Assembly (NCBI GenBank): GCA_963555755.3
Contig: OY820905.2
Location: 2,976,001-3,040,000 of the forward strand
Direction: 5' to 3'
Source of the DNA: Nitrospirales bacterium
GTDB lineage: Bacteria; Nitrospirota; Nitrospiria; Nitrospirales; UBA8639
Length of the DNA: 64,000 bases
The position numbers and the translations under genes are program-made. Positions 1-64,000 of the stretch are shown here, one piece after another. How positions within the stretch are numbered: the first letter of the stretch is position 1; every line of letters begins with the position of its first letter. Below the pieces are notes generated by a model. The model was given only the letters and a program-made list of their open reading frames with translations. It had not been told where the DNA came from and ran no database searches.

Positions 1-346
1 AGCCGGCAAGAATATGGGTGTGCACCAGATTTGGCTTTTCCCTGAGGTAGATTTCCCGCAGGCGGCGTGACATGGCAATATTTGCAGCACTCGACAGCTG
101 CCAGATGGCTTTGTGAATGGCAGACTGATCTTTGTTGCGTATATGACTCATCCAGTTGTTGACCCCAAGGTAATGGACGGTAACGCCGTTTACGCTATGG
201 GTAGAGTCATAAAGCTCTTTCGCCAGGGTGAGGATAACGACATCATGTCCAGCCTGCTGCAGGCCTTCGGCAAGATGCTGAACAGATATGTCAGCGCCGC
301 CGTGAAAATTGGGGGCATAATAGCTGTTGATCATAAGTATCTTCAT
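1..346 (-). CDS. GT4-family glycosyltransferase, N-terminal part (runs off window start)
   Basis: Manual minus-strand translation from ATG at 346: MKILMINSYYAPNFHGGADISVQHLAEGLQQAGHDVVILT...EKPNLVHTH, a typical GT4 N-terminus; not in the ORF track. Confidence 0.85.
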   Translation of the reverse strand, partial: MKILMINSYYAPNFHGGADISVQHLAEGLQQAGHDVVILTLAKELYDSTHSVNGVTVHYLGVNNWMSHIRNKDQSAIHKAIWQLSSAANIAMSRRLREIYLREKPNLVHTHILAG

Positions 347-756
347 TCAAGGACCCCGGTTGTGCTCTTTCATATGAACTACGCCCAATCGCAATATTCC
401 AGCGTTTGCTTTTTTCCTGCAGCCGCTGTCAATTCGAGAAAGAATGATATCCCTGTTGTACCAGATCGCGGTTAAGACGCCATCCCGGCTATGATGTTCA
501 GTATATTCATTCGTCCAGTAACAACCCCAATGATGCGCGACAATAAAAACGGGTTTTATTGGGAGTCAACGTTTTTATCCAACAACTGGGGGCAGAGTAA
601 CATTAACGCAGCGGGCGAGGCGTATCCCCATCTATGAGTAGAAGGAAATGACGAATCCGTCACCGGGATCATCGGCTATATCGGGCCCAAGCCCCGTACA
701 AACAGTTCCGGTAGGAAAAGGACCTACGTCACGACGTTCCCTCCCCAGACCCCGCG

Positions 757-963
757 TTGCGCCTTGCCAGTCAAGAGGCGCCGCAACCACAGGGCTGTGT
801 CAGGGCCCAGGGGTTTAGCCTGCATGCCGACACGCAGTGTGGCCCCCAGCAGCGGCAGAAACTCGAACGCCTGTGTCGCTATATCACGCGCCCCGCCCTC
901 GGCCACAAACGCCTGCGCCGTACTCCGGCCGGCGAGGTCGTCCTCCAACTTGAAACGCCGTAA
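757..963 (+). pseudogene. IS91/ISCR-family (Y2 HUH) transposase fragment
   Basis: GFSLHA...RQKLERLCRYITRPAL...GEVVLQL motif block; only about 68 codons remain. Confidence 0.85.
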
Positions 964-987
964 CGAAAATCTGCAGTAGGATGAAAG

Positions 988-1090
988 CTACGTAATTATA
1001 CCTACTACTCCAATTCCAAAAAAATAGCAAGTGTCGTACAAGGGTTCCGGGTTTTGACCCTTCAGCAAAACAATTGTGGGATCGACTTTT
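988..1090. repeat. Repeat E copy 1 (~100 bp; homologous to 42241-42335)
   Basis: Shared blocks ctacgtaa...aaaatagcaagtgt..tacaagg...caaaacaattgtggg(g)atcgactttt. Confidence 0.8.
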
Positions 1091-1283
1091 GTGCGGGGGC
1101 GATTTTCGGGGGTTATGGTAGCCTAAATAATCACGGTGAGAAATTTAGTCAAAGTGAATCGGTTGGCTAGGTTGCGCCTGGGTTGCGGATTTGCGGACAG
1201 GTGACCCACTTTGGTCTATTCCTGTCCACATGAAATTGTTGACACACGCATGATTAAAGGCGATCATGCGGCTTTCCAGAAGA

Positions 1284-1328
1284 CTTCGGAACCGAGGGTT
1301 ACAGGTTCGAGTCCTGTCAGGCGCGCCA
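1284..1328 (+). other. tRNA-Arg(TCG) 3' half, att-site remnant T1
   Basis: cttcgga anticodon loop, T-arm ACAGG-TTCGAGT-CCTGT, ends gcgcgCCA; no D-arm or 5' acceptor strand. Confidence 0.85.
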
Positions 1329-1563
1329 TGAAATCAAGAACTTGTGAGGTATCACGACTCCCTACCATTCTGTTGATCGCAATTTATATTCCCCTGATGA
1401 TTTACAGGGGAGGAAAATATTCCGTGGACGGTTAAGAGAAAAACAAATCCCAAAAGACTCCCATTCTTCTTAGGAAAATCACCTTTGGGATGGTGATGAG
1501 TTTCTGGCTCGAACTATTTCTGTTGCCTGCCCAAAGGCTCCCTTCGTCCTTGTCCTATCCACT

Positions 1564-3969
1564 ATGAAGACCCTTTTAGCCTGGTGTTTTACAAACATTA
1601 CGAATAAATATCCCGGCACCATTTTGGCACTTGCCATCATGTTGAGCGGCCTGTCGGTTTATGCGGCCACCGGCCTGGCCTATAACTCGAGGATAGACAA
1701 CCTGCTTCCCCAGGATCTCCCTTTGATCCAGGAATTTAACGAAGTGGTCGCCAAAACTGGTGGGTCCGGCCCTTTGGTGGTCGTGCTGGAAGGGTTGGGT
1801 CTGAGCCAGGCTCCCCAGGTCATCGGTCAGTTGACGAAGACGCTGGAAAAAGTTCCCGGAACCCATTACGTCGATTCGCAGATTCCTAAGGATTTTTTAA
1901 ACAATCGCCAGCTCTTCCTGATTTCAAGGCAGGAACTGCTTCAACTCGAAATCCTCATCGAGGACGCGATCGATTACGCCCGCGGGCAACTGGGAGGCAT
2001 TTTTGTGAATGCCGAGCATTTCAACTCCGAAAAGCTGCAGTCGCTGGTCGAAGACTACAATATTTTCGGTGAATTCAATCCCTACCATAGAGGGAGAAGC
2101 AATACAAAATACTATATTTTCGTAAAGCCCAAGGGAACGGTCACGGATACGGAATTTACCGAACGGTTTGTTCATTCGATTCAGGAGGCGATTGATCGCA
2201 CCGGACTCGAAGAAAAATTTTCAGGCCTTAAGATCAACCTCACAGGTTCCCTGGTGGTTCGCCTGGAAGAAAATCAATTCATCCTGCGGGACCTCAAAAG
2301 AGCCGCTTTTTTGGCCGCTTTTCTGGTCACCTCCATGATCTTCATTTACACGCGGTCCTGGTTCTCGATTCCGCTTATTATTTTTCCCTTAATATTGTCG
2401 ATGACCTATACATTTGCTTTGACGCGGTTGATCATAGGGCATCTCAATATCATCTCAGGTTTTCTAGTGGCCATTCTCATGGGCCTGGGTATCGATTATG
2501 GAATTCATCTTTACATACGATTCAAACAGGAACTCCTTAAGGAAAATTCCATTCCCCGAGCGGCGGAGTACGTGGCCACCCATGTGGGGCGATCCGGTTT
2601 AATTGCCATGCTGACCACGATCAGCGTTTTTTCCATTTTGAGTTTTTCCGATTTCCGCGGCTTCTCGGAATTCGGTACAATCGCCACGATGGGGATCGTT
2701 TGCGCGTTTCTCACCTATTTTTTCGTATTTCCCGCCCAGGCCCTTTTTTACGATAAAATCCACTGGCTGGGAAAGCCGAAACCCAGGCTCTTCAACCTGA
2801 GGATTTCTAACTTCTATTCCAACATGCCCTATTTTCTTGCTGCCTCGTTTCTTCTTTTGATGGTGGGGAGCCTGTTCCTCCTCCCGGGAGTGGAGTTCGA
2901 ATATAACTTTCAGAAATTGCGCGGCGATTCCCCTGCGGGCGACTATGAAACGGCCAGCACGGACGATTTCGGCTTCGCTTTTTCTCCCACGGTGATCCTT
3001 ACTTCGACAAAAGATAATTTGTTCTACATTCATGAAGCCTTGCAGAAAATCAAGGAACAGAACGGAGACAAAAGCACGATAGGAATTCAGTACTCCTTGA
3101 ACCTGTTCAGTCGAAAGGAATATGAGTCTAAAAAGGAAATTCTTGACCGTATTCGGAAACGGTTTTACGAGGACAGCGACATAATTCGGTTTTCGCTGGG
3201 AGAGACCAGGTATCACCAGTTTGAGCAACAGTTGAACAGCGAACCTTTTGATGAGTCCGCCGTTCCAGGAAGCCTGGTACAAAAACTCAAGGCAAAAGAA
3301 GACTATCTATTGCTGATGTTTTCACCTTCGGATAAAAACTTTTTCAACGTGAAACATGTTTATCAATTGGCCCGGGAAATAGAAACGTTGAAGTCCCTGC
3401 TGGCGGACAGGAATATTCCCACATCCATAATGAACGAAAACCTTCTTGCCGCGAAAGTCCTGGACTGGGTCAAGGAAAAAGGCCCCAGGGCGATGGTCAT
3501 CGCTGTAATCCTTGTTTTTCTGATCCTGGTGATCGACCTGCAGAGTTTGACGCTTGCCCTCAAAACCTTCCTTCCGTTGTTTACGGGACTGGCCTTGACC
3601 GGCGCCCTCATGGCGTTTTTTCATGTCAAACTCAACTTCATAAATATCGTCATGCTTCCTTCCATTGTGGGGATCATGATCGGAAGTTGCGTCTATCTCA
3701 GTCACCACATCCTGGATTGCACTAATGGGGATACTCTTCGATCCGTACAGGAGACAGGCAGCGCCATCATCCTTTCGTCCCTGACCAGTCTGGCGGGGTA
3801 CGCGAGTTTGAATATTGCCCATCACGCGGGTATTCACTCCATTGCCACCATGGTGGAACTCGGAATATTGACCTGCACCGTTTGTACCTTGTTTATGCTC
3901 CCCGCGTTGTTCGAGATAGGTGCCCATAGGATTTCCTTTGACAAACATGGAACGACACCACCCGAATAG
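1564..3969 (+). CDS. MMPL/RND-family lipid exporter (HpnN-like)
   Basis: 801 aa, two repeats of TM plus periplasmic loop plus TM bundle, GLGIDYGIH motif. Confidence 0.9.
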   Translation: MKTLLAWCFTNITNKYPGTILALAIMLSGLSVYAATGLAYNSRIDNLLPQDLPLIQEFNEVVAKTGGSGPLVVVLEGLGLSQAPQVIGQLTKTLEKVPGTHYVDSQIPKDFLNNRQLFLISRQELLQLEILIEDAIDYARGQLGGIFVNAEHFNSEKLQSLVEDYNIFGEFNPYHRGRSNTKYYIFVKPKGTVTDTEFTERFVHSIQEAIDRTGLEEKFSGLKINLTGSLVVRLEENQFILRDLKRAAFLAAFLVTSMIFIYTRSWFSIPLIIFPLILSMTYTFALTRLIIGHLNIISGFLVAILMGLGIDYGIHLYIRFKQELLKENSIPRAAEYVATHVGRSGLIAMLTTISVFSILSFSDFRGFSEFGTIATMGIVCAFLTYFFVFPAQALFYDKIHWLGKPKPRLFNLRISNFYSNMPYFLAASFLLLMVGSLFLLPGVEFEYNFQKLRGDSPAGDYETASTDDFGFAFSPTVILTSTKDNLFYIHEALQKIKEQNGDKSTIGIQYSLNLFSRKEYESKKEILDRIRKRFYEDSDIIRFSLGETRYHQFEQQLNSEPFDESAVPGSLVQKLKAKEDYLLLMFSPSDKNFFNVKHVYQLAREIETLKSLLADRNIPTSIMNENLLAAKVLDWVKEKGPRAMVIAVILVFLILVIDLQSLTLALKTFLPLFTGLALTGALMAFFHVKLNFINIVMLPSIVGIMIGSCVYLSHHILDCTNGDTLRSVQETGSAIILSSLTSLAGYASLNIAHHAGIHSIATMVELGILTCTVCTLFMLPALFEIGAHRISFDKHGTTPPE

Positions 3970-4084
3970 CCTGAGGGGCGTGATTATTCCAATCACCATG
4001 TTTCATAACGAAAATTCCTCCTGAGTTCGTTTCTGGAGGGCGGTTTTTTTGCTAAAATTTTGGTAAAGCGCCTCGGGTGCCTTT

Positions 4085-5158
4085 ATGTCAGACATTCAAC
4101 CTGATTTAAATTTTCCAATCCGAGAGGCCAGGGAAATTGTTAAGGATTTGATGGTTCCCAATTCTTTAATTTATTGGGCCGATTTTCTTTTTCATGTCTT
4201 CCTGGGTTGGGGAGCTTTTGTCCTGACTCTTCTGCCCAGCCCGTTTTCCTATTACCCGTATGTTTTTTTCATTGTGTCCTCCCTGGCTCTATTCCGGTCG
4301 GCTATTTTTATTCATGAGCTGACTCACCTCAAAAAGGACTCTTTTAAAGTATTCCGGATCGTGTGGAACGTGTTATGTGGTTTTCCTCTTATGATCCCTT
4401 CTTTTCTATATCAGGGGATTCATAACGACCATCATAAAAGGAATCTTTATGGTACGGAAGAGGACGGGGAGTATTTCCCCTTTGTGAAAGAGGGGAGATG
4501 TAAAATTATATTGTTTGTCATTTTTTCGTTTCTTGTGCCCGTCATTTTTTTCATCAGGTTCATTTTTCTGACGCCGATTTCCTATGTAAATAAAAAATTC
4601 AGGTCGTGGGTTTTGGAAAAGGTTTCGTCCTTTTGCATCGATTTGAGTTACCGGCGGACCTGGGCATCTTTAGCCACGGTTCCGATGTGGCAGGTTCAGG
4701 AAGCGGTGACCTGCTTGTATGGTTGGGCCTTCATTGTACTGGTGAGTATGGGAATATTGTCCATTGAGGTCTTGATATTGTGGTACCTTGTTACAGCAAC
4801 GGTTTTTTTACTCAATTCCCTGAGAACCCTGGCCGCACATCGTTACCGTCACCCCGGCCACAAAACCCTGGATTTTTCCGAGCAGCTCCTGGATTCGGTA
4901 AATATTTCGGAAAACCTTCTCGCTATCCTGTGGGCTCCTGTTGGACTGCGATTTCATGCGACGCACCACCTCATTCCGGAAATTCCTTATCATTCCCTGG
5001 GAAAGGCTCACCGGCGGATTCTTCAGGAGTTCTCGAGGAAGGATCTTTATGATCGAACCGCATGCCGAGGTCTGGGGGCTGCCCTAGGGCGCCTTTGGCG
5101 GGAGGCGGGACAGGGCTATTTCATATTAAAGTGTAACTTTATAGATAATAAGGAATAA
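4085..5158 (+). CDS. Membrane fatty-acid/sphingolipid desaturase or hydroxylase; C-terminus altered by ISAs1 insertion
   Basis: His boxes HELTH, HNDHH, HATHH; the original end WREAG-PLP* can be rebuilt from 8035-8055. Confidence 0.85.
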   Translation: MSDIQPDLNFPIREAREIVKDLMVPNSLIYWADFLFHVFLGWGAFVLTLLPSPFSYYPYVFFIVSSLALFRSAIFIHELTHLKKDSFKVFRIVWNVLCGFPLMIPSFLYQGIHNDHHKRNLYGTEEDGEYFPFVKEGRCKIILFVIFSFLVPVIFFIRFIFLTPISYVNKKFRSWVLEKVSSFCIDLSYRRTWASLATVPMWQVQEAVTCLYGWAFIVLVSMGILSIEVLILWYLVTATVFLLNSLRTLAAHRYRHPGHKTLDFSEQLLDSVNISENLLAILWAPVGLRFHATHHLIPEIPYHSLGKAHRRILQEFSRKDLYDRTACRGLGAALGRLWREAGQGYFILKCNFIDNKE

Positions 5159-5205
5159 TCGATTTAGGCTGGCTTTTTCTTTTCGTTTACGGCATACTCT
5201 TTTGC

Positions 5206-6953
5206 ATGCCAGACGAATCGCCAAGCGGACAGCCGGACATTGATCTGAGGCAAGTCGTGGTTCGCCCAATTGTCCGAGACGAAAAGGACGCCTTCAAGAC
5301 CCTTCTCGACAGACACCACTACCTCGGTCATGCCCCGCTGATTGGCCAATCGATACAATATCTCGCCTGTGTGCAGGATCGCTGGCTGGCCTTGCTGGTG
5401 TTTGCGGCGGCGGCCCTCAAATCGAGACCGCGAGACCACTGGATCGGCTGGCCCCCCTGTTTTCAATGGCAACGACTCCATTTACTGGCCAACAACACCC
5501 GGTTTCTCATGCTGCCGGGCTGTTCGCAAAAGAACCTCGCCTCGAAAGTCCTGTCGCTCTGCGCGAAACGGATCTCGGCCGATTGGCAACTGTACCACGG
5601 CTACCCCTTGCTCCTCTTAGAGACCTTCGTCGATCCTGCCCGCTTCACCGGGACCTGCTATCGGGCCGCCGGGTGGCACGAGCTCGGTCTGACACGAGGG
5701 TTTCGCAAGTCGAACACGTGTTATGTTCAGCATGAGAGACCGAAGCGCATCCTAGTCGTGCGGCTGCATCCCCAAGCCCGAGAGATCCTTGCACGCCCGA
5801 TGCTTGATCAGCCCTATCAGAAAGGAGAAGCGCCTCAGATGAGATTGAATACAAAACAGACGGACTCCCTCTTTACGTATGTGGTGCAGCTGACCGATCC
5901 CCGCCATTTGCAAGGGCAACGGCACACCCGACGCGCCCTCACGGCGATCATGTTCTGTGCCACCTTGTGCGGCGCGCGCGGCTATGAAGCGATCTCGGAC
6001 TGGGCCCAGCAGTTATCGCAGCCGATGCGCAAGCGGCTAGGCTGTACTCAGCGAGGGGGGCGCTACCTCGTCCCGAGCCGCAGCACTCTTTACCGCTTTA
6101 TCACGGCCGTCGACCCCTGTGAAGTCGATACCCTGCTCGGCCGGTGGCTGGACACCTTCGGCGGGGAGGATCAGGGCATTGCCATTGATGGGAAGACCAT
6201 GCGGGGGACGTCGAAGGTCCCAAGCGAACAGACCCACGTCCTCAGCGCCGTCACCCATCAAGCCGGGCGCCACCTCACCCAAAAAAAGTTCACTCCAAGA
6301 CCAATGAGATCCCCTGCGTGCGGCCCCTGTTAGATGCGCTCGAGATCGCAGGGAAGGTGATCACGGCGGATGCGCTCCTCACCCAGAAAGAGATTGCCGA
6401 GTACCTGGTGCACGAACGCGGCGCCGACTTCGTCTTCACCGTCAAGGGAAACCAGCCCACCTTGAAGCACGACATTGAGGCCTTAGCGTTGCGAGCACGC
6501 CGGTGCGATTATGCCACCACCGAGAAAGGCCATGGGCAGATCACGACCCGCAGGATCTGGTGCGATGACTCCCTGAATGCCTATGTCAACTTTCCTCATG
6601 TCCAGCAAGTCTTCTGCATTGAGAGGGAAGTGACGCATCTCAAGCAGGGCCTCACGACCGTCGAAGCGGTCTGCGGTGTCACGAGTCAGTCCAAAGACAA
6701 GGCGGGGCCGAAGACCATCCTCTCGCAAAACCGAAAGCATTGGAGTGTGGAGAATAAGCAGCATTATGTGTTGGACGTCACCTTTGATGAAGACAGGAGT
6801 CAGATACGAAGTCTCAATGGCCCAATGGTCATGACCTGTCTGAGACGCTATGCCATCAGTCTCTTACGCCTGAAAGGCTACACCAATATCGCGCAGGCGT
6901 GTAGACTGCTCTGGGGCAAGCCCCATTTAGCCATCCGCATGGCCCTGCCCTGA
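5206..6953 (+). CDS. DUF4338-fused ISAs1 transposase, two ORFs (5206-6333, 6318-6953) joined by a -1 frameshift
   Basis: LETFVDP..F.GTCYRAAGW; IAIDGKTMRG; A7G at 6281-6288 leads to KTNEIP, ITADALLTQ, VKGNQPTL, RKHWSVENK. Confidence 0.9.
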
Positions 6954-7004
6954 AAAAGAGGGCACAAAAAACCTCATGGAATCCCTTGCTTATAAAAAGA
7001 ATGA

Positions 7005-8016
7005 TATGCCTTCCCATTTAACTAAGGTTGCTTCAGTTTATTGAATCCCAAGGGTTTTGAGCTGCTGGTCAGGATTTTCAACAAACTCTGGAAGGTACTC
7101 ATTGGAGTCTCACGGCGGTTATAGCGAAAGACAAACTCATCAAGATAGTGTTGCAGGTATTTTGAATCCACTCCATGGTGAATCCCGTTCAGCCAGGTCT
7201 GCAGATTGCCGAACGCTCTATGGATGTGTGGAGCGTGCTTCCCAGCACTTGCTGGGTCACCCTGGGTCCGTCTCAGGTGTTCGTATCCTGCCAAGGCTTT
7301 TGCCGAGTATCCCTTCCAACCATCGGACTTGATCTTACTGCCCTCAGCGACATGGCTATTGAGGAATGCTTTGATCTCGTTCTCTCCAGCGTCTTGAAGA
7401 ATCGCTAATCGTAAACGCCCTGCTTTCTCTCGAAAGTGATCCCCTTGTGTGTACGTGACAATTTCTACGGCTCCGGCTATTAACGTCTTGGTTTTCGCTT
7501 TCGCGACGCCACGGCCCGTTTTGCCTTTTACCGGTCCACCGATATGGGTTTCATCGGCTTCAACTGTTCCTGCGAGCCGTTCACGGTTCTGTCGTACCAT
7601 TCCTCGTCGCAATCTGTGGAGCAAATACCAGGCGCTATCCACCTTCTTGATACTGAGTTGACGCTGCAATTGCACAGCACTGATGCCAGGTGTGTGCGTG
7701 GAGACGAAATAGGCAGCCCAAAACCAAAGCCGTAGCGGCAAGTGCGATCTATGCATCACTGTGCCGCTTAGCGGTGATGTCTGTCTATGACACGACGAAC
7801 ACTCAAACCGGAAATATTTTTTGAGCCACCAACCACCGCGATGACCGCAAGCTGGACACATAAACCCGTCTGGCCACCGAATCGCCCGCAAGTACTCGAA
7901 GCACGCTTCTTCGGTGTGGAACCTAACAGAAAAATCCAAGATATCAGCAGCATACCCTGTGTCCATAGTCCAGCAGACTAGTCTAGGGACTAACCTTAGT
8001 CAAATGGGAAGGCATA
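7005..8016 (-). mobile_element. IS1595-family IS
   Basis: 25-bp IRs TATGCCTTCCCATTT(A/G)ACTAAGGTT with one mismatch; 8-bp TSD AAGAATGA at 6997-7004 and 8017-8024. Confidence 0.95.
7022..7966 (-). CDS. IS1595 (ISXO2-like) DDE transposase
   Basis: Zn ribbon CPAC..CSSC, VEADET, SDGW.GY, YLDEFVFRYNRR. Confidence 0.93.
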   Translation of the reverse strand: MDTGYAADILDFSVRFHTEEACFEYLRAIRWPDGFMCPACGHRGGWWLKKYFRFECSSCHRQTSPLSGTVMHRSHLPLRLWFWAAYFVSTHTPGISAVQLQRQLSIKKVDSAWYLLHRLRRGMVRQNRERLAGTVEADETHIGGPVKGKTGRGVAKAKTKTLIAGAVEIVTYTQGDHFREKAGRLRLAILQDAGENEIKAFLNSHVAEGSKIKSDGWKGYSAKALAGYEHLRRTQGDPASAGKHAPHIHRAFGNLQTWLNGIHHGVDSKYLQHYLDEFVFRYNRRETPMSTFQSLLKILTSSSKPLGFNKLKQP

Positions 8017-8177
8017 AAGAATGAAATGGCCCTGGAGGCGGGACCATTGCCCTAGTTTAGGAGGGATTTTAATGGTATGCTCCTTTTTCCCGTGAAGTCT
8101 TCCAAAGTAGCAGGTTCTCCCACTAAAGCCGTTTCTTTCTAACCCGAGCCCATTCAACCCTAATAGGATAAACAAAT

Positions 8178-9476
8178 ATGAACAAGTCGTTCCCCGATAC
8201 AGAAAGCGCCAAAAAAAAAGTACTTCAAATAAAGAAAAAATTTGATTTTGAAAATGGGCACCTAAACCCTTCCCCCAAAAACGATGAGAATATTCTTTCA
8301 AAATGCTTCAACCACACGGCCCCAAGCCAGGCAAGAGATTTAGGGATCTATCCGTATTTTCGTGAGATCGAGGAAACGGGCAGTTCCCATGTGGTGATCG
8401 GCGGCAAAAGGGTCGTTACCCTTTCCAGCAACAATTATCTTGGTTTGGCCAAGGATTCTAGGGTGATTGCAGCCGGGAGGGCGGCCCTTGAAAAATTCGG
8501 AATTGGGTGCACCGGTAGCCGGTTCCTCAACGGCACACTGACCTTGCACTGCACGCTGGAAAGGGAAATTTCCGGTTTTCTCAACCGGGAGGACACCATT
8601 GTCATGTCCACGGGTTTCCAGGCCAACCAGGGAACCATCGCCTGTCTTCTGGGAAAAAAAGATATCGCTTTTTCGGACCGTGAAAATCACGCGAGTATTT
8701 ATGAAGGGTGTGCTGTCTCCCCCGGCAAAACAATACGGTACCGCCACAATGACATGGAACACCTCGAATATCTCCTTAAAAAATATTCGGAGGTGAAAGG
8801 CAAACTGATTATCACCGACAGTGTTTTCAGTATGAGCGGCGATATCGCTAATCTCCCTGAAATCGTGAAACTGAGCAAAAACTACGGGGCCACGCTGATG
8901 GTGGACGAGGCCCACGGACTGGGCGTTCTGGGAGAAGGGGGGAGGGGAATATCCAATTATTACAATGTGGAAAAAGAGGTCGATATTTATGTGGGGACCT
9001 TTTCCAAAAGCCTTGGGTCGATCGGCGGATTCGTTTCCACGAAGGCCGGTGTCGCCGAATACATCCGGCACAAAGCCTCGGCTTTCATTTTTACGGCGGC
9101 TTTGCCGCCGGCATCGGTGGCCGGGGTCATTGCCGGTCTCGACATCCTGATCAATGACACCGAGCGCAGGAACCGGTTGCATGAAAATACGGCCTATATC
9201 AAACGGGCCTTCTTCGATATGGGCATCCAGGTAAATAATAACCCTGTTCCTATAGTGCCCATCCAGATCGGTGATGAGGCCGTTACCCTCTATTTAAACC
9301 GGCTCCTCTTCGACGACGGAATTTTCGCGGGCGTGGCCGTGTCGCCAGTGGTTCCTCCCTCAAAAGCCATGATTCGTACCAGCTATACCTGCGAGCACAC
9401 CCGGGAGGACCTGGACGGGATTCGCGATTCTTTCAAGAAAAATATAGAGCAATTGGGCATTCTCCCGCAGCAATGA
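8178..9476 (+). CDS. spt: Serine palmitoyltransferase (PLP alpha-oxoamine synthase family)
   Basis: SNNYLG, GCTGSRFLNGT, DRENHASI, DEAH, GTFSKSL; the GSRFLNGT motif and gene context favour Spt over BioF or Kbl. Confidence 0.8.
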   Translation: MNKSFPDTESAKKKVLQIKKKFDFENGHLNPSPKNDENILSKCFNHTAPSQARDLGIYPYFREIEETGSSHVVIGGKRVVTLSSNNYLGLAKDSRVIAAGRAALEKFGIGCTGSRFLNGTLTLHCTLEREISGFLNREDTIVMSTGFQANQGTIACLLGKKDIAFSDRENHASIYEGCAVSPGKTIRYRHNDMEHLEYLLKKYSEVKGKLIITDSVFSMSGDIANLPEIVKLSKNYGATLMVDEAHGLGVLGEGGRGISNYYNVEKEVDIYVGTFSKSLGSIGGFVSTKAGVAEYIRHKASAFIFTAALPPASVAGVIAGLDILINDTERRNRLHENTAYIKRAFFDMGIQVNNNPVPIVPIQIGDEAVTLYLNRLLFDDGIFAGVAVSPVVPPSKAMIRTSYTCEHTREDLDGIRDSFKKNIEQLGILPQQ

Positions 9477-10594
9477 CCTGTGAAATTAATAGGGTTGAAA
9501 CCCCCGCCGACATCAATCGATTTATTCGGATGCCATGGGAAATTTACCGTGACCACCCCTGCTGGATTCCCCCACTCATCAGTGAACGTAAAAGATTTCT
9601 GAATCCTAAACTCAACCCCTTCTTTGAGCAGGCCGAAGTGGACCTGTGCCTGGTCCTTTCCGCAAACCGGACCCCGGTCGGGCGAATCGCCTTTATCATG
9701 AACCACGCCTATAACCGGTTTCGCTCAGAAAAAACGGGGTTTTTCGGAATGTTCGAATCGGTCAATGAAAGGGAAGCATCCGGCCTCTTGTTGGACTGGG
9801 CCTTCAATCGGTGCCGCGATCGAGGGCTCGATCAGCTGGTCGGACCCGTCAATCTTTCAACCAACCACGAATGCGGTCTTTTGGTTGATGGGTTCAATAC
9901 GCCGCCCATGGTCGGAATTCCGTACAATCCTCCTTACTACAGTGACCTTCTTGAACAATGGGGTTTGAGCAAGGCGAAAGACCTCCTTTCCCTTAAATTA
10001 GAGATGACCGGAATTCCGGAATATCTGGAGTCGGCCATTTCCCGTTTGGTGAAAAGGAACCGTTTTTCCGTCCGGCCCATACGCTTGGACAGGTTTGAGG
10101 AGGAAGTCGATATCATGTGGGAGGTCTATAATGCCTCATGGAGCGCAAACTGGGGATTTGTCCCGATGAGCCGAAAAGAGTTTGTTTTTTCGATGAATGA
10201 GGTAAAGATATTCATTCAACCGGAATATGTATTGATTGCCGAGGTTGAGGATGAACCGGCAGGGTTTTCGTTGACCCTTCCCAATATCAACCAGGTGCTC
10301 AGGAAAATAAATGGGAGCCTTTTCCCTTTTGGGTGGGCCACCCTTTTATGGAATAAGAATAAATTAAATTCTTACCGGGTGGTGGCTTTGGGAGTGAAGA
10401 AAAAATATCGGCGTCTGGGCATTGACGCGTATTTTTATTATGAGATCTACCGGCAACTTCTGGCCGGGAATATCCCCTGGCTCGATATGTCCTGGGTGCT
10501 GGAAGATAATGAAGATATCCTGGCTCCCCTTCATCGAATCGGTGGGACGATATACAAACGGCACCGTATCTATGAACGTGCTTGCGCCTCTTGA
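9473..10594 (+). CDS. GNAT-fold N-acyltransferase, bacterial ceramide synthase (bCerS)-like
   Basis: PWEIY..HPCWIPPL, GRIA, GFFGMFES, GLLVDGF..PPM...YNPPYY, WSANWGFVP, SWVLEDN; ATGA overlap with spt. Confidence 0.8.
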   Translation: MTCEINRVETPADINRFIRMPWEIYRDHPCWIPPLISERKRFLNPKLNPFFEQAEVDLCLVLSANRTPVGRIAFIMNHAYNRFRSEKTGFFGMFESVNEREASGLLLDWAFNRCRDRGLDQLVGPVNLSTNHECGLLVDGFNTPPMVGIPYNPPYYSDLLEQWGLSKAKDLLSLKLEMTGIPEYLESAISRLVKRNRFSVRPIRLDRFEEEVDIMWEVYNASWSANWGFVPMSRKEFVFSMNEVKIFIQPEYVLIAEVEDEPAGFSLTLPNINQVLRKINGSLFPFGWATLLWNKNKLNSYRVVALGVKKKYRRLGIDAYFYYEIYRQLLAGNIPWLDMSWVLEDNEDILAPLHRIGGTIYKRHRIYERACAS

Positions 10595-11582
10595 GAACGC
10601 CACCGCGGTGGTGACCGGGGCCAGTGGTTTCATCGGCAGCCACCTGGTTGACTATCTGGTGGAAGGGGGGTGCACGGTTTACGCCTTAATCCGTAAAACC
10701 AGCGATCTTAAATGGCTGCGTCAATCGGACCGTGTCAAGCTTCACCTGGCCGACCTGACTCAATCAGACCTTTCCCTCCCTTTTCTGGACCAGGCGGATT
10801 ACCTGTTTCACTGCGCCGGGCTGACCAAAGCAAAAACAGAGGCGGAATATTTCAAAATAAACGCCGAGGGCTGCACCACTCTTTATGAAAACTGCGTGTC
10901 CACAGGGAAAAAGTTCAAGGCTATTGTTCACCTGAGCAGCCTTGCAGCGGTGGGTTCGGGAGAAGTCCACAAGGCGGTCGATGAAAATTCACCGTGCAAA
11001 CCGCTCACTTTCTACGGAAAATCCAAACTTGCCGGGGAGGAAACCGCTTTAAAATTCTCCTCCTCCCTTCCGGTGGTTATCATTCGTCCCCCGGTGGTCT
11101 ACGGTCCCAGGGAAACAGACTTTTTCACCTACCTGAAAGCCATCCAGAAAGGATGGAAGGTTAAAATTGGCCATGGCCCCCGGGAACTTTCCCTGATCCA
11201 CGTCCAGGACCTGGTGCGGGCCATGGTAGAGGCCGCGGTTCGTTTCCCCCGGGATGAGAATATCTTTTTCGTTACCGATGGGAAGGCTTATTCCTGGGAG
11301 GATGTGGCTGAAACCGCCATGCAGATACTGAATGTTCGCGCGAGAACCCTCGCCATTCCGGAATCGTTGTTTGCCGGGGTCGCGTGCGTCTCGGAAGCCC
11401 TTGCGTGGTTCGGTTCCACCGCCCCATTGATAGACAGGCAAAGACTGATTGATGTGCGCCAGAGTTCCTGGGTGGCTTCCCCCAAGAGATTTTTTGACCG
11501 TTATAATTTCCAGCCACAATATGACCTGGAAAAGGGGTTAAGGGAGACTTTGGCCTGGTATCAAGAGAACCGCTGGATGTGA
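10572..11582 (+). CDS. NAD(P)-dependent extended SDR/epimerase, candidate oxidised-ceramide reductase (CerR-like)
   Basis: TGASGFIG, YGKSK, RPPVVYGP; overlaps the upstream gene; start moved to ATG 10572. Confidence 0.75.
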   Translation: MNVLAPLENATAVVTGASGFIGSHLVDYLVEGGCTVYALIRKTSDLKWLRQSDRVKLHLADLTQSDLSLPFLDQADYLFHCAGLTKAKTEAEYFKINAEGCTTLYENCVSTGKKFKAIVHLSSLAAVGSGEVHKAVDENSPCKPLTFYGKSKLAGEETALKFSSSLPVVIIRPPVVYGPRETDFFTYLKAIQKGWKVKIGHGPRELSLIHVQDLVRAMVEAAVRFPRDENIFFVTDGKAYSWEDVAETAMQILNVRARTLAIPESLFAGVACVSEALAWFGSTAPLIDRQRLIDVRQSSWVASPKRFFDRYNFQPQYDLEKGLRETLAWYQENRWM

Positions 11583-11585
11583 TCT

Positions 11586-12455
11586 ATGAATGATCCCGAC
11601 AATCAGCCCCATGTTGTGGAAGACCTGGTGGAACCGGTCAACCGGTATGTCCATAACCCCATTGCGGCAGCGATCGTAAAGTTTTTAAAAGGAACCCCGA
11701 TCACCCCCAACCAGGTAACCTACGCCTCAATTTTTATCGGATTGTTTTCGGCCTATCGATTCAGTCTGGGAACAGGACTTTCCATGGTTCAGGGGGGCCT
11801 CTTGCTGGAGGGAGTCTTGATTCTGGATTGCGTGGACGGTCAGTTGGCACGGGCCAAGGGGTGTTCCAGCGATTGGGGTCGTCTCCTCGACGGAATTGCC
11901 GGGTACATCATTTATCTGGCCGTCCTGTTGGGAATCATGGTGGGCTTGAAAAATCATTATGTGGCCCTGTCGGTCATCGGTGCCGTTACCATTCTCAAAG
12001 CCATATCTTACGACTATTGCAAGCTCAGCATGAACACCCTGATTCAAAAGGGATATGACGGAAGCCAAAAAGAGATTTACGACACGTATCAGAAGATCAG
12101 GGAAAATTCCTCGTTCACTCTTAAGTTATATTTTTATTACCTGCAGGTTCAGCAAACCCTGTTTGGCGGGCGGTGGTTTACATTGGACCGCTTCGGGGAA
12201 AAAACAGAAAAACCCCCCGATGAACACCTATTGAATCAGGAGCAGCGCGAACAATACCGGAATAATGCCCGAACCCTGATGGCCGTCTGGAGTTGGAACG
12301 GCGTTGATTTTCCTCTTTTCCTGCTGGCCGGATCGGCCATTTTTGGGATTCTTGAACCCTGCCTAGTGCCCCTGGCTTTTATTCTGACAGGTCAATACAT
12401 TCTCACCATGCTCTATCATGCGCTAAAAAATACAAGTTTTCATGCAGGGAGTTAA
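11586..12455 (+). CDS. CDP-alcohol phosphatidyltransferase
   Basis: TPNQVT and DCVDGQLARAKGCSSDWGRLLD signature. Confidence 0.9.
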   Translation: MNDPDNQPHVVEDLVEPVNRYVHNPIAAAIVKFLKGTPITPNQVTYASIFIGLFSAYRFSLGTGLSMVQGGLLLEGVLILDCVDGQLARAKGCSSDWGRLLDGIAGYIIYLAVLLGIMVGLKNHYVALSVIGAVTILKAISYDYCKLSMNTLIQKGYDGSQKEIYDTYQKIRENSSFTLKLYFYYLQVQQTLFGGRWFTLDRFGEKTEKPPDEHLLNQEQREQYRNNARTLMAVWSWNGVDFPLFLLAGSAIFGILEPCLVPLAFILTGQYILTMLYHALKNTSFHAGS

Positions 12456-12618
12456 ATTAATTCGGTTTTTATCATCGATGGGTAATCTGAAGTCCGCCCG
12501 CCTGCTTCCATTCTGAATGCCTGTGACCTGCCCAACACTAGATTTGACAATACATCAATGAACCGAATAAATTAGTATACGGGAAAATCAGCTTTTTTAT
12601 TTTGCGCAGGGTAAACAA

Positions 12619-12753
12619 ATGACTGGAAAAGTCATCTTTGTACTTGTGATCGGCCTCATGGCCATCGTGGTCAGTGTTTTGGCGTGTACGGGCTGGATTT
12701 ATGGATTTGCCTGGTGGCGCCGCAGAGAATACTTTAACGATACTTCCTCATAA
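12619..12753 (+). CDS. Putative 44-aa single-pass membrane microprotein
   Basis: MTGKVIFVLVIGLMAIVVSVLACTGWIYGFAWWRRREYFNDTSS; TTGACA at 12544 with TAAATT 18 bp later. Confidence 0.55.
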   Translation: MTGKVIFVLVIGLMAIVVSVLACTGWIYGFAWWRRREYFNDTSS

Positions 12754-13118
12754 CCTCATTTCTCTCCCCTCTTTGCATCTCTAAAGTCCAACAGTCAAAA
12801 CTTAGAATGTCGGCTGGCCTGTATTAAACGGCGGTAGAAGTCATAGCTCCTAAACACGGTTTAACTTCTTTGCCGTTTTCCCCTTAACCATTCTTTTGCA
12901 TTGAAGACAGGGGAAGTAAGGCAAGGCAGTCAACGATTTAAAAATCCCCCCATTGGGGGACCACCTTTGGACTTCCAGGAAAGGACCCACTTCCAGCTCT
13001 GAATCTATCAAGATCACATTCTATAACACTTGAAAATAGCGATTCCCCTTTGTTGAAGAGGATATTATGGCACTATTTCGCCCTTAATCATTCTTAGTCT
13101 AATCCTGATCGGTAGAGA

Positions 13119-13163
13119 TTTCAGAACCGGGCGTTAGGGGTTCAAGTCCCTCCGGACGCGCCA
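13119..13163 (+). other. tRNA-Arg-like 3' half, att-site remnant T2
   Basis: ttcagaaccgggcgttAGGGG-TTCAAGT-CCCTCcggacgcgCCA; about 100 bp downstream shared with T3. Confidence 0.8.
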
Positions 13164-13298
13164 GTTTTTCTTTCCAAATCGAAATTCCAATAAAAAAGTT
13201 TAGTCTGCCATCATTTTTGGAACAGGCGGCATGAAAAAAATCCCACCAATCTGAATGTGGTGCCCCAAATCTGACCCTATACACATTATTAAATAGGA

Positions 13299-13481
13299 TT
13301 GTCCCCTTTAAAAGTAAAAAACTTCTTGACCTGTAATAAGTGCGGCGCTGAGGGCGTGCCGATTGGCAAGACCAAGAACGGCATGCAAACAACTTTTTGT
13401 TCATCCTGCAAAACCCGCGTCTTTTTCTCTGAACAAGCCTTTCTCATGGCCGAAAAGCGGTGTTTGATCTATACCCAATAA
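13299..13481 (+). CDS. Possible small zinc-ribbon protein
   Basis: CNKC...CSSC in 60 aa; TTG start, convergent with the YjzC gene. Confidence 0.4.
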   Translation: MSPLKVKNFLTCNKCGAEGVPIGKTKNGMQTTFCSSCKTRVFFSEQAFLMAEKRCLIYTQ

Positions 13482-13543
13482 TATTAGTAGTGTGAATATC
13501 ACTTAATTTGGTGAGGGCCTTTCGGCTAGCCCCACAAATTTTC

Positions 13544-13732
13544 CTATCGCCCTGATTTGTTCTTTGTTGGATCCACCAGAGTATAAGTGGAGCCTGGTGT
13601 TGGCGTAGGAGGGAGAGGTTCCCCTTTTACAGAAGTGACCTCATGCCCGTGGCCACCTCTTGGACCAATTTGTTGATATTGTCCCGACTTTGGGGCTGTT
13701 TGCCCTGGCTTTAGTCCACGTAATTTTCCCAT
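13544..13732 (-). CDS. YjzC-like small protein
   Basis: KPGQTAPKSGQY...GPRGG...VT..KGEPLPPT pattern; AAGGAG RBS. Confidence 0.8.
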   Translation of the reverse strand: MGKLRGLKPGQTAPKSGQYQQIGPRGGHGHEVTSVKGEPLPPTPTPGSTYTLVDPTKNKSGR

Positions 13733-13799
13733 TTTTCATCTCCTTTCAGATAGATAATTTAACCATGTTTTGCCAGAAAGCCTGCAGTTGAGCCAATAA

Positions 13800-14255
13800 T
13801 TAGGCTGCACCTTCGATCTCTTCAATATCCTGCGTGAAATCAAATACAATCCTAATGGGTTCCCCCTCGTTTTTGTTTTGGTTGTAGCTGTTTAGATCTG
13901 ACTTCAACTGTCCGCAGTCTCCTACTATTTGCTGCCTCCTTTGCTGAAAGGCAATTTTCATATGTTGTGGTGAAGCTGTGCGAATATCAGCCCAAAATGT
14001 TGTCTGCTTGCCTTGGCTCAAAATCCTAGCAGCGTGTTTGGCTCGCACAGTTCTTCCTTGGGGATCAACTATGTAATCTTCACGCATGGCTTTGGAAATT
14101 TGATCAGCGCATTGGTTAATGACTGTGCTCGGATGAGGCTCCCAAAGATCGTTCCGTATAGCCCATGCTGCTATGGCACGACTCGTTGCGGGCCAGGGCT
14201 GCTTGGCCTTAACGTATTTAGAAACAATTTCTTGCATTTGTTTTGTGTAAGTCAT
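13800..14255 (-). CDS. Hypothetical protein (151 aa) in higBA operon
   Basis: GGAGG RBS, 15 bp after the higA-ImmA stop; no recognised domain. Confidence 0.8.
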   Translation of the reverse strand: MTYTKQMQEIVSKYVKAKQPWPATSRAIAAWAIRNDLWEPHPSTVINQCADQISKAMREDYIVDPQGRTVRAKHAARILSQGKQTTFWADIRTASPQHMKIAFQQRRQQIVGDCGQLKSDLNSYNQNKNEGEPIRIVFDFTQDIEEIEGAA

Positions 14256-14270
14256 AACTATTTAGCCTCC

Positions 14271-15413
14271 CTAAAGACCTGATGGGACAGTACCCCATCC
14301 ATCCGTCAAAGCCGCAGATGTGATGATCTCTTTTATTTTTACCAACAAAGGCCTATTTTGAGACCAAAGAATTTCTTTTCTGTGCTGAAGTTGACCTACC
14401 GCAATGCCAGGATGGATATTATTGTTATTGGCAAACCTTGTGATATTTATTTTGGAATACAGGGGGCTTACCCTGGTTATAAAATTCTCCAATTTGTCTT
14501 GAGGGATTAAGTTTCCTACAGCAAACTTATCCGCCGCCTTCTCTGCAGGCGGCTTATCCGCTAGTGCCGCTGCATCCTTCCCTATCAGATCCGTGTCTAA
14601 TGTCTCGTAGCTATTGTTCAATCCATCACGATTCTTTATGTGCCCTAATTCATGAAAGAGTGTATGCCAAAACGAATCAATTCGATCGTACCTAAGTGAT
14701 AGGACGATAACGGGAGAATGAGGGTTAAGCCAAAAACATGCTCCATCAATTCGTGTTTTGGGAATGGCCTCAACCGTCAAAAATCGAATACCACATTCAG
14801 CAAGGATTTGTGGAACGAGTCTAATCTCTTGTGGTGCATGAAGAAGTTGTTGGAGCTTAAAAATAGCCAATTTAAAGTTGGCCTCATTAAATTTGTTTGC
14901 AGTAACCGCCTTAGATAGGTGTCTTGCACGATATAGCCAAGCTAGTTGAGATGGTGTAGGCTTTTTATATGCCAAGGAGGTTCTTGCAGCGAATGCCCAA
15001 AACCGTATCTCTTGGTCAAGAGTTTTTATTTCTAAGAAGTCCATGACCCTGCTTTCTAAGACCTCAATATTTGTTGACGATTCAATCCAGCCACGCCGAA
15101 TCATTTCCTTCACAGGAGCCTTTTCATATAGTTTGGCCCGTCGAGTCACCGACTCATCAGACTTCTTTATCCTTGACAACTGAAACGCGTTTTCTAGATT
15201 CAACCAAAGTTCTGGTGAGGTGCCGAAAGCGTCAGCCAACCCTTTTGCAGTTTCAGGAGTAACTGATCGCTTCCCAGAAATAATTTCGTTGATGCGGTTG
15301 AGAGGACGACCAAGGATGTCGGCTAAATCGCCTTGGGTCCATCCTCTTTCCTCAAGTTCTTCCCGTATAAATTCTCCCGGAGGGAAAACCTCTACTGAAG
15401 TCCGATTAGACAT
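14271..15413 (-). CDS. higA: HigA-type HTH antitoxin fused to ImmA/IrrE Zn-metallopeptidase
   Basis: PPGEFIREEL, INEIISGKRSVT, WLNLE; C-terminal FWHTLFHELGH...EKAADKFA. Confidence 0.9.
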   Translation of the reverse strand: MSNRTSVEVFPPGEFIREELEERGWTQGDLADILGRPLNRINEIISGKRSVTPETAKGLADAFGTSPELWLNLENAFQLSRIKKSDESVTRRAKLYEKAPVKEMIRRGWIESSTNIEVLESRVMDFLEIKTLDQEIRFWAFAARTSLAYKKPTPSQLAWLYRARHLSKAVTANKFNEANFKLAIFKLQQLLHAPQEIRLVPQILAECGIRFLTVEAIPKTRIDGACFWLNPHSPVIVLSLRYDRIDSFWHTLFHELGHIKNRDGLNNSYETLDTDLIGKDAAALADKPPAEKAADKFAVGNLIPQDKLENFITRVSPLYSKINITRFANNNNIHPGIAVGQLQHRKEILWSQNRPLLVKIKEIITSAALTDGWGTVPSGL

Positions 15414-15427
15414 TGTTATCCTCCGAT

Positions 15428-15724
15428 TTAGTGATAATCTTCAATTGATACTATAATGACAGTCTTTGTGTTTCTTTCCTTTTTGAATTCAAGAATCAAC
15501 CTATATTGGTCATTTAAGCGCATAGAATATTGTGACTTTCTTGCTCCCTTTAACTTTTCGAAATGCAGTGACTTCATTTGGCGAAAATCCCTTTCGTCAA
15601 CAGCATTACGAATAAATTGCATTCGTTTCCAAAATACTCTAACCGCCGCTTGCGGCAATGTTGTAGGGGCCCGTGGATCCGTTTCGAGCCTATCCATGGC
15701 ATCGTCCTGAAATTCAACCTCCAT
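15428..15724 (-). CDS. higB: HigB (RelE/ParE family) toxin
   Basis: LHFEKLKG...YSMRLNDQYRLI...IEDYH; upstream of the antitoxin. Confidence 0.9.
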   Translation of the reverse strand: MEVEFQDDAMDRLETDPRAPTTLPQAAVRVFWKRMQFIRNAVDERDFRQMKSLHFEKLKGARKSQYSMRLNDQYRLILEFKKERNTKTVIIVSIEDYH

Positions 15725-15732
15725 ATTTCTAA

Positions 15733-15785
15733 ATACTACTCCTGTTTTAATTGTATGTCAATATATAATTTTACACTAAATGTAA
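15733..15785 (-). promoter_or_regulatory. Sigma70 promoter of higB plus palindromic operator
   Basis: TTGACA (15756-15761)-17 bp-TAGTAT (15733-15738), 8 nt from the ATG; TTACA-N5-TGTAA at 15771-15785. Confidence 0.7.
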
Positions 15786-15901
15786 TACTGTAAATTTTAA
15801 ATTATAGTAATCCGCAACTCTAAATGGACGTCATAAACAAACACTGACCAAAACAACGATCACGGATTGTCACTATGCAGTTTGGCGGGGGGGGGGGGGG
15901 G

Positions 15902-18479
15902 CAATGGCATTCGGTTTGGTTCGAACGAACAATCTGCCTTCTCTGTTATCAGCGGAACTGGTTGATTGATCAGGGCTTCTGAACCGAAGTCGCCCTGGTG
16001 TCCTTTTTCGCTTGACTTCTTTTCCGTCTTCTGAGAGACTATCCTCGATGAAGACTGTGGACACCTTACCCAAGACGACCTTTAGCGGGCGGCGGTTCAC
16101 CCGCAAGCAGTTGGCGCAGGTCCAAGAAACCGTCCAGCTGTTCCCCCACCTGAGTCGGAAGGAATTGGCCCTCACCGTCTGTGAGCATCTCAGCTGGACC
16201 ACGCCGACGGGCCACAACAAGATTCATTCCTGTTTGACCTTGCTGACCGAGCTGGAAGCGCACGGGATCGTGACTCTGCCGGCCACGCGCCACAAGCGCG
16301 CGCCGGGACACCCCATCCCTGCGTTTCACGAGCCGCCCCCCACCGAGCCACTCACCGACACCCTCGCCGCCGTGGCCCCAATTACCCTGCACCGGGTGGT
16401 CTCGAAAGAGGAACGCGAGAGCTGGAAAGCCTACCTGCAGACCTATCATTATTTGGGCTATAAACACCCGATCGGGGCCCAGCTGGGCTATCTGGTGAGA
16501 TCGGCCGCCCAGCCGTACCCGCTGGGCTGTCTGCTGTTTTCGGCCTCGGCCGCCTGGGCGCTGGCCCCCAGAGATCACTGGATTGGCTGGGACGTGACGC
16601 ACCGGAGGAAGCTCCTGCCATTGGTGTTGCGCAATGATCGGTTTTTGATCTTTCCGTGGATTGACGTGCCGAATCTCGCCAGCCATGTGCTGGCGCGGGC
16701 CACCAAGCAGATCGGGGACGACTGGGTTGAAGTCTACGGTTATCGCCCGGTGCTGATTGAAACGTTCATCGATCCCTCCCGGTTTGCCGGGACCTGTTAT
16801 CGAGCGGCCAATTGGCACTTCGTGGGCTACACCGAGGGGCGCGGGCGGTTTGGCTCAACGTCGGACCGTCCACCCACGACAAAAGAGATTTTTCTCTATC
16901 CGCTCCAACCCGACTGGCGCGCGTGCCTGACTGCCGGGCATCGAGCCGTCACGGTGAAGACACGCTATCGCAACGACGTGCGAGCCAGTCGCACACGGTC
17001 CGTCGGGGAAGGGTTTGTCGCCTGGTGGAAACAGGTGGTCCACATCCTCCACGACGTGGCGGCCCAGTACGATGACCAGTGGCGCGTCCGGAAACGGGTG
17101 ATCGATTCCCTGATCCTGATGCTGTTGATCTTTCGGTTGGTGTCGTCAACCAACTCCCAAAGTTACGGCACCACCATTGATGACTTGTGGGACAGTTGCG
17201 ACAACCTGGCGCTCGCGCTCCCGCAACCCCACAGCATCGCGCCGGCGTCCTTTTGTGTCGCACGTCGCAAACTGGACGAAGCCATTTTCCAGTCCGTCAA
17301 CCGGAACATTCTGGACGCCTATGCCCCACACGACTCCAACGACACCTGGTTGGGCCATCGGGTGTTTGCCGTCGATGGCTCCAAGCTTACACTGCCCCGC
17401 GCGTTGCGGGCGTGTGGCTACCCCTTGCCCTCTGACAATGCACACTATCCTCAAGGGTTGCTGAGTTGCCTCTACCACCTCACGTCGCAAGTGCCCTGGG
17501 ATTTCGACCTCGTCGCGCATGGCAACGAGCGACGGTGCGCCCTGCGGCACCTGGCTGTGCTGAAGCCCAACGATGTCGTGGTGTACGATCGAGGCTATTT
17601 CTCCTACGTCCTGCTGCATCAGCACTGGACCGCCGGGATCCACGCCGTGTTTCGTCTCCAAGACAGCGGGTTCAAGGAGATTCAAGAGTTTTTTGCCGGC
17701 CCGGACACCGACACCACGGTCACCCTCTTCCCCGCCGCACGCACGCAACGAGACATCCGGGCGGTCTATCCTGATCTCGCCATCATCCCGTTGAGCCTGC
17801 GGCTTCTGAAATATGAGATGGCCGGCAGCCGATTTTGCTTGGGCACCACCCTGGTCGGCCCCCAGCAGCGGTATCCGCTCCAGGAGTTCATGGATCTCTA
17901 CCATGCCCGTTGGGGCATCGAGGAACTCTACAAGGTGAGCAAGCGCCTGTTCCTCATCGAGGAGTTTCATGCCAAAACCGAGCGCGGCGTCAAACAAGAG
18001 CTCTTCGCGCATTTCGTCCTGATCACCATGAACCGGCTGTTCGCCAATCGGGCGGACCACGCACTCAATCCCGAAGCCCCCGCAGCTGAGCCCATGGCCC
18101 CTCCCGGATCGTCCATAGTTGGAACCGGCACCGGGGCGAGGCGGACATTCAAGACCAACTTCAAACATTGCCTTCACGTGTTTGCGCGAAGCTTCGAAGA
18201 TCTGCTCGTGCTCCATGCTCGGATGCAGACCGCCGTCCAACGGGCCTTCGAGTCCATTGTGAGTCACTACCAACGGGTGAGGCCGGGCCGATCCTATCCT
18301 CGAACATCCATGAAACCGGAGTCCACGTGGCATCCACCCAAAAAGAACAGCCAGTCCAAGAACCCCACAGGGTCGATGGCCTCTATCTGAAAGTCCCTTA
18401 AGCACATGGAATCCGTTTCTTAAACGAATGAGCCAAATCCTTAAACGAATGCCGCCCATTCCTTAAACGAATGCCATTG
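15902..18479 (+). mobile_element. IS4-family IS inserted in a poly-G tract
   Basis: IRs CAATGGCATTCG / CGAATGCCATTG; G15 on the left and G16 on the right; three CTTAAACGAATG repeats at the right end. Confidence 0.9.
16048..18390 (+). CDS. DUF4338-fused IS4 DDE transposase
   Basis: IETFIDP..FAGTCYRAANW; AVDGS, YDRGY, YHARWGIEELYK (YREK motif). Confidence 0.9.
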   Translation: MKTVDTLPKTTFSGRRFTRKQLAQVQETVQLFPHLSRKELALTVCEHLSWTTPTGHNKIHSCLTLLTELEAHGIVTLPATRHKRAPGHPIPAFHEPPPTEPLTDTLAAVAPITLHRVVSKEERESWKAYLQTYHYLGYKHPIGAQLGYLVRSAAQPYPLGCLLFSASAAWALAPRDHWIGWDVTHRRKLLPLVLRNDRFLIFPWIDVPNLASHVLARATKQIGDDWVEVYGYRPVLIETFIDPSRFAGTCYRAANWHFVGYTEGRGRFGSTSDRPPTTKEIFLYPLQPDWRACLTAGHRAVTVKTRYRNDVRASRTRSVGEGFVAWWKQVVHILHDVAAQYDDQWRVRKRVIDSLILMLLIFRLVSSTNSQSYGTTIDDLWDSCDNLALALPQPHSIAPASFCVARRKLDEAIFQSVNRNILDAYAPHDSNDTWLGHRVFAVDGSKLTLPRALRACGYPLPSDNAHYPQGLLSCLYHLTSQVPWDFDLVAHGNERRCALRHLAVLKPNDVVVYDRGYFSYVLLHQHWTAGIHAVFRLQDSGFKEIQEFFAGPDTDTTVTLFPAARTQRDIRAVYPDLAIIPLSLRLLKYEMAGSRFCLGTTLVGPQQRYPLQEFMDLYHARWGIEELYKVSKRLFLIEEFHAKTERGVKQELFAHFVLITMNRLFANRADHALNPEAPAAEPMAPPGSSIVGTGTGARRTFKTNFKHCLHVFARSFEDLLVLHARMQTAVQRAFESIVSHYQRVRPGRSYPRTSMKPESTWHPPKKNSQSKNPTGSMASI

Positions 18480-18731
18480 GGGGGGGGGGGGGGGGTAAAA
18501 TTCATTCGACGCTGAGAACAACAGATGTGGGCTAGAAAAGGATTGCTGCCCTGAATGAAGATTTCCAAGTACTTGACTAAGCCGCTGGTTTACTCCCGGT
18601 TTTACTCCCGATTCTGAATCTACTTCAATCGCAATCCATAACACTTCGACCAAGAAAATCCCTGGTTTTAAAAGTGCTTAGTAGTCATAATGACAATCAA
18701 TCGTCCTTAGTCTCAATGTCTGTAGTTGGGT

Positions 18732-18776
18732 CTTCGGAACCAAGGGTTGGGAGTTCGAGTCTCTCCATGCGCGCCA
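18732..18776 (+). other. tRNA-Arg(TCG) 3' half, att-site remnant T3
   Basis: cttcggaaccaagggttGGGAG-TTCGAGT-CTCTCcatgcgcgCCA. Confidence 0.85.
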
Positions 18777-19012
18777 GTTTTTCTTTCCAAATCGAAATTC
18801 CAATTAAAGAGTTTGTTCTGACATCATTCTGGGAACAGACGGCATGACCAAATCACACCAATTTGAACCTAGAAACAGTAGTTGAATGTGGTACTCCAAG
18901 ACCTGCTCGGATTTCCCACTACAAGCAACCTCCCAAGTGAATTCACCGCAGCTGTTTCACGACTTCCTTACCACTTGATTAACCGATAGTTTTAAGTCAG
19001 TCTCTTGTCGCT

Positions 19013-20056
19013 ATGATACTAGACCTATCTCAGATTTGGGTCTTTGGCCTATTGGTGGTGCTGGTTGCGTTGATCGGCGCGGGTGCGGTGGCGTTGGGTC
19101 TCAGCCTGTTTGCACGCTTGGCGGAACGGTCCAAATACCAGCTGGATGACATCTTGATTAAGCATTTGCGCCAGCCTTTGCAGTTCCTGTTACCAGTCTT
19201 ACTGGTTTATCCTCTTCTCGGGTTGACCGAGCTGCCTTTCCACCAGGAAGAAACCATTACCGGGATACTGAAAGTTCTGACGGTGATGTTGATCGCCTGG
19301 TTAGCAATACGTTCTGTGTGGGTAGGTGAAGAAGGGTTGCTACGACATTTTGATACCAGTGGCCCAGATAATCTTACCGCACGCCGGGTGCATACCCAAA
19401 TCAAACTCATGCGACAGGTCGTACTCTTTATTATTGTCATTCTCACCATAGCTGTGACCCTCATGATGTTTGAACCCTTGCGAGTGATCGGTGTCAGCAT
19501 GCTGGCCTCGGCCGGGATTGCCGGATTGATTATCGGGTTGTCCGCACAGAAAGTCCTGGGCAACTTGTTGGCCGGCATACAGATTGCTATCACCCAGCCG
19601 ATTCGCCTTGACGATGTCGTCATTGTCGAGAATGAGTGGGGTTGGATTGAAGAAATCACACTCACGTATGTTTTGGTCAAGATCTGGGATTTGCGCCGCT
19701 TGGTAGTACCAATTAGTTATTTCATTGAAAAGCCGTTCCAGAACTGGACTCGGACTTCTGCTGATATTCTTGGAACGGTATTTATTTATGCCGACTATAC
19801 CATTCCAATTGATAAGCTGCGCGAAGAACTTACTCGGATTCTACAATCCACCGACCTTTGGGATGGCAAGGTCAATGGGCTTCAGGTAACCAATGCCAAG
19901 GAGAATACCTTGGAGCTTCGAGCGTTGATGAGTGCTGCAGATTCCCCCAAGGCTTGGGATTTGCGCTGCTTGGTGCGGGAGCGACTGATTTCCTTTGTGC
20001 AGGAGCACTACCCACAGTGCCTACCAAAATACCGCGCGGATTTGAAGCAGCAGTAA
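19013..20056 (+). CDS. mscS: Small-conductance mechanosensitive channel
   Basis: ASAGIAGLIIGLSAQ..LGNLLAG.QIAITQPIRLDDVV...G.IEEI. Confidence 0.92.
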   Translation: MILDLSQIWVFGLLVVLVALIGAGAVALGLSLFARLAERSKYQLDDILIKHLRQPLQFLLPVLLVYPLLGLTELPFHQEETITGILKVLTVMLIAWLAIRSVWVGEEGLLRHFDTSGPDNLTARRVHTQIKLMRQVVLFIIVILTIAVTLMMFEPLRVIGVSMLASAGIAGLIIGLSAQKVLGNLLAGIQIAITQPIRLDDVVIVENEWGWIEEITLTYVLVKIWDLRRLVVPISYFIEKPFQNWTRTSADILGTVFIYADYTIPIDKLREELTRILQSTDLWDGKVNGLQVTNAKENTLELRALMSAADSPKAWDLRCLVRERLISFVQEHYPQCLPKYRADLKQQ

Positions 20057-20179
20057 CTATCCGCTGTCATTCCAAAAAAGGGTAAAAATGGTCACAATTT
20101 GCCGCATTCAAAAATGAAGTGCACCACGTGCCTTCCGAGTGTTCAACCCTTAGGAAGGGGAATGGTTAGAGTCAGGATC

Positions 20180-22183
20180 TCAAAAGATCAAAGGAAGGGG
20201 TTGCACGAACCGCTCAGCGTAAAGGTGTTCGCGCACATTTGGGGGGAGCTGTTGAAGGGGAATACTTTTCACAATATGAAGAGATTTCTCTTCGGCTAAA
20301 TCACACGTCTTTGCCTCGGCTTGGGGAAAGTCGGGGTTATACAACATAATTGGAGGCTTTGTCCGCTTTTCAAAGTTCACGCCTGTTACCAGTCCCAAGG
20401 TTCCATTGGTGAGTTCCACAATACTCCCTGGTGGGTACACTCCCAACGCTTTGACCAGAGCAATAAAAACATCTCCCGATAGCCCCGACGCGGTTTCTTT
20501 CGGGACTGTAGAATGCAAGTTTGGCCCCGAAGTCGGCAGTCCGATGGGGATCAGTTCTCCATCCAATAACCAGGGGTCAGATCCACCATATTGTTTCGTA
20601 TGTAAGGCGACGATTTCTCGATGGAAAAGATGTGACAACGCCTGGGCGGGTGATAAATTATTGGAGGGATCTGGTTGATGACACAAATGGTCATATTCAT
20701 CCGCCACCATTACGATCTTCGTTAAGAAGGAAATCTCTTTCCCCTTCAGACCCTGGGGAATCCCGGTTCCGTTTAATCGCTCATGATGATGATAAATGAT
20801 GTCGAGACTTGCGGGTGGAATTGCCTTGAACTGTGCAACCTTTTTCTTGCCCCGTTGGCAATGCTGTAACCAATCGGGGTTCTTTGTTTTGGTTCCCGAG
20901 TGTCTGGCTTCAACAATAGGTCCGGGAGAAGAAAGTTTTCCGATATCATGCAACAGTGCGCCTAACCCCAACGCAGAGAATTCAGATTGGTCCAAGTCAA
21001 ATTCCCGACCAATCAACAGGGACAGCATGCATACATTAAAGGCGTGGGTGAAAAACGGATCCTCAGCATCCATTGAACCAAAGAGGTCAATGAGTGCACC
21101 CGCGGTTTCCTGGTTTCCCAAAGCCCTTTGCAAATCCTCAATGACTTGATGCCCGATTTTGAGGCCTATCCCCTGCCCCTCAAACATCCGTTTAAGAGCC
21201 ATTTTGGTTTGCCAACACGCGTGGTGGTACAAATGGGCAGCTCGTTCTAAATCCGATGCCTGAATTTGACAGATTTGGGGTTTGTCCCGCTGCGTGTGCT
21301 CTTGTTGTTGAGGCAAAAGATCATCAGAAGGGAAAAGGAGTTGTTCATGGCTGACTTCGTGTTCAACATCTATCTCACTCATTTGTTCGCCCTGAGGAGC
21401 TGGGTCCGAAGGATTCTGAGTGGCTTCGATCGATTCAGGAGGAGTACTGTGATCGGTCTCAGGAGAGGAGAAGGCCGCCACCGGTATGGGCAGATCACCA
21501 ACCTCTTTGGTTTCCAAATCCCTATTGTCATCCTTAGGCACAGTCACACCTGGGGACAAAGAAGCTCGAGCAACTTCGAGTGGATCGGGACAGTCACATT
21601 CCACACTTTCACTAGAAGGTACCGATTCTTCAGGAATGGTTGCATGTGGCCCTTCCACGGGTTCCAGGGCATTTTCTTGATTCTCCAAAATCAGGAAGGC
21701 CGGTTCCAAAGTTCGCAGATCCCCAGGGAGTGGTTCTAAAATAGACGCGCTTTCGGTTGTTGATGATGTTTGAGTGGCGAGGTGCGTTTCAGAATTCTGG
21801 CCTTCTTCCCGTTCGAGCGGGCTTGGCTGACTCTGGTCAACAAGGAAGTCGGAGACCAGAGATGGCTGACCGGCTGGGAATAGAGAAGGAGAAGGGGCGA
21901 ACTCGGAGGGGGGCAGGTTTGAATCGGCAACCGTTATCGGCTGATCACCACTGATTTCTTGTTCAAGGGTGGCAGGAAGACTTCCAACAATTGCCGGGTC
22001 AAGCCCCGACAAGGCCGGGTCAAAAAAGAGTCTGACATGAGGGATCTCCTTCAAAACGGCGAGTGTAATAGGAGAAGTAATTTTAAATTCTTTTTCTGAA
22101 AATGGATTATCTCGTTTCAAACATTCGAGTTTGACAAACAGCCCAACCCGCAGATCTTCAACCCTAATCGGAATAAAGGCCAC
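20180..22183 (-). CDS. DUF3391 / HD-GYP-like phosphodiesterase with long acidic linker
   Basis: VEDLRVGLFV N-terminus; LLHDIGK, HHERLNGTGIP, VADEYD, LGVYPPGS. Confidence 0.85.
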   Translation of the reverse strand: MAFIPIRVEDLRVGLFVKLECLKRDNPFSEKEFKITSPITLAVLKEIPHVRLFFDPALSGLDPAIVGSLPATLEQEISGDQPITVADSNLPPSEFAPSPSLFPAGQPSLVSDFLVDQSQPSPLEREEGQNSETHLATQTSSTTESASILEPLPGDLRTLEPAFLILENQENALEPVEGPHATIPEESVPSSESVECDCPDPLEVARASLSPGVTVPKDDNRDLETKEVGDLPIPVAAFSSPETDHSTPPESIEATQNPSDPAPQGEQMSEIDVEHEVSHEQLLFPSDDLLPQQQEHTQRDKPQICQIQASDLERAAHLYHHACWQTKMALKRMFEGQGIGLKIGHQVIEDLQRALGNQETAGALIDLFGSMDAEDPFFTHAFNVCMLSLLIGREFDLDQSEFSALGLGALLHDIGKLSSPGPIVEARHSGTKTKNPDWLQHCQRGKKKVAQFKAIPPASLDIIYHHHERLNGTGIPQGLKGKEISFLTKIVMVADEYDHLCHQPDPSNNLSPAQALSHLFHREIVALHTKQYGGSDPWLLDGELIPIGLPTSGPNLHSTVPKETASGLSGDVFIALVKALGVYPPGSIVELTNGTLGLVTGVNFEKRTKPPIMLYNPDFPQAEAKTCDLAEEKSLHIVKSIPLQQLPPNVREHLYAERFVQPLPLIF

Positions 22184-22587
22184 TGTGATGTGTTCCTAAT
22201 AGAGGTTTTGTCTTCCATGGCAGGAAGAGCGTATGGAGCTGGCTTGTCTCACTCACCACTCCACCCCATCGAAGCCTATAGATATGGACAATCCTCGATG
22301 AATGTAGTCCAAGATGATTTCTAAGGTTTTCTTATCGGATTTCCTTCATGAAATTCTAATAGCCCGAAACCAAGTTATGTAGGACAGTCAAAAGATGGTG
22401 TATCCTCCTTGGTGAAGGGCCATGGGGGCCAGGCCGGTGGCCGTCTTCTTTGGGCTACATTCATCGAGGATAGTCGTTGATGCTGAGGTGACCTTGGCGT
22501 GCTCCCCAGATTTGGGCCACCGAATATGTTAGGTTTTCCTCAACCTGAGGAGGACCTATATGAAGAAAAAACGGTTTTCGGAAAAAC

Positions 22588-22640
22588 AAGGGCCGGGTGG
22601 CTGCGCGTGATTGCTCACCCGTAGCCCCCCGGCCCTTTTC
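22588..22640. terminator. Long GC-rich hairpin, probable bidirectional terminator
   Basis: AAGGGCCGGG...GTGA-TTGC-TCAC...CCCGGCCCTT flanked by A and T runs. Confidence 0.6.
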
Positions 22641-22752
22641 AATCGTATTCCGGAACTGGCTCAAACGGTCTAACTTAATTGCCGGATATTGGGATCGACC
22701 ACGAAGTCACCCACCAAGTGATAGCGCGGATCAAGGAAAGATGTACTGTAGT

Positions 22753-23706
22753 TTACACAGCTTCTTTTTTTTGGTGGTGGGCGTACAGATATTGTGAAGG
22801 AACCGGTCTAAGATCCCATATCAGCCCCAACCAAGAGAGAACCACGAGCCCATAATACGTGATATCGATTTCCCACCAGAAAAAACCTTGGCGGGCGGAT
22901 GAGGCATAATGGTGATGATTGTTATGCCATCCCTCTCCCAAGGTGATGATGGCCAAGTATGGGTTATTTCGACTTTCATCGGAGGTATCATAGCGTTTCT
23001 TCCCCAGCAAATGGGACAGAGAATTAATCGTACTGGTCCCATGCAAAAGAACCACCGTTGAAATAAAAAATCCCCAAATCAACATTTGCATTCCGTTGGT
23101 GCCAAGACCAGGGGCATAGGCGTGTAATAATTCCCCAAAGCCAAATACCGACACGGCAAATAAAAGGGGAACCATGGTGTCAAAGCGGTTCAGGAACTGC
23201 AGCTCTGGAAATTTTGAAAAATCCCCAACCAGATCATGCTTGGTGGCAAAATTTTGCTTGGAGGTGAGCCAACCAATCTGGCTCCACCAAAATCCAGTAT
23301 GATGCGGGGAATGAAGATCCTGTTTTTTATCAGAGTACCGGTGATGCGTGCGATGATGCGCGGCCCACCATAATGGTCCCCGTTGGACAGCAGTTGCCCC
23401 GGCCAGAGCAAAAATAAATTGGCATGTTCGAGTTGTTCGAAAAGCTCTATGAGAAAAATAGCGATGATAAAATCCCGTGATTGCAAACATTCGAAGTATA
23501 TACAAGGCAACAGCGACTGCAACTGCGGTACTACTCCAGCCTACCCATAAGACCCCCAAGCACATAAAATGCATGAAGAAAAAGGGCGATGATTGGACCC
23601 AATCTATCCGATGAGGATCTTTTGAAGGGTCAATGGACTCTGTCGCATGGCAATCAAACCAACGGATAATAGATTTAATAATACTCGGCTGAGTCAGCAA
23701 AGACAT
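22753..23706 (-). CDS. Acyl-CoA/acyl-lipid delta-9 desaturase
   Basis: YHRYFSH, WWAAHHRTHH, GEGWHNNHH. Confidence 0.93.
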   Translation of the reverse strand: MSLLTQPSIIKSIIRWFDCHATESIDPSKDPHRIDWVQSSPFFFMHFMCLGVLWVGWSSTAVAVAVALYILRMFAITGFYHRYFSHRAFRTTRTCQFIFALAGATAVQRGPLWWAAHHRTHHRYSDKKQDLHSPHHTGFWWSQIGWLTSKQNFATKHDLVGDFSKFPELQFLNRFDTMVPLLFAVSVFGFGELLHAYAPGLGTNGMQMLIWGFFISTVVLLHGTSTINSLSHLLGKKRYDTSDESRNNPYLAIITLGEGWHNNHHHYASSARQGFFWWEIDITYYGLVVLSWLGLIWDLRPVPSQYLYAHHQKKEAV

Positions 23707-23882
23707 TCTTCAACTCCTGCTGGTGTGCTTCAATAAATGTCGGAAATAGGGGCTGGATCTTGATTGTTGCACAATAATAAGCCTGAAAAAAGACTTAGAT
23801 GTGAGCCAAGTCTTTTTTTAAGAGTTTTTCTGTATTTGTAAGGTATCTAACAGACAGCTATTAATGGCCTATGTTAGAAATT

Positions 23883-23964
23883 GGACCCGGTTCCCCCAGA
23901 AGCCACCCTGGGGGCAACCTCCTTAGGTGAGGAGTCTCATTCCGCAAGGGATGGGCCCCTTTTT
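23883..23964 (+). ncRNA. Candidate ~80-nt three-hairpin small RNA
   Basis: CCCCCAG/CTGGGGG, CTCCT/AGGAG, then a GCAA-loop stem with T5; lies in a divergent intergenic gap. Confidence 0.35.
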
Positions 23965-24203
23965 GTATTCGATCACGGCCCAAATACTGCTCACGGGGGG
24001 GCATATTACTATTCTAAGAATCAATTTGACAAGGACTGATTCAGGAAATGTTTGGGCTCCTATGAACTTTCGTTAGCTGCAATATTGTGGGACCGGTAAA
24101 TTTGGGGTATAACCCCCCTCGCGACGATCACTAATCTCGGACAGGCTCCTGGTAGTCCTCATGGTATCGTACATGTGAAAATTCTCTTAAACTGGAGATT
24201 CGT

Positions 24204-24989
24204 ATGCGAGTCGCCCTCCTGTGTATTTTCAGTCTACTCCTATGGTCTCCGACCGGGTTGGCCAAGGTCCAAACCAAAGTCATTCCCTATCAAGATGGCG
24301 ATGTGCAATTGGAAGGGGTCTTAGCGTGGGATGATGCGAGCACCGGCACACGGCCTGGCGTGTTAGTGGTGCATGAGTGGTGGGGGTTAAATGAGTACGC
24401 GCGGGATCGTGCTCGGCAACTTGCGAAACTCGGCTATGTTGCGTTTGCGGTGGATATGTACGGCAAAGATAACGTCACCACGCACCCGGATCAGGCAGGC
24501 AAATGGATGAAACAGGTGCAAGCCAGCGTTAGCCATTGGCAAGCCCGCGCCATTAAAGGGCTGGCGGTCCTCCGAAGCCAGGATCATGTCGATAGGCATA
24601 ACATCGCCGCCATTGGATATTGTTTTGGAGGCGCGACAGTGATCCAATTAGCCTATAGTGGTGCTGAGGTAAAGGGCGTCGTCAGTTTCCATGGGGCGTT
24701 GCCTTTGCCCACCGCCCAACAAGCGAACAAGGTCAAAGCCAAGATGCTGATTGCCCATGGCAATGCCGACGCGTTTTTGAAAGAAGAGCATATTCAGAAA
24801 TTCAGAAATGCGCTGGACAAATCGAGCATTGATTGGCACATGGTGTTGTACGCCGGTGCACGGCACAGTTTCACTAACCCAGGCGCGGATGCGCATGGCA
24901 TGGATGCTTTGAAATACGACCAACAGGCGGATGAACGGTCGTGGGCTCACATGCAATTGTTTTTTGATGAAATCTTTGGAAACCCGTAA
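24204..24989 (+). CDS. Dienelactone hydrolase family protein, secreted
   Basis: Signal peptide; HEWWG, GYCFGG, HSFTNP. Confidence 0.92.
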   Translation: MRVALLCIFSLLLWSPTGLAKVQTKVIPYQDGDVQLEGVLAWDDASTGTRPGVLVVHEWWGLNEYARDRARQLAKLGYVAFAVDMYGKDNVTTHPDQAGKWMKQVQASVSHWQARAIKGLAVLRSQDHVDRHNIAAIGYCFGGATVIQLAYSGAEVKGVVSFHGALPLPTAQQANKVKAKMLIAHGNADAFLKEEHIQKFRNALDKSSIDWHMVLYAGARHSFTNPGADAHGMDALKYDQQADERSWAHMQLFFDEIFGNP

Positions 24990-25072
24990 GTGCCCATAAG
25001 TGGATGTTTTCGCACGCCTGACCAACGATCGTTCCTGGAATACTATTTTCGCCAACCCTGACCTCCTTCCCT

Positions 25073-26326
25073 ATGGAATTATTTGACATCCTTGCCATCC
25101 TGTTGAGCCTGACGGCGGGCTTTGCGTATCTCAACCATCGGTTTATCGGGTTGCCCGTCACGATTGGGGTCATGGTGATTGCGCTCCTGGCCTCTTTACT
25201 GCTTCAGATGATTGATCTGCTCGGGTTTCATTTGGGGGAATACGCGGCACACTGGCTTGGCACGATTGATTTCAATAAGACCCTGCTTCATGGCATGCTG
25301 AGCTACCTACTGTTTGCGGGGGCTCTTCACGTCAACCTCGGTGATTTGCAGGATCAAAAATGGGCCATAGGCTTGTTAGCGACTGTTGGGACCGTCATCT
25401 CAACCTTTTTAGTCGGGACCATAACTTGGTGGGTGCTCTCCCTCTTGGATGTTCCTCTTTCCTTCATCATGTGCCTGGTGTTTGGGGCACTCATTTCGCC
25501 GACCGACCCCATTGCGGTGTTGGGAATTTTGAAAAATGCTGGAGCTCCCAAACGTTTGGAAGTCAAAATCACCGGAGAATCGTTGTTTAATGATGGAGTG
25601 GGTGTGGTGATTTTTTTGCTTATAGTCGAAGTCGCCACTGAGACACATGAACCCACCATGGGTCATATTGTTGGACTGTTTGCCCAAGAAGCCATCGGTG
25701 GAGGGATATTTGGGTTAGCGTTGGGGGCTCTGGCCTACTGGCTTCTGAAAAGTATCGACCAGTACCAAGTGGAAGTCATTATCACGTTGGCTCTGGTGAC
25801 AGGCGGCTATGCCTTGGCCAATGCCCTTCATTTGTCCGGGCCGATTGCCATCGTGGTGGCGGGCCTATTAATTGGGAATCAAGGACGTCAATTCGCCATG
25901 TCTGAACAAACACGGGAACACCTGGATGGGTTTTGGGAATTACTGGATGAAATCCTGAACTCGGTGTTATTTGTGCTCATTGGCTTGGAAGTCTTAGTCC
26001 TCACCTTTACCCAGGAATATCTGTTCGCGAGTCTGGCATTAATCCCGCTGATTTTATTGTGCCGGTTCGTGGCAATTGGGGTGCCCATGACCGTCCTTCG
26101 GCTGGTGCGAACCTTTACCCCAGGGGCCATCTGGATAATGACCTGGGGAGGCCTGCGTGGAGGCATCAGCGTGGCGTTAGCCTTATCGTTACCCGCTAGC
26201 CCGGAGCGGGACCTGATCTTGGCTATCACCTATGTGGTGGTGGTGTTCTCGATCGTTGTGCAGGGGTTAACCATGGACAAGTTGGTGAAACGCCTTGTCC
26301 CTGCTGAAGGGGATGCGGCAACCTGA
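25073..26326 (+). CDS. nhaP: CPA1 Na+/H+ antiporter
   Basis: ISPTDPIAV, GESLFNDG, WGGLRGGIS. Confidence 0.93.
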   Translation: MELFDILAILLSLTAGFAYLNHRFIGLPVTIGVMVIALLASLLLQMIDLLGFHLGEYAAHWLGTIDFNKTLLHGMLSYLLFAGALHVNLGDLQDQKWAIGLLATVGTVISTFLVGTITWWVLSLLDVPLSFIMCLVFGALISPTDPIAVLGILKNAGAPKRLEVKITGESLFNDGVGVVIFLLIVEVATETHEPTMGHIVGLFAQEAIGGGIFGLALGALAYWLLKSIDQYQVEVIITLALVTGGYALANALHLSGPIAIVVAGLLIGNQGRQFAMSEQTREHLDGFWELLDEILNSVLFVLIGLEVLVLTFTQEYLFASLALIPLILLCRFVAIGVPMTVLRLVRTFTPGAIWIMTWGGLRGGISVALALSLPASPERDLILAITYVVVVFSIVVQGLTMDKLVKRLVPAEGDAAT

Positions 26327-26354
26327 CGGAAGATTTGCCATGTCATCGCCGTTT

Positions 26355-26591
26355 TTACGGTGAATCGATCTCTGTGCGTTGGAGCAGGGAATCCAGCACG
26401 GCTTCTTGGACGGTGGTACAGGGATCAAGCAACGCCTGTGTCAACGCCTCCATAGATCGTCGTTCCTGTTTCTTCCAGAGTCGATCCCGTTCATTGGCAG
26501 TGGGGTATCCCCTTCGGTTGCCGGGTTCCTGCTGACTCGTTAATCCAGTCACCATGGTAAGGGCCAGTTGTGCTCGTGGGTCGAGTGTCAT
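26355..26591 (-). CDS. Small hypothetical protein with HEAT-like segment
   Basis: EALTQALLDPCTTVQEAV; GAAGG RBS. Confidence 0.35.
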   Translation of the reverse strand: MTLDPRAQLALTMVTGLTSQQEPGNRRGYPTANERDRLWKKQERRSMEALTQALLDPCTTVQEAVLDSLLQRTEIDSP

Positions 26592-26777
26592 AATACCTTC
26601 CTGTACATAGGGCGTTGGTGGGTGGAAAGGTCTCTCACGCTATAGCTACGCAAGGATCGTACCAAAAATTTTGGTCGGGACTGAAAAGAAGGTTCAACGA
26701 AAAACGTGGATGTTTAGCGTGCTTCGTTCTGTTCAATAATTCATCGGACATCCGATCGGTAAACAAGAGTCACAATT

Positions 26778-27953
26778 TTGGCGACAGGAGTCATAGAAAC
26801 CAACACCATTAATTTATTCATCGCCATACTGGCCGCAGGTTTTTGGGTGCCGGTGGGAATACTATTGGTGCTCAAAAGACATGCGCTGAGAGTCTTGAAA
26901 ACCGTACCGGTCGAGGAGAATCAACCAATGCCGAGCATTTCAATTGTGATTCCCGCACGAAATGAAGAGCGCAATTTGGAGCACGCCCTGCAGTCGGTCT
27001 TGGGGTTGGACTACCCTGATTTGGAGATTATGGTGGTGAACGATCGGTCAACCGATGGGACCGGAGACATCCTTGAAAAACTGGCGAAGGATGATCTGCG
27101 GCTCACGCTATTACATATCGAATCGTTACCAGAAGGCTGGTTGGGAAAAACGCATGCCCTACACAAGGGCGCTCAACAAGCTCAAGGAGAATTCATCCTG
27201 TTTACGGATGCGGATATCGTGTTTCATCCGTTCGTGCTCAGAAAAGCCTTGAGCCATGTTCAGGCCAACGGATTAGATCATTTGACTATCGTACCCGAAG
27301 ACACCATGCCCGGGGTTTTTCTCAGAGTCCTCTCCGCCACGTTTGGAATATTTATGTTCATCATATTTCAACCATGGAAAGCGCGAAATCCCAGGAGCCG
27401 ACGATACATGGGCATCGGAGCGTTTAATTTAATCCGAACATCTGTGTATAAGACGATCGGAGGCCACGAGGCCATCGCTCTCAGGCCGGATGACGATCTT
27501 AAGTTTGGAAAACTGGTAAAGCGCAACGGCTACCGCCAAGAAGTGGTGAATGGCAAAGGAATGGTCGCGGTAGAGTGGTATCGATCAGTACCAGAGTTGA
27601 TTCACGGCCTCATGAAAAATATGTTTGCCGGAATGGAATACCGCCTGTCGGTCGTCATCCTGGCCACCATTGGATCGCTACTCTTTCACCTCTGGCCATG
27701 GATCGGGATGTGGTTCACCACGGGATGGGCCCAAACGTTGTTTGCCCTCACCGTATTCATGATGGTCGGAAGCTTCGGATTCGCCCTAGCCCCGTTTGGC
27801 GTAAAGCCCTGGCACGGCCTGTTCCTTCCTCTTACGATCAGCCTGTTGGTCTACATCCAATGGCGCGCGACGATTCTGACCTTGTGGCAAGGCGGTATCA
27901 CCTGGCGAGGTACGTTTTATCCTCTACGGCAGCTACGGGCCAACAAGGTGTAA
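26778..27953 (+). CDS. GT2 membrane glycosyltransferase (HpnB/HpnI-like)
   Basis: IPARNEE, NDRSTD, GWLGK, FTDAD, C-terminal TMs, ITWRG. Confidence 0.9.
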   Translation: MATGVIETNTINLFIAILAAGFWVPVGILLVLKRHALRVLKTVPVEENQPMPSISIVIPARNEERNLEHALQSVLGLDYPDLEIMVVNDRSTDGTGDILEKLAKDDLRLTLLHIESLPEGWLGKTHALHKGAQQAQGEFILFTDADIVFHPFVLRKALSHVQANGLDHLTIVPEDTMPGVFLRVLSATFGIFMFIIFQPWKARNPRSRRYMGIGAFNLIRTSVYKTIGGHEAIALRPDDDLKFGKLVKRNGYRQEVVNGKGMVAVEWYRSVPELIHGLMKNMFAGMEYRLSVVILATIGSLLFHLWPWIGMWFTTGWAQTLFALTVFMMVGSFGFALAPFGVKPWHGLFLPLTISLLVYIQWRATILTLWQGGITWRGTFYPLRQLRANKV

Positions 27954-28004
27954 AACAAAGGAAATACCCAAGCATGAGGTAGTTCCAGGGTGTACAATGA
28001 AAAA

Positions 28005-28388
28005 ATGACTAAAATATTGACTTATTCTTGGTTAAAAAAAGGGATTGTGGTGGGAGTGGTTTTTTCCGCCTCAATCGTCTTGGGAATGCCTTCTTCGTTG
28101 CGAATTCAAATTGAGGCATGGTCTCCCTATTACTCCCCGGCTTTAGCGTCGGTGGTCTCAGGCACATTAGTTCGGTGGGAGAATCCCACCGCGACCCACC
28201 ACACGGTGACCCACGACGGTTGTAATCAAGGAGGTTCATGTCTCTTTGATTCTGGTGCGATTTCACCTTATGGCATGTTTGAATTGCCAGAATTGCCTCC
28301 TGGGTACTATCCCTACCACTGTACACTTCATCCCATCATGCGCGGGGTCTTGGTCGTGACCGACGTGCGTGACTCAGCGGAGATTTAA
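28005..28388 (+). CDS. Cupredoxin (plastocyanin-like) protein
   Basis: HTVT...YHCTLHPIMRG type-1 Cu ligands. Confidence 0.88.
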   Translation: MTKILTYSWLKKGIVVGVVFSASIVLGMPSSLRIQIEAWSPYYSPALASVVSGTLVRWENPTATHHTVTHDGCNQGGSCLFDSGAISPYGMFELPELPPGYYPYHCTLHPIMRGVLVVTDVRDSAEI

Positions 28389-28500
28389 ATTTCCCTCCTT
28401 TCCCTTTTAGGGACCATCAACTTGACAAGAATAAAAAGGAATTTTATGTATTTCTATATATGGTCTTACCACGGACTCTTAAAATCTTCGGTTTGTGTTT

Positions 28501-29457
28501 ATGAAATTGATGGTTGACATACAACAGCTTCGGAAAACCTTTGGGCCGATTGTAGCCGTGGATCAGGTGTCGTTTACCGTTACCCAGGGAGAGGTGCTAG
28601 GATTTTTAGGACCAAATGGCGCTGGGAAATCCACGACCATGAAAATGATCACCGGGTTCCTGACCCCAACCAGCGGAACCGTCAAGGTCAACGGATTTGA
28701 CATTCAAGCCCAACCCCTCGATGCCAAACGAACGATGGGCTATCTTCCCGAAGGTGGTCCTGCCTATGGGGATATGACGCCTCTGAGTTTTCTGTCGTTC
28801 ATCGGTGAAATGCGAGGGTTTCGAGGTGCGGACTTACAGCGTCGTGTGGGAGAGACTATCAAAAAGGTAAATCTTGAGAGTGTGATTCAACAGCCCATTG
28901 AAACCTTATCCAAGGGATTCAAGCGACGGGTGGGATTGGCCCAGGCCATTGTGCATGACCCCTCCGTGTTGATCCTGGATGAGCCAACCGACGGTCTCGA
29001 TCCCAATCAGAAACATGAGGTTCGCGCGCTCATTAAAGAGATGGCCAGGGAAAAGGCCATTATTCTTTCGACGCATATTTTAGAAGAAGTACAGGCGGTG
29101 TGTACTCGCGCTATAATTATTGCCAAAGGCAAAGTGATTACCGATGGCACACCAGCGGAATTGGAGGCCCGGTCTCGCTATCACAATGCGGTGGTCCTGC
29201 GGTTGCGAGGACCAATCTCGGATGGAGTGTTAGCTATTCTGGAAAGCCTGCCAGGCGTGAAAGCCATCGAGGAACTTTACGATGACATGGCCGAAAACGG
29301 GTATCGGGTCATCCCGGAAAACGGGCAACCAATTCTCAGTGCGGTCAGTCAATGTGTGCAAAAACAAAACTGGGATGTGGCTGAGTTATCCGTTGACCGA
29401 GGGCAATTGGATGAGGTGTTTCGGTCATTGACAATGCCAACGCAGGCGTTAACGTAA
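28501..29457 (+). CDS. ABC-2 transporter ATP-binding protein (GldA-like)
   Basis: GPNGAGKST, LSKG, LDEPT, STH. Confidence 0.93.
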   Translation: MKLMVDIQQLRKTFGPIVAVDQVSFTVTQGEVLGFLGPNGAGKSTTMKMITGFLTPTSGTVKVNGFDIQAQPLDAKRTMGYLPEGGPAYGDMTPLSFLSFIGEMRGFRGADLQRRVGETIKKVNLESVIQQPIETLSKGFKRRVGLAQAIVHDPSVLILDEPTDGLDPNQKHEVRALIKEMAREKAIILSTHILEEVQAVCTRAIIIAKGKVITDGTPAELEARSRYHNAVVLRLRGPISDGVLAILESLPGVKAIEELYDDMAENGYRVIPENGQPILSAVSQCVQKQNWDVAELSVDRGQLDEVFRSLTMPTQALT

Positions 29458-29462
29458 AAAGA

Positions 29463-29540
29463 CGTGAAGCGTGAAGCGTGATACGTGAAGCGGAAAAATA
29501 TACTTCCGCCTCCCCACACATTACGCATTACACCTCACAG
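29463..29540. repeat. Heptamer tandem repeats (CGTGAAG)n with a degenerate complementary arm
   Basis: cgtgaag cgtgaag cgtgata cgtgaag ... cattacg cattaca cctcaca. Confidence 0.65.
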
Positions 29541-29548
29541 AGGAAAAC

Positions 29549-30283
29549 ATGGGCAGAATCGGGGTCATTTTTAAACGCGAACTCACTGGGTACTTTGCCA
29601 CACCGATTGCGACGGTGTTCATTGTCATCTTCCTGATGTTGGCTGGCACCTTTACGTTTTACTTGGGAAACTTCTTCGCACGTGGCCAGGCTGATCTCCT
29701 ACCTTTTTTCAATTTTCACCCGTGGCTCTATTTGGTGTTGATTCCGGCCCTGGCCATGCGCATGTGGGCGGAGGAACGTCGAGAGGGTACCATCGAATTG
29801 TTGTTCACCCTTCCCGTCACATTGTGGGAAGCCGTGGTTGGTAAATTTTTAGCGGCCTGGTGTTTTACGGGAATTGCCCTCGCACTGACCTTTCCCATGT
29901 GGGTGACCGTGAATGTGTTGGGTGAGCCTGATAACGGTGTGATTCTCGCGGGGTACATTGGCAGCTTTCTTATGGCTGGTGGATTTATGGCGATTGGCTC
30001 ATGCGTGTCGGCCTTCACCAAAAACCAGGTGATCGCCTTTGTGATTAGTGTGGTCGTAGGGTTGGGCTTTATGTTGAGCGGCTTTCCAATGGTGTTGGAT
30101 TTCTTCAGTGGATGGACGCCACAATTTTTCCTGGAACTCATAAGTTCGTTCAGTTTTCTCACGCACTTTAATGCCATCAGTCGCGGAGTGATCGATATTC
30201 GAGATATTGTCTACTTCCTCTCTCTCATTGGCTTTTGGCTGTTTGCGACCGCGTTAATTTTGGAATGGAAAAAGGCTGAGTAA
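29549..30283 (+). CDS. ABC-2 permease (GldF-like)
   Basis: IFKREL..YF.TP, MRMWAEER..GTIELL.TLP, TKNQVIA. Confidence 0.9.
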   Translation: MGRIGVIFKRELTGYFATPIATVFIVIFLMLAGTFTFYLGNFFARGQADLLPFFNFHPWLYLVLIPALAMRMWAEERREGTIELLFTLPVTLWEAVVGKFLAAWCFTGIALALTFPMWVTVNVLGEPDNGVILAGYIGSFLMAGGFMAIGSCVSAFTKNQVIAFVISVVVGLGFMLSGFPMVLDFFSGWTPQFFLELISSFSFLTHFNAISRGVIDIRDIVYFLSLIGFWLFATALILEWKKAE

Positions 30284-30295
30284 ACACATAAGACG

Positions 30296-32230
30296 ATGAA
30301 TGCCAGACTTGTAACAGGAAGCGGATTGGCGATTGCGGTGGTGTTATTTTTCGCTGTGAATGTGTTGAGTAATGTCGTGCTCCGATCGGCTCGCTTCGAT
30401 CTGACGGATCAACATCTTTATACCCTGTCCGAGGGCACGCGAAATATTTTACAGAGCATCGATGAACCGATTACCTTGCGGTTTTACCTGTCTAAAAAAC
30501 TGGCAACGGGATTACCGGGAATCAATAACTACGCCAACCGGGTGCTGGAACTATTGCAAGAGTATGAGCAGGCTGCCGACGGGAATCTGAATCTGCACAT
30601 CATCGACCCCGAGCCTTTTTCAGAGGAAGAAGATCGCGCAGTAGGATATGGCTTGCAGGGGGTTCCGCTGAATAATGGAAACGTCCAATTTTATTTTGGC
30701 CTGGTCGGAACCAGTTCAACCGATGACCAAGAGCTCATTCCCTTTTTCCAACCAGACCGTGAAGAGTTGATCGAATACGATCTCACCAAGCTGGTCTATC
30801 AATTAGCCAACCCCACACAAAAGGTCGTGGGTCTGCTCAGCACGCTTCCCCTTGAAGGTGGTCCTTCCATGGGCTTTATGCAAGGACAAGGAGGAAGCCC
30901 ACCCTGGATGATTCTGGATTCCATCCGCGAGGTCATGCAGGTTAAGTCATTGGAAAAAGACGTGGCCGATATCCCCGAGGATGTTGAGGTCTTGATGGTA
31001 GTCCATCCCAAGAAGTTAAGTGATGCCACCTTGTATGCCATTGATCAGTTTGTCTTAGGCGGTGGCCGAGCCTTGGTGTTCGTAGATCCTCATAGTGAAG
31101 CAGATCCCATTCCTCCCAATCCCAGGAACCCCATGGGGATGCAAGGTCCACGAAATTCTGATTTAGGAAAAGTGTTTGATGCCTGGGGCATTGAATTGGT
31201 CAGAGGAAAGGTCGTGGGCGATCTCCCGTTGGCCAAAAAAGTGAACTTCCAAAAACAGTCACGAACGTTTGTGGCCGATTACCCCATTTGGATTGATCTC
31301 ACCCCTCAGCATTTAGATCCTGATGATGTCGTGACCGCACAGCTTCCGAGTCTCACCATGGCCTCGGCGGGAATTTTACAAAAGAAAGAAGGCAGTGATA
31401 TTGAGTTCATTCCCTTGGTGGAAACCGACGACAGAGCCATGCAAATCGACACCACCCGTCTGATGTTTATGCCCGACATCGAAGGCCTGCTGCGGAGTTA
31501 TCGTCCAGAGGGGAAAAAACTTACCTTAGCCGCTCGTTTAACGGGGAAGGTCAAAACGGCGTTTCCTGATGGCAAGCCCAAACCAGCAGATTCTGAAAAC
31601 ACCGACAATCAGCCCATAGAAGGCAACCAAAAATTAGAAGACAAACCGCATCTCACCGAATCAACCGAACCCATAAACGTGATCGTGGTAGCGGATACCG
31701 ACATGTTGCAAGATCGGTTTTGGGTGCAAGTGCAAAATTTTCTTGGGCAGCGAATCGGAATTCCCACGTCTGCGAACAACAGCTTCGTCACCAATGCCCT
31801 GGACAATCTGACAGGGAGTCATGATCTGATTACCGTCAGAAGTCGAGGCAGCTTCTCGCGACCGTTTACGTTGGTCCGAGACATTCAACAAGAAGCGGAA
31901 ATGCAGTACCGCCAAAAAGAACAAGCGCTGCAACAACGCTTAAAAGATACTGAGCGGCAGATTCAAGACTTACAGAAAGCCAAGGGCGAGCAGACCGTGC
32001 TGATTTTAAACCCCGAACAACAATCCGCCCTCGATGGGTTTCGGCAACAGTTAGTGGCGACCAGAAAAGAGCTGCGGGGCGTGCAACATGAGTTGCAGAA
32101 AAATATTGAAAGTCTCGAAGGCATCGTGAAGTTTTTGAATATCGGTTTTATGCCCCTGGTGATCGTCGTAGGCGGTGTGGTGATCAGTGCCTACAAAATG
32201 CGCCGCCGCCGAAATACTAAAGTTAAATAA
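30296..32230 (+). CDS. GldG-family ABC auxiliary component
   Basis: RFDLT...YTLS.GT, EYDLTK, IDQFV..GG, C-terminal coiled coil and TM. Confidence 0.9.
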   Translation: MNARLVTGSGLAIAVVLFFAVNVLSNVVLRSARFDLTDQHLYTLSEGTRNILQSIDEPITLRFYLSKKLATGLPGINNYANRVLELLQEYEQAADGNLNLHIIDPEPFSEEEDRAVGYGLQGVPLNNGNVQFYFGLVGTSSTDDQELIPFFQPDREELIEYDLTKLVYQLANPTQKVVGLLSTLPLEGGPSMGFMQGQGGSPPWMILDSIREVMQVKSLEKDVADIPEDVEVLMVVHPKKLSDATLYAIDQFVLGGGRALVFVDPHSEADPIPPNPRNPMGMQGPRNSDLGKVFDAWGIELVRGKVVGDLPLAKKVNFQKQSRTFVADYPIWIDLTPQHLDPDDVVTAQLPSLTMASAGILQKKEGSDIEFIPLVETDDRAMQIDTTRLMFMPDIEGLLRSYRPEGKKLTLAARLTGKVKTAFPDGKPKPADSENTDNQPIEGNQKLEDKPHLTESTEPINVIVVADTDMLQDRFWVQVQNFLGQRIGIPTSANNSFVTNALDNLTGSHDLITVRSRGSFSRPFTLVRDIQQEAEMQYRQKEQALQQRLKDTERQIQDLQKAKGEQTVLILNPEQQSALDGFRQQLVATRKELRGVQHELQKNIESLEGIVKFLNIGFMPLVIVVGGVVISAYKMRRRRNTKVK

Positions 32231-32241
32231 CTCCCAAAGAA

Positions 32242-32277
32242 CCCTCGCCCCTGAGGGGAGAGGGAAGGGTGAGGGGT
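32242..32277. repeat. REP-like palindrome (related copies at 35436-35469 and 63860-63900)
   Basis: ccctcgcccctgaggggagagggaagggtgagggg. Confidence 0.7.
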
Positions 32278-33079
32278 TAACCCAAATCAGTGTAGTGCCA
32301 TTTGAGGCCTCATGCCGACCCAACTGTTCCAAATATGAACACCAAAACGTTGACCATCATGGGTATCATCACCGTCGTCCTGATCGGTACGGCAGTGCTG
32401 GTGTTCCAACAAAAGGAAACCGCGCCACCCCAAACGGGGCAACCAGTCTTCCCGGGTTTGATGTCCAAAATCAATGAGGTGTCAGAACTTGTTGTGAACG
32501 CTCAAAGCAAAACCATGACGATTGTCCGAGATGGAGAATCGTGGAGCGTCAAAGAAAAACACCACTACCCCGCCAATATGGGAAAAATTCGGGAAGCGCT
32601 CATCGGCCTAGGAGAATTAAACTTTCTAGAAGCCAAAACCAAAAATCCAGAATTGTATGAAAAACTTGGTTTGGAAGATGTGGATGCTGAAGGATCGATA
32701 TCCATGAGGGTGACACTCAAGGATTCCGCAGGAACCTCCTTGGCCGAAGTCATTGTGGGGAAACAACATCCGTCCAAAGGAAACCCAAGTCAAGATGAAG
32801 TGTATGTCCGCAAACCTGGAAATCCACAAACCTGGCTGACCATTGGCAAACTCTCTATTGAGAAAATTCCCAGCGAGTGGTTGGACAAGGATTTCTTGGA
32901 GGTCGAGCCAATGCGCGTGCGGCGGGTCCACATCACCCATCCTGACAACACCATATTAGTGTTGGAAAAAGAAAACCCGGATGATCTGGATTTCAATGTA
33001 ACGAATCTTCCGGAAGGAGAAGAAATTCAATCACAATTTGCCGTGAACAATATTGTGTCAACGGTCACATCCCTGTCGC

Positions 33080-34983
33080 CAGGGCCATTTCATTCTTTTT
33101 ATAAGCAAGGGATTCCATGAGGTTTTTTGTGCCCTCTTTTTCAGGGCAGGGCCATGCGGATGGCTAAATGGGGCTTGCCCCAGAGCAGTCTACACGCCTG
33201 CGCGATATTGGTGTAGCCTTTCAGGCGTAAGAGACTGATGGCATAGCGTCTCAGACAGGTCATGACCATTGGGCCATTGAGACTTCGTATCTGACTCCTG
33301 TCTTCATCAAAGGTGACGTCCAACACATAATGCTGCTTATTCTCCACACTCCAATGCTTTCGGTTTTGCGAGAGGATGGTCTTCGGCCCCGCCTTGTCTT
33401 TGGACTGACTCGTGACACCGCAGACCGCTTCGACGGTCGTGAGGCCCTGCTTGAGATGCGTCACTTCCCTCTCAATGCAGAAGACTTGCTGGACATGAGG
33501 AAAGTTGACATAGGCATTCAGGGAGTCATCGCACCAGATCCTGCGGGTCGTGATCTGCCCATGGCCTTTCTCGGTGGTGGCATAATCGCACCGGCGTGCT
33601 CGCAACGCTAAGGCCTCAATGTCGTGCTTCAAGGTGGGCTGGTTTCCCTTGACGGTGAAGACGAAGTCGGCGCCGCGTTCGTGCACCAGGTACTCGGCAA
33701 TCTCTTTCTGGGTGAGGAGCGCATCCGCCGTGATCACCTTCCCTGCGATCTCGAGCGCATCTAACAGGGGCCGCACGCAGGGGATCTCATTGGTCTTGGA
33801 GTGAACTTTTTTTGGGTGAGGTGGCGCCCGGCTTGATGGGTGACGGCGCTGAGGACGTGGGTCTGTTCGCTTGGGACCTTCGACGTCCCCCGCATGGTCT
33901 TCCCATCAATGGCAATGCCCTGATCCTCCCCGCCGAAGGTGTCCAGCCACCGGCCGAGCAGGGTATCGACTTCACAGGGGTCGACGGCCGTGATAAAGCG
34001 GTAAAGAGTGCTGCGGCTCGGGACGAGGTAGCGCCCCCCTCGCTGAGTACAGCCTAGCCGCTTGCGCATCGGCTGCGATAACTGCTGGGCCCAGTCCGAG
34101 ATCGCTTCATAGCCGCGCGCGCCGCACAAGGTGGCACAGCACATGATCGCCGTGAGGGCGCGTCGGGTGTGCCGTTGCCCTTGCAAATGGCGGGGATCGG
34201 TCAGCTGCACCACATACGTAAAGAGGGAGTCCGTCTGTTTTGTATTCAATCTCATCTGAGGCGCTTCTCCTTTCTGATAGGGCTGATCAAGCATCGGGCG
34301 TGCAAGGATCTCTCGGGCTTGGGGATGCAGCCGCACGACTAGGATGCGCTTCGGTCTCTCATGCTGAACATAACACGTGTTCGACTTGCGAAACCCTCGT
34401 GTCAGACCGAGCTCGTGCCACCCGGCGGCCCGATAGCAGGTCCCGGTGAAGCGGGCAGGATCGACGAAGGTCTCTAAGAGGAGCAAGGGGTAGCCGTGGT
34501 ACAGTTGCCAATCGGACGAGATCCGTTTCGCGCAGAGCGACAGGACTTTCGAGGCGAGGTTCTTTTGCGAACAGCCCGGCAGCATGAGAAACCGGGTGTT
34601 GTTGGCCAGTAAATGGAGTCGTTGCCATTGAAAACAGGGGGGCCAGCCGATCCAGTGGTCTCGCGGTCTCGATTTGAGGGCCGCCGCCGCAAACACCAGC
34701 AAGGCCAGCCAGCGATCCTGCACACAGGCGAGATATTGTATCGATTGGCCAATCAGCGGGGCATGACCGAGGTAGTGGTGTCTGTCGAGAAGGGTCTTGA
34801 AGGCGTCCTTTTCGTCTCGGACAATTGGGCGAACCACGACTTGCCTCAGATCAATGTCCGGCTGTCCGCTTGGCGATTCGTCTGGCATGCAAAAGAGTAT
34901 GCCGTAAACGAAAAGAAAAAACCAGCCTAAATCGATTATTCCTTATTATCTATAAAGTTACACTTTAATATGAAATAGCCCTG
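33080..34983 (-). mobile_element. ISAs1-family IS, copy 2 (1904 bp, intact)
   Basis: 14-bp IRs CAGGGC(C/T)ATTTCAT; 10-bp TSD TCCCTGTCGC at 33070-33079 and 34984-34993. Confidence 0.96.
33141..34888 (-). CDS. DUF4338-fused ISAs1 transposase (-1 frameshift at 33806-33813)
   Basis: Differs from copy 1 by two residues in ORF1 (A/S, F/C); ORF2 translation identical. Confidence 0.9.
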
Positions 34984-35471
34984 TCCCTGTCGCTAGATGA
35001 TGTTCAACCAAGCAGCGAAATCTCCTTTGAAGATGAATCCGTGGTTACGGCAAACTTTGAGACATTTGATGGTCTCAAAGGCACAGTGAAATTGCTTCGA
35101 AAAGACGAGAAGAATTACGTGAAAATATCGGCAGCCTTCAATGCTGCTCTAATCTGGAAACCCGAACCCGAAGAAATTTCGGAAACCGAAAAACCAGTTG
35201 AAGGAGAAAATGCTCAGGATAAAGACGATAACGAGATAGTAGAAGCTCCCAAACCTGAGAAACCCAAGGTAAAAATAGAGGCCGAAGTCAAAGCCGAAAT
35301 TGAAGCTCTAAATAAAAAAGTCAGTGAATGGATTTACATCATCCCCAAATTCCGCGCCGATACCATCCTCAAAAAACCTGAAGATCTTATTAAGAAATCT
35401 TAGAAACTACCTCTCAAAAAAATGGCCCTTTTCAGTCCCCCTCCTTTGTAAGGAGGGGTAAGGGGGGGGAT

Positions 35472-36143
35472 TTATTCGGTCGTAATTTCTTGAGAGGAAC
35501 CAGAAGTTTTCTTACTCTTTTTCACCAACACGTCTTGGAGTTCCTGATACACCTGCATCAATCGGGAATCTTCGAGGCGATATGCCAGGGAAATCATCAT
35601 TAAGCCGAAGAGCAAAACGAGCACGCCTAATCCCGCCACGCCCAAGGCCATCAACAAGCCACCTGCAGAACTAAAACCACCATCAATCCCAAACATGATT
35701 AGAAATGCCGCTGTTCCAATCGTCACCAATCCTAACCAGGCCATCGTGATAATGCTCGAAGACCAGGGCGTCCGTTTGGTCAACTGTAATTCCACCCCTG
35801 CCTCTGTCGCGCGGAGTTCGATGGTCCCCTTCAGTGGCCATGCGGTTCGAAAGCGCATCGTAAATAACTGGTAATAAGGACGTAGGGTAATGACCCCTTG
35901 GTCTTCGAACCACCGGGCAAACCCATGTGGCAATTCAATAGTGTTTTGTTGGTTAAATCGTTTGAGAAGAGTTTGAGGGGTGAGGTCGTCGAGGTGGTCG
36001 CGGCGTCTGGCAATGCCGAAACCATATTGCGCGGAAATAGGTCGCAGATTGGTAAAATGATACCAATCTCCAATCAGAAGTAGTAGAAAAAGTATGCCTC
36101 CAAAAAGCCCCGCAAGAATCATAGCTGCTGCAACATAGCACAA
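35472..36143 (-). CDS. Hypothetical membrane protein
   Basis: 223 aa with three hydrophobic segments; start uncertain. Confidence 0.75.
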   Translation of the reverse strand: MCYVAAAMILAGLFGGILFLLLLIGDWYHFTNLRPISAQYGFGIARRRDHLDDLTPQTLLKRFNQQNTIELPHGFARWFEDQGVITLRPYYQLFTMRFRTAWPLKGTIELRATEAGVELQLTKRTPWSSSIITMAWLGLVTIGTAAFLIMFGIDGGFSSAGGLLMALGVAGLGVLVLLFGLMMISLAYRLEDSRLMQVYQELQDVLVKKSKKTSGSSQEITTE

Positions 36144-36187
36144 CAGAACCCAATTCTGTGAAGACGTACTTTCACTTAGTGAGTGAT

Positions 36188-36217
36188 TTGACTTACCTCA
36201 TATCGCTTAGCTACTAT
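36188..36217 (+). promoter_or_regulatory. Sigma70 promoter of tRNA-Met
   Basis: TTGACT-18 bp-TACTAT directly upstream of the tRNA. Confidence 0.6.
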
Positions 36218-36222
36218 CTCTC

Positions 36223-37489
<1,267 letters not shown>

Positions 37490-37509
<20 letters not shown>

Positions 37510-37627
37510 GCGTGGTTTCCTCCTTTTTATTAAGTTCCCGCTCTAACAACGCTCGAATGTAGCCGGACGCAGTGTAGCCTTGGGTTCGCAAGGCATCGAG
37601 CTTGGCCTTGAGTGGTTTGGGTAATTG
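37490..37627 (-). pseudogene. Ribbon-helix-helix (CopG-like) regulator lacking its 5' end
   Basis: Manual translation QLPKPLKAKLDALRTQGYTASGYIRALLERELNKKEETTHGRQTS*, overlapping the integrase start. Confidence 0.6.
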
Positions 37628-37639
37628 CGATTGATCCGT

Positions 37640-38623
37640 TATTTGCTGCGCTATCAATGCTGCTTATGCCCTGCCAGTGACAGTAATGCTACGATCAGCA
37701 CTGACACACCTTAGTGGAAAACAATCCGTGGATGTCTATGTGGTTGATGATAACATCCTGCCTAGTGACAAAGGGAAAGTGGTGAACTCGCTCCCACAGA
37801 CGAGGTTCACGTGTATTGGCTGCGTCCCCAGCGTTCGGATTTTTCTGGACTGCCTATATGGGGGCGGATGCCACTGGTTACGTATGATCGACTCATGATT
37901 GCCCGACTCCTACCTGCTAGCATCAGTAAGGCAATTTGGCTGGATGCTGATTTGCTTGTATTTGGTGATATTTCTGAACTCTGGAACTTAGACGTTTCGG
38001 GGAGCCATGTCCTTGCAGTGAGAGATTGGCTAATCCCTCAACTCGGTTCACGCTTTGGTGTCGCTGGTTGTAAAAAACTTGGCCGAGACCCAGAGGCTGG
38101 GTACTTTAATGCTGGGGTCATGGTCATTAACCTTGAATTGTGGCGACGGGATGACATTGCGGCTCGTGCCCTAGCGTATTTAAAGCGTTACCGCGACCGT
38201 GTCTTTTTTTTGGACCAAGAGGGGTTGAACGCGGTGCTTGCTGGTAAATGGCGTCAGATAGACAGGCTATGGAATTGGAGTTTATTTGCTGAACGACAGG
38301 AACTCTCGTATCAGAACCGTAAGGGCATAACGATAGACAATAATTCGCGTCAAGATCCGCATATTCTACATTTCACGGGCAACTTGAAACCCTGGAACTA
38401 TAATGGTTCGACCGTCTATGATGAAATCTATTACCAGTATTTGGATATGACCGTTTGGGCTAACTGGAGACCCAGTAGAGGTTGGAAGCGAACGCTTCTA
38501 CATAAATATGCGTCATCAAATTTTCGGCAGTTATACTATGGGCCTGAACAGTGGTTGATGTATCTACAGCGGATGTTTAGTCGCCGCTACATCTCGGTGG
38601 ACGAAATAGCCGGAGGCCAATGA
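37640..38623 (+). pseudogene. GT8 glycosyltransferase, 5'-truncated and frameshifted near 37805
   Basis: CAINAAYALP.TVMLRS in one frame; WLDADLL, YFNAGVM, DQEGLN, HFTG..KPW in another. Confidence 0.85.
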
Positions 38624-38726
38624 AATCCCAACAGTTCAACATCTGCCAAAGTCATTTCGCTGAGATGGCCCTTGAGAATTTCACCAAGCATTTTCGCAAG
38701 CCCAACTTGATCCGCATGAGACTGGG

Positions 38727-38860
38727 GTGGTCTATCCCCGAAATGGTGGACACCTCTGAAACGCGCGACAATGCGCATTGAGGGATGTCATGCCGAAGCA
38801 GTGAGGCTATACCTAACCATTCAAAGGAAAAGCCCCACCGCCGAAACGATGAGGCTCTCA
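38727..38860. repeat. Repeat C (IS3-like IR start) plus repeat-B terminator; second copy at 44719-44860
   Basis: gtggtct.tccc.gaaat.gtggacac...ctaac.attcaaaggaaaagccccaccg. Confidence 0.8.
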
Positions 38861-39093
38861 TGGGTGACGCTGGTATCGATGGTTCGATTAGGCCAACACC
38901 CAGAGCCAGAACACCACCGTATTTTCTTCAGCTCTGTGTCCAAATTGTTCTAACGACATACACTTCACGTTGATCAAAGCATATTTAATCGCTTCCCACC
39001 CTCGCTCCCTTCCGGGTTACGTCAATAGTAAGCAGTCCCCGATATCGGGTATAGGATAGCGCCGAGAAGATCTTCATTGGCATTCATTCTGGC

Positions 39094-39564
39094 TCAGAAT
39101 GGAATGCTCGGCTCGCGCAATGCTCTGCTGGTATTGGGGCGCGCTCGATCCAAGGCTGCCGCCACATCCTGCCAGCCTTCGCAGCGGGTGAGGCCCGGGC
39201 GACGGCGATAAATGTTTAATAAGCGTTTGCACCACCCATAGACATAGAAAAAACCCAACACCAAACGACGTTCAAACCGCGAGGGGGGTCGTTGCCCGCA
39301 AATCAGCTTGTCGTCATAAATACCGCGATCGGTTAACCCAACGGCACCGTAGGCAGAGACCTCTACGCAAGACCCTGCAAGGATGCGCGGGCCCAGTACC
39401 ACCGCATCCAGCAAGTCCTCGTCCCCGCCTATGAACTCATGAATAGAGCCATAGTTGAACGGGCACGGTAACGGCGAGATGAAGTCGGCTGTACCCGTTG
39501 CACCGCGCTTGACGAATCCCCAGCGCGGCACTTCGATGACTACTTTGAAGGTTCTAGAATTCAA
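39094..39564 (-). CDS. Inorganic pyrophosphatase-like protein
   Basis: VVIEVPR, PFNYG, GGDEDLLDAVV, DDKLI. Confidence 0.85.
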   Translation of the reverse strand: MNSRTFKVVIEVPRWGFVKRGATGTADFISPLPCPFNYGSIHEFIGGDEDLLDAVVLGPRILAGSCVEVSAYGAVGLTDRGIYDDKLICGQRPPSRFERRLVLGFFYVYGWCKRLLNIYRRRPGLTRCEGWQDVAAALDRARPNTSRALREPSIPF

Positions 39565-39664
39565 TGGTGTCTGTTCTAACGAACTCAGGACAGCTCAGCC
39601 CCAAAATGCCTGTCGCCGAACTCCCGCATTATGGAGGAAGGATACTGTATTTAGGTGTGATTGC

Positions 39665-39790
39665 AAAAGAAAAAGCCCCACCGCCGAAACGATGAGGCTC
39701 TCTGTTCGTGTAATGCTTGAATCGCCTACTCGTTTACGTCTTATTCTTCATCCGGTAGCCAACGAGTCCGACTAAGCCAGTGCCTAACAA
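39665..39790 (-). ncRNA. Repeat B full copy: candidate structured ncRNA with intrinsic terminator
   Basis: GCTTAGTCG/CGATT(C)AAGC and ACTCGTT/AACGAGT stems, then AGCCTCATCG-TTTCGG-CGGTGGGGCT-TTTT. Confidence 0.55.
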
Positions 39791-39852
39791 CAACCATCGT
39801 CACAGACCAATTATGCAACAACGCTTGCACAGGCTTGAACAATCCCAAAGGA

Positions 39853-40044
39853 TTACTCCTCAGTACTCTCTTTAATTGCCTCTCCGGCTTCCTTCATCGA
39901 ATCTCCTCCCTCTTTAAGCGCCTTGTCGATAGCCTTTCCTGCCTTTTCCGCTGTCCCTTCTTCTTTCTGCCCACACCCGGACAGACCAAATAGTAGAATA
40001 ATCGTACTGCCTGTCAACAGACTCCATTTTAAAAAGGTCCTCAT
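39853..40044 (-). CDS. Small lipoprotein
   Basis: LSGC lipobox, AEKAGKAID repeat; GGAGG RBS. Confidence 0.8.
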   Translation of the reverse strand: MRTFLKWSLLTGSTIILLFGLSGCGQKEEGTAEKAGKAIDKALKEGGDSMKEAGEAIKESTEE

Positions 40045-40254
40045 GATTTTACCTCCCTGGATAGTGATAAAAATACACTCGATTGAGTGAAAAGGATGAA
40101 GGCCAACCTCAGAATTCATCTAGTGATGACAGGACTGGTTTCATCCTTTCGGTCAGAAATAACGTGTGTATGGCGAATTCCTAATCACCGCTGTCAGAAG
40201 CCCAATGAGCCGGTTGTGTCTGAGCTTTCCCCGTTATGGGTTTTTTTACCAAAC

Positions 40255-40310
40255 GGGCATCTGAAAAACTCTAGCCTTTCAATGCGGATGAATTTATAGA
40301 AGGGACAGGG
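40255..40310 (+). repeat. Repeat A copy 1 (partial)
   Basis: gcatctgaaaaact..agcctttcaatgcggatgaatttatagaagggacagg. Confidence 0.8.
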
Positions 40311-40563
40311 AGTTTTCCTGGGTTACCCTCGGGCGTCCTTTACGTTTTGGTTTCTCTGAAACATTGATGCTTTTGATTTGCACACCTGGGGGAAACCCCT
40401 GTAATGACATCATTAATGCTTGTCGGCGGACCTCATCCATTGAAACCTCTATGTGCTTTTTGGGTTGCTTCGTGAGTCCTATCCGCGGCAAGTTGATACT
40501 CTTTCTGCCCTCGCGAAAGTTCTTTTTATGTTTGTTGTCAGGCCAATGCTTCGAGAGTTTCAT
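40294..40563 (-). CDS. Hypothetical basic protein, 3' end runs into repeat A
   Basis: AAGGAG RBS; no recognised domain. Confidence 0.45.
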   Translation of the reverse strand: MKLSKHWPDNKHKKNFREGRKSINLPRIGLTKQPKKHIEVSMDEVRRQALMMSLQGFPPGVQIKSINVSEKPKRKGRPRVTQENSLSLL

Positions 40564-40631
40564 AATATTCTCCTTTTACCTGATCGTTCCTTATTATCGG
40601 GGGTCCCAATCAGGCCTGCTCCCTCACAGAT

Positions 40632-40922
40632 TCAGTTTTTGAGAGTTGGGCCTTTCCACATCAGATACGGAGGGTTTTTGAGCTCCACTGCCGATTTAGG
40701 GAATTGATGTTGCGCAGTGCCGTAAGCGAATTCTTGGGCCTCCAGACAGGTTGAACCATAAAAGTGCCCCGATACAGCTTTAAAATTCATTTGGCCTTGG
40801 CGGTCTGGGTTGGCCATATACAGTTCACAGATAAAACCATTTTCTTTGGAATAGTTGGTACTGATTAGTAGCTGGGACCCATCGGGAAGTGTGGTGATAG
40901 GATCGGTACTGAATGGGCTCAT
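40632..40922 (-). CDS. Hypothetical protein
   Basis: 96 aa, AAGGA RBS, protein-like composition. Confidence 0.65.
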   Translation of the reverse strand: MSPFSTDPITTLPDGSQLLISTNYSKENGFICELYMANPDRQGQMNFKAVSGHFYGSTCLEAQEFAYGTAQHQFPKSAVELKNPPYLMWKGPTLKN

Positions 40923-41368
40923 TGGTGTTCCTTTCTGTCACTTTCCTTGCAGATAGATCCTGGATTGAAACAAACCTTGGCCCGATTGGGTCAAGGCATT
41001 CCGGAAAAGGGGTGGGCAGGAAAAGGCAGACAAAAATGCTAAAATTAAGTCAGCCCAACTTCCTGCATTCCCTTGAAGATGTAGGAGCAATGAGCACTAA
41101 GGAGGGGTAAACACAAATGAACTGATCGTGCGAGGGAAGGACTTACAAATGTGAAGGCGCAATAAATAGGTTAGTCATCAGAACTCGCACAACAAAAAAT
41201 TTTAACATGATCTCTATCACTCGTCAAATTGCCGAGATTGGAATAAGGTCCATTATGTGGATCTCGAATGGTATTGTTACCTTAACGCAATTGGAACGCC
41301 GTAGGGCCTGTGCAGGGCGAATTGTTAATCATGCGACCCTTGGGGTGTAAAACAATCCCTGACAATAT

Positions 41369-41447
41369 CGTATGGGCAAAAAACTAATCTAGCCTTGGGG
41401 TATCTGAAAAACTCAAGTATTTCAATGCAGATGAATTAATGGAAGGG
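41369..41447 (+). repeat. Repeat A copy 2
   Basis: cgtatgggcaaaaaactaatctagccttggggtatctgaaaaactcaagtatttcaatgcagatgaat...gaaggg. Confidence 0.85.
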
Positions 41448-41742
41448 CCTGACTTGTGCCGTTTGAAAATACCTTGCCTGGAGGCCGGATGAGTGTTGTG
41501 ACCAGACGACATTGGCTATCTTTTATTCCTCTGTTGCGATATATTGAGGAAACTTATCGCGTGGGGCTTGGCGATGAGAAATCTAATTACCAAAGCCCGC
41601 AACTGGTGTTGTTTTGCCTGAGGGATAACTCGGAAGTGTCTGACTTCTGTCGCCTGAATGCAGCGTCCGCGGACTACTCCTTCCCAATGTTTCACCCTTC
41701 TCGAGCCTAAGACAATATCATTTTTTCAAAAGGAGGAATCCC

Positions 41743-42066
41743 ATGAGTTCAAAATTGTATGTAGGTGGACTGCCGTATTCCACGACTCAAGCAGAATTAA
41801 CCGACCTGTTTTCGGCACACGGCACCGTCCAATCAGCGAACGTCATTAGCGACAAATACACCGGCCAATCCCGTGGATTTGGATTTATCGAAATGTCGTC
41901 CGGAGAAGAAGCTCAAGCCGCAATTACAGCCTTACATTCTACGGAGTTAGGTGGCCGAACGTTGACGGTCAACGAAGCCAAACCCCAAGCCCCACGTACT
42001 GGTGGTGGGGGTGGAGGCTATGACGGTGGTGGGGATTTTGGAGGTAAACGCCGCAGCAGGTTCTAA
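41743..42066 (+). CDS. RRM (RNP-1) RNA-binding protein with Gly-rich tail
   Basis: LYVGGL (RNP2), RGFGFIEM (RNP1); AAGGAGG RBS. Confidence 0.95.
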   Translation: MSSKLYVGGLPYSTTQAELTDLFSAHGTVQSANVISDKYTGQSRGFGFIEMSSGEEAQAAITALHSTELGGRTLTVNEAKPQAPRTGGGGGGYDGGGDFGGKRRSRF

Positions 42067-42090
42067 CGATAACCCCAATACGTCTGGTAA

Positions 42091-42123
42091 AAGGGAGAGG
42101 TCAAAAAGGTCTCTCCCTTTTTT
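42091..42123 (+). terminator. Intrinsic terminator of the RRM gene
   Basis: AAGGGAGAG...CTCTCCCTT plus T run. Confidence 0.75.
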
Positions 42124-42149
42124 ATCCCGAATTCAGCAGTTGAAAAGGT

Positions 42150-42234
42150 CGTATGGTCACAAAACCCATCCAGCCTTGCGGTATCTGAAACATTCAAGTT
42201 TTTCAATGCGGACGAATGTATAGAAGGGACAGGG
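42150..42234 (+). repeat. Repeat A copy 3, followed by repeat E copy 2 (42241-42335)
   Basis: cgtatggtcacaaaacccatccagccttgcggtatctgaaacattcaagtttttcaatgcggacgaatgtatagaagggacagg. Confidence 0.88.
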
Positions 42235-42384
42235 ATGGTACTACGTAAATTTACCTATTTCGAAATTTGAAAAAATAGCAAGTGTGCTACAAGGCCCCCG
42301 GCCGTTGACCAAAACAATTGTGGGGATCGACTTTTCCGCAGCACATACTTCTGTGTGAAGGCCACTTGTAACAAGTGACCAACG

Positions 42385-42508
42385 AACAAAGCCCCACCGT
42401 CGCAACGATGAGGCTCGCTGTTTGTGTAACGCTCGTATCGACTACTCGTTGACGCCTGCACCTCCCTCATCCGGTAGCCAATGAGTCCGACTAAGCTAGA
42501 GCCTAACA
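42385..42508 (-). ncRNA. Repeat B full copy 2
   Basis: Same architecture as 39665-39790; conserved GCTTAGTCGGACTC.TTGGCTACCGGATGA core. Confidence 0.55.
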
Positions 42509-42619
42509 GCAGGATCGTGATACGTTTGGTTTTCTAGAGCTGCCATGAACCTGGGCACAAGGGTCGGTCAGACCCGTCTCGCAGGGTGAATTCCTGCATG
42601 TCAGACGGCGGAGCCCGCA

Positions 42620-42690
42620 GATTGACCCCTCACCGCGTTCTTTGGTACGTTGCGGTCTAGTCAAAAAGGCCTTTTGAATTTCCTATTCCC
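42620..42690 (+). mobile_element. IS91/ISCR-like oriIS end remnant
   Basis: aaaaaggccttttGAATTTCCTATTCCC resembles the ISCR oriIS terminus (GAA.TTCCTATACCC). Confidence 0.5.
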
Positions 42691-42790
42691 AAACCAACAG
42701 ACTTGAATAAAGCAGCAATCCATGTCACCTTCACACCATGAAGCAAACCCATCAGAGGAATAACCGCACAGCAAATGCGGAGGATGCCAA

Positions 42791-44569
42791 ATGCCGTTGA
42801 AGAAAAACAGCGGTAAACGGCGCTTCCAACTCATTTTGATAAAACCGTCTCATTACGACGATGATGGATATGTGATCCGTTGGTGGCGTGTTTTAATTCC
42901 CTCTAACACGCTTGCCGCTGTGTACGCCATTGCGGCAGATTGTGCTGAACGCCAGATCTTAGGCGCAGATGTCACCATCGACATCGACGTGATTGACGAG
43001 ACCAACACCCACGTCGACACGGCCGCACTTCTCGCCAATCTTCAACGTCACGACAATTTTGGTATGGTCGCTCTTGTCGGCGTCCAGTCAAACCAGTACC
43101 CGCGTGCTCTCGATATTGCCCGGCCGTTCCGTGGGGCCGGCGTTTTGGTTGCCATAGGTGGTTTTCATGTATCGGGCTGCCTGTCGATGCTGGATGGGCG
43201 GGCGATTGATCTCGACGCTTGCCGCAAGATGGGCATTTCCATGTTTGCGGGCGAGGCCGAGGGCTCGTTTGACGAGGTGTTGCGCGACGCAGCTAAAGAT
43301 CAGCTCGCACCGATCTATGACTTCATGAAGGATCTGCCCGGCATGGAAGGCACACCCGTGCCGTTCTTGCCCAAACGTTTTGTCGAGCGCACGCTTGGCC
43401 TCTCCACCAGTTTCGACGCCGGCCGCGGCTGCCCTTATCTGTGCTCGTTTTGCACCATTATCAATGTACAGGGTCGCAAGTCGCGCTTTCGTAACGCCGA
43501 CGATATCGAGCATCTTGTCCGCCTCAACTGGGCCCAGGGCATCCACAAATTTTTCATCACCGACGATAACTTCGCCCGCAACAAGGAGTGGGAAGCGATC
43601 TTTGATCGCCTGATCGAGTTACGCGAGGAGCACGGAATTCCACTCGGCCTGATGATTCAGGTCGACACTTTGTGCCACAGAATTAAGAATTTCGTCGAGA
43701 AGGCGAAGCGTGCCGGTGTCACGCGCGTCTTTATCGGATTGGAGAATATCAATCCGGATAATCTTATGGCGGCGAAGAAGCGCCAGAACAAGATCATCGA
43801 GTACCGCAAAATGCTGCTCGCCTGGAAGGCGCAAGGCATCATCACGCTTGCCGGGTATATCCTGGGCTTTCCGGCTGATACGCCAGAGACGATCAGGCGC
43901 GATATCGCGATTATTCAGGAGGAACTGCCGCTTGATATTATGGAGTTTTTTTGCCTGACACCCCTGCCCGGTTCGGAGGATCATCAGATCTTATGGAACA
44001 AGGGCATTGCGATGGACCCTGATCTCAACATCTACGACTGTGAAAATGTCTGTACCGCTCATCCAAAGATGACAAAGCGCGAGTGGGAGGACATCTATCG
44101 CGAGGCCTGGTCGCTCTATTACACGCCCAAGCACATGAAAATACTGCTGCGCCGCGCAGCCGCCACCGGCGTACCAATTGGCAGCCTGGTCAAGCTTTTA
44201 GTGACATTCGCGACTTCGGTCCGCCTTGAGGGCGTTCATCCCTTGCAGAGCGGCCTCTTGCGTCTCAAACATCCGTCCGAACGACGCCCTGGCTTGCCGC
44301 GCGAGAACCCTTTAATTTTCTGGCCGCACTTCGTCTGGGAAACGCTCAGAAAACAAGTCATCTTTGCCGGTGCAATTATCGCGCTGCTGCCGTCGGCTTT
44401 TGCTCTTTCGCGCAACCCTGCTGCACGAAATTACATGGATCAGGCCCTCACTCCGGTGAGCGAGGAGGAATATGAAACGCTGGCCCTGTTCACCCAGAAT
44501 GACGCAGCCCAGGCAGCTGTCCCGCGTTCTAAAAAACACGCCGCATTGAAGGTTTATGCTACAGAATAA
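42791..44569 (+). CDS. Cobalamin-dependent-type radical SAM protein
   Basis: GRGCPYLCSFC, DDNF, FIGLEN, GYILGFP, TPLPGS; N-terminal B12-binding-like domain. Confidence 0.9.
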   Translation: MPLKKNSGKRRFQLILIKPSHYDDDGYVIRWWRVLIPSNTLAAVYAIAADCAERQILGADVTIDIDVIDETNTHVDTAALLANLQRHDNFGMVALVGVQSNQYPRALDIARPFRGAGVLVAIGGFHVSGCLSMLDGRAIDLDACRKMGISMFAGEAEGSFDEVLRDAAKDQLAPIYDFMKDLPGMEGTPVPFLPKRFVERTLGLSTSFDAGRGCPYLCSFCTIINVQGRKSRFRNADDIEHLVRLNWAQGIHKFFITDDNFARNKEWEAIFDRLIELREEHGIPLGLMIQVDTLCHRIKNFVEKAKRAGVTRVFIGLENINPDNLMAAKKRQNKIIEYRKMLLAWKAQGIITLAGYILGFPADTPETIRRDIAIIQEELPLDIMEFFCLTPLPGSEDHQILWNKGIAMDPDLNIYDCENVCTAHPKMTKREWEDIYREAWSLYYTPKHMKILLRRAAATGVPIGSLVKLLVTFATSVRLEGVHPLQSGLLRLKHPSERRPGLPRENPLIFWPHFVWETLRKQVIFAGAIIALLPSAFALSRNPAARNYMDQALTPVSEEEYETLALFTQNDAAQAAVPRSKKHAALKVYATE

Positions 44570-45003
44570 TCAGGGGGGCAATCCGGGCTTTTGATGCGGT
44601 GCGGACCTTGGTGGATTTTCGCGCCTTTTAGATACCTTGGAAGGGGGGCAAGTCTTGACTTAATATATTAACTTCCTTTTTCGGTTTTTCCCCATTCAAG
44701 ACTGTGGTCGCATCACTAGTGGTCTGTCCCAGAAATTGTGGACACATCCGAAGCGCACGAGAGTGCGCAATGCGAGCTGTCCTACAAAGCAGTGCCGCTC
44801 TAGCTAACTATTCAAAGGAAAAGCCCCACCGTCGCAACGATGAGGCTCTCTGTTCGTGTGGGGAATAGAGTTAGACGGTTGAGTGTGCCAACCTCTGTTC
44901 CATTACGGGCATCCCAACTGTGGAAGAGGTTTTAAGTCACGACGATTCACAGTCGGCTCACTTGGGAGACCTCGCACCTCAAACCCTGGTGTATCTTGGG
45001 AAA

Positions 45004-45697
45004 TCAATTCACGTCTCCCTTGCGGGCAATATGGGCGCGGAATACTTGCACCCGATTGTTCCCTTTATCAACGACGTAGAGAGTTCCTTGATCATTTGCC
45101 GCACCACTTGTCGGTTTGCGAAATTCTCCTGCTTTGTCCCCTCGGTGTCCGAAAGCGCCTAAAAATTCTCTTTGTTTGCTAAATATTTGAATCCTGTGAT
45201 TCTCATAGTCTGCAACGTAGATATGACCAAAGTGGTCTTGGGTGAGCCCGCTGGGATAGCGAAACTCACCTGCGCCTGTGCCAAAGGCGCCAAAGGTATT
45301 GATAAATTTTCCTGAGCTGTCAAAAATCTGGATACGATGATTTTTAAAATCACAGACAAAAATTTGATCGTTCTGGTCGAGAAAAATACAAATGGGGTTA
45401 TGCAATTGACCGGGGCTGCTGCCAAAACCACCAAACTGCCTCAGAAATCTGCCTTGCTGATCAAAAACCTGCACCCGGTGATTGCCCCAATCCGCCACAT
45501 AGATATTATGGTGTGAATCTAACGCTATTCCACGCGGATTTTTAAATCTGCCTGGCTTCGTACCCCTTCCCCCAAAGTGTTTGAGGGAATTTCCCTGCCT
45601 ATCAAGAATCTGTATGCGATCATTGCCTGTATCGGCAACGTATAAGTTCCCCTCCTTGTCAATGATGACTGCATCGACCCAAGCGAATTCTCCTTCC
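45004..45697 (-). pseudogene. NHL-repeat beta-propeller protein, 5'-truncated at repeat A copy 4
   Basis: Five G.F..P.G.......YVAD..NHRIQ.F repeats; the predicted start lies inside repeat A. Confidence 0.8.
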
Positions 45698-45781
45698 CGT
45701 ATGGTCAAAAAACTCATCTAGCCTTGCGGTATCTAAAAAACGCAAGTTTTTCAATACGGATGAATGTATAGAAGGGACAGG
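45698..45781 (+). repeat. Repeat A copy 4
   Basis: cgtatggtcaaaaaactcatctagccttgcggtatctaaaaaacgcaagtttttcaatacggatgaatgtatagaagggacagg. Confidence 0.88.
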
Positions 45782-45950
45782 TAGACCAAAAGGCCTGCTT
45801 TCGGGTGTGTGGTGCTGTAAGGGAGGCCATGGAGTCTTAGGTTGCCGGGCCTCGCAAGGAAGTAGAAAAGGAATCACTCAACTAAAAGGCTTGCTCTGTC
45901 TATATCAGGCGAAGTACAATTTTGTTTCGCATTCCAAGGGAGGAGATGAT

Positions 45951-46718
45951 ATGCCACAGCTGCTTCATGCTCCATCGGAACAAGAGGCATCTTTAGACCG
46001 TGATCTCGAGCGATTGCGAGAGCAGCTTGAAACCATCAAGTCTTTCCTGGTGAGACAACCCTTAGAGGGAACCTTGATGGACTTCGACTGGGAGACGGAA
46101 GATATAATCCACCGGATGTTTGGAAGTTCTTCCCCTCTGGTGGTGATTTATGACTATGCCCAAATTGGGGAGGCAACAGGGATGGTCAATTTGCCGGAGG
46201 AGGCGCCGGAAGGTGTCACTCACGCCGCGGAGCGAGAAACCCTAAGACAACGTCAACGAGTACTAGAAATTTGTATGGGAGATCTTGAAACTCGCCGGGC
46301 AGCCTTGGCTAGGGGGGAACGCATCAAAACCGCGACTGGACCACGAGTAGCCGATTACATGTCAACAACGGTCCACTTCGTTCATGTGGACGCGACACTG
46401 AAGGAAGCGGCACTGTTCTTTCAAAAACAGAAGATCGGCTCGCTGCTGGTCAAAGGAGGGGAGCACTTTATTGGAAGCATTACCGAGACTGAATTGAGCC
46501 GAGAGGTTGTGGCAGGGGAAGTGGATCCTTTCACGACCAGGGTGATCACTTGCATGCGCGAGCCCATTATCACCATTGAAAGTAGTGATCCCATCGTCGA
46601 GGCCGTCCGACTCATGAAAGAGAAGGCCACCCGTCATTTGGCAGTGGAGGAACGTGAAACGATTGTGGGTGTCATCTCGGCCTCTGATATTTTGCGTTAT
46701 TATTCTGGGGTTACGTAA
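45951..46718 (+). CDS. CBS-domain-pair protein with helical N-terminal extension
   Basis: VADYMS...IGSLLV...GSITETEL, M..PIITI, RHLAV...GVIS; GGAGG RBS. Confidence 0.85.
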   Translation: MPQLLHAPSEQEASLDRDLERLREQLETIKSFLVRQPLEGTLMDFDWETEDIIHRMFGSSSPLVVIYDYAQIGEATGMVNLPEEAPEGVTHAAERETLRQRQRVLEICMGDLETRRAALARGERIKTATGPRVADYMSTTVHFVHVDATLKEAALFFQKQKIGSLLVKGGEHFIGSITETELSREVVAGEVDPFTTRVITCMREPIITIESSDPIVEAVRLMKEKATRHLAVEERETIVGVISASDILRYYSGVT

Positions 46719-46776
46719 ACCTTCTTTTTTGTGTCCTGCCCCTAAAATCGCGCCAGGTTTTGTGGGAGCATTCCGT

Positions 46777-46843
46777 CCGTACGCTCTCCCGTCATGTAGA
46801 ATTTTTCTCATCGTGTACAGGGCTGTCCCAACTCCCATTGGCC
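46777..46843. repeat. Repeat D copy 1 (direct repeat of 50893-50959)
   Basis: ccgtacgctctcc.gtcatgtagaatttttctc.tcgtgtacagggctgt. Confidence 0.85.
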
Positions 46844-46941
46844 TGACAATACACCCAAAAGATTTCAAAAAGTCATTCCTTGATGTGAGGGCTTTTTGAT
46901 CGCTCCCATTCTGGTGTAGACTCAACTCTCTTTTTCTCATT

Positions 46942-47064
46942 GGGGGGTGTTGAAAAAGTCCGCCAGCGACGTTCTCGGCCCTTTGTCGTGCTCACGTACT
47001 CCAGTATGCTCCGCGCGCCAAAGGTCCTGCGGCCTTGCTGGACGAATCTTTTTGAACACCCCCC
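46942..47064. mobile_element. Palindromic MITE
   Basis: IRs GGGGGGTGTTGAAAAAG / CTTTTTGAACACCCCCC; a degenerate relative at about 63120-63285. Confidence 0.75.
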
Positions 47065-47166
47065 TTGCTCTTGAGATTGCATTGGCTGCCTCGGATGTTC
47101 ATAACCACTGAAAATTTTCAATTTTTCAACAGGCCCTCATAAGGATTAACACGGTGGCCTTCATTT

Positions 47167-47724
47167 ATGCCTTTTTTACCTGATGATCTCCAAGCCGAGC
47201 AGGCCAAGTGGCGAAAGGTTCCTCGACAGCGCCCGGCCGACATGGTCAACCCTGGTCCCGGACAGGAGTCTGTATGGGATTACCCGCGGCCCCCACGAGT
47301 TGAGTCTGTTGCGAAACGGCTCCGCGTGGAGTTCGGAGGCATGGTGTTGGCAGATACGTCTAAAGGGTTGCGGGTGATTGAGACGTCTAGCCCCCCGGTG
47401 TATTACTTTCCACTTGAAGATGTTGTGTTGACGTACTTGGAACAGACTAGACAATCCACCTTTTGTGAATGGAAAGGTGTGGCTTACTATTGGTCCATTC
47501 GGGTTCAGGGTCGAGTGGCCACACATGGAGCATGGAGTTATCCCGATCCAACTTCTGGGTATGAGATAATTGGGAATTATGTCGCCTTCTATCCGAGCCT
47601 GATGGACGCATGCTATGTGGGTGTTGAATTAGCAAGCCCCCAAGCCGGTGATTTTTACGGTGGGTGGATTACGCCAGAGATTACTGGCCCCTTCAAAGGT
47701 GAGCCCGGGACAGAGGGCTGGTAA
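47167..47724 (+). CDS. DUF427 family protein
   Basis: ESVWDYPRPP, ETSSPPVYY, CEWKG.A.Y, AWSYPDP, FYGGWIT. Confidence 0.92.
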   Translation: MPFLPDDLQAEQAKWRKVPRQRPADMVNPGPGQESVWDYPRPPRVESVAKRLRVEFGGMVLADTSKGLRVIETSSPPVYYFPLEDVVLTYLEQTRQSTFCEWKGVAYYWSIRVQGRVATHGAWSYPDPTSGYEIIGNYVAFYPSLMDACYVGVELASPQAGDFYGGWITPEITGPFKGEPGTEGW

Positions 47725-47879
47725 GTGTGTCATCGCTGATTGCTTTCCACTGACTACGATCATTCTACCCTCCACGAAACTTCGTTCTTCCCCGATATCT
47801 CGCGGCTTCTTTGGCATCTCGACGGACAAACAAAAAATTAAATTTTTCATACTATCAATAACTTATGCCATCCACGAAC

Positions 47880-47897
47880 TTGGCATGGGACATGCTA
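47880..47897 (+). promoter_or_regulatory. Sigma54 (-24/-12) promoter
   Basis: TTGGCATGGGACATGCT: GG-N10-GC, upstream of AGGAGG and ATG 47962. Confidence 0.6.
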
Positions 47898-47961
47898 TCT
47901 ATACATGTGAGAAAGATCATAATTGGAAAACGACAGCAGCAACCAAAAGGAGGTGTGTACG

Positions 47962-48462
47962 ATGTTCAGCGTGGAAGAACAAACCGGAACCAGAAATCGC
48001 CCCATTCAAAAGCAAGCGAATACTCAAGTGGAGCATAGTCCTTCGGACTCCTCAGAATTCGAGACCTCCCAACACTGGATGGCCACACTTCAAGGGATTT
48101 ACGGCGAAGCGGTGATTCGGTACGAACAAGGCGCTCGTGGTGCCGACGACGTGATTCCTGAAAATGGTCTGGCATTTTTGGCTTCTATTGAAACGACCGC
48201 TCAGGAGATGTACGACTTTGTCGAGGATTGGTCCGAAGTAGGTGAACCACCATTTGGTATCGTCGCGGCGATCACAGCAGTTCGGTGGAAATACTTTTTG
48301 ACCATGCAACATGGCCAGCCATCGGCACAAACTATTTCACCATCAACGCTTCCGCCGGGTTCTGCAGAGCTAGGCGGGTACTGGTGCCTACCGCGTATCA
48401 TTGCCAAGGCTCGCGCCAAACTTCGTGGTGAATTGTCCCCTGAGTTGATGGGCAGCAGTTAG
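47962..48462 (+). pseudogene. Chimeric or truncated DUF5069-like ORF
   Basis: FLASI..TAQEMYDFVED, LGG...LPRIIAKARAKLRGEL, then premature end. Confidence 0.6.
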
Positions 48463-48662
48463 AAGACCTTTTTGCCACGCATGATACGGTTGAGTCGGCG
48501 CGGGTGATCACAGACAAATTCAGGATCATACAGAATATATGGTTCTATCCTACCGCCATCCAATTCTGGCCACATGGAGTTTCTTGGCCATGGCTTAGGA
48601 TGGTGAGACCGATCTCCTCCATTGTACCTCGGAACTTCATATGCCTAGAACCATATATTCTG

Positions 48663-50691
48663 GTGCGACCAGGCAAGGCTGGTCTGATGGGAAAGGAGGC
48701 TGCGATGACTCTTTGAAAATCAGTTCATGGTCCAGTGGGTGCAAAACCCACCCAACCAAAGCGGAGCCCGGCAGGGTGGTAGCAAGCCTTGCGCCAGCGC
48801 GGGTAACCGTTATGGCGATGCGTAGGCATGCGAGCGTATGGGCCGCAGGAAATGCAGCCTCGAAAAGTGGAATATCCTGGATGTCTAGGGGCTCGGAATC
48901 TCTGAAGACCACGGCGTCGTCGCCGGTATGGGGCAAGGCGGCGGGGCATCCGGCGGGGTGAACGACTGGGGCACGTACGAAGAGGATGATCCAGGAACCT
49001 GGGAGGCCCTCATTTCTCCCTGGGAGATACCCGGTGCCACGGGGACCCGGTGACCACTCTCCGACGAACACGCGGACGCGGGTGCCTGCGTGACTCGGTG
49101 TAGAACAAGCACTCGCCTCAGGGTAGGCCGACGGCAAGGGGAACCGGAGCTGCGGCTGAGGGGGATGAGGGAGTCGGAGGGCGGCATAGGAGCGACAACG
49201 TCGGGGAACGGGGTGGTGCCTGGACCCGACCGAGCAAAGGCTGCCCGTGTTGATAGGAACGTCAGGAGGGAACCATGACCAAGGCATTGATGTGGGATTC
49301 CATGTCACCGGAACGTTTGACGGTAGCGGAACGAGCGAAACGGGAACCCGAAGGACGATGTCACGCCATGGCCCATCTCATCGATGTGCCAGCTCTGACA
49401 CGCGCCTACCGACGACTCCGCAGGAATGCCGCGGTAGGTGTGGATGGTATCACCAAGGAGCAGTATGGGCAGGAGCTGGAGCGGAATCTCCAGGATCTGC
49501 ATCACCGGCTGAAGACGAAGCGGTATCGTCATCAACCGATTCTCCGGGGATATGTGCCAAAGGGGCAGGGTCGGCACAGGCCGATTGGGATATCGGCGAC
49601 AGAGGACAAAGTGGTCCAAGGGGCGCTGCGGGACGTATGGGAGGCCATATACGAGACGGAGGTTACCGATAGCTCGTATGGGTTTCGACCGAAACGCGGT
49701 GCGCATGACGCGCTTCGGACTTTGAACCGAGCGGGGCATGGTGGGGAAATGAACTGGATCGTGGAGGCGGACATCGTCTCGTACTTTGACAGCGTGGATC
49801 GCACCAAGCTGAAGGAGATGATTCAGAAACGGGTCGCCGATGGGGCGCTCATGCGGCTCATTGGCAAATGCTTGAATGTGGGCGTGCTGGACGGCGAGGG
49901 GTATTCCGAGCCGGACGTGGGCACGGCCCAAGGATCGGTCCTCTCCCCGCTCCTCGGGAACATCTACCTCCATTACGTGCTCGATCTCTGGGTAGAATCC
50001 GAAGTGAAGCCACACCTCCGGGGGAAGTGCATCTTCGTCCGGTATTGTGATGACTTCATCTTTGGTTTCGAATGCCAGGACGATGCGGAGTGGGTGATGC
50101 TGCTGCTGGGAAAGCGGATGGGAACATATGGACTGACCCTGCATCCGGACAAGACTCGCCTGTTGTACTTTGGGCGACCGTTCAAGGGGCAGCAGGCAGG
50201 CAAGGGGCCGGCCAGTTTCGATTTCCTCGGGTTCACGCTGTAGTGGAAGCGGTCCCGATATGGACGCTGGATCTTGGCATTCAAGACCCGAGGTGCACGC
50301 CTCACGCGGGCCATTCGGTCTGTGTACGACCGGTGCCGACGCCATCGGCACCGGTCGGTGAAGGAGCAGCACATGGCGCTCGTGAGGCACGTGCGCGGCC
50401 ACATGAACTATTTTGGCGTGAACGGGAATATCCGTAGCCTGCATCTTCTTCTGGTGCAGGTTCAACGTGCCTGGTTCAAGTGGCTTCGGCGTCGCAGCCA
50501 ACGGACGCGCCTCACGTGGGAGAGGTATCAGGACCTGTTACGGGACTTTCCTCTTCCCCGTCCACGGATCGTCGTCCAGATCTGGGGGCGGTAACCCGCG
50601 AGCCATATCAGCGGAGGAGCCGGATGGTCGAAATGTCCTTGTCCGGTTCTGGCGAGGGCCTCGGCTGGGTGACTGGCCGGGGCTACTCTAC
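48663..50691 (+). mobile_element. Group II intron
   Basis: 5' GTGCG; domain V GAGCCGGATG..GAAA..GTCCGGTTC; domain VI ending CTACTCTAC; RT ORF inside. Confidence 0.92.
49275..50594 (+). pseudogene. ltrA: Group II intron RT/maturase (no endonuclease domain) with in-frame TAG at 50241-50243
   Basis: AVGVDG, RPIGI, SYGFRP, GTAQGSVLSP, RYCDD, FDFLGFT; maturase domain continues in frame. Confidence 0.9.
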
Positions 50692-50989
50692 TATGACCCG
50701 TTTCTAGGTTCAAGCACTCACGTGCGTGCCCCCAAGAACCCTCCAGGTGAAAAACCTGTTTTCCGGAGTTGGGTTAAGCGTCTGTCGAAAAAACCCCTCT
50801 CACTTTTGAATCTTTTTATCTTGTCCCTGGCATATTGATCATGGAACCGGCAAAAGTGCCAATTATGGGACCTTGACCTTACCTTGCACCACCCGTACGC
50901 TCTCCTGTCATGTAGAATTTTTCTCGTCGTGTACAGGGCTGTTTCAGCCCCCACTGGCCGTTTGAGTTTTTTAACCATATGAGAATATT

Positions 50990-51904
50990 GTGAACATCAC
51001 GGTTATCGGAGGATCAGGCTTCATCGGTCGGTCTCTCTGCCAATCTTTGGTGCAAGAAGGCCATCAGGTGACTGTCCTCTCGCGAAACCCAGAAAAAGCC
51101 CGCACCCGTCTTGGAGCTTCCATTTCCGTTTTCAAATGGAATCCCCTCCCTTTGGGAACACTGGAAAAAGTATTCGCAGATACGGATGCCATCGTTAATC
51201 TGGCTGGAGAGCCTATTGCCGATGCGCGATGGACGAAGAACCGAAAAGAAGTCCTGCGTGACAGCCGCGTTGGAACGACCCGCCTGGTCGTGAATGCTCT
51301 TTCAAATATTTCCAAGCGACCACGCGTGTTGATGAATGCGTCTGGAATTGGATTCTACGGCCCACAAGAATTGACCTCGGTGACGGAGCAAACCGGACCG
51401 GGGATCGGATTTCTGGCAGAGCTTTGCGTGGATTGGGAGCAGACAGCCGGGCGGGGGGAAGAGTATGGAGTCCGAGTGGTTCAGCTTAGAATGGGGATGG
51501 TTCTCGCACGGGATGGAGGAGCCTTGCCACGGATGCTACTGCCCTTTCGTCTCTTTATCGGTGGTCCTATCACCCCAGGCCACCAGAAGGTTTCATGGAT
51601 TCATTTGCAAGATCTTATAGCTCTCATAAAGGTCACTCTTTTAGATGAAACCATTCATGGAGCCATCAATGCCGTGTCCCCTTATCCGGTCACCATGCGT
51701 GAATTTTGCCAGACCTTAGGCCATATTTTGGGGCGACCCTCATGGCTCCCCGTCCCAGCCTTTGCTTTAAGGTTTGGACTGGGAGAACTGGCTACCCTGT
51801 TGACCACGGGCCAACATGTGGAACCTCTGGTTGCACAACGGTTAGGTTTCCAATTCGCCTACCCGACTTTAACACCGGCTTTGCAATCCATATTATTAAA
51901 GTAG
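50990..51904 (+). CDS. TIGR01777-family NAD-dependent epimerase/oxidoreductase
   Basis: GGSGFIG, NLAGEPI...RW, SRV..T, GFL..LC..WE, SWIH..D. Confidence 0.92.
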   Translation: MNITVIGGSGFIGRSLCQSLVQEGHQVTVLSRNPEKARTRLGASISVFKWNPLPLGTLEKVFADTDAIVNLAGEPIADARWTKNRKEVLRDSRVGTTRLVVNALSNISKRPRVLMNASGIGFYGPQELTSVTEQTGPGIGFLAELCVDWEQTAGRGEEYGVRVVQLRMGMVLARDGGALPRMLLPFRLFIGGPITPGHQKVSWIHLQDLIALIKVTLLDETIHGAINAVSPYPVTMREFCQTLGHILGRPSWLPVPAFALRFGLGELATLLTTGQHVEPLVAQRLGFQFAYPTLTPALQSILLK

Positions 51905-51947
51905 ATTGAAATCCCCTCATGTTGAGACCGCTGCTTGGCGTGATTGA

Positions 51948-52030
51948 CCTGTCCCTTCTATACACTCATCCGCATGGCAAAACTTGAGTTTTGTAGATGC
52001 CGTAAGGCTGGATGAGTTTTTGACCATACG
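51948..52030 (-). repeat. Repeat A copy 5 (inverted)
   Basis: Reverse complement: cgtatggtcaaaaactcatccagccttacggcatctacaaaactcaagttttgccatgcggatgagtgtatagaagggacagg. Confidence 0.88.
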
Positions 52031-52207
52031 ACGATAGCCCCCTCTTGATTGAGAATGTAGAGATACATAGAACGAGCGTGCAGATCAATGCCGCAGTACA
52101 ATCGGTGATGGTTGGTGTAGAATCGCATGAAGTTGCCTCCTTTGTAAGTGTTGGGTTCTGGGATCTCACAATGGAATTCTAAAGAAGGAGGCCTCAATAC
52201 GTATCAA
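52031..52207 (-). mobile_element. IS110/IS1111-family left end with transposase 5' fragment (ATG 52128)
   Basis: MRFYTNHHRLYCGIDLHARSMYLYILNQEG (DEDD RuvC-like start); GGAGG RBS; truncated by repeat A. Confidence 0.85.
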
Positions 52208-52269
52208 GCACATGCAGTTGATTGCCTTACGCTACTTTTCAGGCCACAACTGATATGGAGGGGTTATCT
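52206..52269 (+). other. Integron attC site lacking R'' (interrupted by IS110)
   Basis: cacat-G-cagttg...caactg-atatg L boxes with extrahelical G; R' core GTTATCT; ORF starts 24 bp later. Confidence 0.65.
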
Positions 52270-52293
52270 GCTGATAAGGAAATGGGATAGATC

Positions 52294-52803
52294 ATGGACA
52301 AGGTAGCCGTATTCGCAGACGTGCAGAACATGTATTACACGGTGAAGCAAAGGTATAATTGCCATTTTGATTACGGTGCATTTTGGGAGCACGCGACTTC
52401 TGGCAGGAGTATCGTCAAGGCTATTGCGTACGCGACAGACAAAGGGGACCAAAAGCAGATTGATTTTCAGCAGATCCTGAGGAGGATTGGGTTTGAAATA
52501 AAACTCACCCCGTTTCTCCAAAGGCGTGATGGCTCTGCCAAGGGTGACTGGGATGTCGGGATTGCTCTGGATATGGTCGAGTATGCCAAACGTGTGGACA
52601 CGATCGTCCTGGCATCAGGGGATGGTGACTACACCGTAGTCGTTGACAAGATCATACATGAGCACAATGTTTCGGTGGAAATCTACGGCGTACCGGACCT
52701 GACAGCCACTGCATTGATCGAATCGGCGACACGATTTGTGCCAATTCAAGGGAACCTGTTGTTGTCGATTCCTACAACCTGGGGGCCTATCCCAAGGAGA
52801 TAG
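52294..52803 (+). CDS. NYN (LabA/DUF88) PIN-like nuclease
   Basis: FADVQNMYY, KGDWDVGIALD, SGDGDY, VEIYGV. Confidence 0.92.
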   Translation: MDKVAVFADVQNMYYTVKQRYNCHFDYGAFWEHATSGRSIVKAIAYATDKGDQKQIDFQQILRRIGFEIKLTPFLQRRDGSAKGDWDVGIALDMVEYAKRVDTIVLASGDGDYTVVVDKIIHEHNVSVEIYGVPDLTATALIESATRFVPIQGNLLLSIPTTWGPIPRR

Positions 52804-53025
52804 GTGATACGGAAATCGAAAGGCGTATGCGTTGTGTGCCTTGAGCCATTGTCACGACACCCAACATCACTGACCAACTATGCAACAACTGAGGCTGAAA
52901 CCCGAGACTACTTTCCTACTCTTCAAGGTGTCTAAAAATCTCTTTTCGAGTCGAGTCCGAAGGTTGCCGGCTATACCTGCGCTGTCATGAGGGCCTGCGT
53001 GGCCCGTCTGGAAAGGGAGGGCATT

Positions 53026-53754
53026 ATGGATATGGGTGGAACAGGAGACCGGCGGACAGAATGGTTCGTTCCCTCCTTTGGTCCGTTAAAGCTGAGGATC
53101 TGTATCGGTTTGCTCTTTCCTCCATATACCGGGATGGTCCTCGCTTTCACGGTGATCGGGTCGATGATGGCGGAGCATATTCATTGGGATCGTGTGTGTG
53201 CCATTGTGGTGATCTACTTCCTCGCGTTGGGGATCGGCGGTCATGCGCTGGATGCTCTGGGGAGCAAGGGCCTTAAACCGTGGGGGAATGTCCTTTCCGA
53301 GAAAGGGCTTCTCGTTCTCGCCATCACTTCCATAGTCGGCGGGTATATGATCGGTATCTACTACATGGTCCTCTACACCCCCCTGCTCTGGCTTATTGCT
53401 ATCCCGGAAGGGTTTTTCCTTCTGGCCTACAATCTGGAATGGTTTCACGGGCGCTTCCACACCGATACCTGGTTCGGCTTATCGTGGGGAAGTCTTCCCG
53501 TGCTAGCGGGGTATATCATTCAGACCAACCAGGTTTCGTGGGCGGTGCTCATGGTGGCTGCCTCCATGGGCCTGTTGAGCCTCGTGGAGATCAAGGCCTC
53601 GCGCCCGTACAAGAAAATGAAGCGGGAGCTCGCTGCCAATGGCAAGACAAGTGAGACAGATCAGATCCAGTGGCTTGAATCTATTCTGAAAAGCATCAGT
53701 ATGGGTATTATTCTCCTGGGAATCGGATTTTTGACCTGGCGTTTAAACGGATAA
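53026..53754 (+). CDS. Polytopic membrane protein, UbiA-prenyltransferase-like
   Basis: About 7 TMs, HALD motif, YNLE..GRFHTD; GGAGG RBS. Confidence 0.6.
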   Translation: MDMGGTGDRRTEWFVPSFGPLKLRICIGLLFPPYTGMVLAFTVIGSMMAEHIHWDRVCAIVVIYFLALGIGGHALDALGSKGLKPWGNVLSEKGLLVLAITSIVGGYMIGIYYMVLYTPLLWLIAIPEGFFLLAYNLEWFHGRFHTDTWFGLSWGSLPVLAGYIIQTNQVSWAVLMVAASMGLLSLVEIKASRPYKKMKRELAANGKTSETDQIQWLESILKSISMGIILLGIGFLTWRLNG

Positions 53755-54007
53755 GGGAGAGGCCATTCATGTCCTCACGATCTCATGAGAAAGATTTTCA
53801 TAACTATTGGAGTTTGGTGAAGCCACAGCTCGATCAAGGATGCCGTCAGTGGATCCCGGAGCTCTCACGGAGCCTTCATGTGCCTCATCAGCGAAGCTTT
53901 GGGCGGGAAGATCGAGGACGCGATTCCAAGGGCCGTGGCTATTGAATGTATTCAGGCTGCTTTGCGAGACACCCTTAGAAGTGGTTCGAATGCAGGAGCC
54001 ATTCTTC

Positions 54008-54733
54008 CTAACACTCCCGACCAAGACTGGAAGGAGCCTGTTTCCTCGCGGTAACAATCGCGGAACCATAGGCAGTTAAATATTCCATTCGGATATCGGT
54101 GAATCCATTCACCCGCAGAGCCGCGGTCAGTTCCGGAATCCAACGACTCTCCTGAATGAGATCGGGCAAACCGTAAAAGATTTCACGCCAGGCTGGAAAG
54201 AGAAGGCTTCCCAGACGCTGTAGCACGTAGAAGTGGAGACGCCACAGCCACACAAGGTACGCTTTCGGTGGATAGGTGAAATCATGCATGAGAAGGAGGC
54301 CACCCGTCTTCAGCATCTCTTTGATAGTGCAGGTAAGGCTTTTTAGATCGGCGTATTTGGCCAAGTAGGAGGAAACCACACAGTCGAAGGGCTCGTTGGA
54401 ACGGTAATCCTCCGCTCGGCTCGAGACAAACTCCACGTTGGTGCGTCCCAATCGCTGAATCTTGTTTCGCGCGAGGTTCAGGTATTCCTCTCGGAGCTCC
54501 ACTCCCACGATCCGACAGTTTGGATAGCGTTCAGCGAGGGCGAATGTAGAAATTCCAGTGCCACAGGCCAAGTCCAGGATTCGTGTGGCATCGGGTGGAA
54601 TGAGGTCAACAATTCTGCGTTTCCAGCGACGGTCAATGCCGAAGGTCGCGGCGTTGACCATCCAATCATACGTGGCTCCTGTCCCGGAAAAGAAACGGTG
54701 AACTCTTTCTAATTTTGGGTTGCCGGTTTCCAT
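54008..54733 (-). CDS. Class I SAM methyltransferase (UbiE/MenG-like)
   Basis: YD......TFGID..WK, ILDLACGTG, FDCVVSSY. Confidence 0.88.
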   Translation of the reverse strand: METGNPKLERVHRFFSGTGATYDWMVNAATFGIDRRWKRRIVDLIPPDATRILDLACGTGISTFALAERYPNCRIVGVELREEYLNLARNKIQRLGRTNVEFVSSRAEDYRSNEPFDCVVSSYLAKYADLKSLTCTIKEMLKTGGLLLMHDFTYPPKAYLVWLWRLHFYVLQRLGSLLFPAWREIFYGLPDLIQESRWIPELTAALRVNGFTDIRMEYLTAYGSAIVTARKQAPSSLGREC

Positions 54734-54783
54734 GTGTCCCTTCTATTGATTCGTCCGTATTGAACCGAGGTTTAAATACTTAA

Positions 54784-54924
54784 GGGCACCTCTAAAAACC
54801 GTCCTTTTCCGTGATGGCGGCGTCAGCCGCGTGCTCAAATCCTCATGTATTCGCCCATACACTCCGGTTTTCCGCGCGCGGCTTCCTTGCCCTCACAAAA
54901 AATGCCTGGTTTTTAGAGGTGCCC
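54784..54924. mobile_element. MITE with TTAA target duplication
   Basis: 17-bp perfect IRs GGGCACCTCTAAAAACC; TTAA on both sides. Confidence 0.85.
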
Positions 54925-55069
54925 TTAAATTTTTTGTGACAACGACGAATTCGAGACCCACAGAATGCCAGGAGGGAATTTAGGTGGGGAATTTCGTTCG
55001 TGGCACCACCTGACTATTGCTTCAGTTGAACGCTCCACCCTTCCCGTACAAAAAAGGACAATGCAAACC

Positions 55070-56470
55070 TCATGGGATATCTCGAATTTGAATCGAATCG
55101 ACCCGTTGTTGAGCCAAGACGTCTGAGATAATCACGACTTTTTCCCCTGTGTGGAAATGTTCACGTTGTTTTAAAATCCTAAATGCGGTTTGCAAGGTTT
55201 TTTCAGGGTCTGAGCTAAAACTGATCCGGAAGGGAAACACTCCTCGATTGAGGGTCATGGTCCGACGTGATTGACTCATGTTGGTAAAGGCATAAATGTT
55301 TGTGGAAAAAGGACGACAATTTGAGACGAAATCGGCCATGATGCCTCTTCTGGTAATCACGACAATCCCTTTGGCTTGTAACCCTTCTGCGAGCTTGACC
55401 GCCGCGACTGCCAATTGCTGTTTATCTGCTGTAATGTGTAAGTGTTTCGCAAATTGCAAGCCTGGAATCGCTTCGGTTTTGGTCGCAATTTTTCGCAGAT
55501 GCTCAATACATTTAAGGGGATATTTTCCCACTGTTGTTTCACCAGATAACATAATCGCATCAACTTCTTCATAGACCGCATTGGCCACGTCCGTCACCTC
55601 GGCGCGGGTGGGGATCGGATTATGAATCATGGATTCCAGGAGATGGGTCGCGACAATTACGCGTTTCCCATATTCGGCGCACAGTCGTACAATTTTGCGC
55701 TGTACATTCGGCAAATCTTCTAGGTCGATTTCTACACCTAAATCTCCGCGAGCCACCATAATGCCATCCGATTCCTGAATAATATCTTCCAGATTTCGAA
55801 CCCCTTCCTGATCCTCAATTTTCGCAATGATTTTTATTCTCCCGGCTTTGCTGCCCATGAGTTGTTTTAATTGCCGAATATCCTTTGCCTCACGAACAAA
55901 AGACAGGGCAATAAAGTCCACATCTTGGGATAAGCCAAACACGATATCTTTTTCATCCTTTTGAGTAATAGCGGGTAGGTTGACACGGATCCCTGGTAAA
56001 TTGACATGCCGTTTACTTTTCAAGACGCCCCCATCCAGGACGCGGCATTGCATGAGTCGATCTTCTTTTTCCAGGACTTCAAGATTGATCAACCCATTAT
56101 CCACGGTAATCTTATCTCCCACATTGACTGTCTGGATTAAATCGGCATAGTTGATGTGAATAGAACTTTCTTCCACATCTATTGGCCCTCGCACTGTGAT
56201 GGAAATGATCGTGCCTTGCTTTAAATCTAAATCGTTAGCCAAGTCCCCTGTCCGGATTTCAGGACCTTGCGTGTCCAAGAGAACAGGAATAGGAAATTCG
56301 ACTTTTTTATTCAGCGTCTTGATGTGTTTGATCACTTTGGCGTGAGATTCGTGGTCTCCATGGGACATGTTCAAACGCACAATGTTCATGCCGGTGTCAT
56401 ACATTTTTTTCAACATCTCGTAGGATTCTGTAGCCGGTCCGATCGTATAGATAATTCTTGTCTTTTGCAT
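55070..56470 (-). CDS. pyk: Pyruvate kinase
   Basis: TIGPA, RLNMSHG, DTQGPEIRTG, IAKIE, MVARGDLG, PTRAE.TDVANA, MLSGET. Confidence 0.97.
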   Translation of the reverse strand: MQKTRIIYTIGPATESYEMLKKMYDTGMNIVRLNMSHGDHESHAKVIKHIKTLNKKVEFPIPVLLDTQGPEIRTGDLANDLDLKQGTIISITVRGPIDVEESSIHINYADLIQTVNVGDKITVDNGLINLEVLEKEDRLMQCRVLDGGVLKSKRHVNLPGIRVNLPAITQKDEKDIVFGLSQDVDFIALSFVREAKDIRQLKQLMGSKAGRIKIIAKIEDQEGVRNLEDIIQESDGIMVARGDLGVEIDLEDLPNVQRKIVRLCAEYGKRVIVATHLLESMIHNPIPTRAEVTDVANAVYEEVDAIMLSGETTVGKYPLKCIEHLRKIATKTEAIPGLQFAKHLHITADKQQLAVAAVKLAEGLQAKGIVVITRRGIMADFVSNCRPFSTNIYAFTNMSQSRRTMTLNRGVFPFRISFSSDPEKTLQTAFRILKQREHFHTGEKVVIISDVLAQQRVDSIQIRDIP

Positions 56471-56640
56471 AATTCTGTCCCTGGAATGTGAATGACCCTC
56501 AATTGTGCAATAACCCCTCAGATTCAGCAATGCGGGCGGTATGAGTGGGCGGCTTGACTAGTCGAGGCCCCGCCCCCGAACAAGGCCGATCTTCAACCTA
56601 GAAATGGCAGCTGGATCACAAAAGTCCGCGCAAGCTCTTA

Positions 56641-56903
56641 GGGTCCTTTACGAAATAACCGGTGGAATTGGCCGAGACGATTTTGGAGCGAGCCAAGGAG
56701 CGAAGAGCGCGCATACCGGGAGTATGGAAGCGATGAGCGACGCCGGCGTAGCCCAAAAGTGTCCGGCCCTTCGGGGAGGCCCATCTTTGGCCCGGGGCGG
56801 CGTTGCTCCTCGGTCACAGAGCCCCGCTAGGCTCCCTCGTCGCGCCTTGCCCCGATCACAAATTTGGGCCTCCCAATTGTCCCGGTTATTTCGTGACGGA
56901 CCC
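56641..56903. mobile_element. MITE with TTA target duplication (IS5-like ends)
   Basis: IRs GGGTCC.T.ACGAAATAACCGG; TTA on both sides. Confidence 0.8.
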
Positions 56904-57234
56904 TTAGCGCACCTGGCAAAACAAAAAAATGTCTCATCACCACTAAGGTGACCACGACTTTTTTTATTTCACCATGCACACCAATAGCTTACACGGCTTT
57001 TTTGTGCCCAACTGCCGTTTCTAGGTTCATGCGACGGGAGACCCCATCAGGATTTCCTCGTCAGGCAATCTGTTTACGACATAGCGGAAAACCATTACTA
57101 TAGCTCATGACTTCCGTAGGTATTGTCAACTTAACGAAAATTCCACCCCGAACACACAATTCGCCTCGAGATAATCCATTGATTTATCAGGACGCTGTGT
57201 GCTCTACACGTTCAATCAGCCAAATCTAGCTTAA

Positions 57235-57293
57235 GGGCACCTCTAAAAACCGTCCTTGCCCTCACAAAAAATGCCTGGTTTTTAGAGGTGCCC
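57235..57293. mobile_element. 59-bp internally deleted copy of the 54784-54924 MITE
   Basis: Same IRs and TTAA flanks; deletion between TCCTT microhomologies. Confidence 0.85.
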
Positions 57294-57384
57294 TTAAGTT
57301 GACAATACCTTGACAGGGATTGTTTTACACCCCAATGGCGGCATGATTAGCAATGCGCCATGCAGACCCGGAAGAAGGTAGTAC

Positions 57385-57714
57385 GTGGCAGATCACCGAG
57401 CAGAACAACATAAAATAGAACAACTCAAGACACTTTTGGATCGTGACCCGAATGATGAGGTCGCGTTGTTTGGTCTGGGTAAAGCCAATCTTAAGGTCAA
57501 GAACTATGAAGAGGCTATCAGAGCATTAGAACGGTGTATTCAGGTCAACCCTGACTACTCTGCCGCGTATCAGGCTCTAACGGTGGCCTTGTATAAAGCT
57601 GGACAGAGCGACCGGAGTACCGAAGTCGGCCGCAAGGGCATTGAAATTTCCCAAGCAAAGGGAGACGTAATGGTGACCAAGCAACTCCAATACTTCCTAG
57701 GGCAAATAGAATAA
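57385..57714 (+). CDS. Small TPR protein
   Basis: DPND.VALFGLG...YEEAI..LE..I.VNPDYSAAY. Confidence 0.85.
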   Translation: MADHRAEQHKIEQLKTLLDRDPNDEVALFGLGKANLKVKNYEEAIRALERCIQVNPDYSAAYQALTVALYKAGQSDRSTEVGRKGIEISQAKGDVMVTKQLQYFLGQIE

Positions 57715-57886
57715 AACCGAAACAAACAGAAATGGGGACAGATTTATTTTTCATCTCCTATATTCTGAGAAGCTTTTCTAAGGTACAATCCGTCTTCAAA
57801 TCTAAGATAGATAGAGCGCGCGGATCTTGACCCGCAGGGTGGGTTTTCAATTTTTTCACTATAAGAAACATAAGGAGATAGGACTT

Positions 57887-58324
57887 ATGGACACACCACA
57901 ATATCCTCGGAGTCCGAAAATTCAAATTGGCGGCTTGGCCCATTTGGGTCGATTGTTTGACAAAATCCGGATGCGAAATGCCGGCCAGATTCCGGATTAC
58001 AATTACCTGACCGTGGGATTTGATAAGTATCTGCTCGATCTGTTGGAAATGACGGGTGAGGATTTGGAAACACGTGTTGTGCAAGGCGGGACCGATGAGG
58101 AAGTAGTGGCGTGGGTCCAAGAGCATGGCAAAACCCTGACGGACGAGGAGCGGACGCAATGGAATGACAGGATTTTAAACGGTGGCCCGCAAAATGAAGC
58201 AGCGCAGCAACGCTTTCAATCACGGCTCGCCGAGGTAGCGGCTAAACGCGGGCTTTCGGTGGAACAGCTTTCTTCTTTGACCCGGTGGGTCGATATCATT
58301 GAGCTGGATGAGGGACGAATGTAA
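57887..58324 (+). CDS. DUF5069 family protein
   Basis: PRSP...IGGLAHLGRL.DKIR...G.I.DY, D.IELDEGR. Confidence 0.85.
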   Translation: MDTPQYPRSPKIQIGGLAHLGRLFDKIRMRNAGQIPDYNYLTVGFDKYLLDLLEMTGEDLETRVVQGGTDEEVVAWVQEHGKTLTDEERTQWNDRILNGGPQNEAAQQRFQSRLAEVAAKRGLSVEQLSSLTRWVDIIELDEGRM

Positions 58325-59559
58325 GGAGATGATATCGTGTTGTTCCAGGATCTGTAGAATGGCGAGAACAGACCCCATACCGTTCTTGACCTTATCTTTG
58401 ATAGGAGGTCACACGACGTCAAGCGATCAACAGCGCCGGCGAGTAGTGCCGGTTCAGGTAGGGGGCGACGAGGTAGCGGTATTCACGTTCGTGAGCAAAT
58501 TTGTAGAATGTTGGGAAAAGTCAATGGTCATGCCTGCCCCTAATTCTAATCAGCGGTGTCAAAATGAGGTGAAATTTGAGGGCAACAACAGCCCAACTAA
58601 CCCCTGTTCTTTTCCCTAGCTCAAGACGTGTGATGGTGAATGATGTTGGGGGAGCCTTCCCAATAATTTCATTGACAGCAGGAAATAAGAGGCATAGCAT
58701 TTCCTTGTTGGGATGAAGAATCGTACTCTGGGAATCGCAAAGGAATTGAGCGAGGAGGCGGTTCCAGAAATAACAAGAGGGGGTCACATGATGAACGACC
58801 TCAATCCACCAAACCAGTAAGGCCCGCGGCGAGCGAAGTCGTGTGGTTCTTGTTTAGGCCTGGTAAGGAGAGTTGTCGATAGGAAGCCTCTCAGAAATAC
58901 CGAACATGCCCGTAGGCATGAACAAGGTCAGGAAGACCAAACTATAATTCTGGTGGCTCCACCGAGAGGAAGAAAAGTTTAAAAGAAAAGAAGAAAAGGA
59001 TTGTAATGATTGCAAGGAGGAACAATATGGAAAGAGTCCACTCTCCGGCAATAGATCCTGTATAGAAGAAAAGAAAACAAGGCTTCGCCGCCATCGGGTC
59101 AAAGAAAAAAATGTGAAGTACTGACGGTGTATGTGTCAGGAGAACTGCGGGCTCTCTTTCTTGTGAAAGAGGGCCCGTGGTGTTTGAAACCACGTTGCGA
59201 CTCCAAAGAAACTGACAGACCGTACCCGTATGATCAAAAAACTCATTCGAGGAAAGCAAAGGCAAAACTCGCTCATTGACTCCCCGGAAGTGGCAATTAG
59301 TAGTTCGCCACGCCAGGTAGTGGAAAAATCAATATGCGTGCCTAACCTACTTCCATGCCCTGTCGAGTCGACGGCAGGGCCTGGTCATGCGTGATTACTT
59401 CACTGACATCATTAGCGCTGGATGTATCATCCTCAGTGCAATCAATGATGCCCTGACAACTTTGTCGAAGAATGGGAAAGTCGTCCCCTGGGTGGCTGAG
59501 TAATTCTTGAACTCGTTGAAAGGTCCGATCCTCGAGCGTCGGTTTTTTTAAGCGTCGGT

Positions 59560-62500
59560 TTACAATTCACTGCCAGCAGGAAGACCAGCCAGTTCAGCTT
59601 CTAAGGTGGTCTGAACCCGCGAATATTCGTGTTCTATTTCCGGCAAAACATCTTCCAACTTATGGGCTTCTCCAGCACGGCCTTTCTCTTCAAGGGTACA
59701 GCACAGTTCCCCGAGAGGTAGAGCCCCTATGTTTCGACAACTGCCCTTGAAACCATGCGCGGCTTTCATCAACGAATCCGCATGGCCATCAACCATGGCT
59801 TGCCGGATCGCGGCAACGTGGGCCGGCCCATCCTGGAGAAATTGCTGGATCACTTCGATCAGGAAAGACGGATCATCACCGCTGAGTTCCTTCAATCCGT
59901 CTAACGTGGCTGCATCGAGTGGGGGATCTTGGGTTTCGTGGCTCGGGGTTCGTGGCTCGTCGCCGGTTGCTCGTTGCTTGAATCTCGTATCTCGTGGTCT
60001 CCAACAGACGCTTCACGCTTATCGTTTCACGAGTTTCCGTCTCTCGTTTTGAGATCTATCGTTCCAACACGGCTTCTAATTCTTCAGGCTTGACGGGCTT
60101 GGAGACAAAATCATCCATTCCCGCGTTCAGACATTTCTCGCGATCACCCTGCATCGCGTTGGCCGTCATCGCAATAATCACTTGATGCTTGTCGCTACCG
60201 ACCTCGCTATTACGCAGTGCCTTAGTTGCTTCATACCCATCCATTTCCGGCATCTGACAATCCATTAGCACCGCATCATAGGGAACCCGGGACACCGCCT
60301 CCACCGCTTCTAGGCCATTGGCAACGACGTCTACCCGATACCCCAATTTCTCTAACATCCGCACCGCCACCTTTTGATTCACCATGTTATCGTCGGCGAC
60401 CAGCAGCCGGCCCTCTCTACGCCGGACCGCTTCAAGTATGGAATGCTTGGTGACAAACTGTGCATCACTCCTTGCTGAAGGATTCATCACCATGATAAGG
60501 CAGTCCCGAAGCTGATGTTGATGAATGGGCTTCGTTAAATACGCGGAAATGCCAGCCTCCTGTACCAGAGCCGCCTCGCCGCGTCGGCCCATAGAGGTGA
60601 GCATCACCATCCGCGTACCCGCCAGCACCGGATCGGCTTTGACCTTGCGAGCCAACTCCACCCCGTCCATCATGGGCATTTGCATATCCATAATGAGGAG
60701 ATCGCATGGCTGACCATGCGCCACCGCATCGATCAACAAGGCCAGAGCCGCGGGTCCATCGTTCGCACTCAGACAGTCCATCCCCCAGGCTGTGGTGTAA
60801 TGATTCAGCAGCAGACGGTTGGTGTCGTTACCATCGACGACGCAGATCTTGAGGCCTTCCAGACCGTTTCCCGCCGCCACGTCACTCTCTGTTGGTTGGG
60901 ACTGCTTCTCCAGCCGTACCGTGAACCAGAAACAACTACCTTGCCCCGGAGAACTTTCGACCCCGATTTCCCCACCCATTAATTCCACCAGCTGTTTGGA
61001 AATGGCAAGTCCTAGCCCAGTCCCCCCAAACTTCCGGGTCGTGGAATTATCGGCTTGGCTGAAGGGTTGAAATAACCGACCCTGGGCCTCCGGCGTCAAG
61101 CCAAGGCCGGTGTCTTGCACCTCAATGCGCAGGACCACCTCTTCTGGCGTTTCCTGAACCGGCACAATGTGGACCACCACTTCGCCCTGCTTGGTAAATT
61201 TGATGGCATTGCCCACGAGGTTCATCAAAATTTGACGGAATCGGCCCGGGTCGCCGCGCACAGCTGTGGGGAGGGACGCATACACGAGCCCCACTAACTC
61301 CAACCCTTTGTCCTGGGCCTTGGCCCCGAGTAAATCCATCACCTCGCCCACCGCCACTCGCAGATCAAAGTCAATAATTTCAATATCGAGTTTTCCGGAT
61401 TCAACCTTAGAAAAGTCCAGAATGTCATTGATAATCGTGAGTAAGGCATCTGCGGAATGTTTGACTGTCTCCGCGCATTCGCGCTGTTCTTGATCCAGAT
61501 TGCTTTCTAACAAAATCCCCGTCATCCCCAATATGCCATTCATCGGCGTGCGAATTTCATGGCTCATGGTAGCAAGAAAACTACCCTTGGCCTGCGTGGC
61601 CAGTTCGGCCTTTTCTTTTTCAACGATTAAATTTTCATTACTTTTTACCAGGTCCTGATTCGCTGTCTCCATAACGTAGTGGGATAACCTTATGGTGCCC
61701 GTCATATTATTAAATGACTGCGCCAGTTGGCCGATCTCATCCTGGCTATTGATGGTGATGGTCTGTGTAAAATCACCGGCAGTCACTTTGTGTGTCGCCT
61801 CAAGCAATGCCTCCAGCCTTCTCACAATGCTGGCTGAAACAAACAATGCAGCGAATAGAGCAATCAGCAGGGAGAAGAATGTGCCTACAATGATCAGGAC
61901 AATCGTGTTTGATGCAGCAGATTCAGCCTGCTGCACTCTTGTTTTCATTAAGCTTTTTTCTGCATCATTAAATTCCGCTAATTCACTTCTTCTCGCATCA
62001 ACAATTTTCTTGCCTGTTTCCCTCTCAAGCAGAATCATTACGTCAACCAAGGACTCAGGAGTTTTGTTCATTTGCCTCCGAGCGGCGATCTCTGGTTCGG
62101 CAGCTTTGTGGATCCATTCGGTGGCCAGTTGTTCCAACTGATCTATCTTACCCATGAGCTCATTCTCAAATCCCCTGTCGGATACGATCGCTCGCAGTCT
62201 AGCAAAGTATGCGGGCAGTTTAATCTGCTCGCCGGCGATATATTTTTCCAAAAACTCCTCTTTTCCGGTAATCAGAAAGCCCCGCTGACTATCTTCTCTG
62301 TCGGCCATGGATTTCTCAATGATGTCTATGGCGAATGCTCCCTCCCAGTCTCCCCGTCCAGAGAAAAAGGTCTCGACCTCATGACCCAGAGCCATAAAAT
62401 TATCTATGATGTGCTTGCCTTTGCCACGAGACAGTATTTCTTGCAAGTGGGAGGCATCAACGGTAGCCTTGCCACCCTTCCTCGCATCTCAATCTCTGGT

Positions 62501-62910
62501 GAAGCCGCATGGGTGAGCCAGTTTTTTTCAAGCTGATCGATTTTTTCCAGTCGCGTGACTTGCGCCGGGTTATCACTGACAAGTGATTTTAGATTAGCGA
62601 TCTTGGTATCCCAGATTTGTTGCGCCGCATGAAAGGATTCCAGGAAAGGTTCTTTACCGGTGATTAAAAAGCCGCGTTCACCGGTCTCCATATCGATCAT
62701 GAGTGTGTTCAGTTCCTGTCCACCGGCGATCACTTGTTGGGAATGTTGTACCCACTGCGCATCATCCACCATTTTCCCAATGCTGAAATACACGACGGTG
62801 GCAATAATGATCATCAGCAGCAAGGGCACAGAAAACCCGAGTAGGATCTTTTGTCGAGTCTGCAATTGATCAAATGCTTGCCGACAAATGTTTATGAAAT
62901 AATTAGGCAT
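59560..62910 (-). pseudogene. Hybrid sensor kinase (CHASE3-HAMP-HisKA-HATPase-REC-REC-Hpt) in three pieces
   Basis: [43 protein letters not shown]; two REC domains; AHGFKGS Hpt; frameshift near 62470-62490, TAG at 60056-60058, further shift in the linker. Confidence 0.85.
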
Positions 62911-63424
62911 ATGATTCGAAAGGTATTGTGAAATTTTTTCAATTATTCAACAGTCCCTTTACCCGAGTGGGGTGAAGAGTGATTTTTAATGAGCCGACCA
63001 CCTTGCGAACCTCTGGATTGCTCTTTGTCTTTTTCGGAAGAAACTGGATGAACTTTATGTAAGATCGTTTCAGGAAGAGGAATTGCCTAAGGGGAATAAA
63101 GTGTGAGTTCTTATTTGGGACTATTAAAAAATGCCGCCAACGGCGTTCTTATAGTTTGTTGCTGGTCATTCGTATTTTGGGATCTGTAATTCCCTCTTTC
63201 TTTTCCAGCGACGAGCGATGAACAACAGGTCCTCTGCTAACTTTAATTCGGCCTTTCCTTCGACAGGACGGCCTTTTTTAACCTGGATTCAGCAGTAGAA
63301 AATCACTACGGTGATGTCTAAGCTTTAGATAGATTCCAAATGGTGAAGAGATTTAATGAATTTTCTTCTCCAACCTGGCTGACCTGGTGTCCACGATGCT
63401 AAGATGTCCCCTTAGGAGGGACTT

Positions 63425-63742
63425 ATGGATATAAGCGTGTTTCGTGAGATGGTAGCCAAGAAGCCTGATGGATTTTTGGGACGATACGGTCTTGGGGATA
63501 AAATCATGCAGGGCGGCGAGAATTTTGAAGAAGCAGTGGAACATCTTCGTGTCGCTGTCGAACTCGATCCCGTGCATGTTGCCGCACACTTCGCGTTGGG
63601 TCGTGCGTTGGCAACCCTGGGAAGAAACGAGGAAGCCAAACAGGTACTCACCGCCGGAATTGACGCAGCCACATCAGGTCGTTCCAACGGAGGAGGGGAT
63701 CTCGTTCCCGAGATGCGCGCGTTAATCCAGAAGTTAGGATAA
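63425..63742 (+). CDS. Small TPR protein, paralogue of 57385-57714
   Basis: PD.FLGRYGLG...EEAV.HL..AV.LDP.H.AA...LGRAL; AGGAGG RBS. Confidence 0.85.
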   Translation: MDISVFREMVAKKPDGFLGRYGLGDKIMQGGENFEEAVEHLRVAVELDPVHVAAHFALGRALATLGRNEEAKQVLTAGIDAATSGRSNGGGDLVPEMRALIQKLG

Positions 63743-64000
63743 TCCTTAATCCCAGGTCCCACTCGGCTCTTATCGTGGAAGGCCTATTTCCCAGTTTTCC
63801 TTGATCCCTTGGTGGAAAACTTGTTGGCGCGCCTGTGTGCACAGAATCATTTCTTAAATCCCCTCGCCCCTGAAGGGGGAGAGGGCGAGGGTGAGGGGGG
63901 ATTTCGAGAACAACCCAAAGCTCTCAATTGCAAACCTGGTTCACAAATCCTTCACCTGCAAATACGCCTCATACCGCCGTTTAATTTCCTGAACGTATTT

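Follow-up and report, generated by a model that had tools for sequence, protein, structure and literature searches.

What lipid is made by six co-oriented genes lying between tRNA-Arg remnants in a Nitrospirales bacterium, how does it leave the inner membrane, and where did the genes come from? The reading favored here, with a probability of about 0.6, is that the six genes of this tRNA-Arg(TCG) island are a sphingolipid operon derived from a Nitrospinaceae donor, that a ceramide is likely made, and that the MMPL protein is predicted to move the product across the inner membrane.

The window is the whole 64,000-nt stretch that was analyzed (contig OY820905.2 of assembly GCA_963555755.3, positions 2,976,001 to 3,040,000 of the forward strand), and coordinates are window positions unless marked otherwise. 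NxrA was found in the genome of the host (Nitrospirales, Nitrospirota), which is likely a nitrite oxidizer, as the earlier note had supposed. ParA, one housekeeping cluster of the host, bears a Nitrospinae label, and this was counted against the favored reading.

Gene content and insertion sequences

All six genes proposed in the earlier note were found on the plus strand (Table 1). The last four overlap or abut as described, with a 4-nt overlap between the Spt and GNAT genes, a 23-nt overlap between the GNAT and SDR genes, and a 3-nt gap before the CDP-alcohol phosphotransferase (CDP-AP) gene. The SDR start was set at the ATG at 10572, as in homologues, in place of the upstream TTG at 10422 in the ORF list. 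Neither an ACP nor an acyl-ligase gene is present in the cluster, according to both the ORF list and a Pfam domain search.

Table 1. Features of the cassette and its surroundings
Feature	Position	Strand	Basis
T1, 3' half of tRNA-Arg(TCG), att-type remnant, left cassette border	1284-1328	+	
MMPL/RND transporter, HpnN-like branch, candidate sphingolipid exporter, 801 aa	1564-3969	+	PF03176
Membrane di-iron His-box desaturase/hydroxylase	4085-5158	+	PF00487
ISAs1-family IS (ORFs 5206-6333 and 6318-6953; DruA-like N-terminal domain)	5111-8034	+	NF033564, Pfam
IS1595-family IS, nested in right end of ISAs1 element	7005-8016	-	NF033547 above cut-off; terminal inverted repeats
Serine palmitoyltransferase-like PLP enzyme (Spt), Bacteroidetes/delta-type subgroup, 432 aa	8178-9476	+	
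bCerS/YghO-family tandem-GNAT acyltransferase, 373 aa	9473-10594	+	
CerR-family extended SDR, 336 aa	10572-11582	+	
CDP-AP-family protein without motif aspartate D4, 289 aa	11586-12455	+	PF01066
T2, worn 3' half of tRNA-Arg(TCG), right cassette border	13120-13163 (about)	+	
T3, further tRNA-Arg(TCG) remnant of tandem array	18729-18776	+	
Native acyl-CoA desaturase, 317 aa, outside cassette; chromosome resumes here	22753-23706	-	

The desaturase and spt genes are separated by 3,019 bp in the window and by 137 bp in an IS-free relative. The gap is caused by two nested IS, together 2.9 kb, which the earlier note had missed. The ISAs1 element is flanked by a 9-bp target duplication (5102-5110 and 8035-8043) and the IS1595 element by an 8-bp duplication, and they have 32 and 35 copies, respectively, in the host genome at no less than 99% identity. 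The cassette was split by these elements in this strain after its acquisition.

The IS pair may cut the transcription of spt-cerS-cerR-cdp. It is unlikely, all the same, that a cassette once functional in the recipient lineage has become silent or half-silent here through the parting of these four genes from their promoter. Such silencing would fit the position of the insertion, the lack of a sigma-70-like site just before spt in the promoter scan, and the RNA contigs over the genes, which are short, have a depth of 2 to 4, and are indistinguishable from DNA carry-over. However, all cassette ORFs are open, the native 137-bp spacer still lies downstream of the IS, and no window-specific changes occur at the 95%-conserved columns of Spt, CerS, and CDP-AP. 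IS ends can also supply promoters. Promoter-like sites occur at chance level (11 versus 11.9). Selection on the cassette in the recipient lineage is purifying, with dN/dS values against the IS-free relative of 0.10 to 0.17 for five genes and of 0.41, the highest of the six, for the CDP-AP gene, the latter drawn from 18 and 13 changes.

The same elements bear on the idea of a chimeric assembly or a contaminant from a Nitrospinota cell, which is already largely refuted and is extremely improbable. The proteins are Nitrospinota-like, and no second Nitrospirota carrier was found among the GTDB genomes searched, but the IS of the cluster recur elsewhere in the host genome, T1 is joined to the IS, and the IS to T2, within single contigs from two studies at even depth, and the borders recur on an independent contig. 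Physically, the cassette belongs to the Nitrospirales chromosome.

Putative core ceramide enzymes and desaturase

The best solved-structure match of the Spt homolog is a Sphingobacterium-type SPT (346 bits), with BioF and Kbl at 272 bits or less. In a quick tree containing 8 BioF sequences and 1 Kbl sequence, with HemA left out, the protein joins Spt and Spt-like proteins apart from BioF/Kbl (SH-aLRT, 98), an outcome in favor of Spt in the phylogenetic check proposed in the earlier note; the host has a separate BioF that scores above its cut-off. The PLP-site motifs HAS, DxAH, and GTFSKS and the C-terminal Arg are present in the alignment to 3a2b. The protein scores below every NCBIfam Spt cut-off (443/640 for NF047600, the best, and 362/500 and 301/670 for others), and other cerS-linked Spt-like proteins also score under NF047600. 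These scores, together with the possible use of alanine or other amino acids by Spt-like enzymes, would be consistent with a sphingolipid-like non-serine lipid (1-deoxy, sulfono, or built on another amino acid), a product that is quite improbable here; the cysteate acyltransferase structure, at 201 bits, matches far below SPT.

The GNAT protein, for which AF2 predicts a tandem GNAT fold (pLDDT, 94), was compared with YghO and syntenic cerS, Caulobacter CCNA_01212 not being among the sequences compared. It aligns over 377 aa with YghO of Escherichia coli UTI89 and is the only host match both of YghO and of an HMM of syntenic cerS genes. The SDR, with intact TGxxGFIG and YxxxK motifs, scores 190 bits with an HMM of syntenic cerR genes, compared with 81 bits for the next host SDR, and is the reciprocal best match of syntenic cerR from aasR-cerR-acpR-spt operons in four of five genomes; a clear cerR match was not found in Nitrosospira. 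The earlier assignment of all three proteins to the Spt, bCerS, and CerR families is thus supported, and a ceramide pathway is likely present in the host, as judged from sequence. By homology, the likely reaction of Spt is a condensation of L-serine with an acyl-thioester from housekeeping metabolism, probably acyl-CoA, given that the cassette brought along no dedicated ACP or ligase; the bCerS homolog likely N-acylates the Spt product, and the CerR homolog likely reduces the 3-keto group.

The desaturase carries three His boxes (HELTH 77, HNDHH 113, and HATHH 291). Its codons 1 to 342 are native, and the three codons that would follow to the end of the gene are replaced by 15 IS-derived ones; the protein of the IS-free relative stops three residues past the IS junction. 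Many Nitrospinota operons are without the gene, and only 5 of 75 other loci have it near cerS. Within the order that includes Robiginitomaculum, its family was found in only 8 of 121 genomes, which speaks against a common Caulobacter gene. The desaturase gene is an accessory one, restricted to part of the Nitrospinota, and gene context suggests that the enzyme likely puts a double bond or a hydroxyl on one chain.

CDP-alcohol phosphotransferase and head group

The fold of the CDP-AP protein is nearest that of AF2299, and the protein scores only 40 bits with the CDP-AP of a Caulobacter-type cluster and 25 bits with the BT1523 model. D81, D84, and D102 are present, and Gly occupies position 106, that of D4, the presumed catalytic base of CDP-alcohol phosphotransferases (PMC6506517). 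Of 135 representatives bearing the motif, 128 have Asp at D4, but 52 of 55 rows of the window family have Gly. A non-catalytic partner protein would fit this replacement, in which case the improbable non-serine lipid would be without a phospho head; against this, three Nitrospinota members retain D4, and E75, D158, and D241 are near-invariant in the family and are not kept in outside relatives.

The statement in the earlier note that ceramide receives phospho-headgroups from CDP-alcohol phosphotransferases in Caulobacter and Bacteroides is not supported in that form. The Caulobacter PgsA-domain protein CCNA_01217 supplies CPG with its second phosphoglycerate, and in Bacteroides thetaiotaomicron the inositol-ceramide enzyme is the AUR1-like BT_1522, the loss of which removes inositol ceramide only, while the annotation of BT_1523 is that of a CDP-DAG-inositol phosphatidyltransferase. 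In the favored sphingolipid operon, the CDP-AP would add a polar head or lengthen one, though without the presumed catalytic base. Since both donor and recipient encode PepM and Ppd, a CMP-activated phosphonate is the leading, if tentative, guess for its donor substrate.

MMPL protein and predicted export

The best NCBIfam family of the MMPL protein is HpnN, with scores under both cut-offs (252/752 for TIGR03480 and 155/1100 for NF052374), and HpnN is also its best solved structure. Orthologues with 57 to 72% identity occur in 66 of 120 Nitrospinota genomes, in which the operon is widespread (CerS in 67 of 120). Of 33 Nitrospinota genomes that have both on one contig, 28 have the MMPL gene next to the operon, in two gene orders, and in the other 5 the distance is 47 kb to 1.5 Mb; for 30 of 63, the gene lies on a separate contig. 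The co-occurrence of MMPL and CerS follows kinship, and the counts are therefore not independent. The conserved adjacency supports the exporter role for which the protein had been put forward, export itself being a prediction: the MMPL protein would pass the lipid to the periplasm, replacing the LptF2G2 route of Caulobacter.

It is somewhat unlikely that the ceramide pathway is real while the MMPL protein is a passenger, or a carrier of hopanoid or phospholipid, and the sphingolipid exits by the single Lpt system. The closest models and structures, those of the hopanoid pump HpnN and the sterol pump BstA, would suit such a role, as would the five detached MMPL genes, which occupy a separate locus near coaX, and Bacteroidetes are sphingolipid producers with a single lptFG copy. 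However, a longer HpnN-like paralogue of about 29% identity exists separately in the host and in Nitrospinota, the MMPL gene of the downstream arrangement overlaps or abuts that of the CDP-AP, adjacency is kept through a rearrangement, the gene traveled with the cassette, and seven Nitrospinota with only a distant CerS type have no MMPL.

tRNA-Arg island and cross-phylum origin

Genomic islands can stand in tandem at the 3' ends of tRNA genes. T1 matches 44 of 45 bases of the intact tRNA-Arg(TCG) at G000:C1:2961327-2961402, and its position is matched in the IS-free relative (L131). T2 matches at 77% over 102 nt, the following arm included, with a remnant at the equal place in L131, and the segment from T2 to T3 contains HigBA and an IS, both absent from L131. 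The bracketing of the cluster by T1 and T2 was correctly seen in that both remnants are real, but they are two of four remnants in a 37-kb tandem array rather than a sole pair. The borders thus carry tRNA 3' duplications, and the site is empty in sister genome G002, in which 151 bp separate tRNA-Arg from the native desaturase. A search for the tyrosine integrase family PF00589 gave 16 matches, all of them outside the array (C1:2961402-2998750), and the element of sister G003 has an integrase of this kind. With no such integrase left in the array, the cassette would likely need a helper to move. In the near relative L130, the cassette is present, T1 is absent, and the neighbors are different, which was counted against the favored reading.

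All six proteins fall inside Nitrospinota in every tree. Spt nests beside the proteins of G247, G165, and G220 (support, 100/99), and a Nitrospinota group without the window protein is rejected by the AU test (P = 0.020); the other five join the G247/G248/G165 group with support of 88 to 100. The order MMPL-Des-Spt-CerS and the "GS" variant of MMPL TM10 are common to the window and the G247/G165 group, and the flanks of the Nitrospinota operon are ordinary chromosomal genes. The operon was found in 0 of 6 genomes of the same genus, the desaturase in 0 of 114 genomes of the host family, and the cassette MMPL in 0 of 400 other Nitrospirota genomes, and no Spt above 46% identity was found in 150 genomes of the host order. 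The nesting in Nitrospinota, the negative searches of same-genus and other Nitrospirota genomes, and the empty sister site indicate that the cassette was transferred across phyla into a tandem island without an integrase. The horizontal acquisition proposed earlier is supported, with a donor, Nitrospinota, that can now be named.

A grouping of Spt with Nitrospiraceae Spt-like proteins, considered separately, was rejected by the AU test (P = 1e-37).

Implications and comparison with known systems

The core ceramide pathway is already known, and its transfer across phyla is the addition from this window, in which envelope chemistry is seen moving between the two nitrite-oxidizer phyla. A more specific reading, which is on balance doubtful, is that of a portable make-and-export operon for a Nitrospinota sphingolipid, with its own MMPL exporter, a CDP-AP without the canonical catalytic Asp, and possibly a phosphonate head, which passed from one phylum to another into a Nitrospirales lineage, the genus of which would be without the Caulobacter-type pathway that sister genera carry. 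If true, MMPL export of a sphingolipid would be demonstrated for the first time, with new head-group chemistry. MmpL has so far only been suggested as the route of sphingolipids to the outer membrane in bacteria without lptF2G2, and the six-gene unit, in which MMPL was retained through rearrangement and cross-phylum transfer, is a ready set for expression in E. coli or Caulobacter mutants. The operon also predicts an undescribed membrane lipid in Nitrospinota, the main oceanic nitrite oxidizers, which could serve as a biomarker.

The reference genes of the Spt-bCerS-CerR pathway are CCNA_01220, CCNA_01212, and CCNA_01222 of Caulobacter crescentus and spt, yghO, and RS16555 of UTI89. The window proteins match the latter three at 38%, 34%, and 26%, each as the best host match, and the genes are clustered in both. 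Unlike the Caulobacter and UTI89 systems, the window has an Spt of the Bacteroidetes/delta subgroup, cerS inside the same operon, and an attached MMPL, PF00487 desaturase, and D4-less CDP-AP. The Caulobacter-type cluster has aasR/acpR beside spt, lptF2G2, and a ceramide kinase, whereas the window cluster has none of these, nor was a close match found in the host genome with the queries used. The desaturase has the three His boxes expected of sphingolipid desaturases/hydroxylases like DES1 and CCNA_00202. The CDP-AP shares its fold and the D1xxD2GxxAR...GxxxD3 motif with AF2299, DIPPS, PgsA1, Caulobacter CpgA (CCNA_01217), and BT_1523, from which it differs in the replacement of D4 by Gly.

The MMPL protein, like HpnN and BstA, belongs to the MMPL/HAE3 branch and keeps the TM4 Asp, and TM10 is without Asp as in HpnN; it differs from them in scoring far under both cut-offs in a host with its own HpnN-like paralogue. 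In Myxococcus xanthus (bioRxiv 10.64898/2026.04.12.717747), an MmpL gene beside spt was proposed as an alternative sphingolipid exporter. The likeness seen is one of gene context, and that proposal is a one-sentence hypothesis, whereas here adjacency is seen in two orders and through cross-phylum transfer. As in other tandem tRNA islands, an intact tRNA is followed by segments each ending in a displaced 3' half, and sister sites are empty or filled differently; unlike them, this array is without a tyrosine integrase. No published description of the native Nitrospinota spt-cerS-cerR-cdp-mmpL operon was found. The window cassette has the same genes as that operon, with 57 to 85% identity to the nearest group and the G247/G165 order, and differs from it in lying in a Nitrospirota host, between tRNA-Arg remnants and split by IS.

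Gene content and insertion sequences

The earlier note described a sphingolipid cluster, and its six genes, all of which are open plus-strand frames, hold as it named them: MMPL, FA_desaturase, Aminotran_1_2 (Spt), Epimerase-type SDR (CerR), and CDP-OH_P_transf (CDP-AP) family members, together with a 373-aa GNAT-fold protein (CerS) that has no match in Pfam or NCBIfam. The Spt and GNAT genes overlap by 4 nt and the GNAT and SDR genes by 23 nt, and the SDR and CDP-AP genes are 3 nt apart. Neither an ACP nor a ligase gene is present within the cluster, as had been stated. What the note omitted is a break by insertion sequences (IS), which separates the desaturase and Spt genes by 3,019 bp. The ISAs1-family and IS1595-family elements are present in the genome in 32 and 35 copies, respectively, at ≥99% identity. 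The former is inserted three codons ahead of the desaturase stop, and in L131, an IS-free relative represented by a metagenome contig, the desaturase ends three residues past this junction and the spacer is 137 bp. Contig joints that run from a right end to a left end agree with the tandem copies observed in the genome. A promoter scan returned sites at chance level, and RNA contigs over the cassette are shallow and not separable from DNA. The cassette is predicted to be probably still active in the present strain despite the IS.

Features of the window, the host genome, and related loci (window positions unless a contig or locus is named)
Feature	Location	Remark
Second YchF-type GTPase, phosphodiesterase, and glycosyltransferase genes	G000 (host) C1:2971747-2976346 (window 1-346 and leftwards)	Left of T1; L131 has a different segment at this position
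tRNA-Arg 3′ half R0	C1:2971085	
Contigs of runs X1 and X5	1289-5136; 8006-13186	Each span covered by single contigs
ISAs1-family element	5111-8034; also 33086-34987	9-bp target duplication (5111-8034); DruA-like (PF14236) domain
IS1595-family element	7005-8016	Within right end of ISAs1-family element
SDR gene, ATG	10572	
HigBA toxin-antitoxin pair, HTH/IrrE-like antitoxin	13800-15724	Between T2 and T3; missing in L131
Second transposase with DruA-like (PF14236) domain	16012-18390	
317-aa desaturase gene	22753-23706	37 kb from tRNA-Arg
tRNA-Met, then integrase	36223-37509	
Dispersed repeat families D1-D3, D5, D6, and I2-I10	38796-57364	45-84 nt
MlaC region of L130	L130:272-1804	
Host phosphonate locus one (L288/L289)	C1:1949650-1955913	PepM-NTP transferase and Ppd
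Host phosphonate locus two (L288/L289)	C1:2040657-2043471	Split Ppd, transaminase-like, cytidylyltransferase-like, CDP-AP, and LPG-synthase-TM genes
Distant cerS homolog in two Nitrospinota	L268:10098-19173; L269:9902-19414	Type I polyketide synthase gene (~2,550-2,580 aa) beside it in divergent orientation

A predicted ceramide pathway

The PLP motifs of Spt are in place. Its best solved match is a Sphingobacterium-type SPT (346 bits), with BioF and Kbl at ≤272 bits and cysteate acyltransferase at 201 bits; NF047600 is the top-scoring model, yet the score lies under its cut-off. The enzyme could instead have been a BioF or Kbl, but a quick tree groups it with Spt and splits it from eight BioF and one Kbl sequences (SH-aLRT, 98). 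According to the accessible text of PMC9386255, one SPT subgroup comprises Bacteroidetes and deltaproteobacterial enzymes and the acpR neighbor is tied to Rhodobacteria, with which a cluster lacking an ACP gene agrees. The AlphaFold2 model of the GNAT-fold protein (pLDDT, 94) has tandem GNAT proteins as its best structural matches, and a sequence search returned no solved structure related to bCerS. The protein shares 34% identity, across 377 aa, with YghO of the Escherichia coli UTI89 sphingolipid locus, and an HMM built from nine cerS homologs of canonical-type genomes matches it alone in the host. Scored with an HMM that was built from nine syntenic cerR genes, the SDR reaches 190 bits and the next host SDR 81; the best match of the former is the syntenic cerR in four of five genomes. 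Judged from sequence, the operon very probably makes ceramide.

Origin of the cassette

Searches among the kin of the host did not recover the cassette. Its DNA was seen in none of six same-genus genomes (three of them ≥90% complete), the desaturase in none of 114 family genomes, and MMPL in none of 400 phylum genomes (E ≤ 1e-60, two candidates scored per genome), and no Spt of >46% identity turned up among 150 order genomes. A cerS gene at 34 to 39% identity is present in 20 of 60 host relatives, and in the seven loci examined it is clustered with proteobacterial-type spt and cerR. Loci of several sister Nitrospirales genera (L214, L215, L216, L217, L218, L219, and L223) carry a Caulobacter-type sphingolipid cluster, comprising in the fully annotated L214 aasR-cerR-acp-spt, cerS, lptF2G2, a kinase, CDP-AP, and a hydroxylase; one family thus holds two unrelated sphingolipid systems. 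Two Nitrospiraceae genomes (loci L111 and L112 of G145 and G157) encode a Bacteroidetes-type Spt-like protein (44 to 46%), with no cerS seen in the surrounding 12 to 20 kb.

Among 120 Nitrospinota genomes, whose completeness is unstated and among which kin are not independent, cerS is present in 74 (67 of these at ≥49%), MMPL at 57 to 72% in 66, and both in 63. The named Nitrospinota loci have the order des-spt-cerS in five of five cases, followed by SDR and CDP-AP genes in four, and the operon flanks are ordinary chromosomal genes. In a quick tree of 54 sequences, the window Spt lies deep within a Nitrospinota clade. A careful tree of 23 of these, which omits the BioF, Kbl, and proteobacterial Spt sequences as well as certain redundant ones, joins it to those of G247 and G165 and then to that of G220, all Nitrospinota (100/99). 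The AU test rejects both a Nitrospinota clade without the window Spt (P = 0.020) and a clade uniting the window Spt and the Spt-like proteins of Nitrospiraceae (P = 1e-37). For the other five proteins (FastTree), G247/G248/G165 is again the sister group, with support of 88 to 100; this group shares the gene order MMPL-des-spt-cerS with the window, as well as a GS variant in TM10 of MMPL that occurs in 31 of 149 MMPL sequences. dN/dS is 0.10 to 0.17 for five genes and 0.41 for CDP-AP against L131, and 0.08 to 0.23 for four genes against the near relative L130. Transfer of the cassette from Nitrospinota is assigned a probability of about 0.92.

Both AtpG and AtpH of the host fall in clusters with a "Nitrospirales bacterium," and the host is not one of the 120 genomes in the phylum of the named Nitrospinales genome G166. 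The representative of its ParA cluster carries a Nitrospinae label, which speaks against a Nitrospirales host and is read as a binning label. The host genome (4.6 Mb, 99% complete) encodes a 1,145-aa NxrA-type protein, whose 90% cluster includes proteins of "Candidatus Nitrospira allomarina" and Nitrospira sp., and the presence of NxrA suggests nitrite oxidation.

tRNA-Arg island

The window is preceded, at a distance of 14.6 kb, by an intact tRNA-Arg(TCG) gene, whose 3′ half is repeated at R0 and as the remnants T1, T2, and T3, the cassette lying between T1 and T2. In the sister genome G002, the 317-aa desaturase gene lies 151 bp beyond the tRNA. At this site, G003 has a 14-kb element of another kind that includes an integrase, and G006 has yet another segment; none of the 16 PF00589 matches of the host genome falls in the tandem array. 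L131 (95 to 96% DNA identity) keeps T1, the six genes, and a T2-like remnant, with a different left neighbor and without the T2-T3 segment; T1-T2 is therefore a unit. In L130 (94%), the cassette lacks T1 and adjoins mlaC and HalD-like genes 72 to 84% identical to host genes, an arrangement that may represent a second insertion site. MlaC may act as a periplasmic partner for MMPL; the host has three MlaC-like genes. An assembly chimera is rejected on the basis of single contigs of even depth from runs of two studies (X1, possibly the source of the assembly, and X5) and of the many copies of the two IS in this genome. GC content is uninformative as island evidence (cassette genes, 46 to 54%; genome, 51%). 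The tRNA-Met, integrase, and repeat region is probably a second island.

Desaturase and MMPL

The three His boxes of the putative desaturase are invariant across 32 sequences. In Kordiimonas (L072), the gene lies immediately ahead of cerS within a canonical cluster. It is close to cerS in just 5 of 75 non-Nitrospinota loci; in 22 of the 75, mostly of Nitrosomonadaceae, it adjoins an NTP transferase gene whose product is 47 to 53% identical to its counterpart in canonical clusters. The gene is absent from many Nitrospinota operons.

MMPL comes closest to HpnN, at a score far under the cut-off. The host carries an HpnN-like gene as well, distinct from this one. Loss of the TM10 Asp might indicate decay, but this is rejected because 31 of 149 homologs and HpnN share the loss. 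MMPL and cerS lie on one contig in 33 of the 63 Nitrospinota genomes having both, and the other 30 cannot be judged; in 28 of the 33 they are ≤7 kb apart on the same strand (22 after CDP-AP and 6 ahead of the desaturase), and in 5 they are far apart. In its accessible text, a 2026 preprint shows that Caulobacter transports sphingolipid by LptF2G2 and proposes, as an alternative, the MmpL encoded next to Myxococcus xanthus spt, so the idea of an MMPL exporter is already in print as a hypothesis. The odds slightly favor MMPL as a candidate sphingolipid exporter.

Head group

CDP-AP has the family fold and keeps the motif aspartates D1 to D3. At D4, the presumed catalytic base according to the accessible part of PMC6506517, the protein has Gly, the residue found in 52 of 55 family sequences; three Nitrospinota sequences keep Asp. 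Of the best 150 representatives, 135 bear the motif, and 128 of these have Asp. The head-group precedents offered earlier are loose: in the available text of the sources, Caulobacter CCNA_01217 adds a second phosphoglycerate (PMC9393093, PMC11324152), and the Bacteroides thetaiotaomicron ceramide step requires BT_1522 (PMC9246714). An inositol head group is disfavored, as inositol synthase (PF01658) was not found in the host or in three of four Nitrospinota genomes, as is phosphoglycerate, for which the L214 ceramide-kinase-like and CDP-AP queries had no host match.

The host also has genes for PepM, Ppd, and what we take, from sequence features, to be AEP-transaminase-like and cytidylyltransferase-like proteins. 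Its two phosphonate loci look like a phosphonolipid pathway. A PepM match (~575 aa) is present in 88 of the 120 Nitrospinota genomes, and adjoins proS in the regions read (L281-L287 and L290-L292); the single one scanned shows a fusion with an NTP transferase. In five genomes, pepM is 20 to 26 kb from the operon; this proximity is set aside because pepM sits inside a proS-rimP-nusA block in the two of the five that were inspected (G206 and G189) and operon genes are absent from Ppd loci. Since phosphonate genes show no linkage with the operon and PepM is found even in its absence, a phosphonate head group is an unlikely guess.

Comparison with known systems

The literature on sphingolipids, SPT, ceramide, and MMPL in Nitrospinota and Nitrospira yielded no description of the operon or its transfer, although survey lists may include these phyla; the terms "sphingo" and "ceramide" were not found in PMC12342949, PMC3578206, and PMC10839748. 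Spt-like genes are reported in 38 phyla in the accessible text of PMC11334938. The cassette represents an already known pathway, packaged here in an unusual and portable form for synthesis and predicted export.

Follow-up and report, generated by a model that had tools for sequence, protein, structure and literature searches.

The locus considered here lies in a 64,000-nt stretch of a Nitrospirales bacterium contig (OY820905.2), referred to below as the window, and it raises the question of which of its clustered genes belong together and what they do. An earlier note described the cluster as a four-gene module of higB, a higA-ImmA peptidase gene, a gene for a 151-aa protein (p151) and a YjzC-like gene, and proposed it as a candidate defence system. 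Four co-oriented minus-strand ORFs in a tight, AT-rich array are indeed present, with intergenic gaps of 14, 15 and 67 nt, a GC content of 0.43 vs. 0.51 for the genome, and a purine-rich ribosome-binding site before each of them. The features are collected in Table 1. A predicted hairpin behind yjzC (−17.1 kcal/mol for a 75-nt stretch, a value without shuffle control) was not called by the terminator scan, and RNA runs gave patchy contigs at a depth of 2–8 that may be DNA.

Table 1. Features of the locus, in positions of the window
Feature	Position	Strand	Description
Degenerate tRNA-Arg 3′ fragment (att-like repeat)	13120-13182	+	left islet boundary
Zn-ribbon-like Cys-rich ORF	13299-13481	+	60 codons; unsupported as gene or module part
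Predicted hairpin 3′ of yjzC	13503-13540	-	possible transcript end
yjzC	13544-13732	-	YjzC-like small gene, passenger
p151	13800-14255	-	151 aa, soluble, no known family
higA-M78	14271-15413	-	380 aa, HigA-type HTH + ImmA/IrrE (M78) zinc peptidase
higB	15428-15724	-	98 aa, HigB-like RelE-fold toxin gene
Sigma-70-like promoter TTGACA-17-TAGTAT	15733-15761	-	score 10 of 12
Palindrome TTACA-N5-TGTAA	15771-15785		9 nt from the -35 box on its upstream side; putative HigA site
Multi-copy insertion sequence (DruA-like + DDE transposase)	15902-18479	+	insertion ahead of the promoter, with no relation to the module
Second tRNA-Arg 3′ fragment (att-like repeat)	18733-18795	+	right islet boundary

Comparison of gene neighbourhoods showed that the conserved unit comprises three genes, higB, higA-M78 and p151, and not four. 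The p151 family is widespread, with some 1,320 clusters when grouped at 50% identity, and in 119 of 121 p151 loci HigA-M78 is encoded directly upstream, the remaining two contigs ending early. A reverse search gave the same picture, as p151 follows 57 of 64 close HigA-M78 relatives in metagenomes; the conservation of p151 beside higB/higA-ImmA, on which the earlier note had made its case depend, is therefore tight. None of the 121 p151 loci matched YjzC. As higB is missing from 16 of 100 HigA-M78 + p151 pairs (the tree being a quick version without clade tests), the core consists of HigA-M78 and p151, and HigB is an accessory that is dispensable in the family. In the window HigB matches Pfam PF05015 (E 1.6e-10) and retains an intact C-terminal DYH.

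The HigA part of HigA-M78 matches TIGR02607 (E 1.5e-15). Its HTH starts near residue 12 and most closely resembles HigA proteins, among them that of P. vulgaris (rmsd 2.0 Å with 87 aligned, Z 14.6). The peptidase part gave an M78 match (E 3e-4) just under the Pfam cut-off, and by Foldseek it matches CapP (7t5t, E 7.9e-3). The intact HELGH motif reported earlier (aa 254–258, nt 14640–14654) holds across the family: the zinc site H254, H258 and E291 is kept in 105 of 105 aligned relatives and E255 in 103 of 105, while a Cys at the switch-loop position occurs in only 11 of 105, which sets the family apart from CapP, IrrE and ImmA. In the predicted model (pLDDT 92.7) only helices and one 4-residue strand follow residue 302; a C-terminal GAF domain is absent from the model, and no GAF Pfam match was obtained. 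CapP/CapH, IrrE/DdrO and ImmA/ImmR share the HExxH motif and downstream Glu of the zinc site, but here an HTH repressor is fused in front and the model lacks the C-terminal GAF.

The promoter is the best sigma-70-like site within positions 12600–16800, a region in which the scan as a whole returned 5 sites vs. 5.1 expected. The palindrome TTACA-N5-TGTAA, present as a single copy in the window (0.02 expected) and in three copies on contig C1, was found in 23 of 82 promoters vs. 0 in shuffles. Its variants among relatives track the HTH helix, and TTGAC stands at the same distance from it in 26 of the 43 relatives with a perfect palindrome. The promoter and operator proposed earlier are thus borne out, the palindrome being unique in the window and conserved in relatives. 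HigA of P. vulgaris is described as touching a T-G-T-A half-site (10.1101/2021.03.04.434028), and the palindrome is a putative HigA binding site. The module shares with classical HigBA (P. vulgaris Rts1) the toxin-first order, the HigA fold and the TGTA-type operator half-site; it differs from that two-gene system with its ~100-aa stand-alone antitoxin in a 285-aa peptidase extension and a conserved third gene, and in an operator upstream of the -35 box, which in classical HigBA overlaps -35 and -10.

The earlier note knew of no described system with this exact layout. This overlooked PD-lambda-2 of E. coli ECOR42 (PMC9519451), in which a HigB-like gene, an Xre/HigA-peptidase fusion and an accessory gene follow in the same order; the third gene encodes a ~350-aa P4 beta protein (PF14350) in PD-lambda-2 and the unrelated p151 here. 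Screening with PADLOC, as the note had suggested, matched HigA-M78 to PD-Lambda-2_B with E 2.7e-45 over aa 6–347, and all 105 aligned peptidases match the same profile; for p151 it gave no family. The first genes differ too (PF05015 here vs. PF09907 for PD-lambda-2A, and no PD-Lambda-2_A match at E 0.1), as does the start of the HTH, which lies near residue 60 in PD-lambda-2B. In the distant relatives L269 and L280, a beta protein (PF14350 match at 1e-63) occupies exactly the slot of p151, and the p151 profile scores these proteins at 0.5 bits or less. We conclude that the module is likely an undescribed cousin of anti-phage PD-lambda-2. As reported for the latter (PMC9519451), B is toxic and rescued by A, and C is required for abortive-infection defence but not for neutralisation; our literature search returned no mechanism paper on PD-lambda-2.

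Related layouts have been described elsewhere. TIM-B systems (bioRxiv 10.64898/2026.10.19.760177) likewise combine an effector (including HigB), an HTH-metallopeptidase and a third gene, the last described as regulatory with proteolytic derepression proposed; they are defined by a TIM-barrel beta protein, whereas none of the four genes of the cluster matches PF14350, and the available text of the description makes no mention of a p151-like partner. The pairing of a RelE-family toxin with an Xre-Zn-peptidase fusion is also that of the two-gene operons of Makarova et al. 2009 (PMC2701414), where RelE + COG2856-Xre operons were predicted to form a three-component toxin-antitoxin circuit, with no conserved downstream third protein named in the text available.

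As for p151 itself, no Pfam match was found, and Pfam searches with 35 distant or long relatives, as well as searches of PADLOC and PHROGs with 105 members and of PDB sequences, gave no consistent family. The structure was modelled confidently. The best PDB match by Foldseek had E 0.83, the VIA wide search stayed below Z 5 throughout, with the C-terminal helices as the only aligned part (best Z 3.6 on a second look), and a viral structure library returned one unnamed match (E 4e-3); the N-terminal part was covered within the whole protein in these searches, and a known fold may remain there. R58, R71, H74, W88, R106 and R107 are kept at 92–100%, and aa 41–92 carry a mean net charge of +1.6. 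DUF7225 and DUF7669, two leads from the Atlas, were rejected with scores below 0.8, and a HEPN-like R-x5-H was rejected because the motif lies on predicted strands. The impression that p151 follows the HTH (r 0.71) more closely than it follows the peptidase (r 0.62) was dropped, since the order reverses without one clade. A fusion search gave one longer match (P0271) with an extension resembling frameshift read-through, which is weak evidence of absence. Complex prediction of HigA-M78 with p151 yielded ipSAE values of 0.04 and 0.06, with the mark at 0.32.

The best reading of these data is a predicted protease-gated toxin-antitoxin or anti-phage role, for which the defence-type neighbours and the positions behind cI (counts below) also speak. 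In the specific form that we put forward tentatively, the mobile module higB/higA-peptidase/p151 would be a self-repressing, protease-gated anti-phage toxin-antitoxin system of the PD-lambda-2 kind. An HTH dimer of HigA would bind the TGTA palindrome, repress the operon and keep HigB inactive, as in classical HigBA. CapP and IrrE are described as binding ssDNA between peptidase and GAF via Arg/Lys/Trp/Tyr (PMC13228613); as our peptidase lacks the GAF that forms this groove, p151, with invariant Arg, His and Trp on a basic beta-region, might provide a nucleic-acid-sensing surface in trans. Upon infection, the activated peptidase would cleave its own HTH or linker, which would lift repression and release HigB, an RNase that would then stop translation. 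Where HigB is absent, the output may be the peptidase itself, because PD-lambda-2B is toxic. By analogy, p151 is predicted to be a sensor or co-activator of the peptidase; as neither a fold nor a family could be matched to p151, this role is suggested by its slot, its residue pattern and analogy only. The earlier note's reading of p151 as a second effector or substrate may also hold. The beta protein was proposed as a negative regulator and enzyme in a 2026 preprint, so the shared slot need not mean that p151 activates.

The further proposal that p151 is a new fold and a detachable sensing subunit of ImmA/IrrE-type peptidases, which replaces the GAF/ssDNA module in trans, so that peptidase and p151 form an undescribed two-protein switch, is rather improbable. 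If true, the switch would occur across many phyla, in prophages and in IS1-like transporter elements, and would act either on the HigB RNase (abortive infection) or directly on a transposase promoter. The activation of Xre-peptidase fusions in toxin operons has been a standing question since the 2009 prediction. The p151 family replaces the 350-aa beta enzyme with a small, soluble, confidently modelled protein, and together with natural versions in which HigB is intact, decayed or absent it thus offers a compact test bed for toxin, sensor and substrate parts. It also adds a candidate defence family, of which PADLOC 2.0 covers the middle gene only.

RosmerTA (RmrA-RmrT) and the present module share an HTH + ImmA-type zinc peptidase with a small gene of no known function behind it, and the HigB-less form has the rmrA-rmrT layout. 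It is conceivable, if on the unlikely side, that p151 is a new soluble toxin restrained by the peptidase through cleavage or binding, with HigB as an optional second toxin held by the HTH half. Partners of RmrA are described as diverse toxins of no known similarity (PMC10440598), so p151 could be a new RmrT although RmrT profiles match 0 of 105 p151 sequences at E 0.01. Of 64 close metagenome relatives of the peptidase, 7 lack p151, and p151 was never seen alone (the peptidase accompanies it in all 119 informative loci and in 7 of 7 in another set), an asymmetry expected of a toxin; the many invariant polar residues of p151 could make an active site. Yet fold searches found no known toxin fold for p151, and none of the 105 sequences has a membrane segment, unlike Kita RmrT. 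A HigB gene usually stands in front. With one RmrA profile, 43 of the 105 peptidases give weak matches (at most E 1e-5, the best 5.9e-11), but the window's peptidase is far closer to PD-Lambda-2_B than to RmrA (E 2e-4) and matches PADLOC capP at 2.8e-6.

The characterised relatives ImmA, IrrE and CapP cleave HTH repressors, and the module could be an ImmA/ImmR-like DNA-damage or stress switch of mobile elements. Through a shared operator, the HTH would then hold down both the module's operon and a divergent transposase until proteolysis lifts the repression, p151 would be a co-regulator or substrate, and HigB would serve addiction only. Of 104 deduplicated loci, 26 have a divergently transcribed IS1-like transposase immediately upstream (in 84 the upstream sequence reaches at least 1.2 kb), and in 31 the element ends downstream with a small basic gene (in 94 the sequence suffices); both profiles were built from the same loci, so these counts are partly circular. 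In four HigB-less loci (L178, L200, L233, L235) the transposase is oriented directly away from the peptidase gene, and the Foldseek rows of p151 include winged-helix regulators at a non-significant E of about 1. About a quarter of the modules lie within IS1-like elements, a position just as compatible with a regulator of mobility. Most modules, however, have no adjacent transposase, the nearest tested relative is anti-phage, and defence-type genes are enriched among nearest neighbours (19/120 vs. 6/103 controls, p 0.020; 16/120 vs. 3/103 without evident cross-hits, p 0.007), with all controls from one genome and many nearest neighbours being housekeeping genes. Of 41 viral loci, 20 have a cI-family repressor upstream in the same orientation, 13 of them directly adjacent; the viral loci are redundant, and deduplication leaves cI adjacent in about 7 of 104. 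The slot behind prophage cI is typical for lysogen-expressed defence genes, such as rexAB. We regard the mobile-element switch as improbable.

A four-gene system that requires YjzC as accessory or sensor, perhaps with the Zn-ribbon ORF as a fifth component, is largely refuted by the neighbourhood counts and very improbable, even though yjzC is co-oriented past p151 with a strong ribosome-binding site and the hairpin behind it. Lack of conservation beside higBA-ImmA, which the earlier note itself named as telling against its YjzC reading, is what the p151 loci showed. The convergent Zn-ribbon ORF gave sub-threshold profile matches only, has no homologue and no match in the p151 loci, and so may not be a gene. 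YjzC matches PF14168 (E 2.4e-5) and is a real gene but a passenger outside the conserved module; judged by title and abstract, the literature search returned nothing on its function. Among 11 viral YjzC loci none carries p151 or the peptidase; there the gene is found close to methylases or within phage modules for head formation and packaging. Other small basic genes take the yjzC slot in a few loci (L010, L021, L024), and among 90 deduplicated loci one distant YjzC-like gene, below the Pfam cut-off (E 0.0026), follows p151 in L152.

The four minus-strand ORFs that the earlier note had claimed (higB, a HigA-type HTH fused to an ImmA/IrrE zinc peptidase, here HigA-M78, the gene for the 151-aa protein p151, and yjzC) were all present, as were the HELGH motif of the antitoxin (aa 254–258), a promoter-like site and the TTACA-N5-TGTAA palindrome. 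The Peptidase_M78 score of HigA-M78 is slightly below the profile cut-off, and p151 had no match at E 0.1 in Pfam, NCBIfam, PADLOC or PHROGs.

Coordinates of the module, its surroundings and related loci (window positions unless a locus is named; G000:C1, host chromosome; L-numbers, fetched loci)
Feature	Position	Strand	Details
higB	15428–15724	minus	98 aa; HigB-like PF05015, E 1.6e-10 (profile search)
higA-peptidase	14271–15413	minus	380 aa; HigA TIGR02607 1.5e-15; Peptidase_M78 3e-4
p151	13800–14255	minus	ORF
yjzC	13544–13732	minus	YjzC profile 2.4e-5
Cys-rich ORF	13299–13481	plus	convergent to module
Promoter-like site	15761–15733		TTGACA-17-TAGTAT
Palindrome	15771–15785		TTACA-N5-TGTAA; sole copy within window
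tRNA-Arg hotspot	13120–13182, 18733–18795; G000:C1:2961327–2961402 and 2971085–2971154		
Multi-copy IS	15902–18479		792-aa ORF: DruA-like domain (PF14236) joined to DDE transposase
Small basic genes after p151	L010:6498–6638, L021:6501–6635, L024:6520–6732, L152:2132–2299		
IS1-like element loci	L010, L021, L047, L057, L081, L120, L178, L200, L233, L235 and others		

Close relatives of p151 made up 630 of 636 candidates, the family comprises 1,320 clusters at 50% identity, and named genomes that carry it come from Planctomycetota, Acidobacteriota, Chloroflexota, Nitrospirota and Proteobacteria, among others. Immediately upstream of p151 stands the peptidase gene in 119 of the 121 loci retrieved, which comprise 80 of 259 genome loci and the full set of 41 viral loci; the other two have just 131 and 84 nt upstream. 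The same arrangement was seen in 7/7 extra loci from the host's family. In a reverse search with the peptidase alignment, p151 was found behind the peptidase in 57 of 65 usable metagenome loci (56 scripted, plus L147, missed owing to an early start codon), and in 57/64 at ≥33% identity; for these, the best 80 of 313 loci were kept and 15 with <450 nt downstream left out. Among viral loci (79, minus 5 without a peptidase match and 2 too short) the corresponding values were 51/55 at ≥33% identity and 3/17 below 33%; all these shares are inflated by overlap between the viral sets and by a query alignment that consisted of peptidases linked to p151. In two distant viral relatives (L269, L280) a P4 beta protein occupies the slot of p151. 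In the cultured Achromobacter phage CF418P1, the stretch separating the integrase region from the lysis region encodes the peptidase, a p151 relative (E 3.5e-48) and a divergent HigB-like protein. Divergence of p151 tracks that of the peptidase (r 0.62, permutation maximum 0.11), as expected from co-inheritance. HigA-M78 relatives without p151 behind them (L123, L142, L149, L174, L179, L186, L189, L201, L238, L247) are usable as natural controls.

HigB is less constant. Among 104 deduplicated peptidase-p151 pairs, a HigB-like gene was present in 84 and lacking in 16 (one of these, L029, split by insertion), 4 loci being too short. In a quick tree, the rows lacking HigB form two groups with good support, plus a single isolated branch. 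The C-terminal DYH, which we take to be catalytic, is retained with the other conserved residues in the window's HigB and absent from 15/79 HigB-like proteins, including those encoded behind cI in the majority of prophage loci. The prophage copies of this gene behind cI in the viral loci L099–L119 and L121 have lost other residues besides the DYH. It is possible that the toxin was converted there into a non-catalytic partner, echoing PD-lambda-2A as antitoxin. Since HigB is missing or altered in part of the family, HigA-M78 and p151 are the core of the module and HigB is accessory.

The four-gene module of the earlier note was refuted: while the 151-aa gene is indeed kept beside higBA-ImmA, none of the 121 p151 loci matches yjzC or the proposed convergent Zn-ribbon gene. 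The latter, the Cys-rich ORF, gave sub-threshold profile matches and no homologue among proteins of 33–105 aa. YjzC has 11 viral relatives (55–79% identity), none adjoining p151 or the peptidase, and a distant YjzC-like gene follows p151 in 1/90 deduplicated loci (L152), a few others having different small basic genes; it is a genuine gene but a passenger. Unrelated small basic genes (44–70 aa) with good ribosome-binding sites sit in the slot after p151, like yjzC in the window, possibly as a class of roaming small passengers. The earlier observation is thus partly confirmed, as a real, widespread three-gene unit with a two-gene core and an uncharacterised partner family.

In the peptidase, H254, H258 and E291 are kept in 105/105 aligned relatives and E255 in 103/105, a pattern matching the zinc site layout described for CapP (PMC13228613). 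The PD-Lambda-2_B profile matches all 105, the RmrA and capP profiles fewer and far more weakly. Residues 6–98 of the predicted structure (pLDDT 92.7) match HigA antitoxins (P. vulgaris 6chv, Z 14.6, rmsd 2.0 Å, 87 aligned), and CapP is matched weakly (E 7.9e-3). Only helices and one short strand follow the catalytic domain in the model, which therefore has no GAF domain. The p151 model is locally confident (pLDDT 91.3, pTM 0.66), with three helices, then a beta region (61–90), then a helix of 32 residues and one last helix; fold searches with it gave no match. No membrane segment was predicted in 105 p151 sequences, which are soluble as judged from sequence. Residues 41–92 are net basic and the tail acidic; R58, D64, G67, R71, H74, W88, R106, R107, D113, Q116, D120, N125, F140 and D143 are kept at ≥92%.

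The palindrome TTACA-N5-TGTAA occurs ≤120 nt upstream of higB in 23/82 promoters, the window included (0.0 in shuffles), and any 5-bp palindrome with a 5-nt spacer in 46 of the 82 (11.8 in shuffles). TTGAC follows at a nearly constant short distance in 26 of the 43 promoters with a perfect best site, and the arm variants TAACG, TATCG and TGACT, in small related groups, go with distinct HTH helix sequences. P. vulgaris HigA is described as contacting a T-G-T-A half-site (10.1101/2021.03.04.434028). The operon is very probably autoregulated by the HTH. Exact copies at G000:C1:1850000 and 2668538 are about as many as chance predicts.

RelE plus Xre-peptidase circuits were predicted by Makarova 2009 (PMC2701414), and HigB-peptidase-beta operons were placed among TIM-B systems in a 2026 preprint (10.64898/2026.10.19.760177) whose figures or supplements could list the p151 family; the main text of PMC11980606 does not mention peptidases. 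PD-lambda-2 is described as HigB-like A, Xre-peptidase B, whose toxicity A relieves, and P4-beta-like C, required for defence only (PMC9519451); the third gene of our module, in contrast, is p151. Our keyword search of the literature outside subscription journals, which can easily miss a protein that has no name, found no description of a p151-type third gene, hinting weakly that the family is undescribed. The module probably has an anti-phage role in one form or another; a PD-lambda-2-like system with p151 as the peptidase's sensor or co-activator is our tentative reading. Beyond gene content, conservation and context, we infer that the HTH would hold the operon repressed and HigB restrained, that p151, possibly in place of the missing GAF/ssDNA module, would sense or co-activate, and that activation would lead to cutting of the HTH and freeing of the toxin. 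In RosmerTA, the partners of the HTH-peptidase are diverse toxins (PMC10440598), and p151 could itself be a toxin held by the peptidase, which we consider unlikely.

Our tentative PD-lambda-2-like reading has also to be set against a peptidase-p151 pair serving as a stress switch of mobile elements, rather improbable in our view. With p151 in only 8/115 genomes of the host's family, the module is patchily distributed and mobile. Its small islet lies between degenerate tRNA-Arg 3′ fragments at 13120–13182 and 18733–18795. Behind the tRNA-Arg(TCG) gene at G000:C1:2961327 come three tandem segments, of which this islet is the last; each is closed by such a fragment with a common 26-nt core, which makes the site a stacked integration hotspot. 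The islet retains no integrase, and none is evident in the ORF listings of the segments. The remaining 2.6 kb is taken up by an insertion sequence that has short inverted ends, targets G-rich sites and recurs in 10 further near-identical copies on the chromosome; it is a transposon rather than a Druantia system. Elsewhere, 20/41 viral loci have a cI-family repressor upstream, encoded on the same strand (13 directly adjacent); these loci are redundant and come to ~7/104 after deduplication. In 26/104 loci an IS1-like transposase is oriented divergently upstream, and in 31 a small basic gene is convergent downstream, as counted with profiles derived from these same loci; this identifies the module there as the cargo carried by a transporter-type element. 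These elements run divergent transposase, cargo, convergent 80–100-aa basic protein (G-x-x-GG-x-KGG-x-AR motif, no Pfam match; L078:6471–6740, L057:2902–3171), with the module operator between back-to-back promoters.

After removal of 12 near-duplicates from the 80 genome loci, the nearest large ORFs of the remaining 68 were taken mechanically and compared with PADLOC at 1e-15. Matches were found in 19/120 neighbours vs. 6/103 evenly spaced control ORFs, all from the window's genome (p 0.020), and in 16/120 vs. 3/103 with evident cross-hits taken out (p 0.007). Defence-type neighbours include restriction-modification, BrxL, DrmD, Argonaute, HerA, SIR2 and caspase; many others are housekeeping genes. 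A long prokaryotic Argonaute gene directly follows p151 on the same strand in L043 (6513–8831), L039 and L083, and L043 has a gene for a DISARM DrmD helicase on the opposite side. In the own-genome control stretches themselves, one match was to a phospholipase effector of CBASS type, and a CARF-HEPN protein was encoded next to an RtcR-like regulator (L290:261–1343, G000:C1 near 100261; L304:4309–5568).

Follow-up and report, generated by a model that had tools for sequence, protein, structure and literature searches.

Five copies of Repeat A, an 82-bp non-coding mini-element that carries no transposase, were found in the window, the 64,000-nucleotide stretch of Nitrospirales DNA analysed here. 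All five had been listed in the original prediction and are real, with the borders refined as given below. The repeat of about 85 bp described there also stands, except that its trailing GG belongs to the flank; the unit of 80-84 bp runs from CGT to ACA. The copies are accompanied by further ends and mini-elements, which are named after four insertion-sequence (IS) families, A to D, and by two genes cut at the tip of a copy (window coordinates, strand in brackets):

40165-40255 (no strand assigned): mixed-end mini-element of 91 bp, from a family sister to Repeat A, with one D end and one A end
40256-40307 (+): partial Repeat A copy, the B half, cut by the A tip of the adjoining mini-element
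41369-41450 (+): full Repeat A copy whose B tip has decayed; nearby are a D-type end (41309) and, as a separate remnant, an A right end at 41462-41508 (-)
42150-42231 (+): full Repeat A copy with an A end and a B end
45001-45697 (-): remaining 3' part of an NHL-repeat gene, which has lost about 107 N-terminal codons exactly at the CGT tip
45698-45779 (+): full Repeat A copy; family-A right end at 45698-45731, including the last transposase codons (minus strand, YRKAR-stop), and family-B left end at about 45735-45779
50960-50981 (-): decayed A-type end before an epimerase gene; homology to relative G008 stops at its tip
51950-52030 (-): full Repeat A copy, inverted; its orthologue in G008 has the A-side flank in common and a different B-side flank
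52031-52128 (-): initial 33 codons of an IS110 transposase gene, cut off at the CGT tip, with the same junction in G008
54735-54962 (+): B end and C end unit, split by an unrelated repeat of about 150 bp; the B tip, at which homology to G008 stops, precedes a methyltransferase start codon by 1 nt
57340-57366 (-): D-type end, inside which an A tip is joined in relative G018
59227-59250 (+): A-type end, part of another mini-element; its tip is where homology to relative G006 stops

The original inventory had the Repeat A copies and missed the related-family ends at 40165, 40255, 41309, 41508, 50981, 54735, 54962, 57366 and 59227. A profile search of the whole genome with Repeat A gave 30 matches at E<=2, 13 of them near-full, as against one weak match (E 1.1) in the reversed genome; the repeat is therefore neither a product of chance nor confined to the island. 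Most copies are located outside the tRNA-Met island, in mixed orientations, and related Nitrospirales also carry the repeat. The copies are decayed (mean column identity 81%), and 27 distinct copies have precise tips at both ends and flanks that differ on both sides.

The two halves of Repeat A have separate origins. The CGTATGG half is the right end, together with the last codons, of an unclassified rve/DDE insertion sequence of about 1.22 kb (family A), whose transposase gene has a stop codon overlapping the CGTATGG end and a matching left end about 140 bp upstream; in the 45698 copy, the last 30 nt agree with a family-A right end at 26 of 30 positions. The other half is the left end of family B, represented by a 1149-bp element with the ends TGTCCC...GGGACA in relative G022; 27 of the first 37 positions are invariant over three copies and three B left ends, and in this genome a broken B gene lies behind a B-type end. 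Families C and D are further rve elements of about 1.2 kb, making four such families in all. Both halves occur separately on full-length elements in many phyla, G022 carries B and A elements in that order, and in L174 the two transposase genes have separate ends. A single parent combining a B left end with an A right end, or carrying two transposases, was also considered; neither it nor an autonomous element with this pair of ends was found among the loci examined.

The family A protein (353 aa, rve_3/HTH_32) has a D-D-35-E spacing and is 29% identical to the family B transposase. The rve_3 domain scored above the Pfam cut-off in all three parent proteins of families A and B, with the catalytic residues aligned. 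As in IS481 and the related IS3 and IS1202, there is a single open reading frame of about 1.2 kb encoding a helix-turn-helix and an rve DDE domain, and the short imperfect terminal repeats combine a terminal trinucleotide with an inner motif at about position 20, as far as those elements are described in the consulted parts of PMC10045372 and 10.1101/2022.12.17.520857. On the same sources, the TGT start of families B, C and D (TGT...ACA) is also that of IS481. Family A differs in its CGT...ACG ends, and the three parent proteins scored only 89.4, 95.2 and 91.9 bits with the NCBIfam IS481 model (cut-off 224) and 67-84 bits with the IS3 model (cut-off 160). A tblastn search of this genome gave no intact A-D transposase, which implies that element activity was past or transient. 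The literature search, conducted mostly on titles and the openings of abstracts, gave no paper naming families A-D or mixed-end miniature elements (MITEs), and an ISfinder name may already exist for these families, for example in supplementary tables.

Mixed ends are the rule among the small elements, being present in 48 of 48 mini-elements of 60-130 bp, a count that for other genomes carries a bias from the choice of queries, and in 20 of 20 in this genome. Repeat A is like the prokaryotic MITEs described in the available portion of PMC10969869 in being short, non-coding, multi-copy and derived from IS ends. Those elements depend on a transposase acting in trans (PMC10969869), and Repeat A is likely to be mobilised in the same way. 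It is unlike them in drawing its ends from two IS families, with tips that are only 12/22 identical, and in lacking direct repeats (none of at least 4 bp in 27 copies) as well as a stem-loop that is stable and conserved; nor was a clean insertion seen.

The gene breaks seen at the CGT tip were confirmed. At 45697|45698 the tip abuts the truncated NHL gene, which is intact in G008 (338 aa), and at the inverted copy it abuts the first 33 IS110 codons (52030-52128 with the tip nucleotide included). The wider proposal that these ends mark breakpoints where gene modules are cut and rejoined is supported. Nine of 189 synteny breakpoints with relatives lie within 3 nt of a terminus where 0.25 would be expected; they involve both end types, not only CGTATGG, and are spread over the genome and not only the tRNA-Met island. 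In two strains that are 99% alike (G016 and G254), an insertion sequence stands in place of about 5.3 kb, and the homology ends at CGT. A Repeat A tip was also found joined just behind the CBS gene near 46740 in three of four sequencing runs, as observed in assembled contigs from which one side is seen.

As originally noted, no target duplication accompanies the elements. Flush direct repeats of 4-35 bp were found in none of 28 full A elements and none of 27 mini-elements. Among the full A elements, repeats of at least 3 bp were also absent (0/28) and a 2-bp repeat occurred once, not above the level in mismatched pairs; in eight B, C and D elements a target duplication was not visible. By comparison, duplications of 2-15 bp (mostly 6) are given for IS481 and of 5-28 bp for IS1202 in the sections seen of PMC10045372 and 10.1101/2022.12.17.520857. 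Long duplications of the IS1202 kind were considered and none was found up to 35 bp, and a duplicated CG target, as in IS630-like elements, was rejected as ends joined inside other copies retain the extra C before CGT. No clean empty site was seen either: in 0 of 21 elements for which an unoccupied homologue of one flank exists was the other flank found there, with the qualification that other repeats, perhaps later arrivals, make up some of these flanks. Because the relatives are 80-99% identical and most of their assemblies are fragmented, clean empty sites could have escaped notice. Tip-to-tip circle junctions gave no convincing case in the genome or the loci examined.

The flanks show a common preference, with C at -2 in 16/27 A flanks and 21/27 B flanks. 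Blunt two-ended insertion at CC^GG, for which these flanks looked favourable, is contradicted by the 26 unoccupied sites, which have C at base +2 in 17 cases and G in two, when about 75% G would be predicted. None of the positions from -45 to -1 of the unoccupied sites is G-rich (maximum 0.32), so no fixed stagger shows. Pairs of related elements had one flank in common in 11 cases and both flanks in three.

It is probable, taking both statements together, that Repeat A combines the right end of one rve/DDE family with the left end of a related one and that such ends drive rearrangement. Repeat A may go back to nested or adjacent B and A elements that underwent an internal deletion. Transposases acting in trans would likely join each Repeat A end to new DNA separately. 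In this scheme the enzyme would nick one end at its 3' ACG or ACA and transfer the nicked strand to a W-N-C-Y^N-C site; the branch would be resolved into a deletion or another rearrangement as the host replicates or repairs its DNA. Such separate joining would explain the deletions and the genes cut at the tips, and on the sequence comparisons we place the one-end-at-a-time step at about even chances. Single-end transfer is a feature of IS26 and IS911. One-ended joining alone leaves the rise in copy number unexplained. A broader statement, that a widespread unnamed branch of DDE elements never inserts with both ends, each end being transferred alone to W-N-C-Y^N-C so that the elements are rearrangement engines, is rather unlikely at present. 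If true, ends of different families would be free to pair into mixed mini-elements, each tip of which would be served by its own transposase, and the mini-elements would cut genes and stitch islands.

The same identity could be coupled with ordinary chemistry, in which the mini-elements insert both ends at one site like IS481 and IS3 relatives, or form IS26-like replicative cointegrates, with the duplications later lost or split by adjacent deletion and recombination. We regard this account as possible, if somewhat doubtful. The enzyme is of standard DDE type, both tips are precise in the 27 distinct copies, and in replicative transposition each copy likewise receives one old and one new flank. 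That duplications disappear when adjacent deletion or IS-IS recombination follows is well documented, and in evolving E. coli the duplication was erased by adjacent deletions in 14 of 14 IS150-deletion events, according to the part of PMC11708052 consulted. Breakpoints exactly at the tips, the lack of flanking duplications and the replacement of one flank are also seen with the IS-driven adjacent deletions in that paper (PMC11708052). IS26-type cointegrate rearrangements look alike in these respects. On the other hand, the families concerned commonly show clean insertions with duplications as well, whereas none was found here and the 55 elements yielded no duplication; moreover, no mirrored target motif occurs at offsets up to 45 nt, and the continuation of the unoccupied sites is unlike the right flanks.

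That the mixed units are inert debris, left by nested insertions together with deletions made by the host and multiplied only along with duplicated DNA, is improbable. The genome has no intact transposase, its copies are decayed, and a small gene flanked by ends of this kind forms a unit duplicated at two sites, all of which would suit debris. However, in most copies both tips are joined precisely to different DNA, the C at -2 points to a target preference held in common, and between orthologous copies one flank has been exchanged precisely at the tip. All observations reported here, which include no transposition event, come from the comparison of extant genomes.

The original prediction described one long covarying stem with a one-sided bulge and took it for a folded single-stranded site. 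When seven Repeat A strands were folded as DNA, the claimed hairpin was the minimum-energy fold only for both strands of the 51948 copy, and fold z ranged from +1.17 to -3.12. The self-complementarity is real, as slid controls pair in only 35-47%. Over 30 aligned copies, however, pairing reached 80.1% of cells against 79.6% in shuffles (115/500 shuffles reach it), and the covariation score of 0.084 against 0.074 (34/500) did not beat the shuffles either. The compensatory changes were not confirmed on this alignment, both sides being altered in only 7 of 592 cells (37/500 shuffles). RNAalifold predicted zero pairs on the aligned copies, leaving no consensus fold, and Rfam covariance models gave no match over any copy at E<=1 (36000-60000). 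Conservation was highest in the unpaired tips (0.94 versus 0.86 in the central stem). The stem arises from an inner TCATCC motif common to both IS ends, and the bulge is the last transposase codons. Contrary to the statement that terminal inverted repeats are absent, the tips form an imperfect one (12/22 identical in the 45698 copy, with the inner TCATC in common).

Neither integron integrases above the cut-off nor Y1/HUH genes accompany the copies. The only full integron integrase of the genome, at C1:318997, has no copy near it, the island integrase scores 51 against an integron cut-off of 265, and the 17 Y1/HUH matches include none within 20 kb of a copy, the nearest being about 23 kb from a partial one. 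Repeat A resembles attC sites and HUH (IS200/IS605, REP) ends in being short, dispersed, partly self-complementary and beside gene modules; it differs in having no covarying fold and no linked integrase or Y1 gene, in its mixed orientations, unlike attC arrays, and in a sequence that DDE element ends explain. A match to an IS end, named in the original prediction as evidence against itself, is what both halves gave. A folded attC- or HUH-like site through which the island tyrosine integrase or a Y1 enzyme assembles modules is thus largely refuted and very improbable: 80% of cells pair, one copy folds well (z -2.2, -3.1), genes break at the tip, and an integron integrase and 17 Y1 matches are present, but covariation and a consensus fold are absent, the breaks occur at both tips, the halves are found separately on full-length elements of many phyla, and most copies lie outside the island of the low-scoring integrase.

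As a class, IS ends and their miniatures are ordinary, and rve IS ends explain otherwise puzzling repeats and broken genes. A DDE family without duplication, never seen cleanly inserted and breeding only mixed-end miniatures would be an unusual transposition route, and one directly testable, as exact end sequences and intact transposases are available, for example for family A at L223:4025-5092 or in L131 and for family B at L223:6173-7228. Although abundant among environmental bacteria, with 221 relatives of family A in one metagenome scan, the rve elements score below the curated IS481 and IS3 models. Viral contigs held one partial B gene and no A gene, and a Streptomyces plasmid carries many distant relatives (34% identity), all copies of which have diverged.

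Repeat A, an 82-bp element with a CGTATGG tip at one end and ACA at the other, was found at the positions originally given. The features of the window discussed here are as follows.

5107-7008 and 33086-34987: identical inverted pair of a 1.9-kb ISAs1-like element, the first ORF of which has a DruA-like domain ahead of a transposase-associated domain
36223-37509: tRNA-Met, into which the end of a gene for a phage-type tyrosine integrase extends; with 51 bits, short of the cut-off of 265, the enzyme is not an integron integrase
38796-38859, 39639-39792, 42388-42511 and 44787-44889: second repeat family, which takes in the 3' codons of a small gene that terminates near 39740 and 42455
45698-45779 (+): Repeat A, the 45698 copy
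48742-50691 (+): group II intron, with matches in Rfam to D1-D4 and D5 and a reverse-transcriptase frame cut short at 50243; the 45698 and 52030 Repeat A copies bracket the stretch in which it lies
51950-52030 (-): Repeat A, the 51948 copy
54774-54934 and 57230-57300 (first family, about 250 genome matches); 46945-47075: miniature repeats of other kinds and far higher abundance, one of them polymorphic against the genome G005 (L285)

A total of thirty matches to a profile built from the Repeat A copies were found in the 4.6-Mb genome at E<=2, thirteen of them near-full, and the reversed genome, used as a control, gave a single weak match. From CGT to ACA the unit measures 80-84 bp. Ten of the 41 genomes searched (its own included) contain it, all within one family, and Rfam gave no match over it.

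The pattern of its first 21-24 bases was found in 110 stretches of a species-genome collection, part of which are chance matches, and beyond Nitrospirales and one Binatia bin the common sequence shrinks to about 22 bases. At several loci the motif closes an opposite-strand gene with the C-terminus ...GGLLxYYxREAA/G-stop. The family-A protein (353 aa; HTH_32 and rve_3 domains, D-D-35-E spacing) scores far under the IS481 and IS3 cut-offs; 221 relatives were found in one metagenome scan (80 kept), with matches at E<=1e-30 in 8 of the 401 genomes of the phylum. Since a left end matching the right end lies ~140 bp upstream of most full family-A genes, family A is an IS of ~1.22 kb with ends CGT...ACG. 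The terminal 30 bases of the 45698 copy agree with a family-A right end at 26 positions and read YRKAR-stop, so that what had been taken for a bulge is leftover transposase coding sequence.

The second half of Repeat A corresponds to the left end of another IS, family B, which in the genome G022 measures 1149 bp (ends TGTCCC...GGGACA) and has a transposase 29% identical to that of family A. Both halves thus match ends of DDE-type ISs, the outcome that had originally been named as refuting the folded-site idea. In this genome a B end is backed by a broken B gene. The two elements have the same orientation in G022, B being the upstream one, an order from which an internal deletion joining the B left end to the A right end would yield Repeat A, and the element may have originated in this way.

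Two further end types, C and D, belong to ~1.2-kb rve ISs. All 48 facing-end units of 60-130 bp in the genome and loci analysed carry unlike ends: 31 are A-B, 11 combine A and six combine B with C or D, the C and D labels being soft as their patterns overlap. An unbiased scan of the own genome gave 20 of 20 mixed-end minis; same-end derivatives exist and are longer (159 and 382 bp). Seventeen ends of the A-D superfamily occur in the window, sixteen of them within 40165-59227, and a search of this genome yielded no intact transposase of families A-D. Repeat A is real but was mis-read: it is a miniature with mixed ends, derived from unclassified IS481-like elements.

In published accounts, IS481 members produce duplications of 2-15 bp, mostly 6 bp (PMC10045372), and IS1202 members have 5-28-bp duplications and TGT ends (10.1101/2022.12.17.520857). 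The parents A and B resemble both groups in their enzyme and the arrangement of their ends, but their scores and lack of duplications set them apart, and they are therefore not filed as members. Repeat A acts like a MITE as described in PMC10969869, although it lacks matching ends and direct repeats. Literature searches outside ISfinder turned up no paper naming families A-D.

The covarying hairpin did not hold up. The twenty predicted pairs were scored on thirty copies, drawn from 36 by excluding the second copy of each orthologous pair and two damaged copies. Paired cells amounted to 80.1% against 79.6% in shuffles, both sides had changed in 7 of 592 cells, and the covariation score was matched by 34 of 500 shuffles; RNAalifold predicted zero pairs. 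Among seven strands folded as DNA (z-scores +1.17 to -3.12; RNA folding similar), only both strands of the 51948 copy formed the proposed shape. The TCATCC motif, carried at positions 17-22 by both A and B ends, accounts for the outer "stem". Conservation is highest in the unpaired tips (0.94 vs 0.86 in the centre), the pattern expected for protein-binding ends. The attC- and HUH-like readings were rejected, as structure and gene linkage both fail, with neither covariation nor a linked integrase or Y1 gene.

The placement of the CGT tip at two truncated genes was borne out. The NHL gene, whole in the related genome G008 (338 aa) and back to back with a methyltransferase gene, ends here at an A tip (45697/45698), and the 33 codons before 52030 are the start of an IS110 transposase. 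The DNA upstream of the methyltransferase ends at a B tip (54734/54735), and the 757 bp between the two stops in the G008 comparison gave no match in the search of this genome. In contigs from three sediment runs another Repeat A tip lies directly behind a CBS gene, and between 99%-alike strains a family-A element takes the place of ~5.3 kb, homology stopping at CGT. Nine of 189 synteny breakpoints, taken against 84 loci of relatives, fall within 3 nt of a terminus, compared with 0.25 after local shifts (maximum three in 500); other ISs account for many of the remainder. Repeat A marks rearrangement breakpoints and probably makes them.

Flush direct repeats of 4-35 bp were found at none of 28 full A elements (drawn from 65 near-full genes, the others being short of an end or of enough flank) and none of 27 minis, in agreement with the original observation that no target duplication is visible. 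An unoccupied homologue of one flank was available for 21 of 83 complete elements, and the other flank was present there in none. Pairs of elements share one flank in eleven cases and both in three. Read toward the tip, the flanks have the form W-N-C-Y, and 173 of 230 A ends carry C at -2. If both ends were inserted bluntly, G would be expected at +2, which is contradicted by the 26 unoccupied sites (C in 17, G in 2; C excess p 5e-5), and the G-rich upstream position predicted by a fixed stagger is absent from them down to -45. Taken together, the missing duplications, clean unoccupied sites and predicted G suggest from sequence that the ends would be transferred one at a time, not both at one site. 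This reading is weakened as some of the "unoccupied" flanks may have been acquired afterwards and most assemblies of the relatives are fragmented; duplications of old elements also vanish through adjacent deletion and recombination, according to PMC11708052.

At C1:2525396 of this genome a B tip is attached to a flank that in the genome G011 (L274:1199) meets an A left end at the identical base. Tips are also repeatedly joined inside other superfamily ends (L046:4001, L270:777, window 40255 and C1:38114 of this genome), often right after TCATCC or ATGCC, and such joining would build nests of ends. A full integron integrase above the NCBIfam cut-off lies at C1:318997-319857, far from all Repeat A copies. 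Finally, a 540-bp unit occurs in two copies, 97% alike (C1:2063950-2064493 and C1:2537126-2537669), and is cargo copied next to A-D ends: a small gene, presumably for a histone-like HU protein, behind an A-D mini.
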